From an uncultured Candidatus Saccharibacteria bacterium (GTDB taxonomy: Bacteria > Patescibacteriota > Minisyncoccia > Phycocordibacterales > JAACPR01), in assembly GCA_964401885.1 (NCBI GenBank), contig CAYOAC010000001.1, positions 1-39,860 on the forward strand: a stretch of 39,860 nucleotides of DNA, written 5' to 3'. Numbering within the stretch: the first letter of the stretch is position 1; each line of letters begins with the position of its first letter. The notes beneath the pieces are model-generated. The model saw nothing but the letters and a program-made list of their open reading frames with translations, had not been told where the DNA came from and ran no database searches. Both the position numbers and the translations under genes were made by a program. This document shows positions 1-39,860 of the stretch, one piece after another.

Positions 1-1
1 T

Positions 2-2164
2 GACTTCGATGGAGACCAAATGGCTGTTCACGTTCCACCTTCTGAAGCTGCACAATATGAAGCTAGAGAAGTTATGGCTGCACACTTAAACATTCTAAAA
101 CCAGGTAGTGGAGATCCTGTTGTTTCTGCAAAACTTCTAGATATTATTCTTGGATGTTTTTGGGTTACAAAGATACAAGAAGGAGCAAAAGGAGAAGGAA
201 AAATATTTGCTGGAACAAATAGTGCGATTACAGCTTCTGACTTTGGAGTTGTTGATGTTAGAGCAAAGATATTAGTAAGAGGAAAAGTTGGAACAAAACT
301 TTCTGAATATGAAGATAAACCAATCGAAACTACTGTTGGAAGACTTTTGTTCAACGAAGTTTTGCCGGGAGATTATCCATTTATTAATTCAGAAGTTGAT
401 AAATCAAAAATGCAAAAAATTGTTGATGATTTAATTGATAAAAAAGGAATTTCTGCAGTTACTGAAACTCTTGATAAAATTAAAAAATTCGGATTTGGAT
501 TTGCAACTATCTCTGGAGTAACATGGGGACTTGATGATATTCAAATTCCTGAAAAGAAATTTAAAGTTATAGAAGATGCTACAGAAAAAGTAAAAGAAAT
601 TATAAATCAATTTAATGAAGGTTACCTTTCAGATGATGAAAGATACCGAAAAATTATTGAAATTTGGCACGGTGCAAAAAACGATGTTGAAAAATTAATT
701 CCTGATACTTTGGATGTTAATGGTTCAGTATATGATATGTGGAAATCTGGAGCTCGAGGTTCTCTTTCACAGATTACTCAAATGGCTGGTATGAAAGGTT
801 TGATTCAGAACTCACTTGGAGAAACAATCGAGTACCCAGTACTTTCTTCATCAAAAGAAGGTTTAAGTCCTATCGAATATTTCACTACTACACACGGTTC
901 TCGAAAAGGTCTTTCTGACACAGCTTTGAACACAGCTCGAGCCGGATATCTTACTAGAAAATTATTCTCAGTAGCTCAAGATGTTGTTGTTACAGAAAAT
1001 GATTGTGGAACAGCATTACATGTGGTTATTAGTAAAGAATCTGATTCAGGAATTGATATTGCAATTTCTAAAAAAATCCGAGGACGAGTTCTTGCAAAAG
1101 ATATCGTAACTGAAGATGGAACTGTTCTATTTAAAAAGGGTCATACAATTAAAAAAGAAGAGGCTCAAAGAGTAGAAGCTTCTGGAGTAAAAGAAGTTGC
1201 GGTATTTTCACCTCTTACATGTAAAACGAAACACGGTATTTGTGCAAAATGTTATGGACTAGATCTTGGAAAAGACCACGATGTGGATCTTGGAGAAGCC
1301 GTTGGAACAGTTGCCGCTCAAGCGATTGGAGAACCAGGAACACAGCTAACTATGCGTACTTTCCACGCTGGAGGTACGGCGTCTGTTGGTGGAGATATTA
1401 CACAAGGTCTTCCTCGAGTAGAAGAAATTTTTGAAAGAAGAAAACCATCAAGTCCTGCAGCAATTGCTAAAGGTGAAGGATTTGTTATGGAAATCAAAGA
1501 AGTTGGAAAAGATAGAACAATCGTAGTTTCTGGTGGAGCTGGAAGTAAGACAAAGAAACAAATGGAATATTCATTCCCACTTACTCGAACTCCACTTGTA
1601 AAAGTTGGACAAGAAGTAAAGAAGGGTCAACTTCTTACAGATGGTTCTGCTGATCTTTCTGAACTGTTTAAATATGCAGGAAAAGAAAAATCTCAAGATT
1701 ATATGATTGGTCAAATTAATAAAATTTACGAACTACAAGGAGAACCTATTTCCCGAAAACATATTGAAGTTATTGTAAGACAAATGTTCTCACGAGTGAG
1801 AATTACTGAAACAGGAGATACAAATCTTGCTATCGGAGATATTGTTGAACTAGATATCTTTGATGCAACAAATGAAGCTCTTTCTGAATCACAAGAAAAA
1901 GCAAAAGCTGATGCACTTATCTTAGGTATTGCAGAAGTTGCCCTTACAAAATCAAGCTTCTTATCTGCTGCATCTTTCCAACACACAAACAGAGTTCTTA
2001 TCAATAATTCAATCAAGGGTTCAGTCGATACACTTTCTGGTTTGAAAGAAAACGTTATTATTGGACGACTTATTCCGGCAGGAACAGGATTTAGAGGAAG
2101 TAAGAAATATGAAGCTGTTCAAAAAATTGAAGACAGAATAAAATCAGAAATTGAGGTAGAATAA
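2..2164 (+). CDS. rpoC: DNA-directed RNA polymerase subunit beta' (C-terminal ~720 aa; 5' end lies outside the window)
   Basis: The frame is open from position 2. Its first codons translate DFDGDQMAVHVP, the tail of the universal NADFDGD catalytic motif. Downstream conserved beta' blocks follow (GLxxxxxGARKG-like, trigger loop/bridge helix region). Confidence 0.95.
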   Translation, partial: DFDGDQMAVHVPPSEAAQYEAREVMAAHLNILKPGSGDPVVSAKLLDIILGCFWVTKIQEGAKGEGKIFAGTNSAITASDFGVVDVRAKILVRGKVGTKLSEYEDKPIETTVGRLLFNEVLPGDYPFINSEVDKSKMQKIVDDLIDKKGISAVTETLDKIKKFGFGFATISGVTWGLDDIQIPEKKFKVIEDATEKVKEIINQFNEGYLSDDERYRKIIEIWHGAKNDVEKLIPDTLDVNGSVYDMWKSGARGSLSQITQMAGMKGLIQNSLGETIEYPVLSSSKEGLSPIEYFTTTHGSRKGLSDTALNTARAGYLTRKLFSVAQDVVVTENDCGTALHVVISKESDSGIDIAISKKIRGRVLAKDIVTEDGTVLFKKGHTIKKEEAQRVEASGVKEVAVFSPLTCKTKHGICAKCYGLDLGKDHDVDLGEAVGTVAAQAIGEPGTQLTMRTFHAGGTASVGGDITQGLPRVEEIFERRKPSSPAAIAKGEGFVMEIKEVGKDRTIVVSGGAGSKTKKQMEYSFPLTRTPLVKVGQEVKKGQLLTDGSADLSELFKYAGKEKSQDYMIGQINKIYELQGEPISRKHIEVIVRQMFSRVRITETGDTNLAIGDIVELDIFDATNEALSESQEKAKADALILGIAEVALTKSSFLSAASFQHTNRVLINNSIKGSVDTLSGLKENVIIGRLIPAGTGFRGSKKYEAVQKIEDRIKSEIEVE

Positions 2165-2179
2165 TCTACTTTAACGAAG

Positions 2180-3859
2180 ATGCAAAATAATAATCAATCT
2201 ATACAAGAAATAAAGGAACGACTTCCCGTTGAGGAAGTTGTTTCCCGTTATGTGAAGTTAGAAAAATCAGGTATCAACTTGAAGGGACTTTGTCCTTTTC
2301 ATGGTGAAAAAACACCTTCATTTTTTGTGGCTCCGCATAGGGGATCTTTTATGTGTTTTGGTTGTGGCAAAAAAGGAGATATTTTTACTTTTGTTCAAGA
2401 AGTAGAAGGTATTGAGTTTTTTGATGCTTTAAAACAATTGGCTGAACAAGCCGGTGTCCAATTGGATTTAAAACAACAAGAATCAAAAGAAAAAAAAGAT
2501 GCTTATGCTATTTTGGAAAAAGCATGTATTCTTTTTCAAAATCAATTACAAAAAAATATTTCCGCTCAAGAATATTTGGCGAATCGGGGGTTAAGCTCAC
2601 AAACAATTTCTCAGTTTAGAATTGGTTTTATTCCTGATGAGTGGAATATTCTTTACACTGAATTAAAGAAATCTTTTGAAGAAAAAGAAATTCTTGAAAG
2701 TGGTCTTGTTATCAGAAATGAAAATGGAAGAATATACGATAGGTTCAGAGGACGTATAATGTTTCCAATTTTTGATTCTAATGGAAAAGTAATTGCATTT
2801 ACCGGAAGAGTATTAATTCCCGAACAAAAAGAAACTCCTAAATATGTTAACAGTCCAGAAACGGCTTTGTTTAGTAAATCACATGTTTTATATGGTCTTA
2901 ATTTTGCAAAACAAGCAATAAGGAAACATAATTTTGTAATCCTTGTTGAGGGACAAATGGACGTTATAATGTCTCATCAAATGGGTTATTCTAATACTGT
3001 TGCTTCATCTGGTACAGCTTTTACACAAGATCAGCTTGGAATGATTGCAAAATTAACCCCCAATTTACTCTTGGCTTTTGATAGTGATAGTGCAGGTCTT
3101 GCTACAACTGCAAAAGTTTGGGAGATGGCCATTCAGCAGGGTTTGGATGTAAAAATAGCATATTATGAAGATGCCAAAGATCCTGCTGATACAATAAAAG
3201 AAAATCCAGAGATATGGAAAGAAATAATTAAAAAATCAATTCATATTATCGAGTTTGTCACCAAATTGATCAGTAAAATTCCTGATGAAAGAAAAAGAAT
3301 AAAAGCTTATCAAGAAAAAGTTCTTCCATTATTAAGAAGAATTCAAACTTATAGTGAAAAGAATTTCTTTATAGATAAAATAGCACAAATGCTTTCCATG
3401 AATTCTGGAATTATTTGGAGTGATTTATCTATTGATTCTAATCAGGATATGACTAAAGTTAGACAGTATGAAGATGTTGAAAAAAAAGATTACGAATCAA
3501 TTATCAATTCTTATATATTATTTTTTGAAAAAAATAATCCAGATTTAAGAAAAAATATTAATGAATTTATGAATAACTATCAAATATTAAATATCAATAA
3601 AGATGTTATTGATGATAAAAAAATGTTTGAGATTGAAAATGTTTTTGAAACTAATCCAGAAGATGTAAAGAAAAATTTTAAAGAATCTTTTTCTCAATAT
3701 ATGTTAGTTCAATTAAGAATTAAAAATAAAGAATTAAGAAATTCATTAAATAATAAGACTGAAGAAGAAAATGAAATTTTACAAAAAATAGCAGAGCACA
3801 AAAAACTTATACACAGTATTGGTGTAAACGATTGTCATTTTATTAATAATATGGTATAA
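2180..3859 (+). CDS. dnaG: DNA primase
   Basis: N-terminal zinc-ribbon CPFHGEKTPSFxV...CFGCG, followed by a TOPRIM region (VEGQMDV...DSDSAG). Starts 15 nt after the rpoC stop. Confidence 0.9.
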   Translation: MQNNNQSIQEIKERLPVEEVVSRYVKLEKSGINLKGLCPFHGEKTPSFFVAPHRGSFMCFGCGKKGDIFTFVQEVEGIEFFDALKQLAEQAGVQLDLKQQESKEKKDAYAILEKACILFQNQLQKNISAQEYLANRGLSSQTISQFRIGFIPDEWNILYTELKKSFEEKEILESGLVIRNENGRIYDRFRGRIMFPIFDSNGKVIAFTGRVLIPEQKETPKYVNSPETALFSKSHVLYGLNFAKQAIRKHNFVILVEGQMDVIMSHQMGYSNTVASSGTAFTQDQLGMIAKLTPNLLLAFDSDSAGLATTAKVWEMAIQQGLDVKIAYYEDAKDPADTIKENPEIWKEIIKKSIHIIEFVTKLISKIPDERKRIKAYQEKVLPLLRRIQTYSEKNFFIDKIAQMLSMNSGIIWSDLSIDSNQDMTKVRQYEDVEKKDYESIINSYILFFEKNNPDLRKNINEFMNNYQILNINKDVIDDKKMFEIENVFETNPEDVKKNFKESFSQYMLVQLRIKNKELRNSLNNKTEEENEILQKIAEHKKLIHSIGVNDCHFINNMV

Positions 3860-3874
3860 CCAAACAACTCAGAT

Positions 3875-5146
3875 ATGGCAAAAGGTAATTTGAAAAAAAC
3901 AAAAACAAACACAAAAAAAACAGTCAAAAAAACTGTTCCAACAAAAAAACAAAAAGTAGTTACAAAAATAAATAAAACTACAAATAAAAAGCCAGTTTCT
4001 ATTATCAAAAATAAAAAGACGGAGAAGGATAAAATTAAAAAGGAGATAATTAAAAAAGTAGTTACTCCTGCTCAAAAAAAATCTCAAGAACAAAATCTTA
4101 AATCAGATAAGTTGCTTAAAAGGGGAAAAGAAAGAGGGTACGTAACTTATGACGAAATCTTAAAGGATTTTCCTAATATTGAAACAGACCTTGTTTTTCT
4201 AGATGAATTATATGAAAAATTTACTGATGCAGGAATAGACGTTCTTGAAAATAGTGGTTTATTAAATATAAATGTCTCTTTAGAAGAAAACAAATATTCA
4301 TACAAATCTTCTGGACAATATGATTCAATTCAAATTTATTTGAAGGAGATTGGGCAGTATGCTTTGATTAAGGCATCAGAAGAAAAAGATTTGGCTAAAA
4401 GAATTGAAGTCGGTGATCAAGAAGCCAAGATGCTTCTTGCTCGTGCCAACTTAAGACTTGTAGTTTCAATTGCAAAAAAATATGTAGGACGAAGTCCTGA
4501 TTTGACTCTTCTAGACTTGATTCAAGAAGGTAATCTCGGTTTGTTCAAAGCCGTAGATAAATTCGATTGGACAAAAGGTTATAAGTTTTCAACATATGCA
4601 ACATGGTGGATTAGACAGGCGATCACAAGAGCTTTGGCTGATCAATCAAGAACTGTTCGAATTCCAGTTCATATGCATGAGACAATTGCAAAGTATAAAC
4701 AAGTATATAGAAGATTATCACTTGATCTTGGACGAGATCCTATGCCTGAAGAAATTGCAACAGAGATGGGTCTTGAAATTGAAAAAATTTATACAATTGA
4801 AAAAATTGATCAAGCTACAGTTTCTTTAGAAAGTCCTGTTGGTGATGATGGAGATGAAAAGTCTACACTTGGAGATTTTATTGCTGACGATAAAATTCTT
4901 TCACCAGATCAAGAAGCTTCACGAAGAATTCTTAAAGATCAAGTTAATGAAATTCTTGAAGAGCTTACAGATAAAGAAAGAAAAATTCTTGAATTACGAC
5001 ATGGTCTTGTTGATGGAATTCAACACACACTTGAAGAGGTGGGAAAAATGTTTGGGGTTACTCGAGAACGTATTAGACAAATTGAAGCTAAGGCTCATGA
5101 AAAAATAAGACAACATGAGAAAGCTAATCGGTTAGAGAATTATTAA
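3875..5146 (+). CDS. rpoD: RNA polymerase sigma-70 factor, with a lysine-rich low-complexity N-terminus
   Basis: Region 2 [18 protein letters not shown] and [14 protein letters not shown]; region 4 [12 protein letters not shown]...[15 protein letters not shown]. Sits immediately after dnaG, the classic dnaG-rpoD linkage. Confidence 0.92.
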
Positions 5147-5169
5147 TATCTAATAACCTTATAAATATT

Positions 5170-5210
5170 TAACAACAAAACACCCGAAAAAATCGGGTGT
5201 TTTGTTGTAA
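5170..5210 (+). terminator. Rho-independent terminator after rpoD
   Basis: aacaaaacacccgaaaaaatcgggtgttttgtt: a ~14-bp perfect stem with T-rich 3' flank. Confidence 0.75.
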
Positions 5211-5303
5211 TTTAAATTTGACAAATAAATAATAACGTTTAGTATTATTTTGAACCTGAAAACGTCAGTTGAAATACTGACATCACAAAAAAATAACAAA
5301 TAT

Positions 5304-6362
5304 ATGGACGAGAGCGCTGTTGTAAGGCTTTTAGGGATTGATTATTCTTACCTTACTATTTTACAGGAACCTGAACGAAGAATTTGTACGGTTTCTGATG
5401 CTCAGGATTGGCTTCGTTGCACTCCTGAACATAGTAAAGAGAGAAAAGAAGCATTAAGAGTGTGGGGAAGGCTTTCTCTGAAATGTGTTAAAAAGGCACA
5501 AACACGAGAAGAATTGAGATACCATTATTATAATGCTCCTGAAAATTCGAGAGCAAAAAGACTTGCTGAAGAATTACTGGATAAGTACTCTTTTTTCGAA
5601 ATTAAAGGTGCAAATACTCTAGATAAGGCAAGAACCGCATACGATAATGCCGTCGTTGGAAGTGTTTCCGAAAGGAAAGCTTTCAAACTTTGGGATGAAT
5701 TTGCTCTCTTAGAAGTAGAAAGAGCAAAAAGCTTCAGGTATCTCATCTCGGTTTTTCTAAGGTCTCCTGCTAACGGTAAGGCTGAACTCTTGTGTATGCA
5801 AAAGATTCTTGCGTACAAATGGAAATTTGATAATTTTGCGCAGGTATCTAGAATAATTTCAACCGCAAGTTCTAAAAGGGTTGTAAAAATCTTTTTTGAT
5901 GCATGGGACAAATTTTCTCGGGCAGAAATCGAATCAGCAAGTACCCCAGAAAAACTCAAACTCGCATTTATTCATGTTCGAAAGGGTAGCCCTCTTAAAA
6001 AAAGGGCTTTGAAAAAATGGATTGCTTGCTGTACAAAAATTCATCAATTGCAAGAAGTGTACGATGTTCATAAAGCTGACGGTGAGTTTATGTCCTTGGT
6101 TTATGAAAGACGTCATCAGCTTTCAATTATCGAGATTAGAGCCGCTACTACTCTGGAGGAATATCGTGATGCATACAAAAAAACAATGAGTAAGAGTAAA
6201 ACTCAACAATTGGTATTAGATGCATGGGATGAATGTGCTTTATCTTATTTGGATAAGGTTACTACACCTCAAGAATATAAATATTTGTTCATCAATTCTA
6301 CTTTTAGTGGTAGAGCAAGAAAAATCATCATCAAAAGACTGCTAGAGATGCCTAGTGCATAA
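5304..6362 (+). CDS. Hypothetical protein with internal ~70-100-aa helical repeats. The ORF-finder start is TTG at 5250; the first ATG is at 5304.
   Basis: Long ORF with a repeated W(D/G)(E/K/R)(F/L/C) plus A.T.EE motif: KLWDEFALLE, DAWDKFSRAEIESASTPEKL, LDAWDECALSYLDKVTTPQEY, RVWGRLSL. Visibly higher G+C than its neighbours. A promoter-like TTGACA lies at 5216. I recognise no homolog. Confidence 0.5.
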   Translation: MDESAVVRLLGIDYSYLTILQEPERRICTVSDAQDWLRCTPEHSKERKEALRVWGRLSLKCVKKAQTREELRYHYYNAPENSRAKRLAEELLDKYSFFEIKGANTLDKARTAYDNAVVGSVSERKAFKLWDEFALLEVERAKSFRYLISVFLRSPANGKAELLCMQKILAYKWKFDNFAQVSRIISTASSKRVVKIFFDAWDKFSRAEIESASTPEKLKLAFIHVRKGSPLKKRALKKWIACCTKIHQLQEVYDVHKADGEFMSLVYERRHQLSIIEIRAATTLEEYRDAYKKTMSKSKTQQLVLDAWDECALSYLDKVTTPQEYKYLFINSTFSGRARKIIIKRLLEMPSA

Positions 6363-6511
6363 GAAGGTCTAACTCTAAACATCTGCGATAATATCAAAGG
6401 TGTTTTTTATTTACTATGTGTGTATTTTGTGATTTTTTAATATGAATAAAAGATCTTGTCTGGGTTTCTTATCACCGTGCGTGGTGAGGGATTTTTTGAT
6501 ACAATGCAAAA

Positions 6512-9493
6512 ATGTTAGAAAATACTTTTAATAAAGAGTACTTACGATTAAATAACGAACAAAAACTCGCAGTAGATATCATTGATGGTCCAGTTATGGT
6601 GAATGCGGGACCAGGAACAGGTAAAACCCAAATTCTTACTCTTAGAATTGGAAATATTTTATTAAAAACAGATACTCAGCCAGAAAATATTCTCTCCCTG
6701 ACTTTTACTAATTCTGGTGTTTATGCAATGAGAGATAGATTACGATCATATATCGGAGATCCTGCTTACAGAGTTAATATTTTTACATTTCATGCATTTG
6801 CCGAACATCTTATAAAAAGTTTTCCTATTTATTTTCCTCAATTTGAATATTCAAAAGTTATAGATGATTTACAAAAAGTAAAATTTATTGAATCAATTTT
6901 GGATAAAGGTGCTTTTGAACATTTGGTTGGACAACATGATGATTATCAAAAAGTAAAAGAAATTGTTGGTGCAATTAATACCTTAAAACATGAGGGTTAT
7001 GATGTTGAGCAATTTAAAAAAGATATTCCTCGCTGGAAACAAGAATTACTTTCTGATCCAGATATTTTTTATTCAAGAAAATACAAACAATATAATGTTG
7101 GAGATACCAAACCTGCTGAAGAAGAAAAAATAAAAAGAAAAATTAATCAAGCAATTGAAATTGCTGATGTTTATGAAGAGTATCAAAATAAATTAAGAGA
7201 GAATCATTTATATGATTTTTCTGACATGATTATTACTGTTGTAAATGAATTAAAAGAAAATGAAAATCTAAAATCAGAAGTTCAAGAACAATATCAATAT
7301 ATCCTGGTTGATGAACATCAAGACACCAATATGGGTCAAAATAATTTAATTGAACTTCTTAGCGATGCCCAACACCTTGAAGGACACCCAAACATATTTA
7401 CGGTGGGGGATGACAAACAATCCATCTATAGATTCCAAGGTGCTAGCGAAGAGACTTTTGCCCATTTTAACAAGATTTATAGAGACATAGTGCATATAGA
7501 CCTAAAAGAGAATTATCGCTCAACCAAGGTCATTTTAGAGGCTTCTCACGCTGTTATTGAACACTCATTAGATCAATCTATCCTTTTGAATTCGAATAAA
7601 GACGAAAATGAAAAAATTAAAATAGGGGAATTTTCAAATTATAAATTTGAACTACTTTATCTTGCTCAAGATATAAAAAGTAAGATAGATTCAGGAATTT
7701 CACCAAAAGAAATAGCAGTTCTTTTTAGATCAAACAAACACACGGAAGATATTAAAAACGTTTTATCACAATTCAAAATTCCTTTCACTATTTTTTCTAA
7801 AACAAGTATTTTTGAAGATGTGGATATTTCAAATATTATTCTCTTGTTAAGAATTATTTTAAATCCAAATGACGAAGAATCTTTGGGAAAAGCTTTGTTT
7901 ATAAATTTCTTAAATATAAAAGGATACGATGCAATTAAAATTTTGCAAAACAGAGAACACTATAGAAGAAATTTTAAAAAAACTCTCTTTGATATTTTAA
8001 ATGACCCTAAAATATTAGAAGAAATTGGAGTTTCTAATATTGAATCAATTTCGAAATTTTCAGAATGTATTAATAGATCGATTATTGAAATAAAAAATTC
8101 TAGACTTATAGACTTTCTAAAAAGTTTCTTATCTGATATTGGGTATAACTCATATATGCTTTCTAGTAATTTGAGTAGGGACAAATTATTCAAGATAGAT
8201 AAATTGTTTGATGAAATAAAAAAACAACAATCTAAAAATATTTTTAAAGTCGAAGATTTTATTTCTTTGGTTGATTCTTATTATGCTTACCATTTAGACA
8301 TTGAAAACTCTAATCCTGAAATAGAAGATGGGGTTCAACTTATGACATCACACGGTTCAAAAGGAAAGGAATTTGATTATGTTTACATTATCAATACGAC
8401 TTCAAAAAATTGGGAAAAGAGTAGGGGATTCGGAGGTATTTCTTTGCCTGTAAAAGCATATAAGGGAGATGAACATGATGAAAGGCGATTGTTTTACGTT
8501 TCAATAACTCGAGCACGTAAGGGTCTTTGTGTAACTTACTCTAAGACTGATTGGGAGGGAAAAGATCAAGAAAAATCACGTTTTATTGGTGAGATACCAC
8601 TTGATTTATCTGAACAAATAGAAATTAAAGATTTTGAATCAAAAAATATAAATGAAATAAAATTATTTACTGAACCTTTTGAGCAAAGTCGAACAATTTA
8701 TGAAATAGATTTTATTAAACAGCTATATTTAAAAAGAGGACTGACAGTTACAGCTTTAAATAATTATGTAGAATGTCCTATAAAATATTTTTATAAAAAC
8801 TTAATTCAAATTCCTAGTGGATATTCTGCTATTTTAGAATATGGAAATATTATGCATGGTGCTTTAGAAAAATTCTTTAATGATTGTAAAAAAGAGGAAA
8901 AAATTATAAATAAAAAAATACTATTAAAATATTTTACCGAAATCATAGATAATAGTTCTTTTTCTAAAAAAGATCTAGAAAAATACAAGAATAGAGGTTT
9001 AAAATCTTTAGATTCTTGGTTTGAAGAAAGAAAAAAAATAATTTCTTGGAATATTAGTATTGAATCAAAAATTAAGAAGGACTTTCTTCTGGAAGATGGA
9101 AATCTTTTAAATCTAAACGGTAAATTGGATAAAATAGAATACAAAGATTCAATATTGGGTGGAGCTATAAAAGTAATAGATTATAAGACTGGTAAACCTT
9201 TTTCTAAAAAACAAAAAGATCAAAAAGAAGATTTAAAAAGACAACTTATGTTTTATTATCTTTTACTTGAAACTTATAAAGATGGAATTTATTTTATCGA
9301 AGAAGCAGTATTAGATTTTTTGGAGGAAGATGAAAAGGGTAATCACGAAAGATATTCTTTGTCTGTCTCGCAGTCTGATAAAGAGGAATTAAAAATACTC
9401 ATTAAAAATGTTTCGGAAGAAATAATTTCAGGTTATTTTTTGAATAAAGGTTGCAAAAAAAGAGATTGTGAATGGTGTAAATTTCATGGATAA
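6512..9493 (+). CDS. UvrD/PcrA-family SF1 helicase fused to a C-terminal PD-(D/E)XK (Cas4/RecB-like) nuclease with a 4-Cys cluster
   Basis: Helicase motifs: Walker A AGPGTGKT, VDEHQDTN (motif II), GDDKQSIYRFQGA (III), VSITRAR (VI). The C-terminus carries IDYKTGK (nuclease motif III) and Cys residues in VECPIKY and GCKKRDCEWCKF. Confidence 0.85.
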   Translation: MLENTFNKEYLRLNNEQKLAVDIIDGPVMVNAGPGTGKTQILTLRIGNILLKTDTQPENILSLTFTNSGVYAMRDRLRSYIGDPAYRVNIFTFHAFAEHLIKSFPIYFPQFEYSKVIDDLQKVKFIESILDKGAFEHLVGQHDDYQKVKEIVGAINTLKHEGYDVEQFKKDIPRWKQELLSDPDIFYSRKYKQYNVGDTKPAEEEKIKRKINQAIEIADVYEEYQNKLRENHLYDFSDMIITVVNELKENENLKSEVQEQYQYILVDEHQDTNMGQNNLIELLSDAQHLEGHPNIFTVGDDKQSIYRFQGASEETFAHFNKIYRDIVHIDLKENYRSTKVILEASHAVIEHSLDQSILLNSNKDENEKIKIGEFSNYKFELLYLAQDIKSKIDSGISPKEIAVLFRSNKHTEDIKNVLSQFKIPFTIFSKTSIFEDVDISNIILLLRIILNPNDEESLGKALFINFLNIKGYDAIKILQNREHYRRNFKKTLFDILNDPKILEEIGVSNIESISKFSECINRSIIEIKNSRLIDFLKSFLSDIGYNSYMLSSNLSRDKLFKIDKLFDEIKKQQSKNIFKVEDFISLVDSYYAYHLDIENSNPEIEDGVQLMTSHGSKGKEFDYVYIINTTSKNWEKSRGFGGISLPVKAYKGDEHDERRLFYVSITRARKGLCVTYSKTDWEGKDQEKSRFIGEIPLDLSEQIEIKDFESKNINEIKLFTEPFEQSRTIYEIDFIKQLYLKRGLTVTALNNYVECPIKYFYKNLIQIPSGYSAILEYGNIMHGALEKFFNDCKKEEKIINKKILLKYFTEIIDNSSFSKKDLEKYKNRGLKSLDSWFEERKKIISWNISIESKIKKDFLLEDGNLLNLNGKLDKIEYKDSILGGAIKVIDYKTGKPFSKKQKDQKEDLKRQLMFYYLLLETYKDGIYFIEEAVLDFLEEDEKGNHERYSLSVSQSDKEELKILIKNVSEEIISGYFLNKGCKKRDCEWCKFHG

Positions 9494-9495
9494 TT

Positions 9496-9526
9496 AAAAA
9501 ACCTCGCAAATGCGAGGTTTTTTAAT
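9496..9526. terminator. Bidirectional terminator between convergent genes
   Basis: aaaaaacctcgcaaatgcgaggtttttt: an 8-bp stem flanked by an A-run and a T-run. Confidence 0.8.
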
Positions 9527-9543
9527 GTTTTAAATTAGAGATT

Positions 9544-10242
9544 TTATTGAGATTTTTTTCCTGAAAGGATTGTATCAATTGCTCCTTTAACATTTGCGTA
9601 AGGTTGATTTCCCTTGATTGGAATTTGAACTCCTGATTTTGAAATCAAAATGTTATAAGGTGTTCCAAATTTTGGGTCAACTTTTACAATAGCATTTCCA
9701 TCGGCTACATCTTTTGCTACTTCTTGTTTTGGATAATCTGAAGCCAAACATGCTTTGAATTCACTTTCATTAATTCCAATTTTTATAGCTGTTGCAAGAA
9801 TGTTCTCTGTTTTAAGTGAATCTGGTGCACCTGGAATTAAAATATTTGCAAATTCCCAGAATTTATTGTTTCCACCAAGCTTAGTCACACATTCTGATGC
9901 CTCTGCAGCGGGTGCAGCTGATTTGTGAATTTGAACAAGTGGATAATGACGATATACCCAAGCAACTTTTCCTGTCGGACCATATTCATCCATAATTTTT
10001 TGCATGGTCTGATGGAAACCTGCGCAGAAAGGACATTCAAAATCTGAATATTCTACAATAATTATTTCGGCATTTGGATCTCCAATAATATGATCATTAG
10101 AGTCAATTTTTGAAATAGCTAATGGAGCTGTTTCATCTGGTTTGTCTGGATTCTTTCTTGATTGTTGATCTGATAGGTAGATTGCTCCCGCGATAATCAT
10201 CCCTGAAACAACAATTGAAATTGGAATGAAAAATTTATTCAT
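9544..10242 (-). CDS. DsbA-family thiol:disulfide oxidoreductase (membrane-anchored thioredoxin fold)
   Basis: N-terminal TM/signal segment. CxxC active site FECPFCAGFH. Confidence 0.8.
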   Translation of the reverse strand: MNKFFIPISIVVSGMIIAGAIYLSDQQSRKNPDKPDETAPLAISKIDSNDHIIGDPNAEIIIVEYSDFECPFCAGFHQTMQKIMDEYGPTGKVAWVYRHYPLVQIHKSAAPAAEASECVTKLGGNNKFWEFANILIPGAPDSLKTENILATAIKIGINESEFKACLASDYPKQEVAKDVADGNAIVKVDPKFGTPYNILISKSGVQIPIKGNQPYANVKGAIDTILSGKKSQ

Positions 10243-10278
10243 TATGATTTTTATGTTATATTAATTCGTATATTATAT

Positions 10279-11085
10279 ATGCTTTCATCAATTCATTCAA
10301 TCATTCTCGGAATAGTCCAAGGAATAACTGAATTTTTACCCATTTCTTCTTCAGGACATTTGATCATTACTAGAGAACTGCTTCATATTAATCAAAGTGG
10401 CGGGCTAGCTTTTGATGCAGTATTGCAACTAGCAACTGCTTTGACGGTGGTTTTGTATTTTAGAAAAGATATCATTGATTTAATTTTTAATTTATTTAGG
10501 AAAATAAAAGACCCACAAAAAACTAGGCTAACACTTTATCTGATAATAGGAACAATACCCGCTGTTATATTTGGATTATTGCTTCAAGATTACATGGATA
10601 CTGTTTTTAGAAATGCAAAATTAGTGGCACTAACTCTTGTACTAGGTTCTTTAATAATGTCTTTTGCTGATAAAGTCATATCTAAATATCAACAAAAAAA
10701 TATTTCAAAAGATTTGGATATCAAAAAAAGTTTTTGCATAGGATTATTTCAATGTCTGGCGCTTGTTCCTGGGATGTCACGATCAGGAATGACAATATCA
10801 GGTGGATATTTTCTCGGTTTATCAAAAGATTTGGCTGTAAGATTCAGTTTCCTACTTTCAATCCCAATTATAGTTGCATCTGGCTTATTAAAATTGATAG
10901 ATATTATAAAAGAGCCCAGTTTAATTTCTGTTGGGCTGTTCAATTTAGGATTAGGAGCCTTATCTGCCTTTATATTTGGGTGGTTGGCAATAGATTTTCT
11001 ATTAAAATTCTTAAAAACAAACTCATTTAAGTCTTTTGTAGTATATAGAATATTACTTGCGATTGTTATTCTGCTGTTTATTTAA
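10279..11085 (+). CDS. uppP: Undecaprenyl-diphosphatase
   Basis: Signature ILGIVQGITEFLPISSSGHL and GMSRSGMTISGG. Polytopic membrane protein. Confidence 0.92.
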   Translation: MLSSIHSIILGIVQGITEFLPISSSGHLIITRELLHINQSGGLAFDAVLQLATALTVVLYFRKDIIDLIFNLFRKIKDPQKTRLTLYLIIGTIPAVIFGLLLQDYMDTVFRNAKLVALTLVLGSLIMSFADKVISKYQQKNISKDLDIKKSFCIGLFQCLALVPGMSRSGMTISGGYFLGLSKDLAVRFSFLLSIPIIVASGLLKLIDIIKEPSLISVGLFNLGLGALSAFIFGWLAIDFLLKFLKTNSFKSFVVYRILLAIVILLFI

Positions 11086-11089
11086 TTAT

Positions 11090-11665
11090 TTAGAAACCTA
11101 ATGTGGGTGCAAGATTGTTTTCTGGAATTATTTCCCATTTTGAAGTATCAAGGTTTATTTTTTCTTTTTCACCATTTTTTTCATATAAAAGATATCCATT
11201 TTCTTTTGCAAAGTCATAAACTTTCTTGGTTACAACAACGTCTTGTTTACAATATGAGACAACTTCATCAATTTTGCCTTGTCTCCACCAGATAATAGAT
11301 TGGAGACCGTCGGCTGATTTGGATTCTCCGAGTGTTGAAGATGCAATTTCATCAAGTTTGATCCTTCTCCCTAGGACCTGTCTAATTTCTTTTAATAAAT
11401 CAAGACTCTTTATTTGTGTTAAATCACCAGCATAATATTTATCTAATAGGGGAATATCGAAATGATCACCATTAAAACTCACGAGCATGTCGGCCCTTTC
11501 TATTAGTGGCCACAATTTGCCAAGGTCTTCTTTAAAATAAGAAGTCATTTCATCGGTCTCACTGTCGTGTACACATACTACTGCAAGATCAAGATCTGCT
11601 GGATTAGGTGAACCGACTTCATCAAATGTATTTGTTGTTTCAATATCGAATGTAAGTATTTTCAT
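11090..11665 (-). CDS. DEDD-family 3'-5' exonuclease (PolB-exonuclease-like, ~190 aa)
   Basis: Exo I FDIETTN, Exo II FNGDHFDIPLL, Exo III YCKQDV. Confidence 0.75.
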   Translation of the reverse strand: MKILTFDIETTNTFDEVGSPNPADLDLAVVCVHDSETDEMTSYFKEDLGKLWPLIERADMLVSFNGDHFDIPLLDKYYAGDLTQIKSLDLLKEIRQVLGRRIKLDEIASSTLGESKSADGLQSIIWWRQGKIDEVVSYCKQDVVVTKKVYDFAKENGYLLYEKNGEKEKINLDTSKWEIIPENNLAPTLGF

Positions 11666-11759
11666 AGATGTCTATTGTATCTTATGAATTAGTTTTTACA
11701 AATTTATACATGTTTAAAAGTAAAAGCATAAAATATTTTTTTAGGTATATAATAATCTT

Positions 11760-11993
11760 ATGATTTCTACAACTTTGATATCAATAATTGAACCGCTGTT
11801 GCTGGTTTTATTTTTGGCTTTTATAGTTATATTTGTATATTTTGGAATCACCTTAGTTCATCATTGGAATTATTATTCTTTTAATACTCAAATAAAAAGA
11901 ATAATGAAAGGATTGTATTTTTTTGTTACAACCATGATTCTTTTGGTTCTGTTATTTTTTATTGGATTATACATATTAGGCTATGGCATTTAA
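11760..11993 (+). CDS. Small hydrophobic membrane protein (hypothetical)
   Basis: 77-aa ORF with two predicted TM helices. Overlaps the next ORF by 11 nt (operon-like). Confidence 0.4.
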   Translation: MISTTLISIIEPLLLVLFLAFIVIFVYFGITLVHHWNYYSFNTQIKRIMKGLYFFVTTMILLVLLFFIGLYILGYGI

Positions 11994-12501
11994 ATTAGAA
12001 TCAAACGAACATATTATTCTTGTAGTGCGGAGACATTGGTTTAAACCTGTTTTAAAAAGCTTACTTTTATTTTTTTCTTTAATTTTTCCTATAATTATTT
12101 CTTCTATTGTTTTTTCTTTACCTAAATATACTGATCAAATGGGTAACACAAGTGTATTATCGATCATATTTTTAATTACTTGGTTGTTTATAATTTGGAA
12201 TATTATTTTTGTTGTGTGGACTAATCATTTCTTAGATGTTTTAGTTGTCACAAATTTAAATATTATTGATATAGATCAAATCGGTTTGTGGCACAGAGAA
12301 GTTTCAACGTTACCGATTCAAAGGGTTCAGGATATATCCACAAAAACAGAAGGTCTAATACCTTCCATTCTTAATTATGGACAATTAGAAATTCAAAGTG
12401 CGGGAAGTCTTACAAATTTTATTGTTAATGGTGTTCAACAACCAGATGCTGTTAGACAAAAAATAAATGAACAAATAATTAAAACTAGTGTGCATTTCTG
12501 A
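11983..12501 (+). CDS. Membrane protein with a YdbS/YdbT-like bacterial PH domain (hypothetical)
   Basis: Begins E.HIIL..RRHW, followed by two TM helices and a soluble C-terminal domain, the typical bPH_2 architecture. Assigned from memory of that family. Confidence 0.55.
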   Translation: MAFKLESNEHIILVVRRHWFKPVLKSLLLFFSLIFPIIISSIVFSLPKYTDQMGNTSVLSIIFLITWLFIIWNIIFVVWTNHFLDVLVVTNLNIIDIDQIGLWHREVSTLPIQRVQDISTKTEGLIPSILNYGQLEIQSAGSLTNFIVNGVQQPDAVRQKINEQIIKTSVHF

Positions 12502-13225
12502 TTGGGGCGTTTTTGATTACTTCTAATGCTTCTTCTATAGAATCTGTAATCAAAAAGAGTTTTAAGTCTTTCTCATCGATTTTTCCTTGTTTTAATAATA
12601 ATTCTTTTATAAAAGAATTTAGAGGATTCCAAAAATAAGAACCAAATAAAATAATTGGAACATTTTCAATTTTTTTTGTTTGAACAAGAGTTAATATTTC
12701 AAAAAGTTCATCCATTGTTCCAAAACCACCAGGAAAATAAACATAAGCCTCTGCTGCATATGTTAAAGAAACTTTTCTTGTGAAAAAATATTGAAAATCA
12801 ATAGTTTTATTCAGATAGGGATTAGTTACTTGTTCTTTTGGAAGTTTAATTGTTAATCCGAAAGAATTCCCACCTACCTCAAATGCGCCTTTATTGGCTG
12901 CTTCCATTATTCCAGGACCTCCACCTGTCACTATTGCAAAACCAAGTTTTGCAATCTCTTTGGCTAGATTGTAGGCATTCAAATAATCTTTCTCTGTAGA
13001 AAGTGTTCTGGCAGAACCAAAAAAAGTCACTGTTTTGGGAGAGTCTTTAATTAATTCAAAACCTGTCAAAATTTCTTTACTGATAGTGCTAACTCTTTTT
13101 TTGATTTGTGCTTCAATTTCTGGTAATGTCAATGGTTGAGATACTGTCTGTTTGTGAGGTCTCTCTAATTCTTTCTTTTTCCTAAAAAATATCATAATAA
13201 AGTTATTATAATCTAGTTTTAACAA
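12485..13225 (-). CDS. LOG-family protein (cytokinin riboside 5'-monophosphate phosphoribohydrolase-like / TIGR00730 Rossmann protein)
   Basis: VTFFGSAR...GFAIVTGGGPGIMEAANKGA...PGGFGTMDELFE. The real start may be the internal Met near 13195. Confidence 0.85.
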   Translation of the reverse strand: MLKLDYNNFIMIFFRKKKELERPHKQTVSQPLTLPEIEAQIKKRVSTISKEILTGFELIKDSPKTVTFFGSARTLSTEKDYLNAYNLAKEIAKLGFAIVTGGGPGIMEAANKGAFEVGGNSFGLTIKLPKEQVTNPYLNKTIDFQYFFTRKVSLTYAAEAYVYFPGGFGTMDELFEILTLVQTKKIENVPIILFGSYFWNPLNSFIKELLLKQGKIDEKDLKLFLITDSIEEALEVIKNAPIRNAH

Positions 13226-13236
13226 AAGTCATCTTA

Positions 13237-14472
13237 ATGAAAAAACCAATTCAATTTAAAATAATAAAAGAACATTTAAATGGACTTGCAAGAGTCGGTG
13301 AGATTCATACTGAACATGGAATAATAAAAACTCCTGCTTTTATTCCCGTTGGAACAAAGGCTACTGTAAAATCTTTAACACCTGAACAAATTCAATCTAT
13401 TGGTGCACAAGCTGTTCTCGCAAACACTTACCATCTATATCTTGAACCGGGTGATGAAATAATTAAAAAAGCTGGTGGCATTCAAAAATTTATGAATTGG
13501 CACGGACCAACTATTACTGACTCAGGTGGGTTTCAGGTTTTTTCTCTTGGTGCAGCATTTGGATATTCACTTTCAAAAATTATCAAAGGAAAGGAAGATG
13601 AAATAATGCTTCCGTATGAGCAAGAGGTTAAAGAAGGAAAAAAAAGAAGTAATGCTGGAAAAGCTAGAATAGACGAAAATGGTGTGATGTTTCGATCTCA
13701 TATTGATGGCTCTGCTCATTATTTCACACCAGAAAAATCAATAGAAATTCAACATAATATTGGTGCTGATATTATTTTTGCTTTTGATGAATGTACTTCT
13801 CCTATGGAGGGGGAACATTATCAAAAAAGATCTTTGGATAGAACTCACCGCTGGGAAAAACAATGTCTTGAATTTCATAAAAAATCTAATCAATCAGAAA
13901 AACAGGCTTTATATGCAGTTGTTCAAGGTGGGAGATTTGAATCTTTAAGAAAGGAAAGTGCGGAATATCTTGCTTCATTAGATTTTGATGGTTTTGGAAT
14001 TGGTGGAAGTTTTGCAAAAGAAGATATGTCTAGTTCAGTTCTTTGGACTAATCAATCATTACCGAAAGAAAAACCACGACATTTACTTGGGATAGGAGAG
14101 GTTGAAGATTTGTTCATGGGAGTAGAAAATGGTTGTGATACTTTCGATTGCGTAGCAGCTACTCGTATTGCAAGAAATGGACAAGTCTATACTCACACAG
14201 GAAAAATAAATTTATTTAATGAAAAATTTAAAGAAGATTTTGAAACAGTAGACAAAGATTGTGATTGCTATACTTGCAAAAATTATTCAATAGCATATTT
14301 ATCGCATCTCTTTAGGGGACAAGAAATTCTCGCTTCAACTCTTGCAACAATTCATAATTTGAGATTTATTATTAGACTGGTTGAAAGTATGAGAGAAAAT
14401 TTGATAAATGACTCTTTTGAAAATTTTAGAGACGATTTTTTGAGTAAGTATTTAAATAAAAATAATATATAA
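13237..14472 (+). CDS. tgt: Queuine tRNA-ribosyltransferase
   Basis: LARVGEIHTEHGIIKTPAFIPVGT, ANTYHLYLEPG, TDSGGFQVFSL, and the zinc site CDCYTCKNYSxAYLSHL. Contains a ~40-aa insertion relative to typical Tgt. Confidence 0.9.
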   Translation: MKKPIQFKIIKEHLNGLARVGEIHTEHGIIKTPAFIPVGTKATVKSLTPEQIQSIGAQAVLANTYHLYLEPGDEIIKKAGGIQKFMNWHGPTITDSGGFQVFSLGAAFGYSLSKIIKGKEDEIMLPYEQEVKEGKKRSNAGKARIDENGVMFRSHIDGSAHYFTPEKSIEIQHNIGADIIFAFDECTSPMEGEHYQKRSLDRTHRWEKQCLEFHKKSNQSEKQALYAVVQGGRFESLRKESAEYLASLDFDGFGIGGSFAKEDMSSSVLWTNQSLPKEKPRHLLGIGEVEDLFMGVENGCDTFDCVAATRIARNGQVYTHTGKINLFNEKFKEDFETVDKDCDCYTCKNYSIAYLSHLFRGQEILASTLATIHNLRFIIRLVESMRENLINDSFENFRDDFLSKYLNKNNI

Positions 14473-14480
14473 TATTAAAT

Positions 14481-14852
14481 ATGTTTAATGAATCAAATTT
14501 AGATGCTCATCCAAGAGTCTTAGAAAACAAAAGAAAGGGAGAGGCTATTATGAAAGGTTTAATGGAGCCAGAAAATAGAAATGAAAAACAATTAAATCTT
14601 GCATGGCAAGTGTACAGGAGAAAACACTTTTTAGAAGAAGATTCTCCTGTTGATGAAGTTAATGCTATGTTGTTTTGGACTGAAGAAAATATTAATGAAA
14701 GGACTGGAAAAAAAGAAGATTCACTTTCTGCCACATATAGAAAAATTGAAGATGATCCAGAATTTAAAGAACATCCTAGATTATTGGGTAATTTTAAAAA
14801 TATAACATTAGAAGATATTTTGGAATATAGGAAAACCGGTGTATTGTCATAA
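14481..14852 (+). CDS. Hypothetical protein
   Basis: 123-aa ORF with ordinary composition, tightly packed between tgt and the next gene. No recognised homolog. Confidence 0.45.
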   Translation: MFNESNLDAHPRVLENKRKGEAIMKGLMEPENRNEKQLNLAWQVYRRKHFLEEDSPVDEVNAMLFWTEENINERTGKKEDSLSATYRKIEDDPEFKEHPRLLGNFKNITLEDILEYRKTGVLS

Positions 14853-14860
14853 TATTAATT

Positions 14861-15481
14861 ATGTCTTTAATTCCTGAAGAAAATAAAACTTCTGCAATTT
14901 TATTGGTTTTTGCAAATATTGTTCCAATTTTTGGTGTTTTGTTTTGGAATTGGAATACATTTGACGTATTCATCTTATTTTGGTCAGAAAGTGTAATAAT
15001 AGGATTTTATAGTATTTTCAAAATTTTAATTTACTATCAAAATAAAATTCTTGCGATGTTTTTTTCAATATTTTTTATATTTCATTTCGGTATTTTTTTG
15101 ACTGTGCATTTATTAATAATTATAGCAATGTTCTCAAACTATTTTGTTCATTCATTCAATCCATCAAACGAAATTTTTATTAAAGCATTGAGTGAATCCT
15201 CAGTTATTTTATCGGGTTTTATTTTCTTGTTTATTAGTCATGGGGTTTCTTTTTTTCAAAATTATATAGGTAAAAAAGAATACAAGATTAGCAATCCATT
15301 TAATAATCCAATGGTCACACCTTATGTAAGAATTATTATTATGCATATTGCATTAATTTTCGGAGGATTTCTTCTTATTATAACTAAAGCATCCATTAAT
15401 GGTTTAATTATATTGATTTTATTTAAAATAATTATTGATTTAAAAGGACATAATAATTCACATAAACTTAAAATTAATTAA
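14861..15481 (+). CDS. Hypothetical polytopic membrane protein
   Basis: 206 aa, very hydrophobic, with at least 5 predicted TM segments. Confidence 0.55.
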   Translation: MSLIPEENKTSAILLVFANIVPIFGVLFWNWNTFDVFILFWSESVIIGFYSIFKILIYYQNKILAMFFSIFFIFHFGIFLTVHLLIIIAMFSNYFVHSFNPSNEIFIKALSESSVILSGFIFLFISHGVSFFQNYIGKKEYKISNPFNNPMVTPYVRIIIMHIALIFGGFLLIITKASINGLIILILFKIIIDLKGHNNSHKLKIN

Positions 15482-15524
15482 AAAATCTCCACAAACTAGA
15501 CGTAAGGGAGATTTTGAAAGAAAA

Positions 15525-15911
15525 TCAAGTGAAGTCATTTTTTCTTAGAATTTCTTGGTACCAAGAATGACTTCCATTTTTCATTTCCGTGTCACCGTGA
15601 TTGATAGATAAAATTTCTACAATCAAGTCAACTTGGCCAAAGCTTTGAACAAAATCAATTACTTTGAAGTCAAAAGTAAGCTCACTAAAATCTAATGGAA
15701 ATTTTTTAAAAGTTCCACCGATTGGAGGAAAAACAGTTGGTCCGACTTTGGTATTACCATTTCTGGGGCCAAGTCTAAAAGGGGAACGATTTAGATCGCG
15801 ATGGCATCTGGTCAATCTGGTTTTGGAACCAGGAAAAGAAACTATTAGATTAAGCATGATTTGAGTGGGCTGTTCAAAAAGTAAAATAACCCATAAATAA
15901 TATAATGTCAA
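15525..15911 (-). CDS. Hypothetical protein (weak call)
   Basis: 128-aa ORF. The opposite strand carries a 66-aa ORF (15664..15864), so the coding strand is uncertain. Confidence 0.3.
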   Translation of the reverse strand: MTLYYLWVILLFEQPTQIMLNLIVSFPGSKTRLTRCHRDLNRSPFRLGPRNGNTKVGPTVFPPIGGTFKKFPLDFSELTFDFKVIDFVQSFGQVDLIVEILSINHGDTEMKNGSHSWYQEILRKNDFT

Positions 15912-15968
15912 TTGGTAAAAAATCAGTAATTAAAAAACTCAATGCAAATACATTGAGTTTTTGAAAAA

Positions 15969-16346
15969 CTATTGAAACGTCCAGCCACAATCTTTTAGTT
16001 TTTCTATTAGAGAATTTTCTTCGGAAACATCGGGATTTTCAAATGGAAGTGCATTGAAAGAAAATTTTGCATTATCGGATTTTATGACAATCTTTCTTCT
16101 AACTAGATCAATCTTACGTTTTGATGTCGTAAAATTTACTTCCCATCCAGGATGTTTGTAGTTGTCTAAATCGAAAGGAAGGTCTATGTCGTCATCCTTG
16201 CAAGGTAGAAGAGTTATTGTTGGTCTTTCTGATCTGAAAGGAGTATCTGAAACGCAGTACCAAGAAAAACATAAAAAATTTTTTCCTGTTACTTGGCAAT
16301 AATTAGGCAGTGATTTTGTAATATCTAAACGTAACTCTATTTTCAT
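15969..16346 (-). CDS. Hypothetical small protein, possible paralog of the next gene
   Basis: 125 aa. The C-terminus ...LIEKLKDCGWTFQ resembles the C-terminus of the adjacent 120-aa protein (...QILCEEGGWRLEE). Confidence 0.5.
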   Translation of the reverse strand: MKIELRLDITKSLPNYCQVTGKNFLCFSWYCVSDTPFRSERPTITLLPCKDDDIDLPFDLDNYKHPGWEVNFTTSKRKIDLVRRKIVIKSDNAKFSFNALPFENPDVSEENSLIEKLKDCGWTFQ

Positions 16347-16454
16347 AATGAAGGGGCTTTCTCGAAATCAATTTATCTATATATGCGAGTATTGTCAATT
16401 AAAAACCTCTCAGATCTTTTGGATAAGAGAGGTTTTGAGGTGTGTTTTTGAAGA

Positions 16455-16817
16455 TTAGGTTTCGCTTTCTTCTAATCTCCATCCACCTTCTTCACATAAT
16501 ATTTGCGCCACATTATTGGCCGAAAGATCAGATTTTCTTAATTCATTTTCTAGAATTACGATTTCTTCAATTTCAATCAAAAGGGTTCCATCTTTAGCAT
16601 CAACCTTTTTGACTCTGGACTCATATCTGATTTCTTCAGACAATTCAATGGTAATCAGGTCAGATTCAGGTGGGATTATTGTGCATCCTTGATATGATCC
16701 ATCTTTGGCGTAAAAAGGACTTGTCGGAACCTTATCTTCAGACCAATTCTTAAAAAAAGTGTGTTCGAGCTCTTTTGGGCCGAGCCTTAGGGTGGTAAAC
16801 AATTTGATTTTGTACAT
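16455..16817 (-). CDS. Hypothetical small protein, possible paralog of the previous gene
   Basis: 120 aa, same strand and similar size. Shared C-terminal hydrophobic-x-x-G-W motif. Confidence 0.5.
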   Translation of the reverse strand: MYKIKLFTTLRLGPKELEHTFFKNWSEDKVPTSPFYAKDGSYQGCTIIPPESDLITIELSEEIRYESRVKKVDAKDGTLLIEIEEIVILENELRKSDLSANNVAQILCEEGGWRLEESET

Positions 16818-16863
16818 ATTTTGGTTCGGAGTTCATTCGCAAAAATAACTCTAATATGTTATC

Positions 16864-18912
16864 TTGTCAATTATGGAATTTAAAATTCATTCTCAATATC
16901 AACCCGCGGGAGATCAACCAAAAGCAATTAAACAAATTGTTAAGGCTTTTGAAAGTGGTAAAGAAAAAGTAACACTTCTTGGAGTAACTGGTTCTGGAAA
17001 AACTTTTACTGTCGCTAATGTAATTCAAGAATTACAAAAGCCAACTCTTGTAATTGCACATAACAAGACTCTAGCGGCTCAACTTGCTTCAGAATATCAA
17101 GAATTTTTTCCTGAAAATGCAGTGCATTATTTTGTCTCATATTATGACTACTATCAACCTGAAGCTTACATGCCGGGCTCGGACACTTATATTGAAAAAG
17201 AAGCCCAAATAAATGCTGAGATAGATCGATTAAGACACGCATCTACACAAGCTTTGTTAACTAGAAAAGATGTCATTATTGTTGCGTCAGTATCTTGTAT
17301 TTACGGTTTGGGTTCGCCTGAAGAATATGAAAAAGAAAATTTTAAAGTTTTAAAAGGATCAAAAATTCCAAGAAATGATTTTATTCGAAAATTAGTTCAA
17401 CTTCATTATGAAAGAACCCTCGGACAAGTTAGTTCTGGAGTTTTTAGAGCAACAGGAAATTATATTGATTTTGTTCCGATATCAGAAACTTTTACTGTAC
17501 GTTTTGTTTTTCAAGACGATGTTATTACTTCGATTCTTATTATCGATTCAACTACAAGAAAAATTATCGGAGAAAGAGATTACTTTTTTATCTTTCCTGC
17601 AAAACATTTTATAACTTCAAAGGAAGAAATTAATCGTGCTGTAAAAAGTATTGAAACAGAATTAGAATTAAGATTAAAAGAACTTTTAAATGATGGAAAA
17701 ATTCTTGAAGCTGAAAGATTAAAAAGAAGAACTAGATATGATGTTGCACTTATTAAAGAGACTGGATATTGTAATGGAATTGAAAATTACTCAAGACATT
17801 TTAGTGGTAAGCAGGCTGGAGAGGCACCAGATAGTTTATTAGCTTATTTTCCAAAAGATAAAAATGGAAATCCTGATTTTTTGACTGTTATCGATGAATC
17901 TCATATTACAGTTTCTCAGATTGGTGGGATGTATGCTGGTGATAAATCTCGAAAGGATACATTAATTGAACATGGTTTTAGACTTCCAAGTGCCCTTGAT
18001 AATCGCCCACAAAAGTTCGATGAATTTTTGAAAAACACAAAACAGACTTTATACACAACTGCAACCCCTGGGAAATATGAAAAGGAATTTAGTGAAGCAA
18101 TTGCAGAACAAATAATTCGACCTACAGGACTTGTTGATCCTCAACTTGAGGTAAGACCAATTACATCAAATGCAAAATATCCAGGACAAGTAGAAGATTT
18201 TATTGTTGAAGCTCAAAAAACCATTGATGCAGGTGAAAGAGTTATTGCTACAACTTTAACTAAAAAAATGTCCGAAGATCTTGCAGAATATCTTGAAGAA
18301 AAAGGTTTTCGAACAAAATATTTACATAGTGAAATTAAAACTATTGAACGAATTGAAATTTTAACTTCACTTAGAAAAGGTGAGTACGATATTCTTGTCG
18401 GGGTAAACTTACTTCGTGAAGGAATTGATATGCCTGAAGTTAGTTTCATCGCAATTTTTGATGCTGATAAGCAGGGATTTTTGCGTTCAGAAACTTCTTT
18501 GGTTCAAACTATTGGGCGAGCAGCTAGAAATGTTAATGGTCATGTAATTCTTTATGCTGATGAAATGACTTCATCTATGAAATATGCTATTGAAGAAACA
18601 ACTCGAAGAAGAGATGTTCAAATAGAATATAATACAAAAAACAATATCACTCCTCAAACTATTAAAAGTAAAATTAAAGATATTACTGATCAGTTCAAAA
18701 AAGAACATGAAAAGACCGTTTACAATCTTGTACAAATTGATTTAAAAAGTGATAAAAATATAAAACAAGTTATTAAAGAAAAAAAATCTCAAATGGAGAT
18801 CGCTGTTAAAGAATTAGATTTTGAAACAGCCGCAATTTTACGTGATGAACTTTTTGCTCTTGAAGAAATTCAAAATAAAGGATTAAAGAAAAAGAAGAAA
18901 AATAAAATATAG
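16864..18912 (+). CDS. uvrB: Excinuclease ABC subunit B
   Basis: QPAGDQPKAI, the GVTGSGKTFT Walker A, helicase motifs, and a C-terminal UVR domain (ELDFETAAILRDEL). Confidence 0.95.
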   Translation: MSIMEFKIHSQYQPAGDQPKAIKQIVKAFESGKEKVTLLGVTGSGKTFTVANVIQELQKPTLVIAHNKTLAAQLASEYQEFFPENAVHYFVSYYDYYQPEAYMPGSDTYIEKEAQINAEIDRLRHASTQALLTRKDVIIVASVSCIYGLGSPEEYEKENFKVLKGSKIPRNDFIRKLVQLHYERTLGQVSSGVFRATGNYIDFVPISETFTVRFVFQDDVITSILIIDSTTRKIIGERDYFFIFPAKHFITSKEEINRAVKSIETELELRLKELLNDGKILEAERLKRRTRYDVALIKETGYCNGIENYSRHFSGKQAGEAPDSLLAYFPKDKNGNPDFLTVIDESHITVSQIGGMYAGDKSRKDTLIEHGFRLPSALDNRPQKFDEFLKNTKQTLYTTATPGKYEKEFSEAIAEQIIRPTGLVDPQLEVRPITSNAKYPGQVEDFIVEAQKTIDAGERVIATTLTKKMSEDLAEYLEEKGFRTKYLHSEIKTIERIEILTSLRKGEYDILVGVNLLREGIDMPEVSFIAIFDADKQGFLRSETSLVQTIGRAARNVNGHVILYADEMTSSMKYAIEETTRRRDVQIEYNTKNNITPQTIKSKIKDITDQFKKEHEKTVYNLVQIDLKSDKNIKQVIKEKKSQMEIAVKELDFETAAILRDELFALEEIQNKGLKKKKKNKI

Positions 18913-18959
18913 ACAAAAACATAAAATGTGTTAATTTGTAAAAGGCAAATGTTCGTCTT

Positions 18960-19598
18960 ATGTCTATATCATTAACTCAAGCTATGTTGGGCGGTGCTAT
19001 TACTGCATCGCGGTCGTATCAAGAAAGATCAAACAAGAAAGGGGTGATACTAATTGGGCCTCCTTGTACCGGTAAAACAGATGTTGCAAGACTTCTGTTT
19101 AAAAAAGGTGCAAAACATTATTCTTCCTCTACAGCTTTACGAGCTTATGCCAGGAGAAATGGACGTCCCGATATCATTGAACAGATGGAAAGAGGTGAAC
19201 TGGTAAGTGATTTTGAAGTTCTGCAAAGGGTTTCAAGATTGCATTATCAAGACTTCATTCGACAAATTCGTGAAGGAGAAATGGCGATTTTTGATGGCTG
19301 GGGTCGTACTCCTCAAGAACTCAGCTATGCCTTAGATAGTCTTTATTCTCAAGGAGAGATTCATGTATGTTTTCTTGATGCAACAGATGAATGTCTGTGG
19401 AAACGTTCTCACAAACGTGGAAGGAATGATGATGCTTCAATTGCTAAAAGAATTCAGATTTATCGAGAAAATGTCGAAATTCTTCAAACTGTAGCTGATT
19501 GGCGTCTTGGACCTCAATTTTATCTAACTGTTGATACTACCCATTTAAATCAACAGCAAGTTTTTGAAAAGGTTTATGGACAAGTCTGGTCAGGCTGA
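18960..19598 (+). CDS. P-loop NTPase, adenylate/nucleoside-monophosphate-kinase-like
   Basis: ILIGPPCTGKTDVARLL Walker A. Size and layout are like small NMP kinases. The substrate is unknown. Confidence 0.5.
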   Translation: MSISLTQAMLGGAITASRSYQERSNKKGVILIGPPCTGKTDVARLLFKKGAKHYSSSTALRAYARRNGRPDIIEQMERGELVSDFEVLQRVSRLHYQDFIRQIREGEMAIFDGWGRTPQELSYALDSLYSQGEIHVCFLDATDECLWKRSHKRGRNDDASIAKRIQIYRENVEILQTVADWRLGPQFYLTVDTTHLNQQQVFEKVYGQVWSG

Positions 19599-19680
19599 AA
19601 ATCAAACTCCCCTCAGTGGGAACTTTCAAAAGTTCTCGCTAGGGGTTGTTTTTTTGTCTATTTTTTAATATTGTAAAGAA

Positions 19681-22299
19681 ATGTCCAAAAAAACTCCTCA
19701 TTTAAATAATTCAAGCAAAACAGGTATCTCGGATGAGATTGTTGTTAAGGGTGCACGTACTCATAATCTTAAAAATATTACTGTTAGAATGCCGCGCAAC
19801 AAGATGATAGTGTTCTCTGGAATATCAGGCTCAGGCAAATCTTCACTTGCTTTTGATACTATTTTTGCTGAAGGACAAAGACGATATATCGAATCTCTTT
19901 CTTCATACGCAAGACAATTTTTAAGACAAATGCAAAAACCAGATGTTGATGAAATTTCAGGTCTTTCACCAGCTATTTCTATTGATCAAAAATCTAGATC
20001 AAATAATCCACGTTCAACAGTTGCAACCATTACAGAAATTTATGATTATCTTCGAATTCTTTTTGCAAGAATCGGAAGACCTCATTGTGTATTGTGTGGA
20101 AGAGAAATTAAAAAACTTTCTAATGATGAAATTTTTGAAACAATTCTCGAAACTGTAAAAGAATTTTCTAAAAAAGAAAATCAAAAAGTAATGGGTGTTG
20201 AAATCGATCAAGAAAAAGTAAAAATATTTGCACCCGTTGTTGTTGGAAGAAAAGGAGAATATTATCAATTACTTTATGATTTACTTGATAAAGGTTTTGA
20301 ATCTGTTCGAGTTGATGGAAAAGAATATAAACTTCGAGAGAGGATAGAAATCTCAAAAACAAAAAAACATGATATTGATGTTTTGATTGATGAATTTTAT
20401 GCGACAGAAATAAAAAAGTTTTCTCAAGATGTTAAAGAGAGATTATCGGAATCTATTGAAAGAGCTTTAGATCAGTCTCAAGGTTTGCTAAGAGTTGTAC
20501 TTGGTGATTCTTTTAAATTAATTTCAAGTAAATTCATGTGTCCATACGATGGATTTTCTTTTCCAGAAGTTGAACCTCGTCTGTTTTCTTTTAACTCTCC
20601 TTATGGTGCTTGTTCTTCTTGTAATGGTCTTGGAACAAAACATTTATTTGATTCTGATCCTTGTGATACTTGTCACGGGGCAAGATTAAGAGAAGAATCA
20701 TTACATGTATTTTTGACTCAAACTGGAGAAAAGAAAAATATCGTAGATGTGACAAGTCTTTCTATTAAAGATGCAATTGATTATTTTATGTCCCTAGACT
20801 TAAATGATACTGAATATGAAATTGCAAAAGTTGTACTTAAAGAAATAGAATCAAGGCTAAGGTTTATGAATGATGTTGGAATCGATTATTTGTCTTTGAG
20901 TCGACAAGCACATACTTTATCAGGTGGTGAGGCTCAACGTATCAGGCTTGCTAGTCAGCTTGGTTCAGGACTTGTTGGTGCACTTTATGTCCTAGATGAA
21001 CCAACCATCGGTCTTCATTCAAGAGACAATGATAGATTAATAAAAACCCTTTTAGATTTGAGAGATCTTGGTAATACCGTTATTGTGGTTGAACATGATG
21101 AAGATACAATATTCTCTGCTGATTATCTTGTTGATATTGGACCTGGTGCAGGTGTGCATGGTGGGGAAGTTGTTATTGCTGGTAACTTAAATGAATTATT
21201 AACTGAAGATAAATATAAAAATAAATCTTTAACTCTGGATTATTTAAGAGGAGATGCCAAAATTGAAACTCCTAAAAAAAGAAGAAATATTGATGCAGGA
21301 AAATTGAAAGTGAAAGGTGGAAATATTTTTAATATAAAAAATCTTGATATTGAAGTTCCAATGGGAAAACTTTTAACTGTTACTGGAGTTTCTGGTTCAG
21401 GAAAATCTTCTTTTGTTTATGAAATTTTATATAAAAATCTTCAAGCAAAATTTGATAGGAAACATCGATCAGCAAAAATTTATAATTGTAAAGAATTTAC
21501 CGGGGGTGAAAATGTAAGTAGAACTATTTTAATTGATCAATCTTCAATTGGACGAACACCTCGTTCTAATCCCGCCACATATACTGGAGCTTGGACTCAT
21601 ATCAGGGATATGTTTGCAGCAACTGAAGAGGCTAGATACAGAGGATGGAAAGCTGGAAGATTTTCTTTTAACGTAAAAGGTGGAAGATGTGAAGCTTGTC
21701 AGGGTAATGGAGAAATTGCTGTCGAAATGCATTTCCTTCCAACTGTTTATGTTCCTTGCGAAGTATGTAATGGAAAAAGATTTATGAAAGAAACTTTGGA
21801 TGTTAGATACAAAAATAAAAATGTTCATGATATTTTAAAAATGACCGTTGAAGAAGCTTTAACTTTTTTTGAAGACATACCTGCTATTTATGATCGATTA
21901 TTTACTTTGAATGAAGTAGGTCTGGGATATCTTGAACTAGGACAATCAGCTACAACATTATCGGGAGGAGAAGCACAAAGAGTAAAAATATCTTCTGAAC
22001 TTTATCGGGCACATATTCAAAAAACAATTTATATTCTCGATGAGCCATCAATAGGTCTTCACTCTGAAGATGTAAAAAAATTAATTGAAATTCTTCAAAA
22101 ACTTGTAGACAAAGGTAATTCTGTAATTGTTATTGAACATAATATGGATATTATAAAAAGTTCAGATTATTTAATTGATATTGGACCAGAAGGAGGAATT
22201 GGAGGAGGGAATATAGTTGCGAAAGGAACTCCAGAACAAGTTGCCCAAGTTAAAGAATCTTATACTGGACAATATTTGAAAAAATATTTGAAGAAATAA
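19681..22299 (+). CDS. uvrA: Excinuclease ABC subunit A (compact form)
   Basis: Two ABC cassettes (GISGSGKSSLAFDT, GVSGSGKSSFVYE, two LSGGEAQR signatures) and zinc-finger Cys clusters. Confidence 0.95.
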   Translation: MSKKTPHLNNSSKTGISDEIVVKGARTHNLKNITVRMPRNKMIVFSGISGSGKSSLAFDTIFAEGQRRYIESLSSYARQFLRQMQKPDVDEISGLSPAISIDQKSRSNNPRSTVATITEIYDYLRILFARIGRPHCVLCGREIKKLSNDEIFETILETVKEFSKKENQKVMGVEIDQEKVKIFAPVVVGRKGEYYQLLYDLLDKGFESVRVDGKEYKLRERIEISKTKKHDIDVLIDEFYATEIKKFSQDVKERLSESIERALDQSQGLLRVVLGDSFKLISSKFMCPYDGFSFPEVEPRLFSFNSPYGACSSCNGLGTKHLFDSDPCDTCHGARLREESLHVFLTQTGEKKNIVDVTSLSIKDAIDYFMSLDLNDTEYEIAKVVLKEIESRLRFMNDVGIDYLSLSRQAHTLSGGEAQRIRLASQLGSGLVGALYVLDEPTIGLHSRDNDRLIKTLLDLRDLGNTVIVVEHDEDTIFSADYLVDIGPGAGVHGGEVVIAGNLNELLTEDKYKNKSLTLDYLRGDAKIETPKKRRNIDAGKLKVKGGNIFNIKNLDIEVPMGKLLTVTGVSGSGKSSFVYEILYKNLQAKFDRKHRSAKIYNCKEFTGGENVSRTILIDQSSIGRTPRSNPATYTGAWTHIRDMFAATEEARYRGWKAGRFSFNVKGGRCEACQGNGEIAVEMHFLPTVYVPCEVCNGKRFMKETLDVRYKNKNVHDILKMTVEEALTFFEDIPAIYDRLFTLNEVGLGYLELGQSATTLSGGEAQRVKISSELYRAHIQKTIYILDEPSIGLHSEDVKKLIEILQKLVDKGNSVIVIEHNMDIIKSSDYLIDIGPEGGIGGGNIVAKGTPEQVAQVKESYTGQYLKKYLKK

Positions 22300-22308
22300 A
22301 AAAGATAT

Positions 22309-22345
22309 AAAATGAGCGGCGCCTTCGGCGCCGCTCATTTTATAT
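22309..22345. terminator. Strong GC-rich hairpin terminator after uvrA
   Basis: aaaatgagcggcgccttcggcgccgctcatttt: a ~15-bp perfect stem. Confidence 0.85.
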
Positions 22346-22383
22346 TAGACAATAATAAAAAAATGTGTTATTATTTTTTTGAT

Positions 22384-22893
22384 ATGAAAATGCTCTTTAT
22401 CACTGTGTTGTCGGGGATTTTTTCCTTGTTTGCGAATGCATCTGTTATTATGGTCTCCAATTATGGGGAAAGTACAGATATTTATACAGCCAATCTCGGA
22501 ATGGAGTTTCGGGTTATGTCCGAAAATGGTGACTTGTACGTTCCTACGAATTTCGTACCATTCACAACTGTATTCAAGGGTGAAGGAAATTTGAATATCA
22601 ATTCAACGGCTGATTTTATTGGCGGTGAAGTATTCTCAGATAATCTTTACCTTATTCTGGAAGGAAAAACCGCCACGATTATGGTGAATTGGTTTGTTCA
22701 ATCTGACCAAGATACTTTCGTGTCATGTTATGCCAAAAATTTCCAATATCACTATGATTCACCAACGGCTCCACTTACAAGCTATGGAGTTAATGGATAT
22801 ACTGGGCAAGTCCCAGTACAAAAAATTCCCGAACCAACAACTCTAACCTTCGGATTTATCGGCTTCTTGTTTTTCTGGCGTCGCCGGAAATAA
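22384..22893 (+). CDS. Secreted protein with a C-terminal PEP-CTERM sorting signal
   Basis: N-terminal signal peptide MKMLFITVLSGIFSLFANA. The C-terminus IPEPTTLTFGFIGFLFFWRRRK has the PEP motif, then a hydrophobic helix, then a basic cluster. The start was moved downstream of the uvrA terminator hairpin; the ORF finder gave 22312. Confidence 0.65.
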   Translation: MKMLFITVLSGIFSLFANASVIMVSNYGESTDIYTANLGMEFRVMSENGDLYVPTNFVPFTTVFKGEGNLNINSTADFIGGEVFSDNLYLILEGKTATIMVNWFVQSDQDTFVSCYAKNFQYHYDSPTAPLTSYGVNGYTGQVPVQKIPEPTTLTFGFIGFLFFWRRRK

Positions 22894-22974
22894 GGAAATT
22901 GATTTATCCAAAAAATCTCAATGTCGTGCTCGATATTGGGATTTTTTTAATATAAAAAACATATTTTTAAAAAT

Positions 22975-23005
22975 TAAAAAAACGCACATTTCTGTGCGTT
23001 TTTGA
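22975..23005. terminator. Bidirectional hairpin terminator
   Basis: aaaaaacgcacatttctgtgcgttttt. Confidence 0.8.
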
Positions 23006-23015
23006 GAAGAATCGT

Positions 23016-23243
23016 TTATTTGTCAGAGTATGATCTGTGTGGTTTGAAAATGAAAGCCACAAAGAATAAAGCGAACAGTACACCAGCAATGGCACCCGCA
23101 AGTTTTGTCTGATCATCATAGAAATTGAATTTTTCTTGGGAAGATCCTATGAAAAGAACAAATTTCACGATGAATCCACAGAACAATGCAGGAATTCCGC
23201 AAATAATACCAGCAATTAAAAGAACGCAGGCGGCGATATTCAT
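23016..23243 (-). CDS. Small two-TM membrane protein (hypothetical)
   Basis: 75 aa with two hydrophobic helices. Confidence 0.45.
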   Translation of the reverse strand: MNIAACVLLIAGIICGIPALFCGFIVKFVLFIGSSQEKFNFYDDQTKLAGAIAGVLFALFFVAFIFKPHRSYSDK

Positions 23244-23327
23244 AATTTAAGGGGTTTAATGTATAGATTACGCCTTAGTTTGACAAAAGTCAATATTATT
23301 GTAATTATGTGGATAACTTTTGATTTT

Positions 23328-24527
23328 ATGCAAAAAAATGATTTAACAAAATTCAATATTCCCAAAGAACCTGGTGTTTATTTTTTTAAAAAAGAAAAAG
23401 AGATTTTATATATAGGAAAAGCTACTTCACTTAAAGATCGTGTTAGAAGTTATTTTTCTGATGACATAATCCATACTCGAGGCTCAAGAATTATCGATAT
23501 GATTTCATTATCTGATTCTGTTGAATTTGAAACAACAGAAACTGTTTTGGAAGCTTTAATAAAAGAAGCGAATCTTATTAAAAAACATATACCCAAATAT
23601 AATGTAAAAGAAAAAGATAATAAAAGTTATAGCTATGTTTGTATTACAAAAGATTCTTTACCAAAAATTGTTGTTGAAAGAGGTAGAACTATTTCTTTTA
23701 AAAATGCAAAAGAATACGAAAGTATTTTTGGTCCATTTCCTTCTCAAAAAAAATTGTTCATTGCTTTAAAAATTATTAGAAAGATTTTCCCTTTTCTTAC
23801 AGACAAAACAAGTTCAAAATTATATTCACAAATCGGTCTTGAGCCAGATATGAATAAAGATAATTTTTTTGAAATATATAAAAAGAATATTCGAAATATT
23901 AAGTTATTTTTTCAAGGTAAAAAAGGTGCTTTAATAAAAACTCTTGAAAGAGAAATGATGAATCACGCCCAAAAAATGAAATTTGAAAGAGCTGGAGAAA
24001 TAAAAAAACAAATTTTTGCTTTAGAACATATTAATGATGTTGCACTTATTGATGAAGAAAAAATTTCTGTAAATGAAGATGATTTTAGAATAGAGGCTTT
24101 TGATATTGCGCATATGAGTGGAACTAATTCTGTTGGAGTTGTGACAGTTATGGAAAATGATGAATTTAAAAAATCTTCATATAGAAAATTTATTCTTAGA
24201 AATACCCCCAAAGGAGATGATCTAAAAGGTTTAGTTGAAATTTTATCTAGAAGATTTAAACATCTAGAATGGGCTTTACCTAATTTAATTATAATCGATG
24301 GAGGAAAAACTCATTTAAATACGGCACTATCTTTTATTAAATCGATTAATTTAGATATCCCTGTAGTTTCTGTCGTTAAAGATGATAAACATAATGCAAA
24401 AGACATATTGGGTGATTCTGAAATTGTTAAAAAGTATAATAAACAAATTGTCTTATTAAATAGCGAAGCTCATAGATTTGCTATTGAATTTTATAGAAAG
24501 AAACATCGAAAATCATTTTTGAAATAA
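23328..24527 (+). CDS. uvrC: Excinuclease ABC subunit C, short form lacking the C-terminal HhH region
   Basis: GIY-YIG (PKEPGVYFFKKEKEILYIGKATSLKDRVRSYF), a UVR domain (MKFERAGEIKKQIFALEH), and the start of the UvrC RNaseH-like region (FDIAHMSGTNSVGVV). The ORF finder started at 23259. Confidence 0.85.
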   Translation: MQKNDLTKFNIPKEPGVYFFKKEKEILYIGKATSLKDRVRSYFSDDIIHTRGSRIIDMISLSDSVEFETTETVLEALIKEANLIKKHIPKYNVKEKDNKSYSYVCITKDSLPKIVVERGRTISFKNAKEYESIFGPFPSQKKLFIALKIIRKIFPFLTDKTSSKLYSQIGLEPDMNKDNFFEIYKKNIRNIKLFFQGKKGALIKTLEREMMNHAQKMKFERAGEIKKQIFALEHINDVALIDEEKISVNEDDFRIEAFDIAHMSGTNSVGVVTVMENDEFKKSSYRKFILRNTPKGDDLKGLVEILSRRFKHLEWALPNLIIIDGGKTHLNTALSFIKSINLDIPVVSVVKDDKHNAKDILGDSEIVKKYNKQIVLLNSEAHRFAIEFYRKKHRKSFLK

Positions 24528-24715
24528 AAAAAGAGCGAGGGTTTGGTTGCAAAGTCCAAACTTGTCCGTCGCTCATACTGGTCCTCTTGGTAGATGTTGA
24601 GGTTGCCAATTAATTGATAATACTACTTTAAAAACAGGAGTCAACATATATTTTAAAAATTATTTAAAAAAAGTTTTCTACACCCTTATAAATATATTTA
24701 AAATATTAGGTTATA

Positions 24716-25690
24716 ATGTCTTTAATGAAGAAGAAATATAAGGTAGCTATATTGAAAGGAGGAACTAGTGACGAACATCCTATTTCTGTAAAATCCGGAG
24801 AACAATTCAAGAATAGAATTGATGGACTTCAAAATGTAACAGACATTATGGTTGATCGGACGGGTGAATGGTTCGTTCAAGGTATTCCTTATGATAAAAG
24901 AAATTTGGTGAGAGATTTTGATATGGTCGTAAATACAATGAAAGGTGGGGATGGAGAGAATGGTCGACTGACAAAGTACCTCGATGCTTTTGGAGTTAAG
25001 CATAGTAACGCTCCAGTTTTTGGTAGTGTTCTATCTCATAATAAACATGAGTTTAAAAACTTTTTAAAAAGACATGAAATCAAAACTCCTCATTCTGTAT
25101 TGATTGATGGAGAGGGTGATATCGAAGCACAAAAGAAAGAACTAAATCATAAAATGTTTTTGCCTGCCATTGTAAAACCGGTTGCCAATGGTTCTTCAAT
25201 AGGAGTTTTTATTGCTCGTGATTTTGACGAGGTTAAAAGATATATAGATTGGATTCTTAAAAGAGACAGATTTGTTTTAATAGAAGAATATATCGAAGGG
25301 TTAGATGTTTCGGTAATGACTACAAAAGATTTTAGAAATAAACCGATATATAGTTTTATACCTGTTGGAATCGATACTCCTGATATTATCAATTATGAAC
25401 ATAAATTTAATAATTCACACACATTTTTTCCTATACATAATCTTTCTAGGGATCAAAAAGAAATGATAGAAGATATAGCAAAGACAATTCATGTAAAATT
25501 AGATCTTGATTCATTAGCTATGACTGACTTTCGAGTTCATCCTAAGAGGGGAATATATGCTCTTGAGACAAATACCATTCCTTCTTTTGAAGACAAATCT
25601 ATTTATGATGAATCCCTTAAAATGGTAGGTGTAAGCGAGGATGAATTAGTTAATCATATTATCAATTTGGCGTTGAAAAATAAGGCTTAA
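24716..25690 (+). CDS. ddl: D-alanine--D-alanine ligase-like ATP-grasp enzyme
   Basis: N-terminus VAILKGGTSDEHPISVKSG matches the Ddl pattern (GG.S.EHEVS). ATP-grasp-like central and C-terminal blocks. The start may be the second ATG at 24725. Confidence 0.7.
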   Translation: MSLMKKKYKVAILKGGTSDEHPISVKSGEQFKNRIDGLQNVTDIMVDRTGEWFVQGIPYDKRNLVRDFDMVVNTMKGGDGENGRLTKYLDAFGVKHSNAPVFGSVLSHNKHEFKNFLKRHEIKTPHSVLIDGEGDIEAQKKELNHKMFLPAIVKPVANGSSIGVFIARDFDEVKRYIDWILKRDRFVLIEEYIEGLDVSVMTTKDFRNKPIYSFIPVGIDTPDIINYEHKFNNSHTFFPIHNLSRDQKEMIEDIAKTIHVKLDLDSLAMTDFRVHPKRGIYALETNTIPSFEDKSIYDESLKMVGVSEDELVNHIINLALKNKA

Positions 25691-25756
25691 TTCACATTTT
25701 GATAAAAAAGTCTATTTAATTTTTACCTATATTTAATTTGGAATATTTAAAAACAC

Positions 25757-25784
25757 TTGACAAATATTTTATATCATGTATACT
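25757..25784 (+). promoter_or_regulatory. Sigma-70-like promoter
   Basis: TTGACA, a 16-nt spacer, then TATACT. It faces the GC-rich non-coding island downstream. Confidence 0.45.
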
Positions 25785-25790
25785 ATTGCA

Positions 25791-26446
25791 AGATAAGTTT
25801 TTCACATGATTTCTGATTTTTGTTAGTAAGGTGGATATGTGAATCTTTTTAAAAGGATTTAGATACCCACCTTACTGCACAAATGCATAGGGAACAGATG
25901 GGATTTGATTAATGGATATGAGTTCGCCGCCTCACACGCTCCGAGCCGGCTGCTTCGCCGCCTCAGACACTCCCGAGCCGGCTGCTTCGCTGCCCCACTT
26001 CAGGGTCGGCCTCTCACAGCAAAACTCCCAAAAATCAAATAATATAATGAACACAAGCGCAGTGGAACCATCGCCGGCTTCACTTCGCGACAACCTGGCC
26101 TCGTAGAAAGGAGGAATTACTTAATACCCGTTAGAGAAGTGCCATAACAGGACTCAACTCTAAAAGGGCTAGTTTGACCAAATACACCCTGCACGTCAGT
26201 CGTTCCAATCGCACCCACCGCCAAATTAAAATTCCCTTCACCTCTATCATTTAGAAAGGTAATAAGCACCTAGAACCCTCTAGAGAAGTGCCATAGCACT
26301 CAAACTCGAAAAGGGCTGGTCGTGGCGTAAAAGTCACAAATACTACACAAAAATCAAAATCAGAACGTACTTTCGGACCTCCGGAGTCTCTCGCAACTAG
26401 CTTACCCAGCTAACTTGCCACGAGATTCCGGGGGTCTTCTTTTTTA
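25791..26446 (+). ncRNA. Candidate large structured non-coding RNA (GC-rich island with internal repeats)
   Basis: About 650 nt with G+C much higher than the flanks and no credible ORF. It contains a tandem ~33-nt duplication (..ccgcctca[c/g]ac[g/a]ctcc(c)gagccggctgcttcg..) and two ~75-nt dispersed copies (tagaaagg...tagagaagtgccata[a/g]c...aaaagggct[a/g]gt). It ends in a T-run after ggacctccggag...ctccgggggtc. Confidence 0.3.
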
Positions 26447-26472
26447 TAAAAATGAAAATCTTTAATAACTTC

Positions 26473-26500
26473 TTGTCTTTTTATTTATTTTTCGTATAAT
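26473..26500 (+). promoter_or_regulatory. Candidate promoter for tRNA-Ala
   Basis: TTGTCT, a 16-nt spacer, then TATAAT, about 40 nt upstream of the tRNA. Confidence 0.4.
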
Positions 26501-26539
26501 GATTTCACTTGATTAAATCAAGACCAATTTAAGAAATTG

Positions 26540-26614
26540 GGCCCGTAGCTCATCTGGTAGAGCACCTCACTTGCACTGAGGGGGTGGCAGGTTCGAGTCC
26601 TGTCGGGTCCACCA
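26540..26614 (+). tRNA. tRNA-Ala (anticodon UGC)
   Basis: Cloverleaf with acceptor GGGCCCG/CGGGTCC carrying G3:U70, anticodon loop CTTGCAC, T-loop GGTTCGAGTCC, and an encoded CCA. Confidence 0.95.
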
Positions 26615-26687
26615 TTGACGAAAACCCATTTTCGTTTTAATATAATCAAGAATCTCAAAGTACCTGACGTTTGTTGGGAATTTCACT

Positions 26688-27581
26688 TTGAATCAAATAG
26701 TACTTAACAAAAAGATTGAAATGAAAAGAACCAAAAAAGTATTTAATTTTTACACTGAATCTATAAATCTTATACCGTTTCATGTTATAATTGCTTTTAT
26801 CTGTGCAGGGATTAGTTTTATAGTCTGTGATCCATGTCATAAACCTATTACATTTAGTGTTTTATTGTATTCTATTCTAACTGGTTTTATCCCTATGTAT
26901 TTGTGGTTGTCACCATTTTTAGTTGCTTTGTTAATAGATGTTTTGGAAATTTTGACAAAGTGGATATCTGGAATTTCCCAGAAAATAGTGAAGCATACAA
27001 AATCAAAAACTACAAAAACAAAATGGTTTTCAGCAAATGGAATGGATCGGAATTTCTCAAACTTACTAGAAGGCACATTCGATCCGAAAGATTACTGTTT
27101 CTTTTTGGATGGTCAAAATCCAGAATTTACTGATTGTCTTATTCGATTAGCAACAGACAGGTTTGTCACACATCTTGTCGGTAGGGAATTGCGTGATTTG
27201 GATAATGATAAAAATGAAGATTTTTATACCGAAAGCTGGAAAACTTTATCCACTAAAACGGTAGGAGATGAGATTTTTATTTTTCTCTCAATAAGGGCAC
27301 GTGAACGAAAGGGTATCAAGGATTCTTTTAATAGCGTATTCTTTTTTGTACAATTGAAGGTGTCAGATGACAAAGAATCAATAGTATTCTCCGGTTTATC
27401 TTTTAGACACAGGAGAGACCTAGAAGAAATGAAAGTTGAGTTTGAAAGATATGTTTCAGCTCAGTGTGGCGATAGTTCTTTTTCTCCATTAAGTTCAGAT
27501 GTTCTTGCAGAATTAAAGGCTTTGTCGAAACCAAGAGTGGATAGTACTCCTGTAAAAAGCGCAATAATTGTTCCTGTCTAG
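26688..27581 (+). CDS. Hypothetical membrane protein (two N-terminal TM helices plus a cytoplasmic domain)
   Basis: 297-aa ORF directly downstream of the tRNA. An alternative start is MKRTKK at 26721. No recognised homolog. Confidence 0.55.
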   Translation: MNQIVLNKKIEMKRTKKVFNFYTESINLIPFHVIIAFICAGISFIVCDPCHKPITFSVLLYSILTGFIPMYLWLSPFLVALLIDVLEILTKWISGISQKIVKHTKSKTTKTKWFSANGMDRNFSNLLEGTFDPKDYCFFLDGQNPEFTDCLIRLATDRFVTHLVGRELRDLDNDKNEDFYTESWKTLSTKTVGDEIFIFLSIRARERKGIKDSFNSVFFFVQLKVSDDKESIVFSGLSFRHRRDLEEMKVEFERYVSAQCGDSSFSPLSSDVLAELKALSKPRVDSTPVKSAIIVPV

Positions 27582-27674
27582 AATATATGAAACAATAGAG
27601 GAACCAAAAGGGCTGAGATACACATTCAATTCGTGGTCTTGGTCCTTTTTTAATTCAAAATATTTTTTAATATC

Positions 27675-27729
27675 TTTAACTCACCAACCACCTGGTTCAA
27701 CAAAATCACATCCAATTCCACTATTGACA
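27675..27729 (+). repeat. Intergenic repeat copy a (ends in TTGACA)
   Basis: ctttaactcaccaaccacctggttcaacaaaatcacatccaattccactattgaca. Confidence 0.8.
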
Positions 27730-27751
27730 AAAACTATTAAATATATATAAT
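27724..27751 (+). promoter_or_regulatory. Sigma-70-like promoter formed by the 3' end of repeat a
   Basis: TTGACA (27724-27729), a 16-nt spacer, then TATAAT (27746-27751). Confidence 0.5.
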
Positions 27752-27758
27752 ATTCTAC

Positions 27759-27896
27759 ATGAAGTCTAACTTCAAAAACGTGAGTTCCAAATAGGATCTG
27801 GCCGTCGGCCACTGCACAGGCTTACGTAGACAGAAATGTCTTTGCGTGCAGTAAACGATTCAAACCTCCGCTGGTTTTTCTGGCGGAGGTTTTTTA
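27759..27896 (+). ncRNA. Candidate small RNA (~135 nt) with its own promoter and intrinsic terminator
   Basis: GC-rich, non-coding, with several local hairpins (gaagtctaacttc; ggccgtcggcc; ctgcac...gtgcag enclosing gacagaaatgtc). It ends in the terminator cctccgctggtttttctggcggaggtttttt. Confidence 0.45.
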
Positions 27897-27905
27897 TAAA
27901 ATATT

Positions 27906-27958
27906 CTTTAACTCACCAACCACCCAGTTCAACAAAACCATATCCAAGTCCACTATTG
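27906..27958 (+). repeat. Intergenic repeat copy b
   Basis: ctttaactcaccaaccacccagttcaacaaaaccatatccaagtccactattg. Shares 27 identical nt with copy c. Confidence 0.8.
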
Positions 27959-28030
27959 TTTTTACCTTTATTTATTAATGTGTATTTTTTATACTTTAGT
28001 ATGAATTTGAATCATTGGTTTTTAAGTGTT
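27951..28030 (+). promoter_or_regulatory. Conserved upstream block 1 with the palindrome ATACTTTAGTAT (27991-28002)
   Basis: About 75 nt, roughly 85% identical to 36256-36335. The palindrome overlaps a -10-like TATACT. Lies upstream of the E1-like operon. Confidence 0.5.
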
Positions 28031-28127
28031 CATAAGCTATTGGGATGTTGCGAAAACATTGACATTATTGATTATGCTTGTATTGTAACAACGAAATGCT
28101 ATTTGAAAATTCAAACCAAAACTACAA

Positions 28128-29213
28128 ATGAAATACCAAATAAATCCTTCTGCCACTCTGTTGGTAAAAGAGAAGGGTAATATGATTGTTGTTAGATTTT
28201 TACTGGACGCCACACGCAATCTCCATGCTTTCGAAATGTCACCGATTGGTGAACAAATATTAACAAGGATGTATGAAGTGGTATCTGAAGAGAATCTACT
28301 TACTGAATTTGATCTTGGAGGTGAAGATTTGGAGCAATTCCTTGCTCCACTAATTACTTCTGGATTGGTTCTTTCTGAAGAAAATTTCACTCATCTTAAT
28401 GCTCTCGGAGAGCGTAATATTAGGACTATGGAATTTTTCCGATCGTTTGCTTCTGTTGAAAGACCAACTATCGAACTGGTTCAGAAGCTTATGAATTCAA
28501 CCATTCTAGTTCTTGGACTTGGAGGTATCGGTACCTGGGTTGTAGAGATGTTTGCTCGGATGGGAATAAAAAAACTAATACTTGTCGATCCTGACAGTGT
28601 AGAAGAATCAAATATTCCTCGCCAAGCGATGTTCACTCGACTTAGTGTTGGCCTTTTAAAAACGGAGGCAGCGAAAGCGTTCTGTGAGGCCATATCTGAA
28701 AATATTGAAGTACAAATATTTGCCGAGCAGATATCAGATTCAGAATCCTTGTTATCAAAACTTCAGGGAGTTGATCTTGTCATAAACTGTGCTGATAAAC
28801 CAGATGTTGATTTCACTAATTCACTCGTAACATATGCTTGTTTCAAAGCAGGTGTGCCTCACATCCTTTGTGGAGGATATGATGGACATCTTAGTTCACT
28901 TGGACAGACTGTGATTCCTGGAGAAACTTCTTGCTGGTTTTGTTTTGCCGATAGCGGTATTTACGAAAATCTTCTTGATGGCTTCAGGATTGTAGACAGG
29001 ACATCGAATCAACAGATCGGTGGAACAATTTGTCCTATTGGTGTTTATGTTGCTAGCTTCCAGGTTCAAGAAGCTGTAAGAATTCTTACAGGTTGTTCTG
29101 AACCAGTCATGATTAACCGCAAGGCAGAGATAGATTTTACAAATCTGTCTCAAAACTTTGTAAACGTACCCAAACTCAAAACATGTAAACTTTGTGGAAA
29201 TGAAAACCATTAA
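28128..29213 (+). CDS. E1-like (ThiF/MoeB/MccB-family) adenylyltransferase with an extra N-terminal ~100-aa domain and a C-terminal Cys4 zinc motif
   Basis: Nucleotide-binding VLGLGGIGTWVVEMFARMGIKKLILVDPDSVEESNIPRQ. Cys pairs CWFC and CKLC. The N-terminal domain resembles the N-terminus of the downstream enzyme. Confidence 0.85.
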   Translation: MKYQINPSATLLVKEKGNMIVVRFLLDATRNLHAFEMSPIGEQILTRMYEVVSEENLLTEFDLGGEDLEQFLAPLITSGLVLSEENFTHLNALGERNIRTMEFFRSFASVERPTIELVQKLMNSTILVLGLGGIGTWVVEMFARMGIKKLILVDPDSVEESNIPRQAMFTRLSVGLLKTEAAKAFCEAISENIEVQIFAEQISDSESLLSKLQGVDLVINCADKPDVDFTNSLVTYACFKAGVPHILCGGYDGHLSSLGQTVIPGETSCWFCFADSGIYENLLDGFRIVDRTSNQQIGGTICPIGVYVASFQVQEAVRILTGCSEPVMINRKAEIDFTNLSQNFVNVPKLKTCKLCGNENH

Positions 29214-30432
29214 AATTAACCCTCATCTGGAACTTATGGATCCAGTTGCAGGACAAGTGAGAAATACTAAATCAGGAGAGGTATTCAGCCTTTCCTTCGA
29301 AGCACTGTCTGTTATTTCATTATTTGATGAACCTAAAAAAGTCGGTGACGACTTTGAGGGTTTGGAAAATATTGTTATGTCAGATGATAATGAAGCGGTG
29401 AAAGCATTCATTGAAAGTCTTTTGGAACAGGAAGTTCTGATTTTCGAGGAAGAATTCGATCAAACTCCCAAAAGCGATTGGGATCATAAAAGATTATTAG
29501 ATTTGGCTCTGGTTGAAAAACCATTCCTGTCTTGTTTGAGTGTTCCTGTCGCAGGTTTGGATTCAGAATATCCGTATGAGTTTGCAATCGTTGGAATGCC
29601 TTTCGATCTTGGTTCTACAGGATTTCCTGGATCAAGATTTGGTCCGACCAGACTGCGGGAACTTTCTGCTTCTGGCACAGATTATCGAGGACGATTCAGT
29701 GATTTGTCATGTGCTGGATGGTTATCAGAACATGGTGTGAAACTGTGTGAAGGGAAAAAGATTGTAGATATTGGAGATGTGATTCATCAAGTAGGGGAGC
29801 CATTCCATGACTTCTTCAAAAGGGTGAAGAATGTTAATAATATTCTGCGAGAAAAAGGTGTCATGCCAATCTTGATTGGAGGAGACCATTCTTGTACATA
29901 TGCATCGGTCTGTTCTGTGATAAAATATTCACAAGGCAAATCTTTGCATCTTGTTGTGTTCGATGCACACACAGACCTTGCGGACTACAATGCTTCTATT
30001 TCGCATAATCATGGCAACTTTGTTACCAGACTACTTTCTGAAGGGGTAGTAAAAAAGGTGACACATGTTGGTCTTCGTGGGATGCTTGGAAAAGCAGAAA
30101 CAAGGGACGGTTACGTCGCTGTTTATGCAGATCAGTGTACTTCTGTGGAAAAAGTAATGGAATACATTCCATTCGACCCTTTGGAGACTGTCTATGTCTC
30201 TTTTGATGTTGACGTGATAGATCCAATCTTTGCACCAGGAACAGGCACGCCTGTTTCTTTGGGACTAACACCTCAAATAGTTTTGTCAGTGATTAGAAAA
30301 ATCTTCGCATCTCAGAATGTAGAAGGTTTCGATATCGTTGAGTATAACCCTATGAGGGATATCAATGATATGACGGGTCATCTACTAATCAGTATGCTTC
30401 CGAAGTTTCTGGACGCTCTGCGTTCAAAGTAA
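29194..30432 (+). CDS. Arginase/agmatinase/formiminoglutamase-fold (ureohydrolase) metalloenzyme with an extra N-terminal ~110-aa domain
   Basis: Binuclear-Mn motifs GGDHS, DAHTD and SFDVDVIDP. Overlaps the E1-like gene by 20 nt (operon). Confidence 0.85.
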   Translation: MEMKTIKINPHLELMDPVAGQVRNTKSGEVFSLSFEALSVISLFDEPKKVGDDFEGLENIVMSDDNEAVKAFIESLLEQEVLIFEEEFDQTPKSDWDHKRLLDLALVEKPFLSCLSVPVAGLDSEYPYEFAIVGMPFDLGSTGFPGSRFGPTRLRELSASGTDYRGRFSDLSCAGWLSEHGVKLCEGKKIVDIGDVIHQVGEPFHDFFKRVKNVNNILREKGVMPILIGGDHSCTYASVCSVIKYSQGKSLHLVVFDAHTDLADYNASISHNHGNFVTRLLSEGVVKKVTHVGLRGMLGKAETRDGYVAVYADQCTSVEKVMEYIPFDPLETVYVSFDVDVIDPIFAPGTGTPVSLGLTPQIVLSVIRKIFASQNVEGFDIVEYNPMRDINDMTGHLLISMLPKFLDALRSK

Positions 30433-30654
30433 GAAGATTGACTGATTTAGAAAGTGGCGTATAGTGTTCACAGGTTCGAATTCTCGGGCCGTTCAAACAT
30501 CCAACTACGGAAAGGAGAATAATAAGCACATGAAACAGATTCAAGCCAGTAAGCTCACAATCGTTCCTCTCGGAGTGGTCGTCGATGCCGTCTGTATGCG
30601 CGGCCTTCGTCGCCGTCGTGCATGACATTCCATCATCTTTACTGATGGTTCCCA

Positions 30655-30694
30655 CACCCTGCCAAGTCCTCGACTCGGCAGGGTGTTTCTTTTA
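30655..30694 (+). terminator. Rho-independent terminator after the arginase-fold gene
   Basis: caccctgcc...ggcagggtg stem followed by tttcttttat. Confidence 0.7.
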
Positions 30695-30704
30695 TAATAC
30701 AAGC

Positions 30705-31241
30705 ATGACTTCACCAACAATCAAAACTCAAAATTATATAATACGACCTTTCAAAAAGGAGGATGCTTTATTATGGCAAAGTTGGGACATAGATCCTGAA
30801 ATCCAATCTCATATGCCAGAACCTGAGAATGAGTCTCAAGATATCTCACAACAATATGAATATATTGAAGAATGCGAAAAAGACGAAGAAGGATATTATT
30901 GGTCTGTTGAAACAAATGACGGAGTAACTATTGGTACAGTATCTTTATTTGAAATAAATTCTCACCATAAAAATGCCAATGTTGGGATTGTAATTGGTGA
31001 TAAAAATTATTGGGGTAAAGGTGTTGCAACAGAAGTACTTCAAACTTTGAGCTCTTATGCTTTTGAATATTTAGATGTTGTTCGAATTAGCGCAGAAGTT
31101 GAAGCTAATAATATTTCAATGCAAAAAGTATTTGAAAAGGTTGGATTCGTACAAGATGGAGTATTTAAAAAAGCACGAGTAAAAGAAGGAAAAAGAATAG
31201 ACGTGCTACATTTTGGGATAGTGAAAAATATTTTGAATTAA
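30705..31241 (+). CDS. GNAT-family N-acetyltransferase (RimJ/RimL-like)
   Basis: IIRPFKKEDA...VGIVIGDKNYWGKGVATE...ISAEVEANNISMQKVFEKVGF. Start placed at the Met after the terminator; the ORF finder gave 30585. Confidence 0.85.
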   Translation: MTSPTIKTQNYIIRPFKKEDALLWQSWDIDPEIQSHMPEPENESQDISQQYEYIEECEKDEEGYYWSVETNDGVTIGTVSLFEINSHHKNANVGIVIGDKNYWGKGVATEVLQTLSSYAFEYLDVVRISAEVEANNISMQKVFEKVGFVQDGVFKKARVKEGKRIDVLHFGIVKNILN

Positions 31242-31555
31242 AGAACGTCCTGTAAAAAAGTTTATATTTATTCTTCAAAAAATAATATTTCTCATGAACT
31301 TAAAACCGGAGGTGATGGCTATTGTGATGTTTTAAGTATAGAAGAAGATATTTGGCTTAGAGACTTAAGGCACAGAGAATCAGATAATTAAAACAGCCCT
31401 CCTTTCGGAGGACTGCTCTTGGATGTGGTACCCTTAAAGTTTATGGAAACCCTAAGATATCTTTATTATATGAAGAACCTTGTTTTTGTCAATATTTTCA
31501 GTAAGTTGACATTTTAAATCAATATAATCTTTAAAACCTTCAATTCCTGCACTAC

Positions 31556-31587
31556 TCGGTTCAACAAAACCATATCCAAGTCCACAA
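31556..31587 (+). repeat. Intergenic repeat copy c
   Basis: ctcggttcaacaaaaccatatccaagtccac. Confidence 0.75.
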
Positions 31588-31599
31588 AAATAAAATCTG

Positions 31600-31748
31600 G
31601 AAGCGTGAGCTTTCAGATTTTTAATTTTTGTAGGGCCCGACAGGACGAGAAAGACGGAGGCCTAGGGTCCCTGCGTCCGAGTGACAACGAGGACCTGGGA
31701 TGGCCGAGTCGGGGTCGCGGAAATTTTCTCTAGAAAATTATCTGTGAC
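31600..31748 (+). ncRNA. GC-rich non-coding island, a candidate structured RNA
   Basis: Starts near GGGCCCG (31633-31639), which is identical to the tRNA-Ala 5' acceptor strand, and runs into the duplicated tRNA 3' end. Contains the hairpin aattttctctagaaaatt. No ORF. Confidence 0.3.
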
Positions 31749-31767
31749 CGAGTCCTGTCGGGTCCAC
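31749..31767 (+). repeat. Direct repeat of the tRNA-Ala 3' end (attR-like): CGAGTCCTGTCGGGTCCAC
   Basis: 19 of 19 nt identical to 26594-26612 inside the tRNA-Ala T-arm and acceptor. Followed by ctactgTTTGACA, as in the repeat family. Confidence 0.8.
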
Positions 31768-31786
31768 TACTGTTTGACAAAACACA

Positions 31787-32023
31787 ATGGTTATTATTGA
31801 GGTTCATTTATCCAAAGAACCCAGAGAAATAGATCCAGTTTATCTCAAAAAGATCAAGGATTTTAAGTCAAAAAATCCAGATTATTCATCAGGATATGGA
31901 TATCATTTCAAGAAAGATGTTATTACTGTCCGAAAATTTCCAAATAACGGCCAACCAGGTGAATATGGAACACTAGTGCCTGAATATCACGGTAATGGTT
32001 ACGCATACGATTTTATGAAGTAG
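31787..32023 (+). CDS. Hypothetical small protein (78 aa) with a Gly/Tyr-rich C-terminus
   Basis: MVIIEVHLSKEPREIDPVYLKK...SSGYGYHFKK...GEYGTLVPEYHGNGYAYDFMK. Followed by a good terminator. Coding status unproven. Confidence 0.35.
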   Translation: MVIIEVHLSKEPREIDPVYLKKIKDFKSKNPDYSSGYGYHFKKDVITVRKFPNNGQPGEYGTLVPEYHGNGYAYDFMK

Positions 32024-32053
32024 CGAATAGAGAAGGTTTTCTATCTACAAAAC

Positions 32054-32088
32054 CCCGAAGGCATTAATTTGTCTTCGGGTTTTTATTT
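32054..32088 (+). terminator. Rho-independent terminator
   Basis: ccccgaaggcattaatttgtcttcgggtttttatttt. Confidence 0.8.
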
Positions 32089-32120
32089 TGTCTGAATTTG
32101 TTTTTATACTTTTAATATCT

Positions 32121-32187
32121 CATTCAACTCCACCAACTCTTTCACAACCAGGTTCAACAAAACCACCCCCCCAAGTCCACCATTGAT
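32121..32187 (+). repeat. Intergenic repeat copy d
   Basis: ...caccaactctttcacaaccaggttcaacaaaaccacccccccaagtccaccattgatt. Confidence 0.7.
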
Positions 32188-32189
32188 TA

Positions 32190-32712
32190 GAAAACGAATG
32201 GGTGAGGTTATACGGGTGCTTGACTTTCAAAACAATTTCATTAGAATACCTCATTGGACTCTGTTGATCAATATCCCACCGAGGAAGGAGTGGTGACGAT
32301 CGTTGAATGATAAATGAATATATATGCAAGAAAATGTCTTCGTTCCCTTCCAAGGGGATGCCTCAAGACGCTCTGCTATGTCCAAATATTACGGATTAAC
32401 CCCACTAACGTGGGCAAGCGTCCGTTGCCGGATAAGTACTCGCCGATGTATCTGATATTGGATTGCATAAAAGTTTAGAAGTTCAAGGCTTATCAATGAA
32501 CACAACGATGGTAAAGTGTGTTTCAGAGGATGGGTTGGTCTATCCCAGTTTGAGAACACTGGTGCGCCAAATGACAGTGAAAATGAATCTCAAAGGAGAG
32601 GAATCTCTAGAGAGATAACAAAAATCTTGTCCCTACAGATGACTGTAAATACACACTTTTGCTCGGCCGAGCAAGACATGTGGACTGGTCATCTTAGGGA
32701 TTTTTTTTATTA
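32190..32712 (+). ncRNA. Candidate structured non-coding region (moderately GC-rich, ~520 nt)
   Basis: Only short, compositionally odd ORFs on either strand. Local hairpins: ccccactaacgtgggg-like, ggcaagcgtccgttgcc, and the palindrome gctcggccgagc. Ends with T8. Boundaries are uncertain. Confidence 0.25.
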
Positions 32713-32812
32713 AAGAACACTTTATTCATTGACGAAACTAATATTAAGTGTTATTTTTATTTTTGAATCGGCGAACAACAAGTAGCCGAAAAACAACAGA
32801 AAATATTTGAAA

Positions 32813-33064
32813 ATGAGAGAAATCAAATTCGATGTATCTGACAATCTTCTAGGTTTTGTCTGTCGTGAACTTTTGGAAATTGGTACCAACCCATGTATTT
32901 CAATTGTTCGCACAGAGGACAGGATCGGTAAAGGAAAAATGATGCGTCTTGGATTCGAGGTGCCTTCTAGAGAAACATTTGTATCAGTTACAAGATGGCT
33001 TAGGACCCTTGGGGATGCAGAACTCGTATTCGATGTCGAAACGAAGGAAATACCTGTCACATAA
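32813..33064 (+). CDS. Hypothetical small protein (~84 aa)
   Basis: MREIKFDVSDNLLGFVCRELLEIGTNPCISIVRTEDRIGKGKMMRLGFEVPSRETFVSVTRWLRTLGDAELVFDVETKEIPVT. Protein-like composition with its own downstream hairpin. The overlapping minus-strand ORF is Ser-rich low-complexity and was not called. Confidence 0.4.
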   Translation: MREIKFDVSDNLLGFVCRELLEIGTNPCISIVRTEDRIGKGKMMRLGFEVPSRETFVSVTRWLRTLGDAELVFDVETKEIPVT

Positions 33065-33103
33065 AAGCAACCGTGCTATATTTGGCTTGGAAAATTAGTT
33101 TAA

Positions 33104-33140
33104 CAACCGCTTGACCCTTTAGGGAGGCGGTTTTCTATTT
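33104..33140 (+). terminator. Hairpin terminator
   Basis: aaccgcttgaccctttagggaggcggttttctatttt. Confidence 0.6.
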
Positions 33141-33177
33141 TCAAAATCTCTTTCAAAACTTTTAATTCAGAGACTAT

Positions 33178-33210
33178 CTGATTCAACAAAATAATATCCA
33201 ATTCCACTTC
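33178..33210 (+). repeat. Intergenic repeat copy e (degenerate)
   Basis: ctgattcaacaaaataatatccaattccacttc. Confidence 0.6.
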
Positions 33211-33466
33211 TTTAGAAAAGTGTTTTAATTTTAATCACTCTTGGTTTATTCTGAGCCTGTAGAAGGGCAAGTCATCTAGGATTTATGTGGGAAAATTGGG
33301 TCAGTCATGATTTTTTCAACCAGTATAACTGCAGGTGTGCGTTTTTTAGTTTAGATTCAGATTAGAATTGAAGGAAACATTGACTTTTTTAAATAAAATG
33401 ATATTGTCCGTGAAGGCTTGTTATGTTTGACTCAGATAAGTCAAAATAGCGAGGAAAACAAGAACA

Positions 33467-36142
33467 TTGAAACAACTAGTTAGCAATACTATGCCACAAG
33501 ATGAATTCCCACCAAGAGGTGGAAGACCACAGGATCGAGATTTAACCCTCGCTCCAAATGAATATGCATTTGTAATGGACACTACCAAAGGTGTTGTCCA
33601 AACATGTGTTGGCCCGCTCGTACATACCATTTCCGGTAATGACCAACCTGTGCGTTGGAACCCGGGAACTAGTAAGTTCGATCGTTGCGCTCAAGACGCC
33701 GCAATTTGTCTTTTTGTCTACGTACAAGAAGGTGATTACGTTCGTCTTACTAATCCTGCCAAGAGTGACACCCAGTTTCATCCTCCGGTCGGTGGTAAGC
33801 AAAATGCGGTAGACCTAAAACATGGTCGTACTGTTAATCTGCGTGGTCCACTTTCTTTTGCCCTTTGGCCCGGCCAATCGGCACAAGTTATCGAGGGTCA
33901 CCGTTTGAGGTCCAACGAATTCTTGCTTCTTACCGTTACAAACGAAAATGAGGCGAGGAACAATTGGACTAGTGCGGTAATGGAACCGCAACAATCAGTC
34001 GGTTCAGTCGGTTCGAGAGCCGAAGGTGATGAAGGTGAAACAGCCGCTACAATCGAAAAGGCCAATATTGTTACTCCCAAGAGTACCAACATTGATCCTT
34101 CTAAGCTGACTGTTGGTCAGCGTCTTATTATTTGCGGTACGGAATGCAGTTTCTATATGCCGCCAACGGGTATTGAAGTTATTCCGGTTGAAAACGGACG
34201 ATATGTCCGTGAAGCAGTGACCCTCGAACGTTTGGACTATTGCATTCTTCTTGATGAAAACGGTATTCGCCGTCTTGTCACTGGACCGAATGTTGTGTTT
34301 CCTGAGCCGACCGAGACGTTTATCACTGATGCTCAAGGATCGAATATTTTCACAGCTCTTGAGCTCAATGAGCTTCAGGGTGTGTATGTGAAGGTTACCG
34401 CCAATTATACGGATGAAAAAGGTGTTAAGCATAGAGCTGGTGATGAGTTATTTATCACTGGTGCCCAATGTCCAGTTTATGTTCCTCGTGAGGAACATCG
34501 TATTATCCTGTATGGTGACTCCAGTAAGGTGAAGCACAATTCTGTCGCAATTACTGCTGGTGAAGCTCGCTATGTGATGGATCGTATGACTGGTGATGTG
34601 GAAACTGTTAAGGGACCAAAAATGTTCCTTGCAGATCCGCGCAAACAATTGCATATCCGTCGGCCGTTGCCAGAAAGATTGGTTAAGTTGCTTTATCCTA
34701 GAAATAGTGAAGCAATTGAAATCAATGAATGGCTTCGCAAAGAAGCTGCTAAATCTGGATCTGGCGATATAGTCCTTGATGAAAGTGCGCAATTGTATCG
34801 CGCTTCAACTACAGGTGATCGCAGTTTGTCCCGTCGTCGTGCACCTGGAGCAGGTCAAATTATTGCTGAATCGTTTGATCGTGGTGGCCAATATACACCA
34901 CCACGCACTATTACCCTCGAAACGAAATACGAAGGTGCAGTGCAATTTAGCGTGTGGCCTGGTTATGCGGTGCTTATCGTCGACAAGACTGGTAAGAGCC
35001 GTGTTGTTCAGGGTCCAAGTCCAGTGATTTTGGATTACGGCGAAGTCCCACAAGTCTTCTCATTGTCTACCGGTACTCCGAAGACGGATGAAAAGATTGT
35101 CGAGGATGTCTTCCTCAAGACGCATGGAAATTGCGTTTCGGATGAAGTTATCGTCGAGACTGAAGATTTGGTCAATATCCGTATTCGTTTGTCCTATCGC
35201 GTTAACTTCGAAGGTGATGATCCCAAGAAGTGGTTCGAACTCGACAACTACGTTCAATTTATGTGTAAGCACCTGCGCTCAATACTCAGGAATGCTGCAC
35301 ATGGATACGGTGTTGAGGCGTTCTATAGCGATGCGGCTAACATCGTTCGCGATACAGTTCTTGGAGGCACAACTCCCAAGAAGAGCGAAGGTGAAGGTCT
35401 CAAAGCCGAACGTACTGGTCGCGCATTTGCCGAAAATGGAATGCGTGTCTACGACGTTGAAGTCCTTGAGGTTGATATTGATGATAATGAAATCGCGAAC
35501 CAAATGCTCGCATTTCGGCATTCGACTGTTCAAGGTGCGCTCCGGATTCGCGCTGCAAGGCAAAAACTGGAAGAAACCAGAGCTATTGAGGATACCAAGC
35601 GCGAAAGTTTGGCTGAAACGATGAAGACTGAAGCTGCTCAAGCTGAAGCAGAAATGCAAAAGCTGGAAGCTCAAGTCCAGATTGCAAATGCCAGGCAAGT
35701 TTCTGAATTTGGTCTTCAAAGAGAAAGGCAGGAACAAGAACTGTCGATGTCAGGACGCAAGTTGCAGGCTGATAAGGCTAATCAGGCTGAGTTGGACGTT
35801 ATTGAAGCGGCTAAGCGTGATCGTGAGCGGGCATCTGGTGAACTCAAGCATGAAATGGCTAAAAAGGCGGAAGAACTTCGTCTTACTGGTCTTAATGCTG
35901 AAGCTGATGCCTTGGTCAAGAAGACTCAGGCGGTCTCGCCGGACTTGATTGCAGCACTTCAGGGTGTTGCTGCGAGTGGTCTTGCTGATAGTATGGCGAA
36001 GAACTTCAGTGTTCTTGCTATCCTTCAAGACAAGGGTGTTGCTGATGTAGCCAAGAGTGTGTTTGCAAACACGCCTCTTGCTGATTCTATCAATCAAGTG
36101 CTTCGACATCTCTCTACCCCTAAAGGTGGTGATGTAAGCTGA
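33467..36142 (+). CDS. Major vault protein (MVP) homolog: N-terminal tandem vault repeats, shoulder domain, C-terminal coiled-coil cap-helix
   Basis: Recurring ~55-aa units with the GxE(L/W)(F/L)(I/V).G....Y(V/M)P pattern: GQRLIICGTECSFYMPPTGIEV and GDELFITGAQCPVYVPREEHRI. The shoulder-like block GAVQFSVWPGYAVLIVDKTGKSRVVQGPSPVILDYGEVPQVFSLSTGTPK...VIVETEDLVNIRIRLSYRVNFE aligns with eukaryotic MVP ...[39 protein letters not shown]...[22 protein letters not shown]. The last ~200 aa are strongly heptad/coiled-coil. 891 aa, which is MVP-sized. Markedly higher G+C than the surrounding genome. Confidence 0.85.
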   Translation: MKQLVSNTMPQDEFPPRGGRPQDRDLTLAPNEYAFVMDTTKGVVQTCVGPLVHTISGNDQPVRWNPGTSKFDRCAQDAAICLFVYVQEGDYVRLTNPAKSDTQFHPPVGGKQNAVDLKHGRTVNLRGPLSFALWPGQSAQVIEGHRLRSNEFLLLTVTNENEARNNWTSAVMEPQQSVGSVGSRAEGDEGETAATIEKANIVTPKSTNIDPSKLTVGQRLIICGTECSFYMPPTGIEVIPVENGRYVREAVTLERLDYCILLDENGIRRLVTGPNVVFPEPTETFITDAQGSNIFTALELNELQGVYVKVTANYTDEKGVKHRAGDELFITGAQCPVYVPREEHRIILYGDSSKVKHNSVAITAGEARYVMDRMTGDVETVKGPKMFLADPRKQLHIRRPLPERLVKLLYPRNSEAIEINEWLRKEAAKSGSGDIVLDESAQLYRASTTGDRSLSRRRAPGAGQIIAESFDRGGQYTPPRTITLETKYEGAVQFSVWPGYAVLIVDKTGKSRVVQGPSPVILDYGEVPQVFSLSTGTPKTDEKIVEDVFLKTHGNCVSDEVIVETEDLVNIRIRLSYRVNFEGDDPKKWFELDNYVQFMCKHLRSILRNAAHGYGVEAFYSDAANIVRDTVLGGTTPKKSEGEGLKAERTGRAFAENGMRVYDVEVLEVDIDDNEIANQMLAFRHSTVQGALRIRAARQKLEETRAIEDTKRESLAETMKTEAAQAEAEMQKLEAQVQIANARQVSEFGLQRERQEQELSMSGRKLQADKANQAELDVIEAAKRDRERASGELKHEMAKKAEELRLTGLNAEADALVKKTQAVSPDLIAALQGVAASGLADSMAKNFSVLAILQDKGVADVAKSVFANTPLADSINQVLRHLSTPKGGDVS

Positions 36143-36157
36143 TATTGATTGTTACTA

Positions 36158-36188
36158 GTCGTGGTGCGCAAGCGCACCACGGCTTTTT
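36158..36188 (+). terminator. Strong hairpin terminator after the MVP gene
   Basis: gtcgtggtgcgcaagcgcaccacggcttttt. Confidence 0.9.
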
Positions 36189-36250
36189 AATTTAATATTA
36201 TAAACCCCCAGAAGATCAAGTAGAATAATTCTAAACCCCACACAAGAAGT

Positions 36251-36262
36251 CAGTCCACTACT
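36251..36262 (+). repeat. Intergenic repeat copy g (3' part only: cagtccactactg)
   Basis: Matches the ...agtccactattg end of the repeat family. Leads into conserved block 2. Confidence 0.5.
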
Positions 36263-36335
36263 GTTTTTATCTTTATTTTTTAATGTTTAATTTTCATACT
36301 TTAGTATAGGTTTGAACCATTATGAATATATGAAC
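36256..36335 (+). promoter_or_regulatory. Conserved upstream block 2 with the palindrome ATACTTTAGTAT (36296-36307)
   Basis: About 85% identical to 27951-28030. Upstream of the 245-aa membrane protein gene. Confidence 0.5.
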
Positions 36336-36370
36336 GTTGCGAACGTGTTGCAAAGTGATATTATTTTTGT

Positions 36371-37108
36371 ATGAATAAAAAAATAAATATTACTTTCGCA
36401 ATTTTCGGATTGTTATTTGGGGTAATTGCATTTTTTCTGTGGAGTGGACAAATAGAACTTGTAAAAACTGGGGTACACTCTTCTGGAGCGATTGTTGGTA
36501 TATCAAATCATAAATCCGATAAAGGGACTATGATGTATGCACCTATTGTTGAATATGAATTTAATAATACAAAAAATACATTTGTTTCTAAATTATCGAC
36601 TAGTAATCCAGGATATAAAATTGGAGAAAGTGTAAAAATATTGATTCCAAAAAATGGAAATCAACCACAAATAAATTCTTTTATAAGTTTATGGTTTGCT
36701 GCTATCGTAACATCTTTTCTAAGTTTAACTTTTTTGATTGCGGGTATTTTATTTTTTATTAGAGATATAAAAGTAAATAAAAACAATGAAATATTAAAAA
36801 GTAGAGGAGTATTAATAAAGGCAACCAACCCTATTGTTATAAATGGTTTTGAAGATAAAATTCAATTTCAGACAACTGGTTTATTATCCTTAGTGTCTAA
36901 TTTCAGAAAAAGAACAAATTTACTAAATAAAATTAAAACTCAGTGGTTAAATCCTGAAGATGGTAAAGTTTATATATTTTATAGTGAATATTTAAATTAT
37001 GATCCAACTCCATATTTAGGTGAAACTGTGGACATTAAAATATTGCCCGAAAACCCCAGTGTGTACAAGTTTGAAAATATTCCACAATCAGCAAAAATTA
37101 CTAATTAA
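36371..37108 (+). CDS. Hypothetical membrane protein (two TM helices separated by a beta-rich domain)
   Basis: 245 aa. An N-terminal TM helix, a ~90-aa soluble segment, a second TM helix, and a C-terminal domain. No recognised homolog. Confidence 0.55.
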   Translation: MNKKINITFAIFGLLFGVIAFFLWSGQIELVKTGVHSSGAIVGISNHKSDKGTMMYAPIVEYEFNNTKNTFVSKLSTSNPGYKIGESVKILIPKNGNQPQINSFISLWFAAIVTSFLSLTFLIAGILFFIRDIKVNKNNEILKSRGVLIKATNPIVINGFEDKIQFQTTGLLSLVSNFRKRTNLLNKIKTQWLNPEDGKVYIFYSEYLNYDPTPYLGETVDIKILPENPSVYKFENIPQSAKITN

Positions 37109-37132
37109 AGTATTTGTAGTATTGTCAATTAT

Positions 37133-37179
37133 TTCACAACCCATTTCAACAAAACCACATTCAAGTCCTACTATTGACA
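37133..37179 (+). repeat. Intergenic repeat copy f (ends in TTGACA)
   Basis: cacaacccatttcaacaaaaccacattcaagtcctactattgaca. Followed 18 nt later by TAATAT. Confidence 0.7.
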
Positions 37180-37202
37180 TAAATAATTTAATATGTTAAT
37201 AT

Positions 37203-37560
37203 ACTTAGGAATGAAATTTCGAATACATTGACCGTCCGAGTTAGCTCGTGCAACGGTCAAACATTATGATGGGGAAGGCTCACGCTGACAACCCACAAAA
37301 ACACCCCTTCCTATATTGCAGCACTTAAATGTGCACTTTAATATATGTAGTCTTAGGTTCCGACAGACGATTCTAAACTCACAATGAGAACACCTTGGCA
37401 TAATGCCATAAAATCCAGATATCGTACTTAGTGAATCAATAGACCCTGACGATCAAAAGATACTTGAGCTGACGAGCGAGAGATACTTAAGACGCAGGAG
37501 AACGCAGAAATTAAAAAGCACTTGTAGGAGGGGTCTTTTTTTATTTTAAAATTTCTTTTG
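37203..37560 (+). ncRNA. Candidate non-coding transcript or long 5' leader downstream of repeat f
   Basis: About 360 nt with no ORF and moderately raised G+C. Contains an 8-bp stem ttgaccgt...acggtcaa and a T7 run near 37536-37542. Confidence 0.2.
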
Positions 37561-37574
37561 ATATACTAATATGT

Positions 37575-38177
37575 ATGAGTGATTTAGATAAAATGATAAC
37601 TCCAAAGATTGAAACCGCATTAAATGAAATAGTTGAGATTGGAAAAAGATTTGAGATTGATGAAGATAGATTATATTACAGTTTAGAATTAGAAAATGAT
37701 AATACGGGTTCTGCTGTAGAAGCACATGCTATAAAAGAAGGTTTTAAAAGACAAAATGATAGACATGTAACTCTTATAGGTGGAGAAACCAAAAGAATAT
37801 TAAAAAGAGCTTTAGAAAAATTAACTGATGATGAGAAAGGACGAGTATTAAAAGAAATTAAAAACATTTTAGAAAGTTTAAGTTGGAAATTTGAACCAAA
37901 GGAAATTTATAAGATTCAAAAGCAAGATTATTTTAATAAACCTGATATTTTAGAAAATAGAGAGTCTTATATAAATATGATAGATATGCCTGATATGGAA
38001 ATTTTTTACAAAAAAATTGGTATTTTATTAAAAATTAAATTACCACTACAAGTAGCACATATTACTCTTTTTACAAAAGGGGAACCAGAAACCACAAAAT
38101 ATTACGGCATTCCAGTATCTTCAATCGAGGATTTTAAAGCGATGAATCCTGAGAGATTTATAACTGATGCAGAATAA
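37575..38177 (+). CDS. Hypothetical protein (200 aa)
   Basis: Clean ORF with ordinary composition. Its stop lies 3 nt before the next start. No recognised homolog. Confidence 0.5.
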   Translation: MSDLDKMITPKIETALNEIVEIGKRFEIDEDRLYYSLELENDNTGSAVEAHAIKEGFKRQNDRHVTLIGGETKRILKRALEKLTDDEKGRVLKEIKNILESLSWKFEPKEIYKIQKQDYFNKPDILENRESYINMIDMPDMEIFYKKIGILLKIKLPLQVAHITLFTKGEPETTKYYGIPVSSIEDFKAMNPERFITDAE

Positions 38178-38179
38178 AT

Positions 38180-39259
38180 ATGAAAAAAAATCAAGAGCGG
38201 CATGGTTTTTATCCTGGCACATTTGACCCAATACATTTGGGACATTTAGAAATAGCAAAGAATGCATCAGAGTTTGTCGATAAAGTATGGATTTTGCCAA
38301 ACCCAGTGAATTCAAAATCTAAACCAAACACAATGCCTTTGGACATTCGGCGTGATCTTGTAAATATTGCTATTGAAGATCATCCAAAATTATTTGTACC
38401 CAGTGATCAAGCTTGGGATGAATATGTTAAGGCATATCAAGAACATGGAGTTGATGAAGCCATCGATGCCTTATCAAAACATCTTGATGTTGAAGCTGTT
38501 CACATCGTAGGTCAAGATGTATTTGAAAAAAGACCTCATACCAAAAGAAAAGTTATGCTTATTCCTCGTGGAAATAATGTTTTAACAAATGTAGAAGGTG
38601 TGCATAGTGTCCTTCCTTCTGTTGGAAAAATATCTTCTTCAGATATACGTGAAAAATTAGCACGAGATTATAAAGTTGAGGGACTTCCTGTACCTGTTCT
38701 TGTTGAAATAAAGAAGAGAGGATTGTATGAAGGTACTAAAGAAAATACAGAAACTGAATTTGTAAGAAAATGGATAGAAGAAAAGATAGAATCATGGAAA
38801 AAAATGTTTGATCCAAATGAAATTGAAGTTGAATTAGGGGGAAGTCTTGTATCAGGACTTTTTGTTTTGGAAGGTGCAAAGAACTATGATGCTGATATAA
38901 AATTTATAGTTAAAAATCCAGAAGATTCAGAAATTCTTCGTAAAATACAATCTGTAACTGGATTGGAATACAGAAAGACTATACATATAAAGGAATTACC
39001 ACCTGAGAAAAATTTAGCAGTAATGGTGGAAAAAACAATTGTCATACCTGAAGTATCATTACCGATAGATATTGAAGGGTGCGTACGACAAGGACCATAT
39101 ATAAATTCTCATAAACTGTATAGAAAGTTTTTTAGTTCAGATGAATTGGAATTAATAAAAAAAAGAAAAGGAGAATTACGTAAAGACAAGGAGGCATATA
39201 AAAAATATAAATATGAAGTACGTGATGAATTAATGAGAAGAGTGCAACTTCAAAGATAA
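38180..39259 (+). CDS. nadD: Nicotinate-nucleotide adenylyltransferase (NadD-like) fused to a C-terminal ~170-aa domain with a GS...DxD minimal-nucleotidyltransferase-like motif
   Basis: N-terminal GTFDPIHLGHL (HxGH), ISSSDIRE and VLVEIKKRGLY match NadD signatures. The C-terminal GGSLVSGLFVLEGAKNYDADIKFIV resembles the Pol-beta-fold NTase motif. The symbol applies to the N-terminal domain only. Confidence 0.7.
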   Translation: MKKNQERHGFYPGTFDPIHLGHLEIAKNASEFVDKVWILPNPVNSKSKPNTMPLDIRRDLVNIAIEDHPKLFVPSDQAWDEYVKAYQEHGVDEAIDALSKHLDVEAVHIVGQDVFEKRPHTKRKVMLIPRGNNVLTNVEGVHSVLPSVGKISSSDIREKLARDYKVEGLPVPVLVEIKKRGLYEGTKENTETEFVRKWIEEKIESWKKMFDPNEIEVELGGSLVSGLFVLEGAKNYDADIKFIVKNPEDSEILRKIQSVTGLEYRKTIHIKELPPEKNLAVMVEKTIVIPEVSLPIDIEGCVRQGPYINSHKLYRKFFSSDELELIKKRKGELRKDKEAYKKYKYEVRDELMRRVQLQR

Positions 39260-39261
39260 TT

Positions 39262-39729
39262 TTATTGTCTTTCTGCTTTTAAAATTATTTTAGAATTAGG
39301 CAAGAAAGTTATTTTATATTGACCAGGAATATTATCATTAAAAACTTCTGTATTTGGGTCATTATATCCAAATTCATAACTTTCATCTTCATCTTTTATT
39401 TTTGCATAGTGATAACTACCGTCACCCAAAATACCACCGGGATATGTTCTTAACTTGCTATAAATATTTTCAACAGTTACTATTTTTTCTTCTTGTAGTA
39501 AACCAAAATTATCCATTATAAAAGGTTTTGTGGATATCATAATAATAATTATGATAAGAGCAAAGATAAAAATCCAAATCAGACTCGTAAAACTTTTTAG
39601 ATTTTTTTTATCATCGATAACTATAAAGATAAGAAATAATGGATAACTAATAAAACTAAATATAAGCAATGTCATGGTGGAATGAAAAAACAAAAAACTT
39701 ATATTCATATAAGAAAATAATAGACCCAT
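39262..39729 (-). CDS. Hypothetical membrane protein
   Basis: Two N-terminal TM helices plus a soluble domain. The frame remains open upstream of the first Met at 39729, so the protein may be longer. Confidence 0.45.
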   Translation of the reverse strand: MGLLFSYMNISFLFFHSTMTLLIFSFISYPLFLIFIVIDDKKNLKSFTSLIWIFIFALIIIIIMISTKPFIMDNFGLLQEEKIVTVENIYSKLRTYPGGILGDGSYHYAKIKDEDESYEFGYNDPNTEVFNDNIPGQYKITFLPNSKIILKAERQ

Positions 39730-39860
39730 AAAACCTAGAAGTATTGGAATTAATATTGTATATGCTTTTAATACATCAAGTAATTCTTTAAAACCTAAAC
39801 CTTTAGGAGAGTTCCAAAATTTAAAACCGATTAAGATAAGAGGTTTTCGTAGTAAATTTA

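Follow-up and report, generated by a model that had tools for sequence, protein, structure and literature searches.

The window, i.e., the whole 39,860-nt stretch of DNA analysed here from an uncultured Candidatus Saccharibacteria bacterium, carries on its plus strand a tRNA-Ala(TGC) gene with encoded CCA (26539-26614; found by ARAGORN and scored at 63.6 bits by the Rfam tRNA model), which anchors an array of gene cassettes. Ddl, UvrC, UvrA, and UvrB are its upstream neighbours in all relatives, and the Ddl-tRNA-Ala arrangement is kept there. Toward its 3' end the tRNA gene contains a 19-nt block, X, which starts at C56 of the T-loop and stops one base beyond the discriminator. Its sequence, CGAGTCCTGTCGGGTCCAC, occurs exactly twice in the window, both times on the plus strand: the proximal copy, X1, is at 26594-26612, and the distal copy, X2, at 31749-31767, where it is the 3' arm of a folded module and the border to the next cassette. 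A third copy is absent from the window even at two or fewer mismatches, and the chance expectation is 0.00 matches (100 dinucleotide shuffles). The exact 19-nt duplication of the tRNA-Ala 3' end noted in a preliminary description of this DNA is found where it was placed, and it is of the att type: the copied stretch of tRNA begins in the T-loop and reaches the discriminator.

Cassette DNA begins directly after X1, and all cassettes lie on the plus strand. Cassette 1 (26613-27721) has a promoter-like site (26615-26643), a 297-aa ORF without a Pfam match (26688-27581), and a terminal repeat, B1 (27648-27721). The short cassette 2 (27722-27953) holds a perfect TTGACA-16-TATAAT (27724-27751) and no convincing ORF, and it ends in B2 (27898-27953). 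Cassette 3 (27954-31585), the largest, encodes a ThiF/E1-like protein (28128-29213), an arginase-fold protein (29194-30432), and a GNAT (30585-31241), and is closed by B3 (31512-31585); these three assignments, made earlier for the bracketed segment, are confirmed by Pfam. A suspicion that the ThiF and arginase proteins begin with PqqD-like domains for RiPP recognition found no backing in Pfam or in mutual similarity. Cassette 4 (31768-32180), which starts right after X2, has a 78-aa ORF (31787-32023), a terminator-like hairpin (32054-32079), and B4 (about 32110-32180), and cassette 5 (32181-33207), without a long ORF, ends in B5 (33137-33207). The window holds at least five cassettes, the array reaching at least to 33207; a major vault protein (MVP) homologue is encoded at 33467-36142, 1.7 kb downstream of the module, and at least 13 kb of DNA after tRNA-Ala is lineage-specific. 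In a k-mer composition check, the largest cassette (ThiF-arginase-GNAT) stands out from the backbone and is compositionally foreign, with a GC of 0.379 versus 0.312 and a tetranucleotide distance of 0.342 versus 0.209 ± 0.025 in backbone controls.

The B repeats are ~75 nt long and encode a ~23-aa peptide on the opposite strand. In B3, the small ORF (31517-31585, minus strand; peptide VDLDMVLLNRVVQELKVLKIILI, up to its stop) has its GTG start exactly at the cassette junction; paralogous small ORFs are present in B1, B2, and B5, the copy in B4 is frameshifted, and the pairwise differences by codon position are 657/711/1137. The last 28 nt of a B repeat are a look-alike of the tRNA from the T-loop to the 3' end, in B3 GGTTCAACAAAACCATATCCAAGTCCAC at 31558-31585. 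We found 28 B repeats, and all are downstream of a tRNA and on the tRNA strand; the locus L012 has seven. The folds of B repeats are no more stable than those of shuffled sequences (z from -1.2 to +0.5), and the repeats have no inverted copy of X in them; an attC-like nature was rejected for want of this folding. L012 has cassettes in common with L004 and with L027, their array positions differing between genomes.

Between cassettes 3 and 4 lies a non-coding module of ~180 nt, made of a spacer hairpin, an inverted copy of X (X'), a three-way-junction core, and the direct copy of X. The spacer (31586-31632, plus strand) consists of an A-run, a hairpin, and a T-run, resembles a bidirectional terminator (terminator-like site at 31592-31621), and is counted as part of the module because it is homologous between modules at different tRNAs. 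The remainder is a GC-rich element of ~135 nt (31633-31767). Its 5' arm, X' (31633-31649, plus strand), pairs with the X2 region, and the conserved core (31650-31748, plus strand) runs through junction AAA, helix P2 (31653-31710), junction GG, and helix P3 (31713-31749), the last pair of which takes the first base of X2. The closing helix, P1, has 14 bp between 31633-31646 (GGGCCCGACAGGAC) and 31752-31765, including a G.U pair (G3.U70). A heptamer, GGGCCCG (31633-31639), had been considered a possible coincidence or remnant of a tRNA-like structure; it is the 5' strand of P1, i.e., one strand of a helix that covaries across a whole family.

Homologues of the module were compared within a basis of ~30 mostly short metagenomic contigs, and all of our evidence is comparative. 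Approximately 18-20 homologues were found, all from CPR metagenomes, and the fold is supported both by energy and by covariation. The z-score of the module is -6.2 as RNA and -5.55 as ssDNA (DNA parameters), P2 and P3 are paired to 97-100% across the family, and 27 two-sided pair changes are observed versus 14.6 ± 2.2 in shuffles (0/500). In P1, pairing of the proximal 9 bp is a feature of the whole family, with substitutions seen on both strands; in the acceptor-like distal half of X':X, only about one copy in two is paired. In 18/18 copies the fold of the sense strand is the more stable one, by 13 kcal/mol over the antisense strand. Between X' and X the core hardly varies, and several of its unpaired stretches are conserved (GAAAG, GGA, YAGGG, GAU, and GG); its GC is 0.60 versus 0.31 for the genome.

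The module belongs to no Rfam family: in searches of the window and six loci against Rfam 15, at gathering and permissive thresholds, only the tRNA passes, with Y RNA/YrlA, 6S, SRP, and ribozymes among the families covered; what matches the module region weakly are microRNA and snoRNA models without any relation to it. It is also described nowhere in the literature searched (CPR integrons, tRNA-linked RNAs, integrase-less tRNA elements). tmRNA combines a tRNA-like domain that has a T-arm with a tag-peptide reading frame. The closing helix in the window does reproduce the acceptor and T stems of tRNA-Ala, including G3.U70 and A73, whereas the acceptor-like helix part is unpaired in about half of the family. 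We rejected tmRNA (no ARAGORN or Rfam match, no T-arm hairpin, no tag reading frame), a tRNA pseudogene or AlaRS minihelix mimic (no T-arm, acceptor-like helix part not conserved), and a hammerhead or other small ribozyme (junction sequences unfit by inspection, no Rfam match). Vault RNA, the partner of major vault protein, was rejected as well, there being no module in two other bacterial MVP loci (L001, L002) and many module loci without MVP.

Each homologue follows a tRNA (Ala, Arg, Glu, or Trp) or a tRNA-end-like remnant, and its arms fit the local tRNA; in all, modules follow six different tRNAs, and the arms correspond to the tRNA in question. The module always has the orientation of the tRNA, usually lies 40-85 nt behind it, and also stands in cargo-free housekeeping contexts; in the window, L009, L012, L015, and L017, cassettes part it from any tRNA. 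Its core is conserved over these six tRNA loci and over lineages in which Ddl is only 78-85% identical. In this CPR lineage, the site immediately following tRNA genes is often taken by the module. Units may be repeated: two near-identical strains have two units (L008) and one unit (L019), L007 has tandem units, and L017 and L012 together make an array of three modules.

Such tandem units, together with a 46-nt duplication in L006 that takes in flank sequence, would be expected if the module were a by-product without function, i.e., a local duplication of the tRNA 3' region spread by unequal crossing-over, comparable with the RtT/tyrT repeats of E. coli. The latter are non-coding units after a tRNA gene that end in ~19 nt of the tRNA 3' end, and RtT is a family listed in Rfam. 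The likeness, for which 3' external transcribed spacer RNAs may be named as well, lies in a unit directly after a tRNA, ~19 nt of tRNA 3' end at its close, and possible tandem copies. However, the module has no match to an Rfam library that should include the RtT model, so there is no similarity of sequence or structure, and it has an inverted arm, a conserved junction core, and many different tRNAs. A functionless duplication is scarcely credible to us, since the core is dissimilar to tRNA flanks and, with compensatory changes, is maintained over the Ddl divergence and the six tRNA loci.

The preliminary description had taken the two 19-mers as attL and attR of an insertion of ~5 kb, an old and decayed island without a recombinase gene. 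The DNA bracketed by the two copies is indeed an insertion, and it varies: four related lineages have tRNA-Ala and, 40-85 nt behind it, the module, and none of the islet genes, which lack homologues at the orthologous locus of relatives. The boundaries do not hold. The exact duplication of X exists without the islet in L004, L024, and L021/22, and with one mismatch in L028/29; L023, L025, and L027 lack the module and have X once. In L025, the flank TAGTTGACAAAAG resembles the flank after X2 of the window; in the other relatives both copies of X are retained, the module alone lying between them. X2 is not a bare attR; it belongs to a conserved folded module, an older or independent insertion, and the islet's own right end is the other, tRNA-end-like repeat at 31558-31585. 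Judged by its sequence organisation, the islet is three short gene cassettes with promoter-like sites and terminal repeats, inserted between the module and its tRNA and lying inside a longer array.

We consider it very improbable that a single island of ~5 kb entered the tRNA-Ala 3' end through a tyrosine integrase whose gene has since been lost. The exact direct repeats of the T-loop-to-3'-end block, the foreign composition of the ThiF-arginase-GNAT part, and the missing orthologues of the islet genes would suit it; it is already contradicted by the module-only alleles, i.e., duplication without island. Moreover, the distal copy sits in a conserved covarying structure with its complement as the 5' strand, three terminal repeats and promoter-like sites subdivide the segment, and no integrase remnant is present in the window ORFs. 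Williams, in 2002, reportedly distinguished sublocation classes of tyrosine integrases in tRNA genes, a T-loop class among them. The loci do resemble tRNA islands in the identity block from the T-loop to the tRNA 3' end and in tandem accretion at one tRNA, with newer insertions nearest to it. They differ in that no locus has an integrase, the elements go down to ~180 nt and are then non-coding, and the module carries an inverted copy of the att block.

X is doubled in every module-carrying relative, and the duplicate tracks the tRNA substitutions of that lineage (CGAG/CAAG, CGGG/CAGG). In loci whose distal arm is not identical to the tRNA's X, the partner of X' is the X on the tRNA side, at -40.5, -33.1, and -30.8 kcal/mol versus -20.0, -19.1, and -25.4 kcal/mol with the distal X, respectively. 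This is expected if X, spacer, X', and core arrived as one unit and displaced the X now found distally. In L010, L007, and L011/18, the distal X is decayed and X' still fits the tRNA. In L021, the distal X shares a compensated acceptor-stem change of the tRNA (C6U/G67A), which X' does not.

On these grounds, X, the last 19 nt of tRNA-Ala, may serve as a recombination (att-like) site present in two copies, and we hold the chances of the whole explanation given here, of which this forms a part, to be even. In our proposal, an element would enter as single-stranded nucleic acid, X' would fold back on X to give a hairpin copy of the tRNA-end duplex, and a recombinase from elsewhere (host or helper) would exchange one strand with X in the tRNA gene. 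The product would be X(tRNA)-cargo-spacer-X'-core-X, with the topology of CTX-phage attP(+) x dif and akin to integron attC. In the window, the module would have been in place after the tRNA first; the three cassettes would later have been inserted exactly at the X of the tRNA, pushing the module 5 kb downstream, and further cassettes follow the module's own X. Our observations are the repeat, the covarying helix, the module family with its tRNA-matched arms, the alleles that are empty or have the module alone, the cassette organisation, and the lack of a recombinase gene in cis; that a folded single strand is what reacts, that the recombinase acts in trans, and in which order things happened are what we infer from them. 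Integration through a folded single-strand att hairpin could, by analogy, account for the X-cargo-X'-core-X layout, and we are evenly balanced in our judgment of it. Weighed against it are that no recombinase was found and that the distal half of X':X is unpaired in about every second copy. The conserved unpaired bases of the core go beyond the need of a mere hairpin loop and point to an additional RNA or protein-binding function, and since the B repeats have neither X' nor a fold, the two types of boundary may have arisen by different mechanisms.

A close parallel is found in phages. In the CTX-phage attP(+), two att copies in inverted orientation, with 90 bp between them, anneal within a single strand, and for IMEX, the folded single-stranded attP(+) is recombined with dif by host XerCD, there being no recombinase in the element (PMC4246890). 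The module shares with CTX inverted target-like copies ~100 nt apart that pair in one strand, the lack of a recombinase of its own, and the integrated order of target copy, cargo, inverted copy, loop, and target copy. It differs from CTX in its target, a tRNA 3' end rather than dif, with at least six tRNA targets in the family; also, its "loop" is a highly conserved covarying three-way junction, and single-strandedness is here something that we infer. A phage or plasmid origin was not indicated: three patterns gave no true IMG/VR match, L020 and L026 being chance matches in high-GC DNA, and there was no match in INPHARED phages or PLSDB plasmids.

Integrons provide a second parallel. Their attC sites are imperfect palindromes that fold as single-stranded DNA and have R''/R' core sites, and a CALIN is an integron cassette array without an integrase. 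The likeness lies in co-oriented short cassettes that end in a repeat family at one fixed anchor site, in cassettes at differing positions between genomes, and in the absence of an adjoining integrase. Unlike attC, the B repeats are non-palindromic, without a fold or, by inspection, a GTTRRRY core, and their other strand codes for a small peptide; the cassettes come with promoter-like sites of their own, and the anchor of the array is a tRNA gene with Ddl, UvrC, UvrA, and UvrB upstream, not intI.

Searches of the window and of the examined parts of related loci found no recombinase gene, as the preliminary description had said of the islet. Among the window ORFs of at least 120 aa (whole 39.9 kb), there is no Phage_integrase, resolvase, transposase, or HUH family, and no recombinase was found among the L012 cassette ORFs, the scanned neighbours of modules at other tRNAs, or the gene tables of related loci. 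No free circular or excised form was seen among the ~30 contigs. The lack of a recombinase in cis would also be expected if the module RNA were a programmable guide (compare the IS110 bridge RNA, the TnpB reRNA, and the CAST V-K homing crRNA), its arms specifying the tRNA-gene target for a protein encoded elsewhere. The arms do vary with the target tRNA on a constant scaffold, one being complementary and one identical to the target strand. We nevertheless regard RNA-guided recombination as quite improbable: IS110, TnpB, IscB, and Cas genes are absent from all loci examined, both arms cover the same 19 nt and pair together so that open guide loops are lacking, and known guide scaffolds have no Rfam match to the module.

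Another alternative to the folded single-strand hairpin is that the module is a functional ncRNA made by read-through from the tRNA or a cassette transcript, its 3' 19 nt being held identical to the tRNA by selection. In the co-transcript, X' may sequester the tRNA 3' end and leave the distal X as partner for the tRNA 5' half, giving an alternative 3' half or a control of maturation, or the RNA may be a decoy or sponge for tRNA-end-binding factors; the sole reason for cassettes to gather there would then be that recombination acts on repeated X sites. A GC-rich core in a 0.31-GC genome, invariant unpaired bases, covarying helices, strand-specific structure, and the constant orientation and usual distance behind the tRNA, also without cargo, speak for an RNA. 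So does the minimum-energy fold of the co-transcript, which joins the tRNA 5' half to the distal X in 5/6 loci folded, and so does L021, where the distal X and not X' follows the tRNA. Against this, a terminator-like hairpin lies between tRNA and module and no consistent promoter precedes the module; with the terminator-like hairpin upstream and promoter-like sites downstream, the arrangement is the reverse of that expected of an independent RNA gene. The co-transcript models are inapplicable in the window and the four other loci where cassettes intervene, the distal X decays in three cases while X' remains matched to the tRNA, and three related lineages live without the module. We judge the ncRNA reading rather unlikely.

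CPR bacteria have tiny genomes, and how they acquire genes is little understood. In this one, the region after tRNA-Ala is a hot spot for variable genes, including the ThiF-arginase-GNAT operon and the MVP homologue, and the two repeat families that bound the cassettes appear to be undescribed. Exact tRNA-end repeats in such loci should not be taken as simple island boundaries. Returning to the folded hairpin, we tentatively put forward, as a possibility, an undescribed gene-capture system of CPR (Paceibacteria-like) bacteria on tRNA genes, in which cassettes and the ~180-nt module would insert without a cis recombinase, and the core with its tRNA-matched arms would act, as a folded strand or RNA, as a retargetable recombination substrate or guide. 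If the module is such a substrate or guide, the system would be compact, lacking a recombinase in cis, and seemingly retargetable; if this is true, DNA would be inserted beside chosen tRNA genes and the tRNA genes left intact. If the module is a functional RNA instead, it would represent a new class tied to tRNA 3' ends.

The exact 19-mer duplication in the window was confirmed, i.e., CGAGTCCTGTCGGGTCCAC occurs at 26594-26612 and 31749-31767, both on the + strand and in two copies; no third copy was found in the window at ≤2 mismatches, and none in shuffled sequence. The proximal copy runs from T-loop C56 to one base beyond the discriminator of tRNA-Ala(TGC) (26539-26614, CCA encoded), and we term this tRNA end X. 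The host is a bacterium with a GC content of ~31%; RpoC, DnaG, RpoD, TGT, UvrB, UvrA, UvrC, and Ddl are encoded upstream of the tRNA, and the nearest genome records are MAGs that carry the names Candidatus Paceibacterota and Candidatus Saccharibacteria, which are both CPR lineages. The Ddl to tRNA-Ala spacer (25691-26538) is 848 nt long with 40% GC and few ORFs, compared with only ~75-185 nt in relatives; it holds a direct repeat (26104-26173 and 26252-26320) and an inverted repeat (25825-25876), and has no Rfam match and no homologue in related loci.

The distal copy of X lies within a folded element. The heptamer GGGCCCG, for which coincidence or a remnant of a tRNA-like structure had been suggested, belongs to 31633-31646 (GGGCCCGACAGGAC), the reverse complement of 31752-31765. 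The whole element (31633-31767) has 60% GC versus 31% for the genome and is predicted to fold into a three-way junction (-76.3 kcal/mol, z = -6.2, RNA parameters); with DNA parameters the sense strand scores z = -5.55 and the antisense strand z = -2.9. Its closing helix P1 is formed by X', the inverted copy of X, with X (31633-31646 with 31752-31765), followed by a junction AAA, helix P2 (31653-31710), a junction GG, and helix P3 (31713-31749). No family in Rfam 15 matches the element at gathering or permissive thresholds, and ARAGORN reports no tmRNA. We refer to this element and the spacer hairpin on its 5' side as the module (31586-31767).

Searching metagenomes with a 20-mer taken from the core yielded 11 genuine loci and four chance matches, and ~18-20 module copies in total are recognized (covariance model R1). 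The module lies on the same strand as its tRNA, usually 40-85 nt 3' of it, at several tRNA kinds: Ala-TGC (the window and related contigs L004, L021/22, L024, and L028/29), Arg-CCT (L006, L011/18), Arg-TCT (L010), Glu-CTC (L007), Glu-TTC (L013, ~800 nt from the tRNA), and Trp (L008, L019). At each tRNA the 3' arm repeats the final 19 nt of that tRNA, the 5' arm carries their reverse complement, and the core between the arms is nearly invariant. Across 18 sequences P2 and P3 are 97-100% paired, pair changes on both sides number 27 versus 14.6±2.2 after shuffling (0/500 shuffles as high), and every register-shifted control collapses. In P1, the nine proximal base pairs are well paired, but pairing extends into the distal acceptor-like part in just half or so of the copies, which rules out conserved tRNA mimicry by the module. 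The sense strand is the more stable in 18/18 copies (mean 13 kcal/mol, p = 8e-6). Spacer hairpins are homologous across different tRNAs and module-less tRNAs are followed by unrelated sequence, so the spacer is part of the module. A subfamily carries an extra ~55-nt hairpin between 5' arm and core, starting CACC(G/A)CA (L011 848-1000, L018 1240-1464, L021 11200-11441), and in L021 P3 is also replaced. At L010 1082-1351, the tRNA-Arg(TCT) acceptor stem has an apparent C5.A68 mismatch, the 5' arm complements the tRNA 3' end at 19/19 positions and with the spacer gives a palindrome with ~41-bp arms, and 3' of the decayed 3' arm a second GACCGATTCCT... stub resembles another tRNA end.

Additional Ddl-tRNA-Ala loci, reached through Ddl homologues, bear directly on the preliminary description, in which the two 19-mers were attL and attR of a ~5-kb islet. 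The MAG contig L004 has Ddl, tRNA-Ala, a 45-nt A-run/hairpin/T-run spacer, and the element homologue in this order, without the 5-kb segment. The module sits immediately 3' of tRNA-Ala in L004, L024, L021/22, and L028/29, and 5 kb away in the window only. Probable empty sites, single-X alleles lacking the module, are seen in L023, L025, and L027; the other relatives keep X twice without the 5-kb segment, which contradicts the att assignment. X occurs exactly twice at each such locus with a module and tracks its own lineage's tRNA: CGAG..CGGG in the window, CAAG..CGGG in L004 and L024, CAAG..CAGG in L021, and two copies differing by one mismatch in L028. The duplication is therefore older than, and independent of, the window's 5-kb segment. 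The relatives' Ddl-tRNA-Ala loci contain no homologue of any window gene at 26.6-39.8 kb, hence the variable region after tRNA-Ala is at least 13 kb.

Nor is the islet a single island; it comprises three cassettes of a longer array, subdivided by a ~75-nt repeat, B, which is found solely 3' of tRNA-Ala, always on the tRNA strand, and closes each cassette (27648-27721, 27898-27953, 31512-31585, ~32110-32180, and 33137-33207). After tRNA-Ala, ending in the proximal X, come cassette 1 (26613-27721), cassette 2 (27722-27953), cassette 3 (27954-31585; ThiF-like, arginase-fold, and GNAT genes), the module, cassette 4 (31768-32180), cassette 5 (32181-33207), and the region of a major vault protein (MVP) homologue. 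Cassette 3 is foreign in composition, as is the MVP region beyond the islet. Elsewhere B is counted seven times in L012, four in L028, three each in L017 and L027, two each in L023 and L009, and once each in L004 and L015. Its end resembles a tRNA from T-loop to 3' end (GGTTCAACAAAACCATATCCAAGTCCAC at 31558-31585); B itself does not fold. On the opposite strand B encodes a conserved ORF of 19-24 aa (~23 aa), V(D/E)LD(M/I)(V/I)LLNQVVxELKxLKxIL, whose GTG start coincides with the cassette junction; pairwise differences per codon position (657/711/1137, third positions ~1.7-fold enriched) indicate coding constraint, and the 32110-32180 copy has a frameshift within a C7 run. Junctions directly precede promoter-like sites (a perfect TTGACA-16-TATAAT at 27724-27751; TTGACG-17-TAATAT at 26615-26643).

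Different genomes share cassettes at different array positions: L004 ORF 7926-8306 and L012 ORF 2234-2773 are 60% identical, and the flank 3' of the L027 tRNA equals that 3' of a module in L012 and L017. The latter two overlap and jointly hold three modules, spaced by cassette stretches of 1.2 kb and 7 kb; no recombinase was matched among 10 scanned L012 ORFs, eight of them between two modules. Within cassette 3, the ThiF/E1-like (28128-29213) and arginase-fold (29194-30432) genes overlap by 20 nt, and each protein has an N-terminal extension of ~115-125 residues beyond its Pfam match; a suspicion that these N termini are peptide-recognition domains of a peptide-modification cluster was borne out neither by Pfam nor by pairwise comparison. 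The stretch formed by cassette 5 and the DNA leading up to the MVP gene (32181-33466, ~1.3 kb, 38-39% GC) has promoter-like sites, no ORF >112 aa on either strand, and no identified gene. The MVP gene (33467-36142, +) lies 3' of the array, still within the variable region. Its 891-aa product is homologous to the eukaryotic protein (Pfam MVP_shoulder 2.9e-24, Vault_3 1e-09), and the gene has 46-49% GC versus 31% for the genome; at E≤1e-10 there are >4000 bacterial homologues, from Myxococcota, Eremiobacterota, Riflebacteria, Parcubacteria, and other groups.

How might such a layout arise? The CTX-phage attP(+), a folded single-strand site, recombines with dif via host XerCD, the phage having no integrase of its own (PMC4246890). 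By analogy, a single-stranded circle and a duplex target would recombine through a hairpin of two inverted target-like sites, and X-cargo-spacer-X'-core-X would be the product topology of such integration; we favor this hairpin model with about even confidence. The likeness to CTX-phage lies in the layout topology and the integrase-free element, and integron attC follows a related logic. Counted against the model are the unstructured B boundaries, the lack of a known recombinase, the unaccounted resetting of the arms for a new tRNA, and the strong core conservation, which suggests an extra function beyond the hairpin. The main rival is that the module is a functional RNA. In predicted co-transcript folds, X' occupies the 3' end of the tRNA itself, and the distal X pairs with the tRNA's 5' half (in five of the six loci folded); in form this is a tRNA whose T-loop has a ~180-nt insertion, and such pairing could account for the distal X following changes in the tRNA; a terminator-like hairpin 5' of the module, however, speaks against this rival, as do the cassettes separating many modules from any tRNA.

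Modules also turn over. Near-identical strains at tRNA-Trp have one unit (L019) or two (L008), L007 has tandem units, and the P2/P3 tip subtypes follow neither tRNA type nor locus, so modules are replaced or recombine with each other. Where the distal arm differs from the tRNA's X (L010, L007, L028), the X on the tRNA side is the better pairing partner of X', suggesting that X-spacer-X'-core arrived as one unit and that the distal X was displaced and free to decay. With respect to its two flanking genes, which are shared, the tRNA-Arg(CCT)-module unit seems inverted in L006 compared with L018 (L018/L011), the flanking-gene homologues swapping sides and strands.

The module was not found in Rfam, phage and plasmid collections, or viral contigs, nor in the literature searched, a corpus from which most subscription papers are missing. 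Both insertion at tRNA 3' ends and the arrangement of genes in cassette arrays are already known kinds of system. What sets this case apart is that it lacks a recombinase in cis, that its terminal repeats encode a peptide, and that a non-coding module carries tRNA-end arms in both inverted and direct orientation; we only tentatively entertain that together these features represent a genuinely new capture system.

Follow-up and report, generated by a model that had tools for sequence, protein, structure and literature searches.

Intergenic repeats beside a tRNA-Ala gene: probable att arms of small, serially inserted modules

Tandem accretion of mobile elements at tRNA genes, in which newcomers displace older elements outward, has been documented for tycheposons (10.1101/2020.12.28.424599). 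These elements encode their own integrase—a tyrosine integrase in 910 of 937 and a large serine integrase in the remainder—often carry replication genes, and are separated by partial tRNA copies of about 40 nt (10.1101/2020.12.28.424599). Here we analysed 39,860 nucleotides of DNA (the window, meaning the whole stretch) from a bacterium of the Paceibacterota (candidate phyla radiation), and we report an array of small modules 3′ of a tRNA-Ala(TGC) gene whose separating repeats are most likely recombination scars or sites and not a shared promoter. Bacteria of the candidate phyla radiation (CPR) have very small genomes; reports of mobile elements in them are, to our knowledge, few, and their acquisition of accessory genes is poorly understood. 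We found no published account of such an arrangement in CPR bacteria in the literature.

An earlier note on this DNA had described at least seven same-strand intergenic copies of a repeat of about 50 bp. The family is borne out as six full copies and one partial copy between 27.6 and 37.2 kb, 3′ of tRNA-Ala(TGC), all on the plus strand and intergenic without exception; the conserved unit is longer than had been thought, at about 80 nt (tttttATTTCAAAATnTCTTTCAAAAnCTTTTAATTCAnnAACTACCTGGTTCAACAAAAYCATATCCAAGTCCAC). A repeat profile run over the 39.86-kb window recovered the six full copies only, with E-values of 1e-15 to 3e-12, and had no match in the first part of the window (1–26 kb). The sequence TTCAACAAAA occurs six times, on the plus strand only (27696, 27928, 31560, 32153, 33182 and 37145), against a chance expectation of about 0.9 matches, and none of 100 shuffles attained six; the 26-mer core has four matches at ≤3 mismatches, with 0 expected. 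Copies b and c share 27 identical nucleotides, as had been noticed (27927–27953 and 31559–31585). The repeat ends in GTCCAC, identical to the final 6 nt of the tRNA-Ala gene, and either this hexamer or a variant (TTCCAC or GTCCTAC) stands at each junction in the window. The suspected likeness to the 3′ end of tRNA-Ala is confirmed (GGGTCCACCATTGACG at 26605–26620 compared with GTCCACTATTGACA in the repeat). The partial copy placed at 36251 survives in part: it has only AGTCCAC in common with the family, as well as a 70-nt downstream block that is 86% identical to that of copy b, but its upstream arm is no family member. The features of the locus are as follows.

26539–26614, plus strand: tRNA-Ala(TGC) (ARAGORN, Rfam), the probable primary target (attB), with core GTCCAC at 26607–26612
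26613–27721, plus strand: module 1, with a promoter-like site at 26615, a 297-aa ORF (26688–27581; no Pfam match), a terminator and repeat copy a
27641–27721, plus strand: repeat copy a, core TTCCAC, right end of module 1
27722–27953, plus strand: module 2 (232 bp), with a 12/12 promoter-like site at 27724–27751 and a small-RNA candidate with a terminator
27871–27953, plus strand: repeat copy b, right end of module 2
27954–31585, plus strand: module 3, with a ThiF-like E1, an arginase-family protein, a 31-aa ORF, a GNAT and an NYN/LabA-like gene remnant; its type-2 left end (27954–28016) is 86% identical to 36259–36321
31504–31585, plus strand: repeat copy c, right end of module 3
31586–31767, plus strand: displaced native tRNA flank, with AAAAATAAAA, a terminator at 31592–31621 and a tRNA-Ala-like RNA at 31633–31769
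31768–32180, plus strand: module 4, with a 78-aa ORF (31787–32023), a terminator (32054–32079) and repeat copy d
32099–32180, plus strand: repeat copy d, right end of module 4
32181–33207, plus strand: module 5, with a GC-rich non-coding block (about 32200–32700), a type-1 left end and promoter (32725–32757) with no repeat upstream, an 85-aa ORF and a terminator
33124–33207, plus strand: repeat copy e, core TTCCAC, right end of module 5
33208–36258, plus strand: module 6, with a major-vault-protein homologue (33491–36142, GC 45%), a terminator (36157–36184) and junction f
36252–36258, plus strand: junction f, AGTCCAC, right end of module 6, with a non-family upstream arm
36259–37171, plus strand: module 7, with a type-2 left end (36259–36321), a 245-aa membrane protein (36371–37108) and repeat copy g
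37106–37171, plus strand: repeat copy g, core GTCCTAC, with a promoter-like site next (37174–37202)

The seven modules range from 232 to 3632 bp in length and from 27% to 45% in GC content, compared with 31.5% for the core genome; module 5 is possibly two fused modules. The best non-self homologue of the major-vault-protein homologue is 46% identical, and all of its homologues are at ≤46%. A search of the window against Rfam gave nothing besides the tRNA, either at the gathering threshold or at E-values of up to 5. All of the sequences used here are metagenome assemblies, in which 80-nt repeats can yield chimeric joins between strains; across the copy g junction, an independent assembly (L025, a 1.6-kb contig) is 99.3% identical to the window.

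Our interpretation rests on the syntenic loci of eight related metagenomic assemblies, which establish the anatomy of the junctions and include both empty and filled sites. The site is empty in four relatives, in which tRNA-Ala, GTCCAC, AAAAATAA, a terminator and a structured tRNA-like RNA follow one another; in L001, L018, L020 and L015, GTCCAC is followed by A(A/T)AAAATAA, and the terminator and tRNA-like RNA are contiguous 3′ of tRNA-Ala. In the window, tRNA-Ala continues instead as GTCCAC followed by CATTGACG, in place of the native flank. The two reciprocal junctions are at 26607, where tRNA-Ala-GTCCAC is joined to CATTGACGAAAAC, and at 31580, where copy c and its GTCCAC are joined to AAAAATAAAA; the native terminator and RNA come next, displaced 5 kb downstream and directly after the GTCCAC of copy c. 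Locus L014 is interrupted in the same manner by two other modules (tRNA-GTCCAC joined to AAAATTGACG on one side; repeat and GTCCAC joined to AATAATAAAA and the terminator on the other), and L017 has the same layout, so that the contiguous order of tRNA, terminator and RNA is broken in the window, L014 and L017. From the comparison of junctions across genomes, 0, 1, 2 or 3 modules separate the tRNA from the terminator, and their content is different in each genome.

The tRNA-Ala gene itself is intact. Foreign DNA begins past GTCCAC at 26612, and the CA of the encoded CCA, which is absent in the empty-site relatives, is supplied by the inserted module. Because the DNA to the right of the tRNA core (CATTGACGAAAAC and onward) is element-derived, the junction at 26607–26612 is of the attL type. 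Despite differing sequences in the window, L001, L014, L018 and L020, the hairpin of the terminator that follows the tRNA is preserved, which marks this terminator as part of the native flank. The last 18 nt of the tRNA-like RNA (GAGTCCTGTCGGGTCCAC) replicate the tRNA 3′ end, with the core at 31762–31767, and the 3′ end of this RNA (31633–31769) is the probable second integration target.

Homology between genomes breaks precisely at GTCCAC. By BLASTN, positions 60–395 of L010 match window positions 31252–31585 and the match stops exactly at the core, and positions 396–471 of the same locus match 32727–32801, beginning immediately past it. The match between L020 11703–11796 and window 32728–32823 also begins immediately past the core, and that between the tRNA of L001 (6700–6774) and the window (26539–26612) ends at it. 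Orientation is strict and the family is confined to this locus: all 20 profile matches in the eight assemblies are on the tRNA strand and inside the variable region after the tRNA, which, where reached, is bounded by a conserved small basic ORF and an ABC-F gene. The flanking core genes are free of copies, and in about 200 kb of sequence from relatives none was seen beyond the tRNA-Ala variable region. Copies in both orientations, one of the observations that the earlier note had regarded as fatal to its proposals, did not turn up among the 20, which share one orientation and one locus. The repeats can be dense; L020 has six profile matches (two of them partial) within 5 kb.

Scans with the repeat core found one true locus among GTDB genomes (L001) and two in JGI metagenomes (L010 and L014). 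A further GTDB match (L002), inside a membrane-protein gene, and three JGI matches in a hydrogenase-protease gene were due to chance, and the matches in IMG/VR were portal-gene and other coding matches only, not family members. Neither GenBank phages nor PLSDB plasmids yielded a meaningful match.

These observations make it probable that the repeats are element-side P arms, of about 75 nt plus the GTCCAC core, at the right ends of small modules that were inserted serially at two targets. The single orientation, the location in the variable region and the presence of copies between minus-strand genes or before terminators argue that they are the P arms of att junctions. Serial att-site remnants at tRNA-Ala had been one of two proposals of the earlier note, and the empty and filled sites, the reciprocal junctions and the breakpoints at GTCCAC support it, with one refinement: the repeat is an element-derived arm and has only the 6-nt core in common with the tRNA.

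As we reconstruct the process, a circular module would carry the P arm, GTCCAC and its left end (YAYTGACRAAAAC and onward), and would undergo conservative site-specific recombination with the tRNA, its GTCCAC and the native flank. The products would be tRNA-GTCCAC joined to the module left end (attL) and P arm-GTCCAC joined to the native flank (attR). Newcomers would recombine at the tRNA-proximal junction and shift older modules outward, a shift that would leave hybrids of P arm, GTCCAC and left end between modules. The predicted targets are the tRNA-Ala(TGC) 3′ end and its identical counterpart on the neighbouring tRNA-like RNA. Each module would contribute its own promoter, with a −35 box (TTGACR) past the core, and its own terminator before the P arm; with a promoter right after the core, the repeat would seem to ‘end in a TTGACA box’. 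Given the non-family arm of junction f and the armless left end at 32725, the simple model requires extra deletions or a second arm family. Also against it, neither a recombinase in the modules nor a free form of one turned up (below), an identity of 6 nt with the tRNA is short for the identity block of a tyrosine integrase, and the repeat of the recombinase-bearing element in L023 and L024 is a divergent version.

No Phage_integrase, Resolvase or Recombinase domain was found in the seven modules or the rest of the window, and precomputed Pfam annotations list no recombinase in the variable regions of L015, L017, L018, L019 and L020. As the modules encode no recombinase, one that acts in trans is assumed; both the mobilising enzyme and the present mobility of the modules are matters that we infer. 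The only lead is in L023 and L024, in which a large serine recombinase gene (Resolvase and Recombinase domains), split into two ORFs, lies directly against the tRNA 3′ end, with variant repeats that end in GTCAC followed by TACTATTGAC and GTCCAC followed by TACTGTTGAC at 6.6 and 8.9 kb downstream. This recombinase may be of the kind responsible, and a tyrosine integrase is equally possible. Three IMG/VR scans detected no circular or free module, returning unrelated coding matches or phage tRNA genes only; those that queried with the 3′ end of tRNA-Ala, or with the core joined to the left end, gave phage tRNA genes without any match to the repeat profile.

The other proposal of the earlier note was a portable promoter or regulator-binding module, that is, an operator that travels with a TTGACA promoter and unites the accessory genes in one regulon. 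We consider this very unlikely as the primary explanation, because terminators or minus-strand genes follow several copies and the box and the repeat occur apart. Promoter-like sites do begin at +3 from copies a and g (scores of 12/12 and 10/12), and L010 copy 1 and L020 copy 1 precede TTGACG-N17-TATTNT and a conserved 5′ UTR. A properly spaced promoter-like site nevertheless follows only the copies at 27675 and 37133 (sites 27724 and 37174), so two of the seven window copies abut a promoter-like site, whereas junctions b, e and f have no −35 box. A terminator stands directly after copy c (31592–31621, with no promoter), the copy of L014 and L017 copy 1, and two minus-strand genes flank L017 copy 2; the copies are indeed intergenic, but they are as much just 3′ of a terminator or stop codon as upstream of transcription units. 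No repeat precedes the same TTGACG-type promoter and 5′ UTR at 26615, immediately past the tRNA, or at 32729, and cross-genome similarity is interrupted between repeat and promoter, which have not moved jointly. A regulon would also have the −35 and −10 elements in a fixed position at several loci, and the repeat is found at a single locus. The TTGACR box beside the repeat belongs to the following module, as the promoter of its left end. In junctions of arm, core and left end, the arm covers about −40 to −115 relative to this promoter, and a secondary regulatory role for it is possible.

Homologous recombination without a dedicated site-specific recombinase, with the repeats as spacers copied together with modules in local duplications or as RecA anchors after DNA uptake, would fit the absence of a recombinase in cis. 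RecA-dependent exchange could act on tracts of 80 nt at 80–100% identity; a 27-nt stretch is identical in copies b and c, and the flanks of b and f have 86% identity over 70 nt. We nevertheless judge it very improbable: homologous exchange predicts neither a constant breakpoint at the 6-nt GTCCAC nor a hexamer that equals the last 6 nt of the tRNA with an exact reciprocal split of the flank, and the arm lacks any resemblance to the tRNA body that might anchor a first insertion. Least credible, and hardly to be entertained, is a structured repeat of the MITE, REP or integron attC kind, or a piece of a minus-strand gene, although there are several copies, which are intergenic and similar in length. 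All 20 copies share one orientation; at the locus examined there are no terminal inverted repeats or palindromes and no dispersal, and single-stranded DNA folding of four copies on both strands (eight folds) gave z-scores of −0.02 to +0.93 relative to shuffles. A gene fragment was suggested by the 24-mer on the coding strand of phage portal (NIVGLGYSFVE), membrane-protein and hydrogenase-protease genes. We rejected this candidate (reverse strand G[LI]GYGFVE): the matches are in single-copy, unrelated long-ORF proteins that have only the searched pattern in common, and the reverse frame meets a stop within 8–15 codons in copies a, b and e and is out of frame in copy d.

Serial integration could, more tentatively, be part of a new type of integron-like platform for gene capture in Paceibacterota, in which recombinase-less mini-cassettes of 0.2–3.6 kb are captured in trans; we hold this to be possible, with the balance against it. 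A conserved attP of about 150 bp would then consist of the 80-nt arm, GTCCAC and the promoter-bearing left end, and a trans-acting recombinase, possibly a large serine recombinase, would shuffle cassettes at the tRNA-Ala 3′ end and also use a decoy tRNA 3′ end on a dedicated, structured tRNA-like RNA. The locus is a single, precisely bounded hot spot at tRNA-Ala, with cargo that differs in every relative examined; here it includes the major-vault-protein homologue, the E1-like, arginase and GNAT set, and several non-coding RNA candidates. If the capture platform is real, it would give tiny genomes a dedicated hypervariable locus, and if the modules are mobilised in trans, they would form a cassette system that is functionally parallel to integrons, with a tRNA as its target and att arms that lack structure. 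In that event, its defined sites (about 80 nt, GTCCAC and about 15–70 nt) could also serve as recombination substrates. If the modules are merely decayed remnants, the locus is an ordinary case of island accretion.

Among large-serine-recombinase attP/attB systems (Bxb1, phiC31 or LI type; we compare with what Rutherford et al. 2013, NAR 41:8341, reportedly describe), the likeness is in the short core and in attB and attP half-sites that have common motifs at different spacing. The tRNA has GGTTCAA-N10-GTCCAC and the repeat has GGTTCAA-N15-GTCCAC. This 5-bp offset recalls the zinc-ribbon-domain register of attP versus attB. The same tRNA has a large serine recombinase gene directly next to it in L023 and L024, but the link is circumstantial and the gene is split; no dyad symmetry is evident between the two site halves. 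Serine integrases normally do not take attL as a target again, which makes tandem arrays harder to explain.

The array resembles integron arrays and CALINs in its small, mostly one-gene cassettes, each with a same-orientation terminal site, in the absence of a recombinase inside cassettes, and in content that varies between close relatives. Unlike integrons, it has no IntI, attI or Pc adjoining it (the head of the array is ddl and then tRNA-Ala), its repeats form no attC-type foldable hairpins, and its cassettes have their own promoters and terminators and are inserted at a tRNA 3′ end. In contrast to the tycheposons of Prochlorococcus, the modules (0.23–3.6 kb) carry neither an integrase gene nor replication genes, they are set apart by an element-derived arm of about 75 nt with only GTCCAC common to the tRNA, and the second target is a tRNA-like RNA. 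The two systems are alike in insertion at a tRNA 3′ end, successive arrivals that displace older ones, units separated by same-orientation repeats, and niche-gene cargo, and in both a streamlined genome contains a hypervariable island. As in tRNA-targeted islands generally, the insert lies at the 3′ end of an intact tRNA gene, the empty site is contiguous and direct repeats share the crossover (here, 6 nt), although a recombinase of its own is missing from the window. The locus is a novel form of tRNA-targeted island accretion with the look of an integron.

The window is bacterial and AT-rich (31.5% GC over 1–26.5 kb), encodes core genes (rpoC, dnaG, rpoD, a UvrD-like helicase, tgt, uvrB, uvrA, uvrC and ddl) and has a single tRNA gene, tRNA-Ala(TGC), at 26539–26614. 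Downstream of this gene, the repeat family proposed in the earlier note is real: TTCAACAAAA occurs six times, always on the + strand (27696, 27928, 31560, 32153, 33182 and 37145; around 0.9 expected by chance), a 26-mer core matches four times when up to three mismatches are allowed (0 expected) and a profile of the copies finds exactly six matches in the whole window (E-values of 1e-15 to 3e-12), with no copy in 1–26 kb. The alignable unit, ending in ...CTGGTTCAACAAAAYCATATCCAAGTCCAC, is approximately 80 nt long rather than the roughly 50 bp first claimed. The supposed seventh, partial copy at 36252 has AGTCCAC in common with the family and nothing else; the 70-nt block downstream of this junction is 86% identical to the block downstream of copy b (27871–27953). 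Each copy lies directly 3′ of a terminator or stop codon and directly 5′ of the next gene or RNA. On either strand the repeat folds no better than shuffled sequence, and an Rfam search gave no match for it. A truncated head of the repeat is present at 37535–37560, after a GC-rich non-coding stretch.

Syntenic loci in related Paceibacterota-type assemblies (L001, L010, L014, L015, L017–L020 and L023/L024) were found by pattern scans and Ddl-anchored look-ups; their Ddl proteins are 75–85% identical to that of the window. In loci long enough to include the flanking core genes, uvrC, ddl and tRNA-Ala precede the variable region, a small basic ORF and an ABC-F ATPase gene come after it, and the content of the variable region is different in every genome compared. 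Four loci (L001, L018, L020 and L015) have GTCCAC and A(A/T)AAAATAA directly after the tRNA, then an intrinsic terminator and a structured RNA of around 130–190 nt. The window instead has GTCCAC followed by CATTGACGAAAAC, and the AAAAATAAAA–terminator–RNA block resumes at 31586, directly after copy c and its GTCCAC. In L014, the tRNA is followed by two unrelated modules, a repeat and then GTCCAC, AATAATAAAA and a terminator; in L017, by one module, a repeat and then GTCCAC, ATAAAAAA and a terminator. Block edges in BLASTN comparisons between loci fall exactly at the core.

Homologous blocks that start or stop at GTCCAC
L010 60–395, equivalent to window 31252–31585
L010 396–471, equivalent to window 32727–32801
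L020 11703–11796, equivalent to window 32728–32823

The junctions are reciprocal, as conservative site-specific recombination predicts (B-O-B′ × P-O-P′ giving B-O-P′ and P-O-B′), with the repeat as the probable P arm and GTCCAC as the shared core; the BLASTN results agree because homology starts and stops at that core. Reciprocal junctions and core breakpoints support the earlier suggestion of serial att-site remnants at tRNA-Ala. All compared sequences are metagenome assemblies, in which repeats can mislead assemblers; for junction g (37106–37171), an independently assembled sequence of 99.3% identity confirms the join. The island continues past the right edge of the window. To account for junction f (36252–36258) and for the left end at 32725, which has no arm, further events must be assumed, for instance a deletion or a second family of arms. 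At 26607–26616, the tRNA-Ala gene owes its encoded 3′ CCA to the inserted module, which contributes the CA that follows GTCCAC; the four empty-site relatives (GTCCAC then AAAA) need a CCA-adding enzyme.

The other suggestion was a portable promoter or regulator-binding module uniting the accessory genes in one regulon. TTGACR boxes are indeed well spaced at 27724 (12/12), 37174, 26615 and 32729, and several modules, in the window as well as in L010 and L020, have a conserved 5′ UTR after the box. The box is part of the next module's left end and not of the repeat, because it occurs at 26615 (right after the tRNA) and 32729 with no preceding repeat, because copies b, c, e and f lack it, and because copy c, the L014 copy and the first L017 copy face terminators and the second L017 copy sits between two minus-strand genes. 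On this evidence, a regulon-defining promoter module is not the primary explanation of the repeat; the arm may act secondarily on the adjacent promoter in arm–core–left end junctions. A conserved left end, YATTGACGAA-N15-TGTTATTNT and then a 5′ UTR hairpin, TTTTTGAATCGGYGAACAAYAAGTAGCCGAAAAACA, recurs in several cassettes whose ORFs are unrelated.

Shared left ends
Window 32725–32815
L010 396–471
L020 11702–11796 and 14730–14798

Core-to-core, the modules span 232 to 3632 bp with GC contents of 27% to 45%, and no integrase, resolvase or transposase domain was found in any window ORF.

Cargo of the window modules
Module 1: 297-aa ORF, no Pfam match
Module 2: promoter and small-RNA candidate
Module 3: genes at 28128–31241 for a ThiF-like E1 enzyme, an arginase-family protein (long N-terminal extension) and a GNAT acetyltransferase
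Module 4: 78-aa ORF
Module 5: GC-rich non-coding block and 85-aa ORF
Module 6: major-vault-protein homologue (33491–36142)
Module 7: 245-aa membrane protein

Module 3 also has a 31-aa ORF (30531–30626) with a C-terminal RRRRA, and its genes could be a small peptide-modification set. The vault homologue (883 aa, Shoulder and Vault-repeat domains, 45% GC) is a one-gene module; identity to its best non-self homologue is no more than 46%, and members of the family occur widely across diverse bacteria. A 3′-end remnant of a NYN/LabA-like gene (31243–31500, around 84% identical to L010 1–310) is followed by a bidirectional terminator; a perfect (12/12) minus-strand promoter-like site at 31492–31465 is directed back into this terminator and may thus yield a short antisense transcript. 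GC-rich non-coding stretches at 32200–32700 and 37205–37545 each have a promoter-like site and a terminator of their own, and as cassette cargo they are candidates for structured RNAs. Between ddl and tRNA-Ala, a non-coding block (25700–26440) with internal direct repeats and GC above that of the core genome may be a further insertion or a group of RNA genes; it is missing from L001 and L018, in which ddl almost abuts the tRNA.

At the tRNA-Ala loci covered, those of the window and seven other assemblies, all 20 profile hits are in tRNA orientation and inside the variable region, and L020 alone has six within 5 kb; further copies may lie elsewhere in these genomes. Repeat copies were also found downstream of the tRNA-like structured RNA, the 3′ end of which (GTCCTGTCGGGTCCAC) seems to be a second target; beyond it lie modules 4 to 7 in the window and one module in L001. 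This 3′ end duplicates the last 18–20 nt of the tRNA (L001, L018, L020 and L015), and agrees with the tRNA gene beside it at the T-loop G/A position and, in four of five genomes (the exception being L020), at the CGGG/CAGG position. Such covariation suggests that sequence is still being exchanged between the two targets.

Copies of the structured RNA
Window 31633–31769
L001 1049–1179, minus strand
L018 11168–11293
L020 11203–11334
L015 11251–11437

The RNA is conserved directly after the tRNA-Ala terminator, and Rfam gave no match for the window copy. Its closing helix (5′ GGGCCCGACAGGAC paired with 3′ GTCCTGTCGGGTCC(ACTA)) mimics an acceptor plus T stem and, in the window copy, has G3:U70; there are two internal hairpins, and 12 predicted pairs have compensatory changes across the five genomes. 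The tRNA 3′ end, terminator and RNA 5′ end form a joint inverted repeat of around 90 nt.

The junction anatomy is observed; the recombinase we infer. Because the modules have no recombinases, a trans-acting enzyme would be needed, unless every module is a fossil. The sole lead comes from a large serine recombinase gene, which abuts the tRNA 3′ end in L023/L024 and whose reading frame extends into it.

Large serine recombinase, split in two independent assemblies into a 135-aa Resolvase ORF and a 364-aa Recombinase ORF
L023 9091–10646, minus strand
L024 11205–12760, minus strand

Further downstream, this element has variant repeats (...GGTTCGCAA...GTCAC followed by TACTATTGAC, and ...GTCCAC followed by TACTGTTGAC); the island also carries AcrVA2-like and AAA_21 ATPase genes. 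Between GGTTCAA and GTCCAC there are 10 nt in the tRNA (GGTTCAA-N10-GTCCAC) and 15 nt in the repeat (GGTTCAA-N15-GTCCAC); this 5-bp shift in register would fit the site geometry of serine integrases reportedly described by Rutherford et al. (2013), but is no more than suggestive. Using the tRNA-proximal junction again and again in tandem is a habit seen more typically with tyrosine integrases. Searches of IMG/VR, GenBank phages and PLSDB found no module in free or circular form.

The stronger overall reading, that CPR bacteria have a platform of cassettes mobilised in trans, is possible but less likely than not. In its layout the array recalls an integron or CALIN, yet it has no IntI or attI, its sites lack attC-type hairpins and its cassettes, unlike those of integrons, carry their own promoters. 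Like tRNA-targeted islands such as tycheposons, it is inserted at the 3′ end of a tRNA gene and grows in tandem, with older units displaced outward by newer ones. Tycheposons carry an integrase and their units are separated by partial tRNA copies, whereas here the units are tiny and integrase-free, and the separator is an element-derived arm with only 6 nt in common with the tRNA.

Follow-up and report, generated by a model that had tools for sequence, protein, structure and literature searches.

What does a bacterium with a tiny genome do with overlapping genes for an E1-like adenylating enzyme and an arginase-fold hydrolase, each extended by an additional N-terminal domain? The question is raised by a window of 39,860 nt (the whole stretch of DNA analysed here) from an uncultured Candidatus Saccharibacteria bacterium, in which a sequence-only reading had recognized a two-gene operon and proposed a peptide-modification system. 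Our analyses indicate that the locus belongs to a conserved, apparently undescribed gene cluster of CPR bacteria that would encode a RiPP-type pathway. Because a conserved precursor gene adjoins the enzyme pair, the unit comprises at least three or four genes rather than two. The enzyme pair and the sites upstream of it are as follows:

27724..27751, + strand: promoter-like site with perfect consensus (consensus scan, pattern match only)
28059..28086, + strand: promoter-like site 42 nt 5′ of the MccB-like gene (consensus scan, pattern match only)
28128..29213, + strand: predicted MccB-like E1/ThiF-family adenylating enzyme, 361 aa, carrying a recognition element at its N-terminus (ORF list, Pfam)
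28128..28397, + strand: predicted N-terminal RRE (peptide-clamp) domain of the MccB-like enzyme, approximately residues 1-90 (AF2 model, Foldseek)
28476..29183, + strand: adenylation (ThiF) domain with the Gly-rich ATP loop, catalytic Asp and Cys4 zinc site (Pfam span)
29200..30432, + strand: predicted RRE-fused agmatinase-type ureohydrolase, 410 aa from ATG 29200 (ORF list, Pfam; alternative GTG start 29194)
29200..29460, + strand: predicted N-terminal RRE domain of the ureohydrolase, approximately residues 1-87 (fold comparison)
29578..30399, + strand: arginase-fold catalytic domain with a complete set of binuclear-Mn ligands (Pfam span)

The two enzyme genes and the peptide gene strictly co-occur. 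All related loci whose flanks are long enough contain the trio, most of them belonging to Patescibacteria, and the hydrolase gene lies directly 3′ of the family ThiF gene in 22 of the 22 fetched loci (duplicate assemblies counted). The precursor ORF was found in the fetched loci wherever the flank permits, and the metagenome peptides follow the same pattern. Thus, the pair does recur in other genomes, as had been suggested for checking, and it does so always beside an Arg-rich peptide gene. Full-text literature searches yielded no paper describing this gene combination, and we found no curated family for it; nor is an RRE fused to a ureohydrolase reported in the RiPP peptide-arginase and ThiF-RiPP literature that we searched.

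The E1-like protein matches Pfam ThiF over residues 117-352 (E 2e-42). The motifs first read from its sequence are present and invariant across homologues, namely GLGGIG, DPD...SNIPRQ and the two cysteine pairs, CWFC at 269 and CKLC at 353. Across 47 homologues, no variation occurs at G130/G132/G135, D154, N162, K178, D223, C269, C272, C353 or C356. When the family profile was compared with the PDB, the best solved match was MccB (E 3e-48, 168 bits), with ThiF (2e-34) and PaaA (2e-33) weaker. The MccB alignment covers positions 53-358, including part of the peptide clamp, and the enzyme has the two-domain architecture of MccB, in which a peptide clamp precedes a zinc-site-bearing adenylation domain. 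It scores below every NCBIfam ThiF/MoeB cut-off (TIGR02356, 105.6 versus 275; NF004281, 82.8 versus 266). With these cut-offs missed and a peptide cluster as its context, the enzyme does not group with housekeeping MoeB/ThiF and is predicted to be MccB-like. More distant RRE-ThiF genes proved to belong to other systems that lack the hydrolase, namely a tandem ThiF pair beside RadC and a UvrA-like gene in Olsenella and a gene accompanied by ABC transporters in Siminovitchia.

For the hydrolase, the ORF 29194..30432 read from GTG would give 412 aa; however, the database holds an identical 410-aa protein and all relatives begin with MK(T)I, so that ATG 29200 is the likely start and the overlap between the two genes shrinks from the 20 nt initially read to 14 nt. 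Residues 129-402 match Pfam Arginase (PF00491, E 3e-55), the only family matched at E <= 0.1, and the alignment, 274 residues against 273 model positions, runs through without an internal insertion. The motifs GGDHS, DAHTD and DVDVID are confirmed and invariant across homologues, and the Mn ligands H230, D255, H257, D259, D336 and D338, together with E381, are invariant in 31 homologues. Among solved structures, agmatinases and guanidine hydrolases match best (E 1e-48 to 1e-51, 30-35% identity). Nevertheless, the protein stays below the curated cut-offs for formimidoylglutamase and for agmatinase (TIGR01230, 135.4 versus 174.3; NF002564, 148.5 versus 302), which, combined with its peptide-cluster context, argues against an ordinary agmatinase or formimidoylglutamase. 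We predict that the enzyme is a canonical ureohydrolase of the agmatinase type and that its Mn site is intact. Given that its catalytic domain is canonical PF00491, is closest to agmatinases acting on free substrates and lies outside UPF0489, a specificity for peptide arginine would be suggested only by its fusion to an RRE and by the Arg-rich core of the adjoining peptide.

The resemblance between the two N-terminal domains noticed in the sequence-only reading holds in a direct profile comparison. Hhalign aligned them over 83 collinear columns with a probability of 95.3% and E 2.1e-8 (95.9% and E 5.2e-9 in a second comparison), whereas E values of 0.05-0.28 were obtained with three control pairs of domains. 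The similarity does not reach significance in pairwise BLASTP (E 0.47) and requires profiles to be detected; on the profile comparison we consider the domains homologous. The AF2 model of the E1 N-domain (pLDDT 86) has a beta-beta-beta-beta-alpha-alpha-alpha topology, and its top Foldseek matches are TbiB1 with leader, TigE, MibB, LynD and many MccB chains (probability 0.96-1.0); MccB is among the fold matches of both N-domains. Both fold as RiPP recognition elements, and a PqqD-like RRE is present on both modifying enzymes. The idea that two catalytic folds share a homologous RRE-like docking domain and address a common peptide substrate is supported by the homology of the N-domains, their RRE folds, the closeness to MccB and a conserved Arg-rich precursor.

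This precursor had escaped the sequence-only reading, which saw no obvious candidate. The features of the region 3′ of the hydrolase gene are:

30438..30465, + strand: promoter-like site TTGACT-16-TATAGT just 5′ of the precursor gene (10/12 consensus matches, pattern match only)
30511..30517, + strand: Shine-Dalgarno sequence AAAGGAG, 12 nt 5′ of the precursor ATG (read from sequence)
30530..30625, + strand: precursor peptide gene, 31 aa, MKQIQASKLTIVPLGVVVDAVCMRGLRRRRA, between the hydrolase and GNAT genes (homologous small ORFs in related loci)
30654..30695, + strand: strong hairpin with a U-run, terminator- or attenuator-like, 3′ of the precursor gene (RNA fold)
30705..31241, + strand: accessory GNAT acetyltransferase, Acetyltransf_3, with ATG 30705 as likely start, giving 178 aa (Pfam E 3e-28)

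The peptide ends in RRRRA and contains a conserved core, M-R-G-L-R-R-R-R-A, preceded by a conserved leader segment, K-L-x-I-x-P-L. Codon differences among four orthologues comprise 82 synonymous and 31 non-synonymous changes in this frame, compared to 7/104 and 2/108 in the other two, and the precursor frame is clearly under purifying selection. The surrounding signals recur as well: equivalent GGAG/GGGGG motifs lie upstream of the peptide gene in two related loci (L001 and L006), and the same loci have a like hairpin with a T-run. In the window, the hairpin folds at -30.2 kcal/mol (z -6.2), and none of 200 shuffled sequences was equally stable.

In public gene calls, the peptide gene is usually absent. 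A profile search with a 54-aa lead sequence retrieved 50 unannotated database homologues, which have no Pfam domain and are named only 'hypothetical protein', and there is no NCBIfam model for the peptide. Precursor lengths across the system range from 30 to 55 aa. In an alignment of 19 locus-derived peptides, neither Arg(-8) nor Arg(-2) varies, and Ala(-1) is almost constant; the sole exception noted at -2 is the database homologue P0268, which has Thr. Among these 19 and 22 retrieved database peptides, the C-terminal residue is Ala and, in one case, Ser. An exact-motif scan of metagenome DNA for MRG[LF]RRRRA-stop returned 62 matches, only nine of which are family peptides, the remaining ones looking like chance Arg-rich frames in GC-rich DNA.

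Other candidate ORFs around the cluster fared differently. The 78-aa Gly/Tyr ORF (31787..32023), put forward earlier as a possible precursor, has no counterpart in any related locus, and the same applies to a 297-aa ORF (26688..27581) considered as a cluster member. A six-copy repeat of ~70 nt with mini-ORFs (ELDxxLLNxVVxELKxLK) flanking the cluster was ruled out as a precursor source because it lies on the opposite strand, lacks a conserved Arg, includes two broken copies and is missing from related loci.

The cluster is part of a GC-enriched island (GC 36-47% from 26 to 36.4 kb, compared to 28-34% elsewhere), where two features bound a 5.1-kb segment bearing it:

26539..26614, + strand: tRNA-Ala(TGC), at the left edge of the GC-enriched island (ARAGORN and Rfam)
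31749..31772, + strand: copy of the tRNA-Ala 3′ end, an att-like direct repeat (22/24 nt identical)

The earlier description of a tRNA-bracketed islet is therefore correct for one tRNA, while the second bracket is not a tRNA but a copy of ~20 nt of the tRNA 3′ end at 31749..31770, which resembles tRNA-Ala only in the T-arm and acceptor end. Apart from the tRNA, no Rfam family was detected in the window or in a search of 31.25-33.47 kb.

A GNAT gene does follow the enzyme pair downstream, as first noted. Its product has as closest solved relatives polyamine (spermidine/diamine, SpeG-type) N-acetyltransferases (E 6e-10), enzymes acting on aminopropyl and aminobutyl amines. An orthologue is clustered in the window and in 11 fetched loci, several of which are duplicate assemblies (L001/L002, L006-L009, L012, L016, L017, L023 and L112), and is missing from most loci. 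C39 peptidases are leader peptidases; a stand-alone C39-like peptidase gene adjoins the cluster in 12 genome/assembly loci and six metagenome loci, including most relatives with longer leaders. The window cluster contains neither a C39 peptidase nor an exporter, and no transporter is conserved across the related loci. Being not universal, the GNAT and C39 genes may lie outside the core pathway.

We regard it as probable that the locus is a RiPP biosynthetic cluster acting on the 31-aa peptide by means of the RRE-bearing ureohydrolase and the MccB-like enzyme, with chemistry along the following lines. The RREs of both enzymes probably take up the leader segment, K-L-x-I-x-P-L, in the form of a strand. 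The ureohydrolase would hydrolyse guanidino groups of the arginines in the core MRGLRRRRA, giving ornithine and urea, and the MccB-like enzyme would use ATP to adenylate the carboxylate of the C-terminal Ala; we infer both activities from the sequences, and the RRRRA C-terminus makes them much more plausible. Each has precedents, as the RRE-ThiF enzymes MccB, GrcB, EnfB and IndF activate precursor C-terminal carboxylates, with intramolecular capture (PMC12596934, PMC11256085, PMC12150305), and peptide arginases make Orn in RiPPs, which GNATs then acylate in selidamides (PMC13647313, PMC10028609). The activated carboxylate could be captured by an amine, most likely the delta-amine of the ornithine derived from the invariant Arg(-8), the outcome being a polycationic eight-residue side-chain-to-tail lactam; both this link between ornithine and the C-terminus and its position are speculative. 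The GNAT, present in the window cluster, might acetylate or acylate an ornithine or the N-terminal amine, and in relatives with longer leaders the C39 peptidase would remove the leader.

Considering that MccB is the closest solved relative of the E1-like enzyme (E 3e-48, with the same two-domain architecture), the cluster could be a microcin C-like 'Trojan horse', in which this enzyme puts a nucleotide on the peptide C-terminus, possibly via a nitrogen of an amine or guanidine that the ureohydrolase has exposed or remodelled. The Acetyltransf_3-type GNAT downstream would then provide producer immunity like MccE, whose GNAT domain has this role in microcin C clusters (PMC12250964). We nevertheless judge this explanation unlikely, since most loci lack the GNAT, MccE is not among its solved relatives at E <= 0.001 while polyamine acetyltransferases are the closest ones, and no MccA-like small ORF is conserved upstream of the ThiF gene, Asn-ending ones occurring there only by chance. 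Moreover, MccB chemistry needs a C-terminal Asn for succinimide and N-P bond formation; zero precursors end in Asn, all ending in Ala or, in one case, Ser, and an Ala acyl-adenylate would be labile without the Asn-enabled N-P chemistry.

Alternatively, the peptide might be a disposable scaffold for a small molecule (PQQ/pearlin-type), its adenylated C-terminus being ligated to a free guanidino amine (agmatine or arginine, for instance), after which the agmatinase-like domain would trim the added group and the product would be cleaved from the peptide. The small, conserved C-terminal residue, the frequent presence of a peptidase and a catalytic domain most like agmatinases and guanidino-acid hydrolases would fit such a route; however, it does not account for the strong conservation of the poly-Arg core, the cluster has no conserved gene for an amino-acid ligase, a tRNA-dependent enzyme or a protease cleaving at the C-terminus, and C39 peptidases cleave leaders, which makes it rather improbable. 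The public labels of the homologues, 'agmatinase' and 'molybdopterin-synthase adenylyltransferase', would suggest a housekeeping sulfur-carrier activator (ThiF/MoeB) beside a polyamine agmatinase, with the N-terminal similarity and the small ORF being incidental. This is barely credible: the scores fall far short of every curated equivalog cut-off, both proteins carry the extra RRE domain, the pair always lies beside an Arg-rich peptide gene under purifying selection, and in the gene tables of the related loci examined neither ThiS/MoaD-like carrier genes nor polyamine genes are conserved neighbours. Cut-offs, RREs, peptide context and selection together effectively refute the housekeeping reading.

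The RiPP pathway favoured here has several known counterparts. MccB, PaaA, GrcB and EnfB/IndF likewise combine an N-terminal RRE or 'peptide clamp' with an E1-like adenylation domain bearing a Cys4 zinc site, and the chemistry expected of the RRE-ThiF RiPP enzymes, ATP-dependent activation of the precursor carboxylate, is alike. The precursors differ, as the one described here ends in R-A, whereas MccA ends in Asn, IndA and EnfA in Trp-containing NWYFI or WI(V)V(I)I(V)-type motifs, and GrcA has a Cys-containing core. Unlike in MccB systems, the precursor gene in the clade of the window is not immediately upstream, and a ureohydrolase partner is mentioned in neither of the ThiF-RiPP reviews searched.

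With the peptide arginases OspR, KspR, FlmR and BipC, the hydrolase shares the arginase fold, the predicted binuclear-Mn guanidino hydrolysis and a gene located beside an Arg-containing precursor. BipC has been assigned to the UPF0489 superfamily with the motifs EEHxE/DxHxD/DIDLD (PMC12707348), whereas the hydrolase described here is canonical PF00491 with GGDHS/DAHTD/DVDVID. OspR, whose best structural neighbour is E. coli agmatinase, has an extra dimerisation domain inserted, and its precursor is thought to be bound in the dimer cleft (PMC10028609). In contrast, our hydrolase lacks this insertion, its Arginase match being contiguous, and carries an N-terminal RRE instead; OspR (8BRP) is not among the best 60 PDB sequence matches listed for it, the weakest of which has E 1e-20. 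Neither of the peptide-arginase papers that we searched mentions a recognition element, and the case looks like an independent recruitment of the arginase fold to peptide substrates. Its closest catalytic-domain relatives are the agmatinase SpeB and guanidino-acid ureohydrolases, from which it differs by its sub-cut-off scores, the extra N-terminal RRE and a context of peptide-cluster rather than polyamine genes. A similar pairing of a ureohydrolase or peptide arginase with a GNAT is known from the selidamide pathways (kamptornamide, phaeornamide), where ornithine produced by the peptide arginase is acylated on its side-chain amine by an enzyme of the GNAT superfamily (PMC13647313). Here, however, an MccB-like enzyme takes the place of the lanthionine synthetase, and the GNAT is small, Acetyltransf_3/SpeG-like and missing from most related loci.

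If the favoured reading is true, the cluster would define a new class of RiPPs, whose precursors form a new family ending in MRGLRRRRA. It would also add a new enzyme architecture, an RRE joined to a canonical ureohydrolase, which would mean that peptide deguanidination evolved a second time and independently, as well as a new partner chemistry for ThiF-like RiPP enzymes, the reaction scope of which is currently being mapped (PMC12596934). With the peptide gene missed by gene callers and the enzymes labelled as above, the system is invisible in current annotation; at the same time, three core genes and a peptide of 30-55 aa make it directly testable. Only tentatively do we extend this to a previously undescribed, mainly patescibacterial class of RiPPs, in which a canonical agmatinase-type ureohydrolase, independently recruited to peptides by RRE fusion, turns arginines of the poly-Arg core into ornithine, an MccB-type enzyme then closes a lactam between ornithine and the C-terminus, and the polymyxin-like polycationic cyclic product, possibly N-acetylated, could be used by ultra-small episymbionts against their hosts or competitors. 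The retention of the cluster in the minimal genomes of Patescibacteria suggests that it has an important ecological role.

The two enzymes of the operon each carry an N-terminal extension outside any Pfam domain (~115 residues in the ThiF protein and ~125 in the hydrolase), and the window holds the following features around them:

26539..26614, tRNA-Ala, the sole tRNA of the window
28128..29213, plus strand, ThiF-family ORF, 361 aa
29194..30432, plus strand, hydrolase ORF, 412 aa counted from GTG
30438..30465, plus strand, promoter-like site before the precursor gene
AAAGGAG, plus strand, 12 nt upstream of the precursor ATG (sequence inspection)
30530..30625, plus strand, precursor gene, starting with ATG and encoding MKQIQASKLTIVPLGVVVDAVCMRGLRRRRA

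The ThiF domain covers residues 117-352 of the first protein (Pfam, E 2e-42) and the Arginase domain residues 129-402 of the second (Pfam, E 3e-55), and all motifs quoted in the sequence-only reading (GLGGIG, DPD..SNIPRQ, CWFC/CKLC, GGDHS, DAHTD and DVDVID) were found in the proteins. Because the database copy of the hydrolase has 410 aa and every relative begins with MK(T)I, its translation probably starts at ATG 29200, and the gene overlap would therefore be 14 nt rather than the 20 nt originally read. In public contigs reached from the hydrolase, ThiF precedes the hydrolase with a 4-nt overlap in all cases.

Pairwise BLASTP of the two N-termini was insignificant (E 0.47). Profiles of the domains, built from 31 hydrolase homologues retaining the extension and 47 ThiF-protein homologues, aligned in hhalign with a probability of 95.3% and E 2.1e-8 over 83 collinear columns, that is, the entire domain, and thinned alignments gave 95.9% and E 5.2e-9, against E 0.045-0.28 for three control pairings (N-domain with catalytic domain, or catalytic with catalytic). 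The likeness suspected from the sequence is thus real at the profile level. AlphaFold2 models of the domains (pLDDT 81 and 86) share the element order strand-strand-strand-strand-helix-helix-helix, and their fold matches include lasso B1 proteins with bound leaders, PbtF, BmdC (an NRPS-associated oxidase), TglI, ThcOx and LynD; Foldseek concurs for both, with the ThiF-protein domain also matching many MccB chains. Given this profile homology and the structure matches of both models, the two homologous extensions are assigned as RiPP recognition elements (RREs).

The sequence-only reading saw no obvious precursor, but a conserved 31-aa precursor gene does exist beside the hydrolase gene, at 30530..30625; a small plus-strand ORF with a conserved end was recognized in the intergenic DNA of three related loci. 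The gene is followed by a hairpin (-30.2 kcal/mol, z -6.2) and a U-run. Across four orthologous peptide genes, codon differences in its frame were 82 synonymous and 31 non-synonymous, versus 7/104 and 2/108 in the other two frames, and this synonymous excess, confined to one frame, identifies the ORF from its sequence as a translated gene. The family consensus is ...K(L/V)xI(x)PL....D..(Y/C/G)(M/L)RG(L/V)R(R/H)(R/P)R(A/S)-stop. Counting from the C-terminus, Arg(-8) and Arg(-2) never vary among the 19 peptides of the locus alignment, and Ala(-1) hardly does; a single database homologue carries Thr at -2. A peptide profile search returned 50 small predicted proteins, each of them unnamed or 'hypothetical' and lacking a Pfam domain, and NCBIfam lacks a model of the peptide. 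Public annotation overlooks the gene at two loci fetched from other genomes: at L001 (9191-9415) a 74-aa ORF is called over it on the opposite strand, and at L004 (6597-6842) the region has no public gene call.

A ThiF-profile scan of one genome per species recovered ~15 family loci, nearly all from Patescibacteria (Saccharibacteria, Paceibacterota, Peribacteria and 'Patescibacteria group'), the closest to the window being a Saccharibacteria MAG at 59% identity. The gene pair recurs elsewhere: in local HMM searches, the hydrolase immediately followed the family ThiF in 22 of 22 fetched loci, duplicate assemblies counted, and a precursor-like ORF was found at all loci with enough flank, upstream of ThiF in most and in the hydrolase-GNAT gap in the clade of the window. 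In nine metagenome contigs picked up through the C-terminal motif of the peptide, the enzymes are likewise present wherever there is enough flank; the remaining 53 motif matches look like chance in GC-rich DNA. The relatives' clusters lie in unrelated neighbourhoods. In Olsenella and related gut contigs (L152/L153, 3889-6092), an RRE-ThiF-like tandem gene pair without hydrolase has a RadC-like gene on one side and a UvrA-like ATPase on the other, a different, uncharacterized system using the same enzyme family.

Public records name the enzymes automatically as 'agmatinase' and 'molybdopterin-synthase adenylyltransferase'. The best solved match of the ThiF-family profile is MccB (E 3e-48, 168 bits, with everything from position 53 onward aligned), versus E 2e-34 for E. 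coli ThiF and E 2e-33 for PaaA; the protein scores far under every NCBIfam ThiF/MoeB cut-off, and its homologues keep the glycine loop, the catalytic Asp and the four zinc cysteines without exception. The hydrolase profile best matches solved agmatinases and guanidine or guanidino-acid hydrolases (E 1e-48 to 1e-51), the protein scores under the NCBIfam agmatinase cut-offs, and its Mn ligands and guanidinium-binding Glu are all invariant among homologues. A housekeeping ThiF paired with an agmatinase is effectively refuted. Nor does the hydrolase, by its sequence, resemble the RiPP peptide arginases described so far: PF00491 is its sole Pfam domain and the match is contiguous, whereas BipC is placed in the UPF0489 superfamily and has other metal motifs (PMC12707348) and OspR has an inserted dimerization domain, the precursor being thought to sit in the dimer cleft (PMC10028609). 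A keyword check of a companion peptide-arginase paper gave no mention of an RRE.

The DNA before the GNAT gene is occupied by the precursor gene, hairpin and U-run, so its start is placed at ATG 30705, giving 178 aa (orthologues, 176-183 aa). The U-run leads directly into a conserved TATAAT 6-7 nt before this start (window 30687-30704; ~9440-9462 in the fetched locus L006), a position that points tentatively to a GNAT transcript with a very short leader or none. The window and 11 fetched loci have the GNAT in the cluster; a stand-alone C39-like peptidase adjoins the hydrolase gene in 12 loci, together with a GNAT in three.

Arginase-fold enzymes hydrolyse a guanidino group to an amine and urea. 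An Arg-rich core with a small last residue fits both enzymes, which is why we propose that the RRE-ureohydrolase would convert precursor Arg to Orn and the MccB-like enzyme would adenylate the C-terminal Ala. In RRE-ThiF RiPP enzymes, the adenylated precursor carboxylate is captured by an intramolecular nucleophile: an Asn amide in MccB, a Cys thiol in GrcB and a Trp indole in EnfB/IndF (PMC12596934, PMC11256085, PMC12150305). The most economical fate of the adenylate would be capture by a newly formed ornithine amine; with the invariant Arg(-8) as amine source, the product could, speculatively, be an eight-residue polycationic lactam, loosely polymyxin-like. Since the closest solved relatives of the GNAT acetylate aminopropyl and aminobutyl amines, and a GNAT acylates arginase-derived ornithine in selidamide pathways (PMC13647313), acetylation of an ornithine is a reasonable role for it where present, while the C39 peptidase may remove longer leaders. 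A nucleotide conjugate resembling microcin C is disfavoured because Asn is not the last residue of any precursor and MccE is not among the solved relatives of the GNAT at E <= 0.001, and synthesis of a small molecule on a scaffold peptide would leave the poly-Arg core unexplained.

On the flanks lie bacterial housekeeping genes (rpoC fragment, dnaG, rpoD, tgt, uvrABC, ddl) of 28-34% GC, against 36-47% between 26 and 36.4 kb (26000-36400), a ~10-kb stretch that begins at tRNA-Ala, holds the peptide cluster and a vault-protein-like gene, and resembles a genomic island lacking a recognizable integrase. The islet idea is reasonable because tRNA-Ala and a ~20-nt copy of its 3' end (31749..31770) bound a 5.1-kb segment enclosing the cluster within this stretch; the two bracketing tRNAs of the sequence-only reading reduce to one. 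The vault-protein-like gene (33467-36142, plus strand; 891 aa) matches domains of the eukaryotic kind of major vault protein (MVP_shoulder E 3e-24, Vault_3 1e-9, Vault repeat) and looks horizontally acquired, given its 46-48% GC in a ~30% GC genome. A short GC-rich segment with a tandem ~31-nt direct repeat (CCGAGCCGGCTGCTTCGCCGCCTCA...) lies directly upstream of tRNA-Ala (25905-26000), and the GC-rich, structured-looking segment 31600-31775, ending in the tRNA-Ala 3'-end copy and free of Rfam matches and tRNA/tmRNA calls, may be an integration-site remnant or a decayed tRNA-like gene. Around the cluster, six minus-strand copies of a ~70-nt intergenic repeat (27648-27721, 27880-27953, 31512-31585, ~32104-32177, 33134-33207 and 37145-37170), two of them broken, encode mini-ORFs (V/M)(E/D)LDxxLLNxVVxELKxLKxIL; in this frame, 36 codon differences are synonymous and 80 non-synonymous, and the synonymous count is 1-29 in the other five frames. 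The copies have no clear ribosome-binding site, and the repeat is absent from related loci. They could be genes for small hydrophobic peptides or a MITE-like element.

Full-text searches of an incomplete library and keyword checks of ThiF-RiPP reviews, RRE surveys and peptide-arginase papers turned up neither an arginase/agmatinase partner for ThiF-like enzymes nor an RRE-arginase fusion, and an earlier description is possible. We rate the cluster as a probable RiPP pathway that is new in its precursor family, its RRE-enzyme fusion and its enzyme pairing.

Follow-up and report, generated by a model that had tools for sequence, protein, structure and literature searches.

The window, meaning the whole 39,860-nucleotide stretch of DNA analysed here, carries a genuine major vault protein (MVP) homolog. 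The best-supported reading, with a probability of about 0.6, is that the gene is a divergent bacterial member of the MVP family which was horizontally acquired, that it forms a stand-alone transcription unit downstream of a tRNA-Ala gene, and that its product would self-assemble into a vault-like shell. The small-genome host proposed in the first-pass annotation of this DNA is a CPR bacterium, assigned to Parcubacteria/Paceibacteria through the relatives of its UvrB.

Domain architecture of the MVP homolog

The ORF of 891 aa reported in the first-pass annotation was recovered exactly (Table 1). It begins with TTG; the NCBI gene call starts at the ATG at 33491, giving 883 aa. The product has a mass of 98.3 kDa, a pI of 5.6 and no transmembrane segment. 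The maximum 19-residue Kyte-Doolittle window is 1.27, and none of 82 family members exceeds 1.6. On hydropathy grounds, the protein is shown to be soluble and to lack a membrane anchor. The ORF is intact, with 107 of the 119 family-invariant residues retained, as are 191 of the 239 positions with at least 95% conservation in the family.

The protein shows the full collinear order of MVP, namely vault beta-repeats, an SPFH-like shoulder, a cap helix and a C-terminal region, on which Pfam, phmmer, the profile search against PDB and the AF2 model agree with the earlier assignment. In the Pfam check suggested there, two profiles of the MVP family (PF11978/PF01505/PF17795; InterPro MVP) were matched above their cutoffs: MVP_shoulder (PF11978) at residues 555-672 with 85.8 bits where 25 is the cutoff (E=2.9e-24), spanning profile positions 3-117 of 118, and Vault_3 with 38.8 bits (cutoff 28.8). 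A phmmer search against the solved MVP chains gave 1e-21, and a bacterial-family profile searched against PDB returned MVP as the sole match (4e-30). The peptides quoted earlier are all present in the translation: GQRLIICGTECSFYMPPTGIEV at residues 217-238, GDELFITGAQCPVYVPREEHRI at residues 325-346 and RVVQGPSPVILDYGEVPQVFSLSTGTPK...VIVETEDLVNIRIRLSYRVNFE at residues 512-582. HMMER pairs the last segment with rat MVP, reproducing the shoulder match given in the first-pass annotation.

An N-terminal array of tandem vault beta-repeats is present. In a profile self-comparison, the motifs GQRLIICGTECSFYMPPTGIEV and GDELFITGAQCPVYVPREEHRI align with each other (E=0.003); all repeat signals in this comparison are weak (E 0.003-0.1), and the repeat count therefore rests on the structure model. 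The vault-repeat half alone matches MVP R1-R7. Residues 249-582 are collinear with rat MVP 272-548, a span that takes in R6-R9 and the beginning of the shoulder, and the first ~230 residues gave no sequence alignment to eukaryotic R1-R5. A conserved SLSTGTPK 'keyhole loop' (532-539) lies directly before the shoulder domain, and directly after it AF2 predicts a helix at 674-820 (pLDDT ~80). HMMER follows the cap helix of rat MVP as far as query residue 831 (rat 810), with no alignment to the eukaryotic cap-ring beyond this point. The C-terminal helices at 828-882 are strongly conserved across the bacterial family, and eight of their conserved positions are substituted in the window copy. The full-length AF2 monomer model is of moderate confidence (pLDDT 61, pTM 0.31). 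A generic SPFH/band-7 protein, the outcome that would have overturned the earlier assignment, is out: Pfam Band_7 scores 15.1 bits, short of its cutoff of 23.6, an anchor is lacking, and the repeats match MVP R1-R7.

Table 1 Features of the MVP-homolog gene, its product and the surrounding region.
Feature	Position	Strand	Basis or remark
tRNA-Ala(tgc)	26539..26614	+	synteny endpoint
att-like direct repeat, 22/24 of tRNA-Ala 3' end (26594-26617)	31749..31772	+	
~60-75-nt lineage-specific repeat, core GGTTCAACAAAACCATATCCAAGTCCAC	33134..33207	+	upstream of MVP gene
sigma-70-like promoter candidate TTGACT-16-TATTGT, TG upstream	33380..33407	+	consensus match only
MVP-homolog gene	33467..36142	+	ORF, Pfam and phmmer; alternative ATG start 33491
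vault beta-repeat array, about 8-9 small beta domains	33533..35101	+	residues 23-545
disordered acidic linker			residues 179-205
helical insertion, R8-like			residues 403-448
disordered linker			residues 455-485
shoulder domain, SPFH-like fold	35102..35482	+	residues 546-672; PF11978; pLDDT 80-90
single long cap helix	35483..35926	+	residues 673-820; 147 residues in model
C-terminal short helices, putative cap-ring equivalent	35927..36139	+	residues 821-891
intrinsic-terminator-like hairpin, 12 bp (8 GC) and T-run	36157..36184	+	15 nt past MVP stop codon
partial GGTTCAACAAAACCATATCCAAGTCCAC-core repeat and 70-nt segment	36249..36321	+	directly downstream of MVP terminator

Spread of the family and divergence of the window copy

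The window gene is real, but it is a very divergent new member of a known, large family. The bacterial MVP family comprises 576 clusters at 50% identity (E<=1e-30). Homologs are present in 302 species-representative genomes spread over many phyla, among them Saccharibacteria, Parcubacteria and Paceibacterota, a count that comes from an alignment-based scan; a single-protein scan of the genome contigs gave no relative. GenBank already lists one copy, from a Parcubacteria MAG, under the name 'major vault protein', and several family members are labelled 'SPFH domain-containing protein' by NCBI. Viruses carry full-length homologs as well: 139 IMG/VR viral contigs have one, many of these contigs being 100-500 kb long, as do the huge phages LR756500, LR756501 and LR756503. 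Bacterial homologs were described in silico by Daly et al. in 2012/2013 (PMC3595041, PMC3762200) and again by Sokolskyi in 2019 (10.1101/872010), and two gut-phage MVPs were described in a 2023 preprint by Santos et al. (10.1101/2023.11.10.566534). The first-pass annotation holds for homology, transfer and location, but the rarity and novelty it implied do not stand against these numbers and reports. It was right that no bacterial vault has been described: in the literature searched, we found no experimental report of one, nor any observation of an assembly, a particle or cargo from a bacterial MVP homolog.

The window copy is the most divergent family member sampled. Its closest relatives are at most ~48% identical, it forms its own 50% cluster as a singleton in public data, its mean identity to the family is 44% (60% among the other members), and its terminal branch is the longest in the family (0.58 vs a median of 0.11). 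Substitutions at conserved positions include Y47C, K52V and T53H in domain 1, the most conserved domain of the family (0.85), and F834V, D836A, P849V, G854Q and G855D in the C-terminal cap; these could impair closure or assembly. Small insertions are found at 190-197, 636-643 and 715-723. Nevertheless, every domain keeps 80-90% of its conserved positions. Retention is 88-93% in other CPR copies and 98-100% in non-CPR members, and the CPR copies form the branch of the MVP family that evolves fastest. A neighbour-joining (NJ) tree groups the window copy with other CPR copies (84 of 100 bootstraps), a placement that may reflect long-branch attraction.

Across the family, no recurrent neighbour emerged: when flanking ORFs were clustered, no neighbour family occurred in more than 7 of ~81 MVP loci, and three loci inspected singly lie among ordinary chromosomal genes with no common partner. 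A general association of MVP genes with tRNA genes was rejected, as a tRNA is nearby in only 2 of 60 other loci.

Probable transfer into the tRNA-Ala variable region

The composition of the MVP gene is foreign to the window. Its G+C is 0.468 compared with ~0.31 for the window, with a sharp step at the gene (0.46-0.48 vs 0.30), and its GC3 is 0.379 compared with 0.13-0.22 in core genes. Neighbouring island genes have intermediate GC3 values of 0.25-0.34, forming a gradient, and the nearest relatives of the window MVP have values of 0.43-0.57. In other low-GC genomes, MVP genes likewise exceed their flanks by 0.03 to 0.07 G+C, so part of the excess is compositional. For UvrB of the window, the database holds 36 relatives that are 80-87% identical, but no relative of the MVP exceeds ~48%.

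The gene order shared with related Parcubacteria (rpoD...uvrBAC-ddl-tRNA-Ala) stops at the tRNA-Ala gene, bearing out the tRNA-linked accessory region noted before. Both elements of a tRNA-targeted island, a tRNA gene and a direct repeat of its 3' end, are present. The repeat bounds a 5.2-kb inserted block, and the MVP gene lies 1.7 kb farther downstream, beyond the repeat in an adjoining segment of foreign composition within the same variable region. No integrase or recombinase is encoded within the window; in one relative (L003), a serine recombinase is encoded at the corresponding position. Together, the foreign GC3, the lack of any relative above ~48% identity, the synteny break and the att-like repeat support probable horizontal acquisition of the gene by its Parcubacteria/Paceibacteria host.

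The gene is bracketed by copies of a repeat with the core GGTTCAACAAAACCATATCCAAGTCCAC, further copies of which lie at 27648, 27880, 31512, 32114 and 37106. The 70-nt segment that follows the MVP terminator matches 27947-28016 at 86% identity. An integron attC reading of these repeats was rejected, as six copies fold like shuffled sequences (ssDNA, z -1.3 to +1.7); no integron integrase is present. In an Rfam search of 25.6-36.5 kb at a permissive threshold, no vault RNA, Y-RNA or other known RNA was detected besides the tRNA. Side observations in the region are candidate RNAs at 25.8-26.45 kb and 31.63-31.77 kb and putative antisense mini-ORFs. The surrounding DNA at 31.2-33.4 kb is gene-poor, with small hypothetical ORFs. 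The promoter candidate lies 60 nt 5' of the ORF, and this segment resembles the sequence 5' of a ThiF-like gene (28054-28086). The terminator-like hairpin directly after the stop codon points to a monocistronic unit.

Proposed assembly and comparison with known systems

As in MVP and further SPFH proteins, copies of the MVP homolog would self-assemble side by side, giving a large ring or dome held through the shoulder and a bundle of cap helices. A regression of copy number on helix length in SPFH proteins (y=0.1782x+10.22; PMC12624060), applied to the predicted helix 674-820, gives 36.4, and the ring may accordingly count about 36 subunits, an extrapolation from a predicted helix in a monomer model. 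Two halves may join via the N-terminal domain to form a closed vault-like shell, which could sequester cytoplasmic contents. The genes of the family stand alone, which suggests that the functional unit would be the shell itself, without dedicated operon-encoded cargo. No TEP1, TROVE or PARP-like domains were found among the proteins of the 40-kb window, and no conserved neighbour, defence-system match or NAD+ pocket indicating a function. A bolder version, which we regard as doubtful, is that bacteria including ultra-small CPR members build true vault-like shells of ~36 subunits per half from one protein, and that the gene moved here as a unit of an undescribed cassette-like accessory region that is punctuated by copies of a ~60-nt, lineage-specific repeat, in which an antisense mini-ORF is conserved. 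If true, vaults would be an ancient prokaryotic and phage nanocompartment rather than a eukaryotic invention.

The divergence could also mark a recently transferred passenger gene, nonfunctional or no longer assembling in its host and drifting under relaxed selection. The longest branch and lowest identity in the family, the loss of 12 invariant and 48 highly conserved positions where non-CPR members keep nearly all, the concentration of substitutions in domain 1 and the cap region, and the gene-poor surroundings would all fit. Such a fate is nonetheless unlikely, as an unbroken 891-codon ORF in a 31% G+C genome is improbable without selection, conserved positions are largely kept in every domain, a promoter-like site and a strong terminator of its own flank the gene, and the other CPR copies are also fast, consistent with a general rate acceleration in CPR. 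Self-assembly might instead stop at an open single-ring SPFH-type dome or scaffold docking on a membrane or another complex, comparable to HflK/C, QmcA, flotillin or a 'half vault'. A hydrophobic anchor is lacking in all 82 family members, Band_7 is sub-threshold, the vicinity holds no conserved NfeD, HflC-like or protease partner, the vault repeats matching R1-R7 (~520 residues) have no counterpart in membrane SPFH proteins, and the N-terminal domain is the most conserved, as expected of a half-to-half interface. These points make an open dome improbable, even though Foldseek finds structural matches for the shoulder and helix in flotillin, prohibitin, HflK/C, QmcA and stomatin (E 1e-5 to 1e-3), NCBI applies the SPFH label to several members, eukaryotic half-vaults exist (PMC12624060), and R1-R5, where waist-forming contacts would be sought, are unalignable by sequence.

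A phage origin, or a part in a phage-defence or counter-defence island with a role in virus-host conflict, is brought to mind by the full-length viral homologs, the two gut-phage MVPs on record, the integration hotspot with its serine recombinase in a relative, and the link of eukaryotic vaults to NAD+ depletion via the TIR-like NADase of TEP1 (10.64898/2026.05.01.722283). However, PADLOC gave no defence-model match for the MVP homolog and only generic E1-domain matches for the neighbouring ThiF-like gene, PHROGs gave no family match for the homolog or the island hypothetical proteins, in most of the bacteria that have the gene it is surrounded by ordinary chromosomal genes and lacks a conserved partner, and the NAD+ pocket is not conserved. 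The viral copies are at most 42% identical to the window MVP compared with 43-48% for bacterial copies; a phage donor was rejected on this distance, and a role in virus-host conflict appears quite improbable. An assembly or binning artefact, in which a fragment of a higher-GC organism was joined to the CPR contig, would account for the abrupt G+C step, the repeats on both sides of the gene and the singleton status of its product. It is extremely improbable: the flanking repeats belong to a lineage-specific family with five more copies on the same contig, the upstream promoter-like segment resembles one before the ThiF-like gene, the GC3 of the island genes forms a gradient rather than a single break, and the MVP gene has a clearly lower GC3 than its nearest relatives, in line with partial amelioration in an AT-rich host. 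A transferred, stand-alone MVP gene whose product would form a vault-like shell remains our preferred reading.

Whether prokaryotic vaults assemble and what vaults are for are long-standing questions. That even CPR bacteria with reduced genomes take up and retain an MVP gene of 2.7 kb argues for a protein that is useful alone, without eukaryotic partners. The window gene makes the question no more testable than hundreds of known homologs, some of which come from cultivable Myxococcota and Bacteroidota; these, like recombinant expression, offer a better route to a first bacterial vault structure.

The vault particle is a 78-mer D39 shell with TEP1, vPARP and vault RNA. Counterparts of these three partners were not found in the window. 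Overall identity to eukaryotic MVP (rat 4V60/4HL8, human 9BW5) is about 17-20%. The human NAD+/ADP-ribose pocket comprises R504, K506, R507, P508, H509, R511, L517, D521, F522 and W545 (PMC12280208), which in the HMMER alignment map to T537, K539, T540, D541, E542, V545, K551, N555, C556 and V579. R504, R507, H509, R511, D521, F522 and W545 thus give way to T, T, E, V, N, C and V, and conservation of the pocket was rejected, with only K539 kept of about 10 residues. The membrane SPFH cages (HflK/C, QmcA-YbbJ, flotillin, prohibitin and stomatin) share the SPFH fold and, after it, a long wall helix, as well as the principle of an oligomeric dome in which copy number follows helix length (PMC12624060). 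Unlike them, the window MVP has no membrane anchor, NfeD or paralog partner, and they lack its ~520-residue vault-repeat extension. The phage MVP homologs (Santos et al. 2023; LR756500-3; IMG/VR) are likewise full-length, with 36-42% identity over >92% of the length, but are more distant than the cellular bacterial copies, and no phage genes lie beside the window gene. The window copy differs from the bacterial MVP-like proteins of Corallococcus, Plesiocystis, Enhygromyxa, Microscilla, Saprospira, Flexibacter and Herpetosiphon in its location in a tRNA-linked island and in its CPR/Parcubacteria host, which is absent from the Daly and Sokolskyi papers. These proteins nevertheless belong to the same family with the same full-length architecture, are soluble products of ~820-880 aa from stand-alone genes, and are 43-48% identical to the window MVP over 95-97% of its length.

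Homology of the MVP gene product

The MVP gene encodes a homolog of the eukaryotic major vault protein (MVP) of 98.3 kDa and pI 5.6, for which the public gene call takes an in-frame ATG at 33491 as the start (883 aa). Each peptide quoted in the first-pass annotation was found in the translation, and HMMER aligned the shoulder segment with rat MVP exactly as that annotation had paired them. In Pfam, the protein matched MVP_shoulder (85.8 bits against a cutoff of 25, E = 2.9e-24, residues 555-672) and Vault_3 (38.8 bits, cutoff 28.8), while the Vault repeat (18.6 bits) and Band_7 (15.1 bits) profiles scored under their cutoffs. Searched against all PDB sequences, the single protein matched rat, human and rabbit MVP at ~1e-21, and MVP chains were the sole matches of a 41-member family profile (best 4e-30). 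After the reference sequence of rat MVP 1-548 had been checked against PDB 4HL8, profile-sequence alignment placed residues 249-582 collinear with rat MVP 272-548, a stretch that takes in repeats 6-9 and the beginning of the shoulder (Prob 97.7%, E = 2e-12, 30% identity).

The full-length structure model is weaker (pLDDT 61), with a confident shoulder, a single unbroken helix at 674-820 and short C-terminal helices. Foldseek ranked twelve full-length MVP chains at the top (E ~1e-23), next fragments of vault repeats R1-R7, and below MVP the SPFH cage proteins flotillin, prohibitin, HflK/C, QmcA and stomatin (E 1e-5 to 1e-3). Sequence and structure tests, each independent of the other, thus bear out the proposed MVP homology in full: profile matches, repeats and the cap helix are present, and the protein is not a generic band-7 protein. 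A transmembrane-grade hydrophobic segment is absent from it and from all 81 other family members tested.

The tRNA-Ala locus and the accessory region

The genes of the window are those of a normal stretch of bacterial chromosome, with rpoC, dnaG, rpoD, an AddA-like helicase gene, tgt, uvrB, adk, uvrA, uvrC and ddl. For the UvrB encoded here, 36 database clusters show 80-87% identity; those that carry a name are MAGs of Candidatus Parcubacteria or Paceibacteria, which places the host among the CPR/Patescibacteria and fits the earlier remark on a small genome. The order rpoD...uvrB-adk-uvrA-uvrC-ddl-tRNA-Ala is kept in three related contigs, which diverge directly past the tRNA, and the window genes downstream of it were not found in these three loci. 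A 24-nt copy (22/24) of the tRNA 3' end lies at 31749-31772, and the two bracket a 5.2-kb block containing a hypothetical protein gene and the ThiF-family E1-like/agmatinase-like/GNAT trio. The MVP gene lies 1.7 kb beyond this copy and, having its own promoter candidate and terminator, forms a monocistronic unit. In a Parcubacteria relative of the host (GCA_039805545.1), a serine recombinase with Resolvase and Recombinase domains (L003 9684-11240) overlaps or abuts the same tRNA-Ala, which identifies this position as a hotspot for integration in the host lineage. The tRNA-linked accessory region described in the first-pass annotation is supported by the tRNA, the synteny break and the 3'-end copy. 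A tRNA near the MVP gene occurred in only 2 of 60 loci, a Saccharibacteria MAG (L066; gene 3447-5933, beginning 220 nt downstream of tRNA-Asn 3155-3228) and a Deltaproteobacteria MAG (L045; tRNA-Pro 8575-8649 after the gene).

Features of the tRNA-Ala locus and the accessory region in the window
Feature	Position	Strand	Remarks
Gene-free stretch between ddl and tRNA-Ala	25691-26538		850 nt, G+C 0.41 vs 0.31 genome
tRNA-Ala(tgc)	26539-26614		only tRNA in window
Lineage-specific direct repeat, core GGTTCAACAAAACCATATCCAAGTCCAC	27648-27729, 27880-27961, 31512-31585, 32114-32188, 33134-33207, 37106-37178 (partial 36249-36266)		~60-75 nt
Apparent three-gene operon	28128-31241	+	ThiF-family E1-like, agmatinase/ureohydrolase-like, GNAT acetyltransferase
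GC-rich element	31626-31772	+	~145 nt, ends repeat tRNA-Ala end sequences
MVP gene promoter candidate	33380-33407		sigma-70-like
MVP-homolog ORF	33467-36142	+	891 aa, TTG start
MVP gene terminator hairpin	36157-36184		strong
NadD-like gene	38180-39259	+	359 aa

The GGTTCAACAAAACCATATCCAAGTCCAC repeat lies 3' of nearly every accessory-region gene and flanks the MVP gene on both sides. It was not found in the remainder of the window or in the other fetched loci, and is present in two unrelated metagenome contigs (L088 and L089). Its minus strand preserves a mini-ORF of 19-25 codons, V(D/E)LD(M/V/I)(I/V)LLN.(V/I)V.ELK.L (e.g. VELDVILLNQVVGELKILKNILN*), also kept in L089. An attC site was ruled out, as the repeat has no attC-like hairpin fold; possible readings are a family of antisense genes for small peptides and an element for recombination or regulation. 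Two further direct-repeat pairs suggest regulatory modules common within the island: a 70-nt segment, 86% identical (D3, 27947-28016 vs 36252-36321), 5' of the ThiF-like operon and a DUF3592-like gene, and a 33-nt promoter-like segment AAACATTGAC...TATTGT (D11, 28054-28086 vs 33375-33407) shared by the ThiF-like and MVP upstream regions.

Compared with shuffled controls, folding is much stronger in two GC-rich non-coding stretches, 25795-26450 (z = -5.6) and 31622-31775 (z = -6.3), and neither matched Rfam. The former, a candidate structured RNA of ~650 nt, lies in the ddl-tRNA-Ala gap, which is merely 68-308 nt in relatives; the gap also contains a sigma-70-like TTGACA/TATACT pair (~25757-25790), a strong hairpin resembling a terminator (~26376-26445) and, between them, direct repeats (25941/25973 and 26119/26268). 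In the element at 31626-31772, the acceptor sequence of the tRNA-Ala 5' side recurs at the 5' end (GGGCCCGACAGGAC) and the 3' end is the 22/24 copy of the T-stem and acceptor 3' strand, together giving a ~15-bp closing stem around two hairpins (MFE -76 kcal/mol). ARAGORN made no call on this element; it may represent an att scar or else an RNA derived from a tRNA. In L089, the one contig examined for this layout, the order is as in the window (gene, GGTTCAACAAAACCATATCCAAGTCCAC repeat, terminator, GC-rich segment), with a similar GAG(C/T)CGGGGTCGCG segment after the repeat.

The ThiF-like operon may be a small-molecule or peptide modification cassette. Its E1-like adenylyltransferase and agmatinase-like protein carry N-terminal extensions of ~110 and ~125 residues, respectively, and the start of the second gene overlaps the stop of the first by 20 nt. 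All three proteins score under NCBIfam equivalog cutoffs, and PADLOC matched only a generic E1 domain. The NadD-like nicotinate-nucleotide adenylyltransferase domain occupies the first ~185 residues of its product, the C-terminal half of which has no domain assignment, and the codon usage of the gene is host-like.

Acquisition of the gene and extent of the family

The G+C of the MVP gene is 0.468 against ~0.31 in the window, and its GC3 is 0.379, compared with 0.25-0.34 in other island genes and 0.13-0.22 in core genes; from 36371 on, GC3 is back to 0.14-0.17. As a control, gene and flanks were measured at 80 other bacterial MVP loci. MVP genes typically exceed their flanks by 0.03-0.07 in low-GC genomes and by 0.02-0.12 in other CPR genomes, with GC3 at or under flank G+C in equilibrated cases; part of the excess is therefore due to amino-acid composition. 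For the gene in the window the excess is 0.155 and GC3 is roughly double that of the host, which shows that it has not equilibrated, and the horizontal acquisition previously read from high G+C is upheld with this compositional caveat. As an independent line of evidence, the closest relatives do not exceed ~48% identity, and in a set of 1.84 billion representatives the protein makes up a 50%-identity cluster by itself; with dozens of close public relatives for UvrB and none for MVP, this is an accessory-gene pattern. In a neighbor-joining tree, the protein was sister to CPR copies (Saccharibacteria L021 and L057, Parcubacteria L044 and unclassified L018) in 84 of 100 bootstrap replicates, although long-branch attraction is possible because the CPR group also has the longest branches. 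The gene most probably came from another CPR bacterium, since copies from viruses are farther away (<=42% identity). The L021 and L044 copies are 77% identical, beyond expectation for such distant CPR lineages, suggesting intra-CPR transfer or a binning error.

The claim of novelty was not supported, as the family is large and already described. MVP copies were reported by Daly et al. in Corallococcus, Plesiocystis (two), Microscilla, Saprospira, Flexibacter and Herpetosiphon, with the prediction that they fold and dock as MVP does (PMC3762200), by Sokolskyi in Myxococcales, Cytophagales and Oscillatoriales (10.1101/872010), and by Santos et al. in two gut phages in a 2023 preprint (10.1101/2023.11.10.566534). 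We found 576 50%-identity clusters at E<=1e-30 and 302 loci in GTDB representatives (one genome per species), from Myxococcota, Riflebacteria, Eremiobacterota/Xenobia, Desulfobacterota, Chloroflexota, Bacteroidota, Sericytochromatia, Gemmatimonadota, Wallbacteria, Saccharibacteria, Parcubacteria and Paceibacterota. Full-length copies occur on 139 IMG/VR viral contigs, many of 100-500 kb, far above the two gut phages, and on LR756500/1/3, where one huge phage is 735 kb. Many members in JGI and one Parcubacteria MAG in GenBank are already labelled 'major vault protein'. The MVP gene of this CPR host thus adds a new and highly divergent copy to a widespread known bacterial and phage family. Among the members sampled it diverges most, sharing a mean identity of 44% with 81 others (60% on average among themselves) and having the longest terminal branch. 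Of the 119 invariant positions it retains 107, and of the 239 highly conserved ones 191 (88-93% are kept in other CPR copies, 98-100% in non-CPR members); its substitutions at conserved sites fall mostly in N-terminal domain 1 and the extreme C-terminus. The literature search found no published link between MVP and CPR and, in line with the first-pass annotation, no report of vault particles from bacteria or of a cargo or function for them. The broader question, whether vaults are made by prokaryotes, is an interesting one, for which this window is no more tractable than homologs in cultivable bacteria.

Predicted assembly and alternative readings

A vault-like shell was weighed against several readings of smaller probability: a passenger gene without function, a role in phage conflict, an artefact of assembly, and a protein that forms an open dome or scaffold. 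Searches for function found no recurrent neighbour (no family in more than 7 of ~81 loci), no defence-system or phage-family match and no minor-vault-component domains within the window. Of the basic pocket that binds NAD+/ADP-ribose in the human vault (PMC12280208), conservation extends to the SxGxPK loop and a single lysine.

The vault-like shell is favoured by the architecture of the protein, a soluble SPFH-superfamily protein in which a repeat array specific to vaults is combined with a wall helix of 147 residues. Rings or domes, built via lateral packing of SPFH domains and helices, are the form taken by every SPFH protein with a characterised structure, and the vault is the sole soluble, fully closed example (PMC12624060); the MVP protein would assemble in the same way. 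Domain 1, if it served as the half-to-half (waist) interface, would be predicted to be highly conserved; across the family, conservation is highest in domain 1 (0.85) and lowest in the cap helix (0.53). Taken with the SPFH regression of subunit number on helix length, the ring or dome habit and the domain 1 conservation suggest that a vault-like shell is the most likely product of the MVP gene, with a probability of roughly 0.6. The regression (y = 0.1782x + 10.22; PMC12624060) gives ~36 subunits for the MVP protein and ~35 at the family consensus helix length, compared with the 39 subunits of the eukaryotic half-vault.
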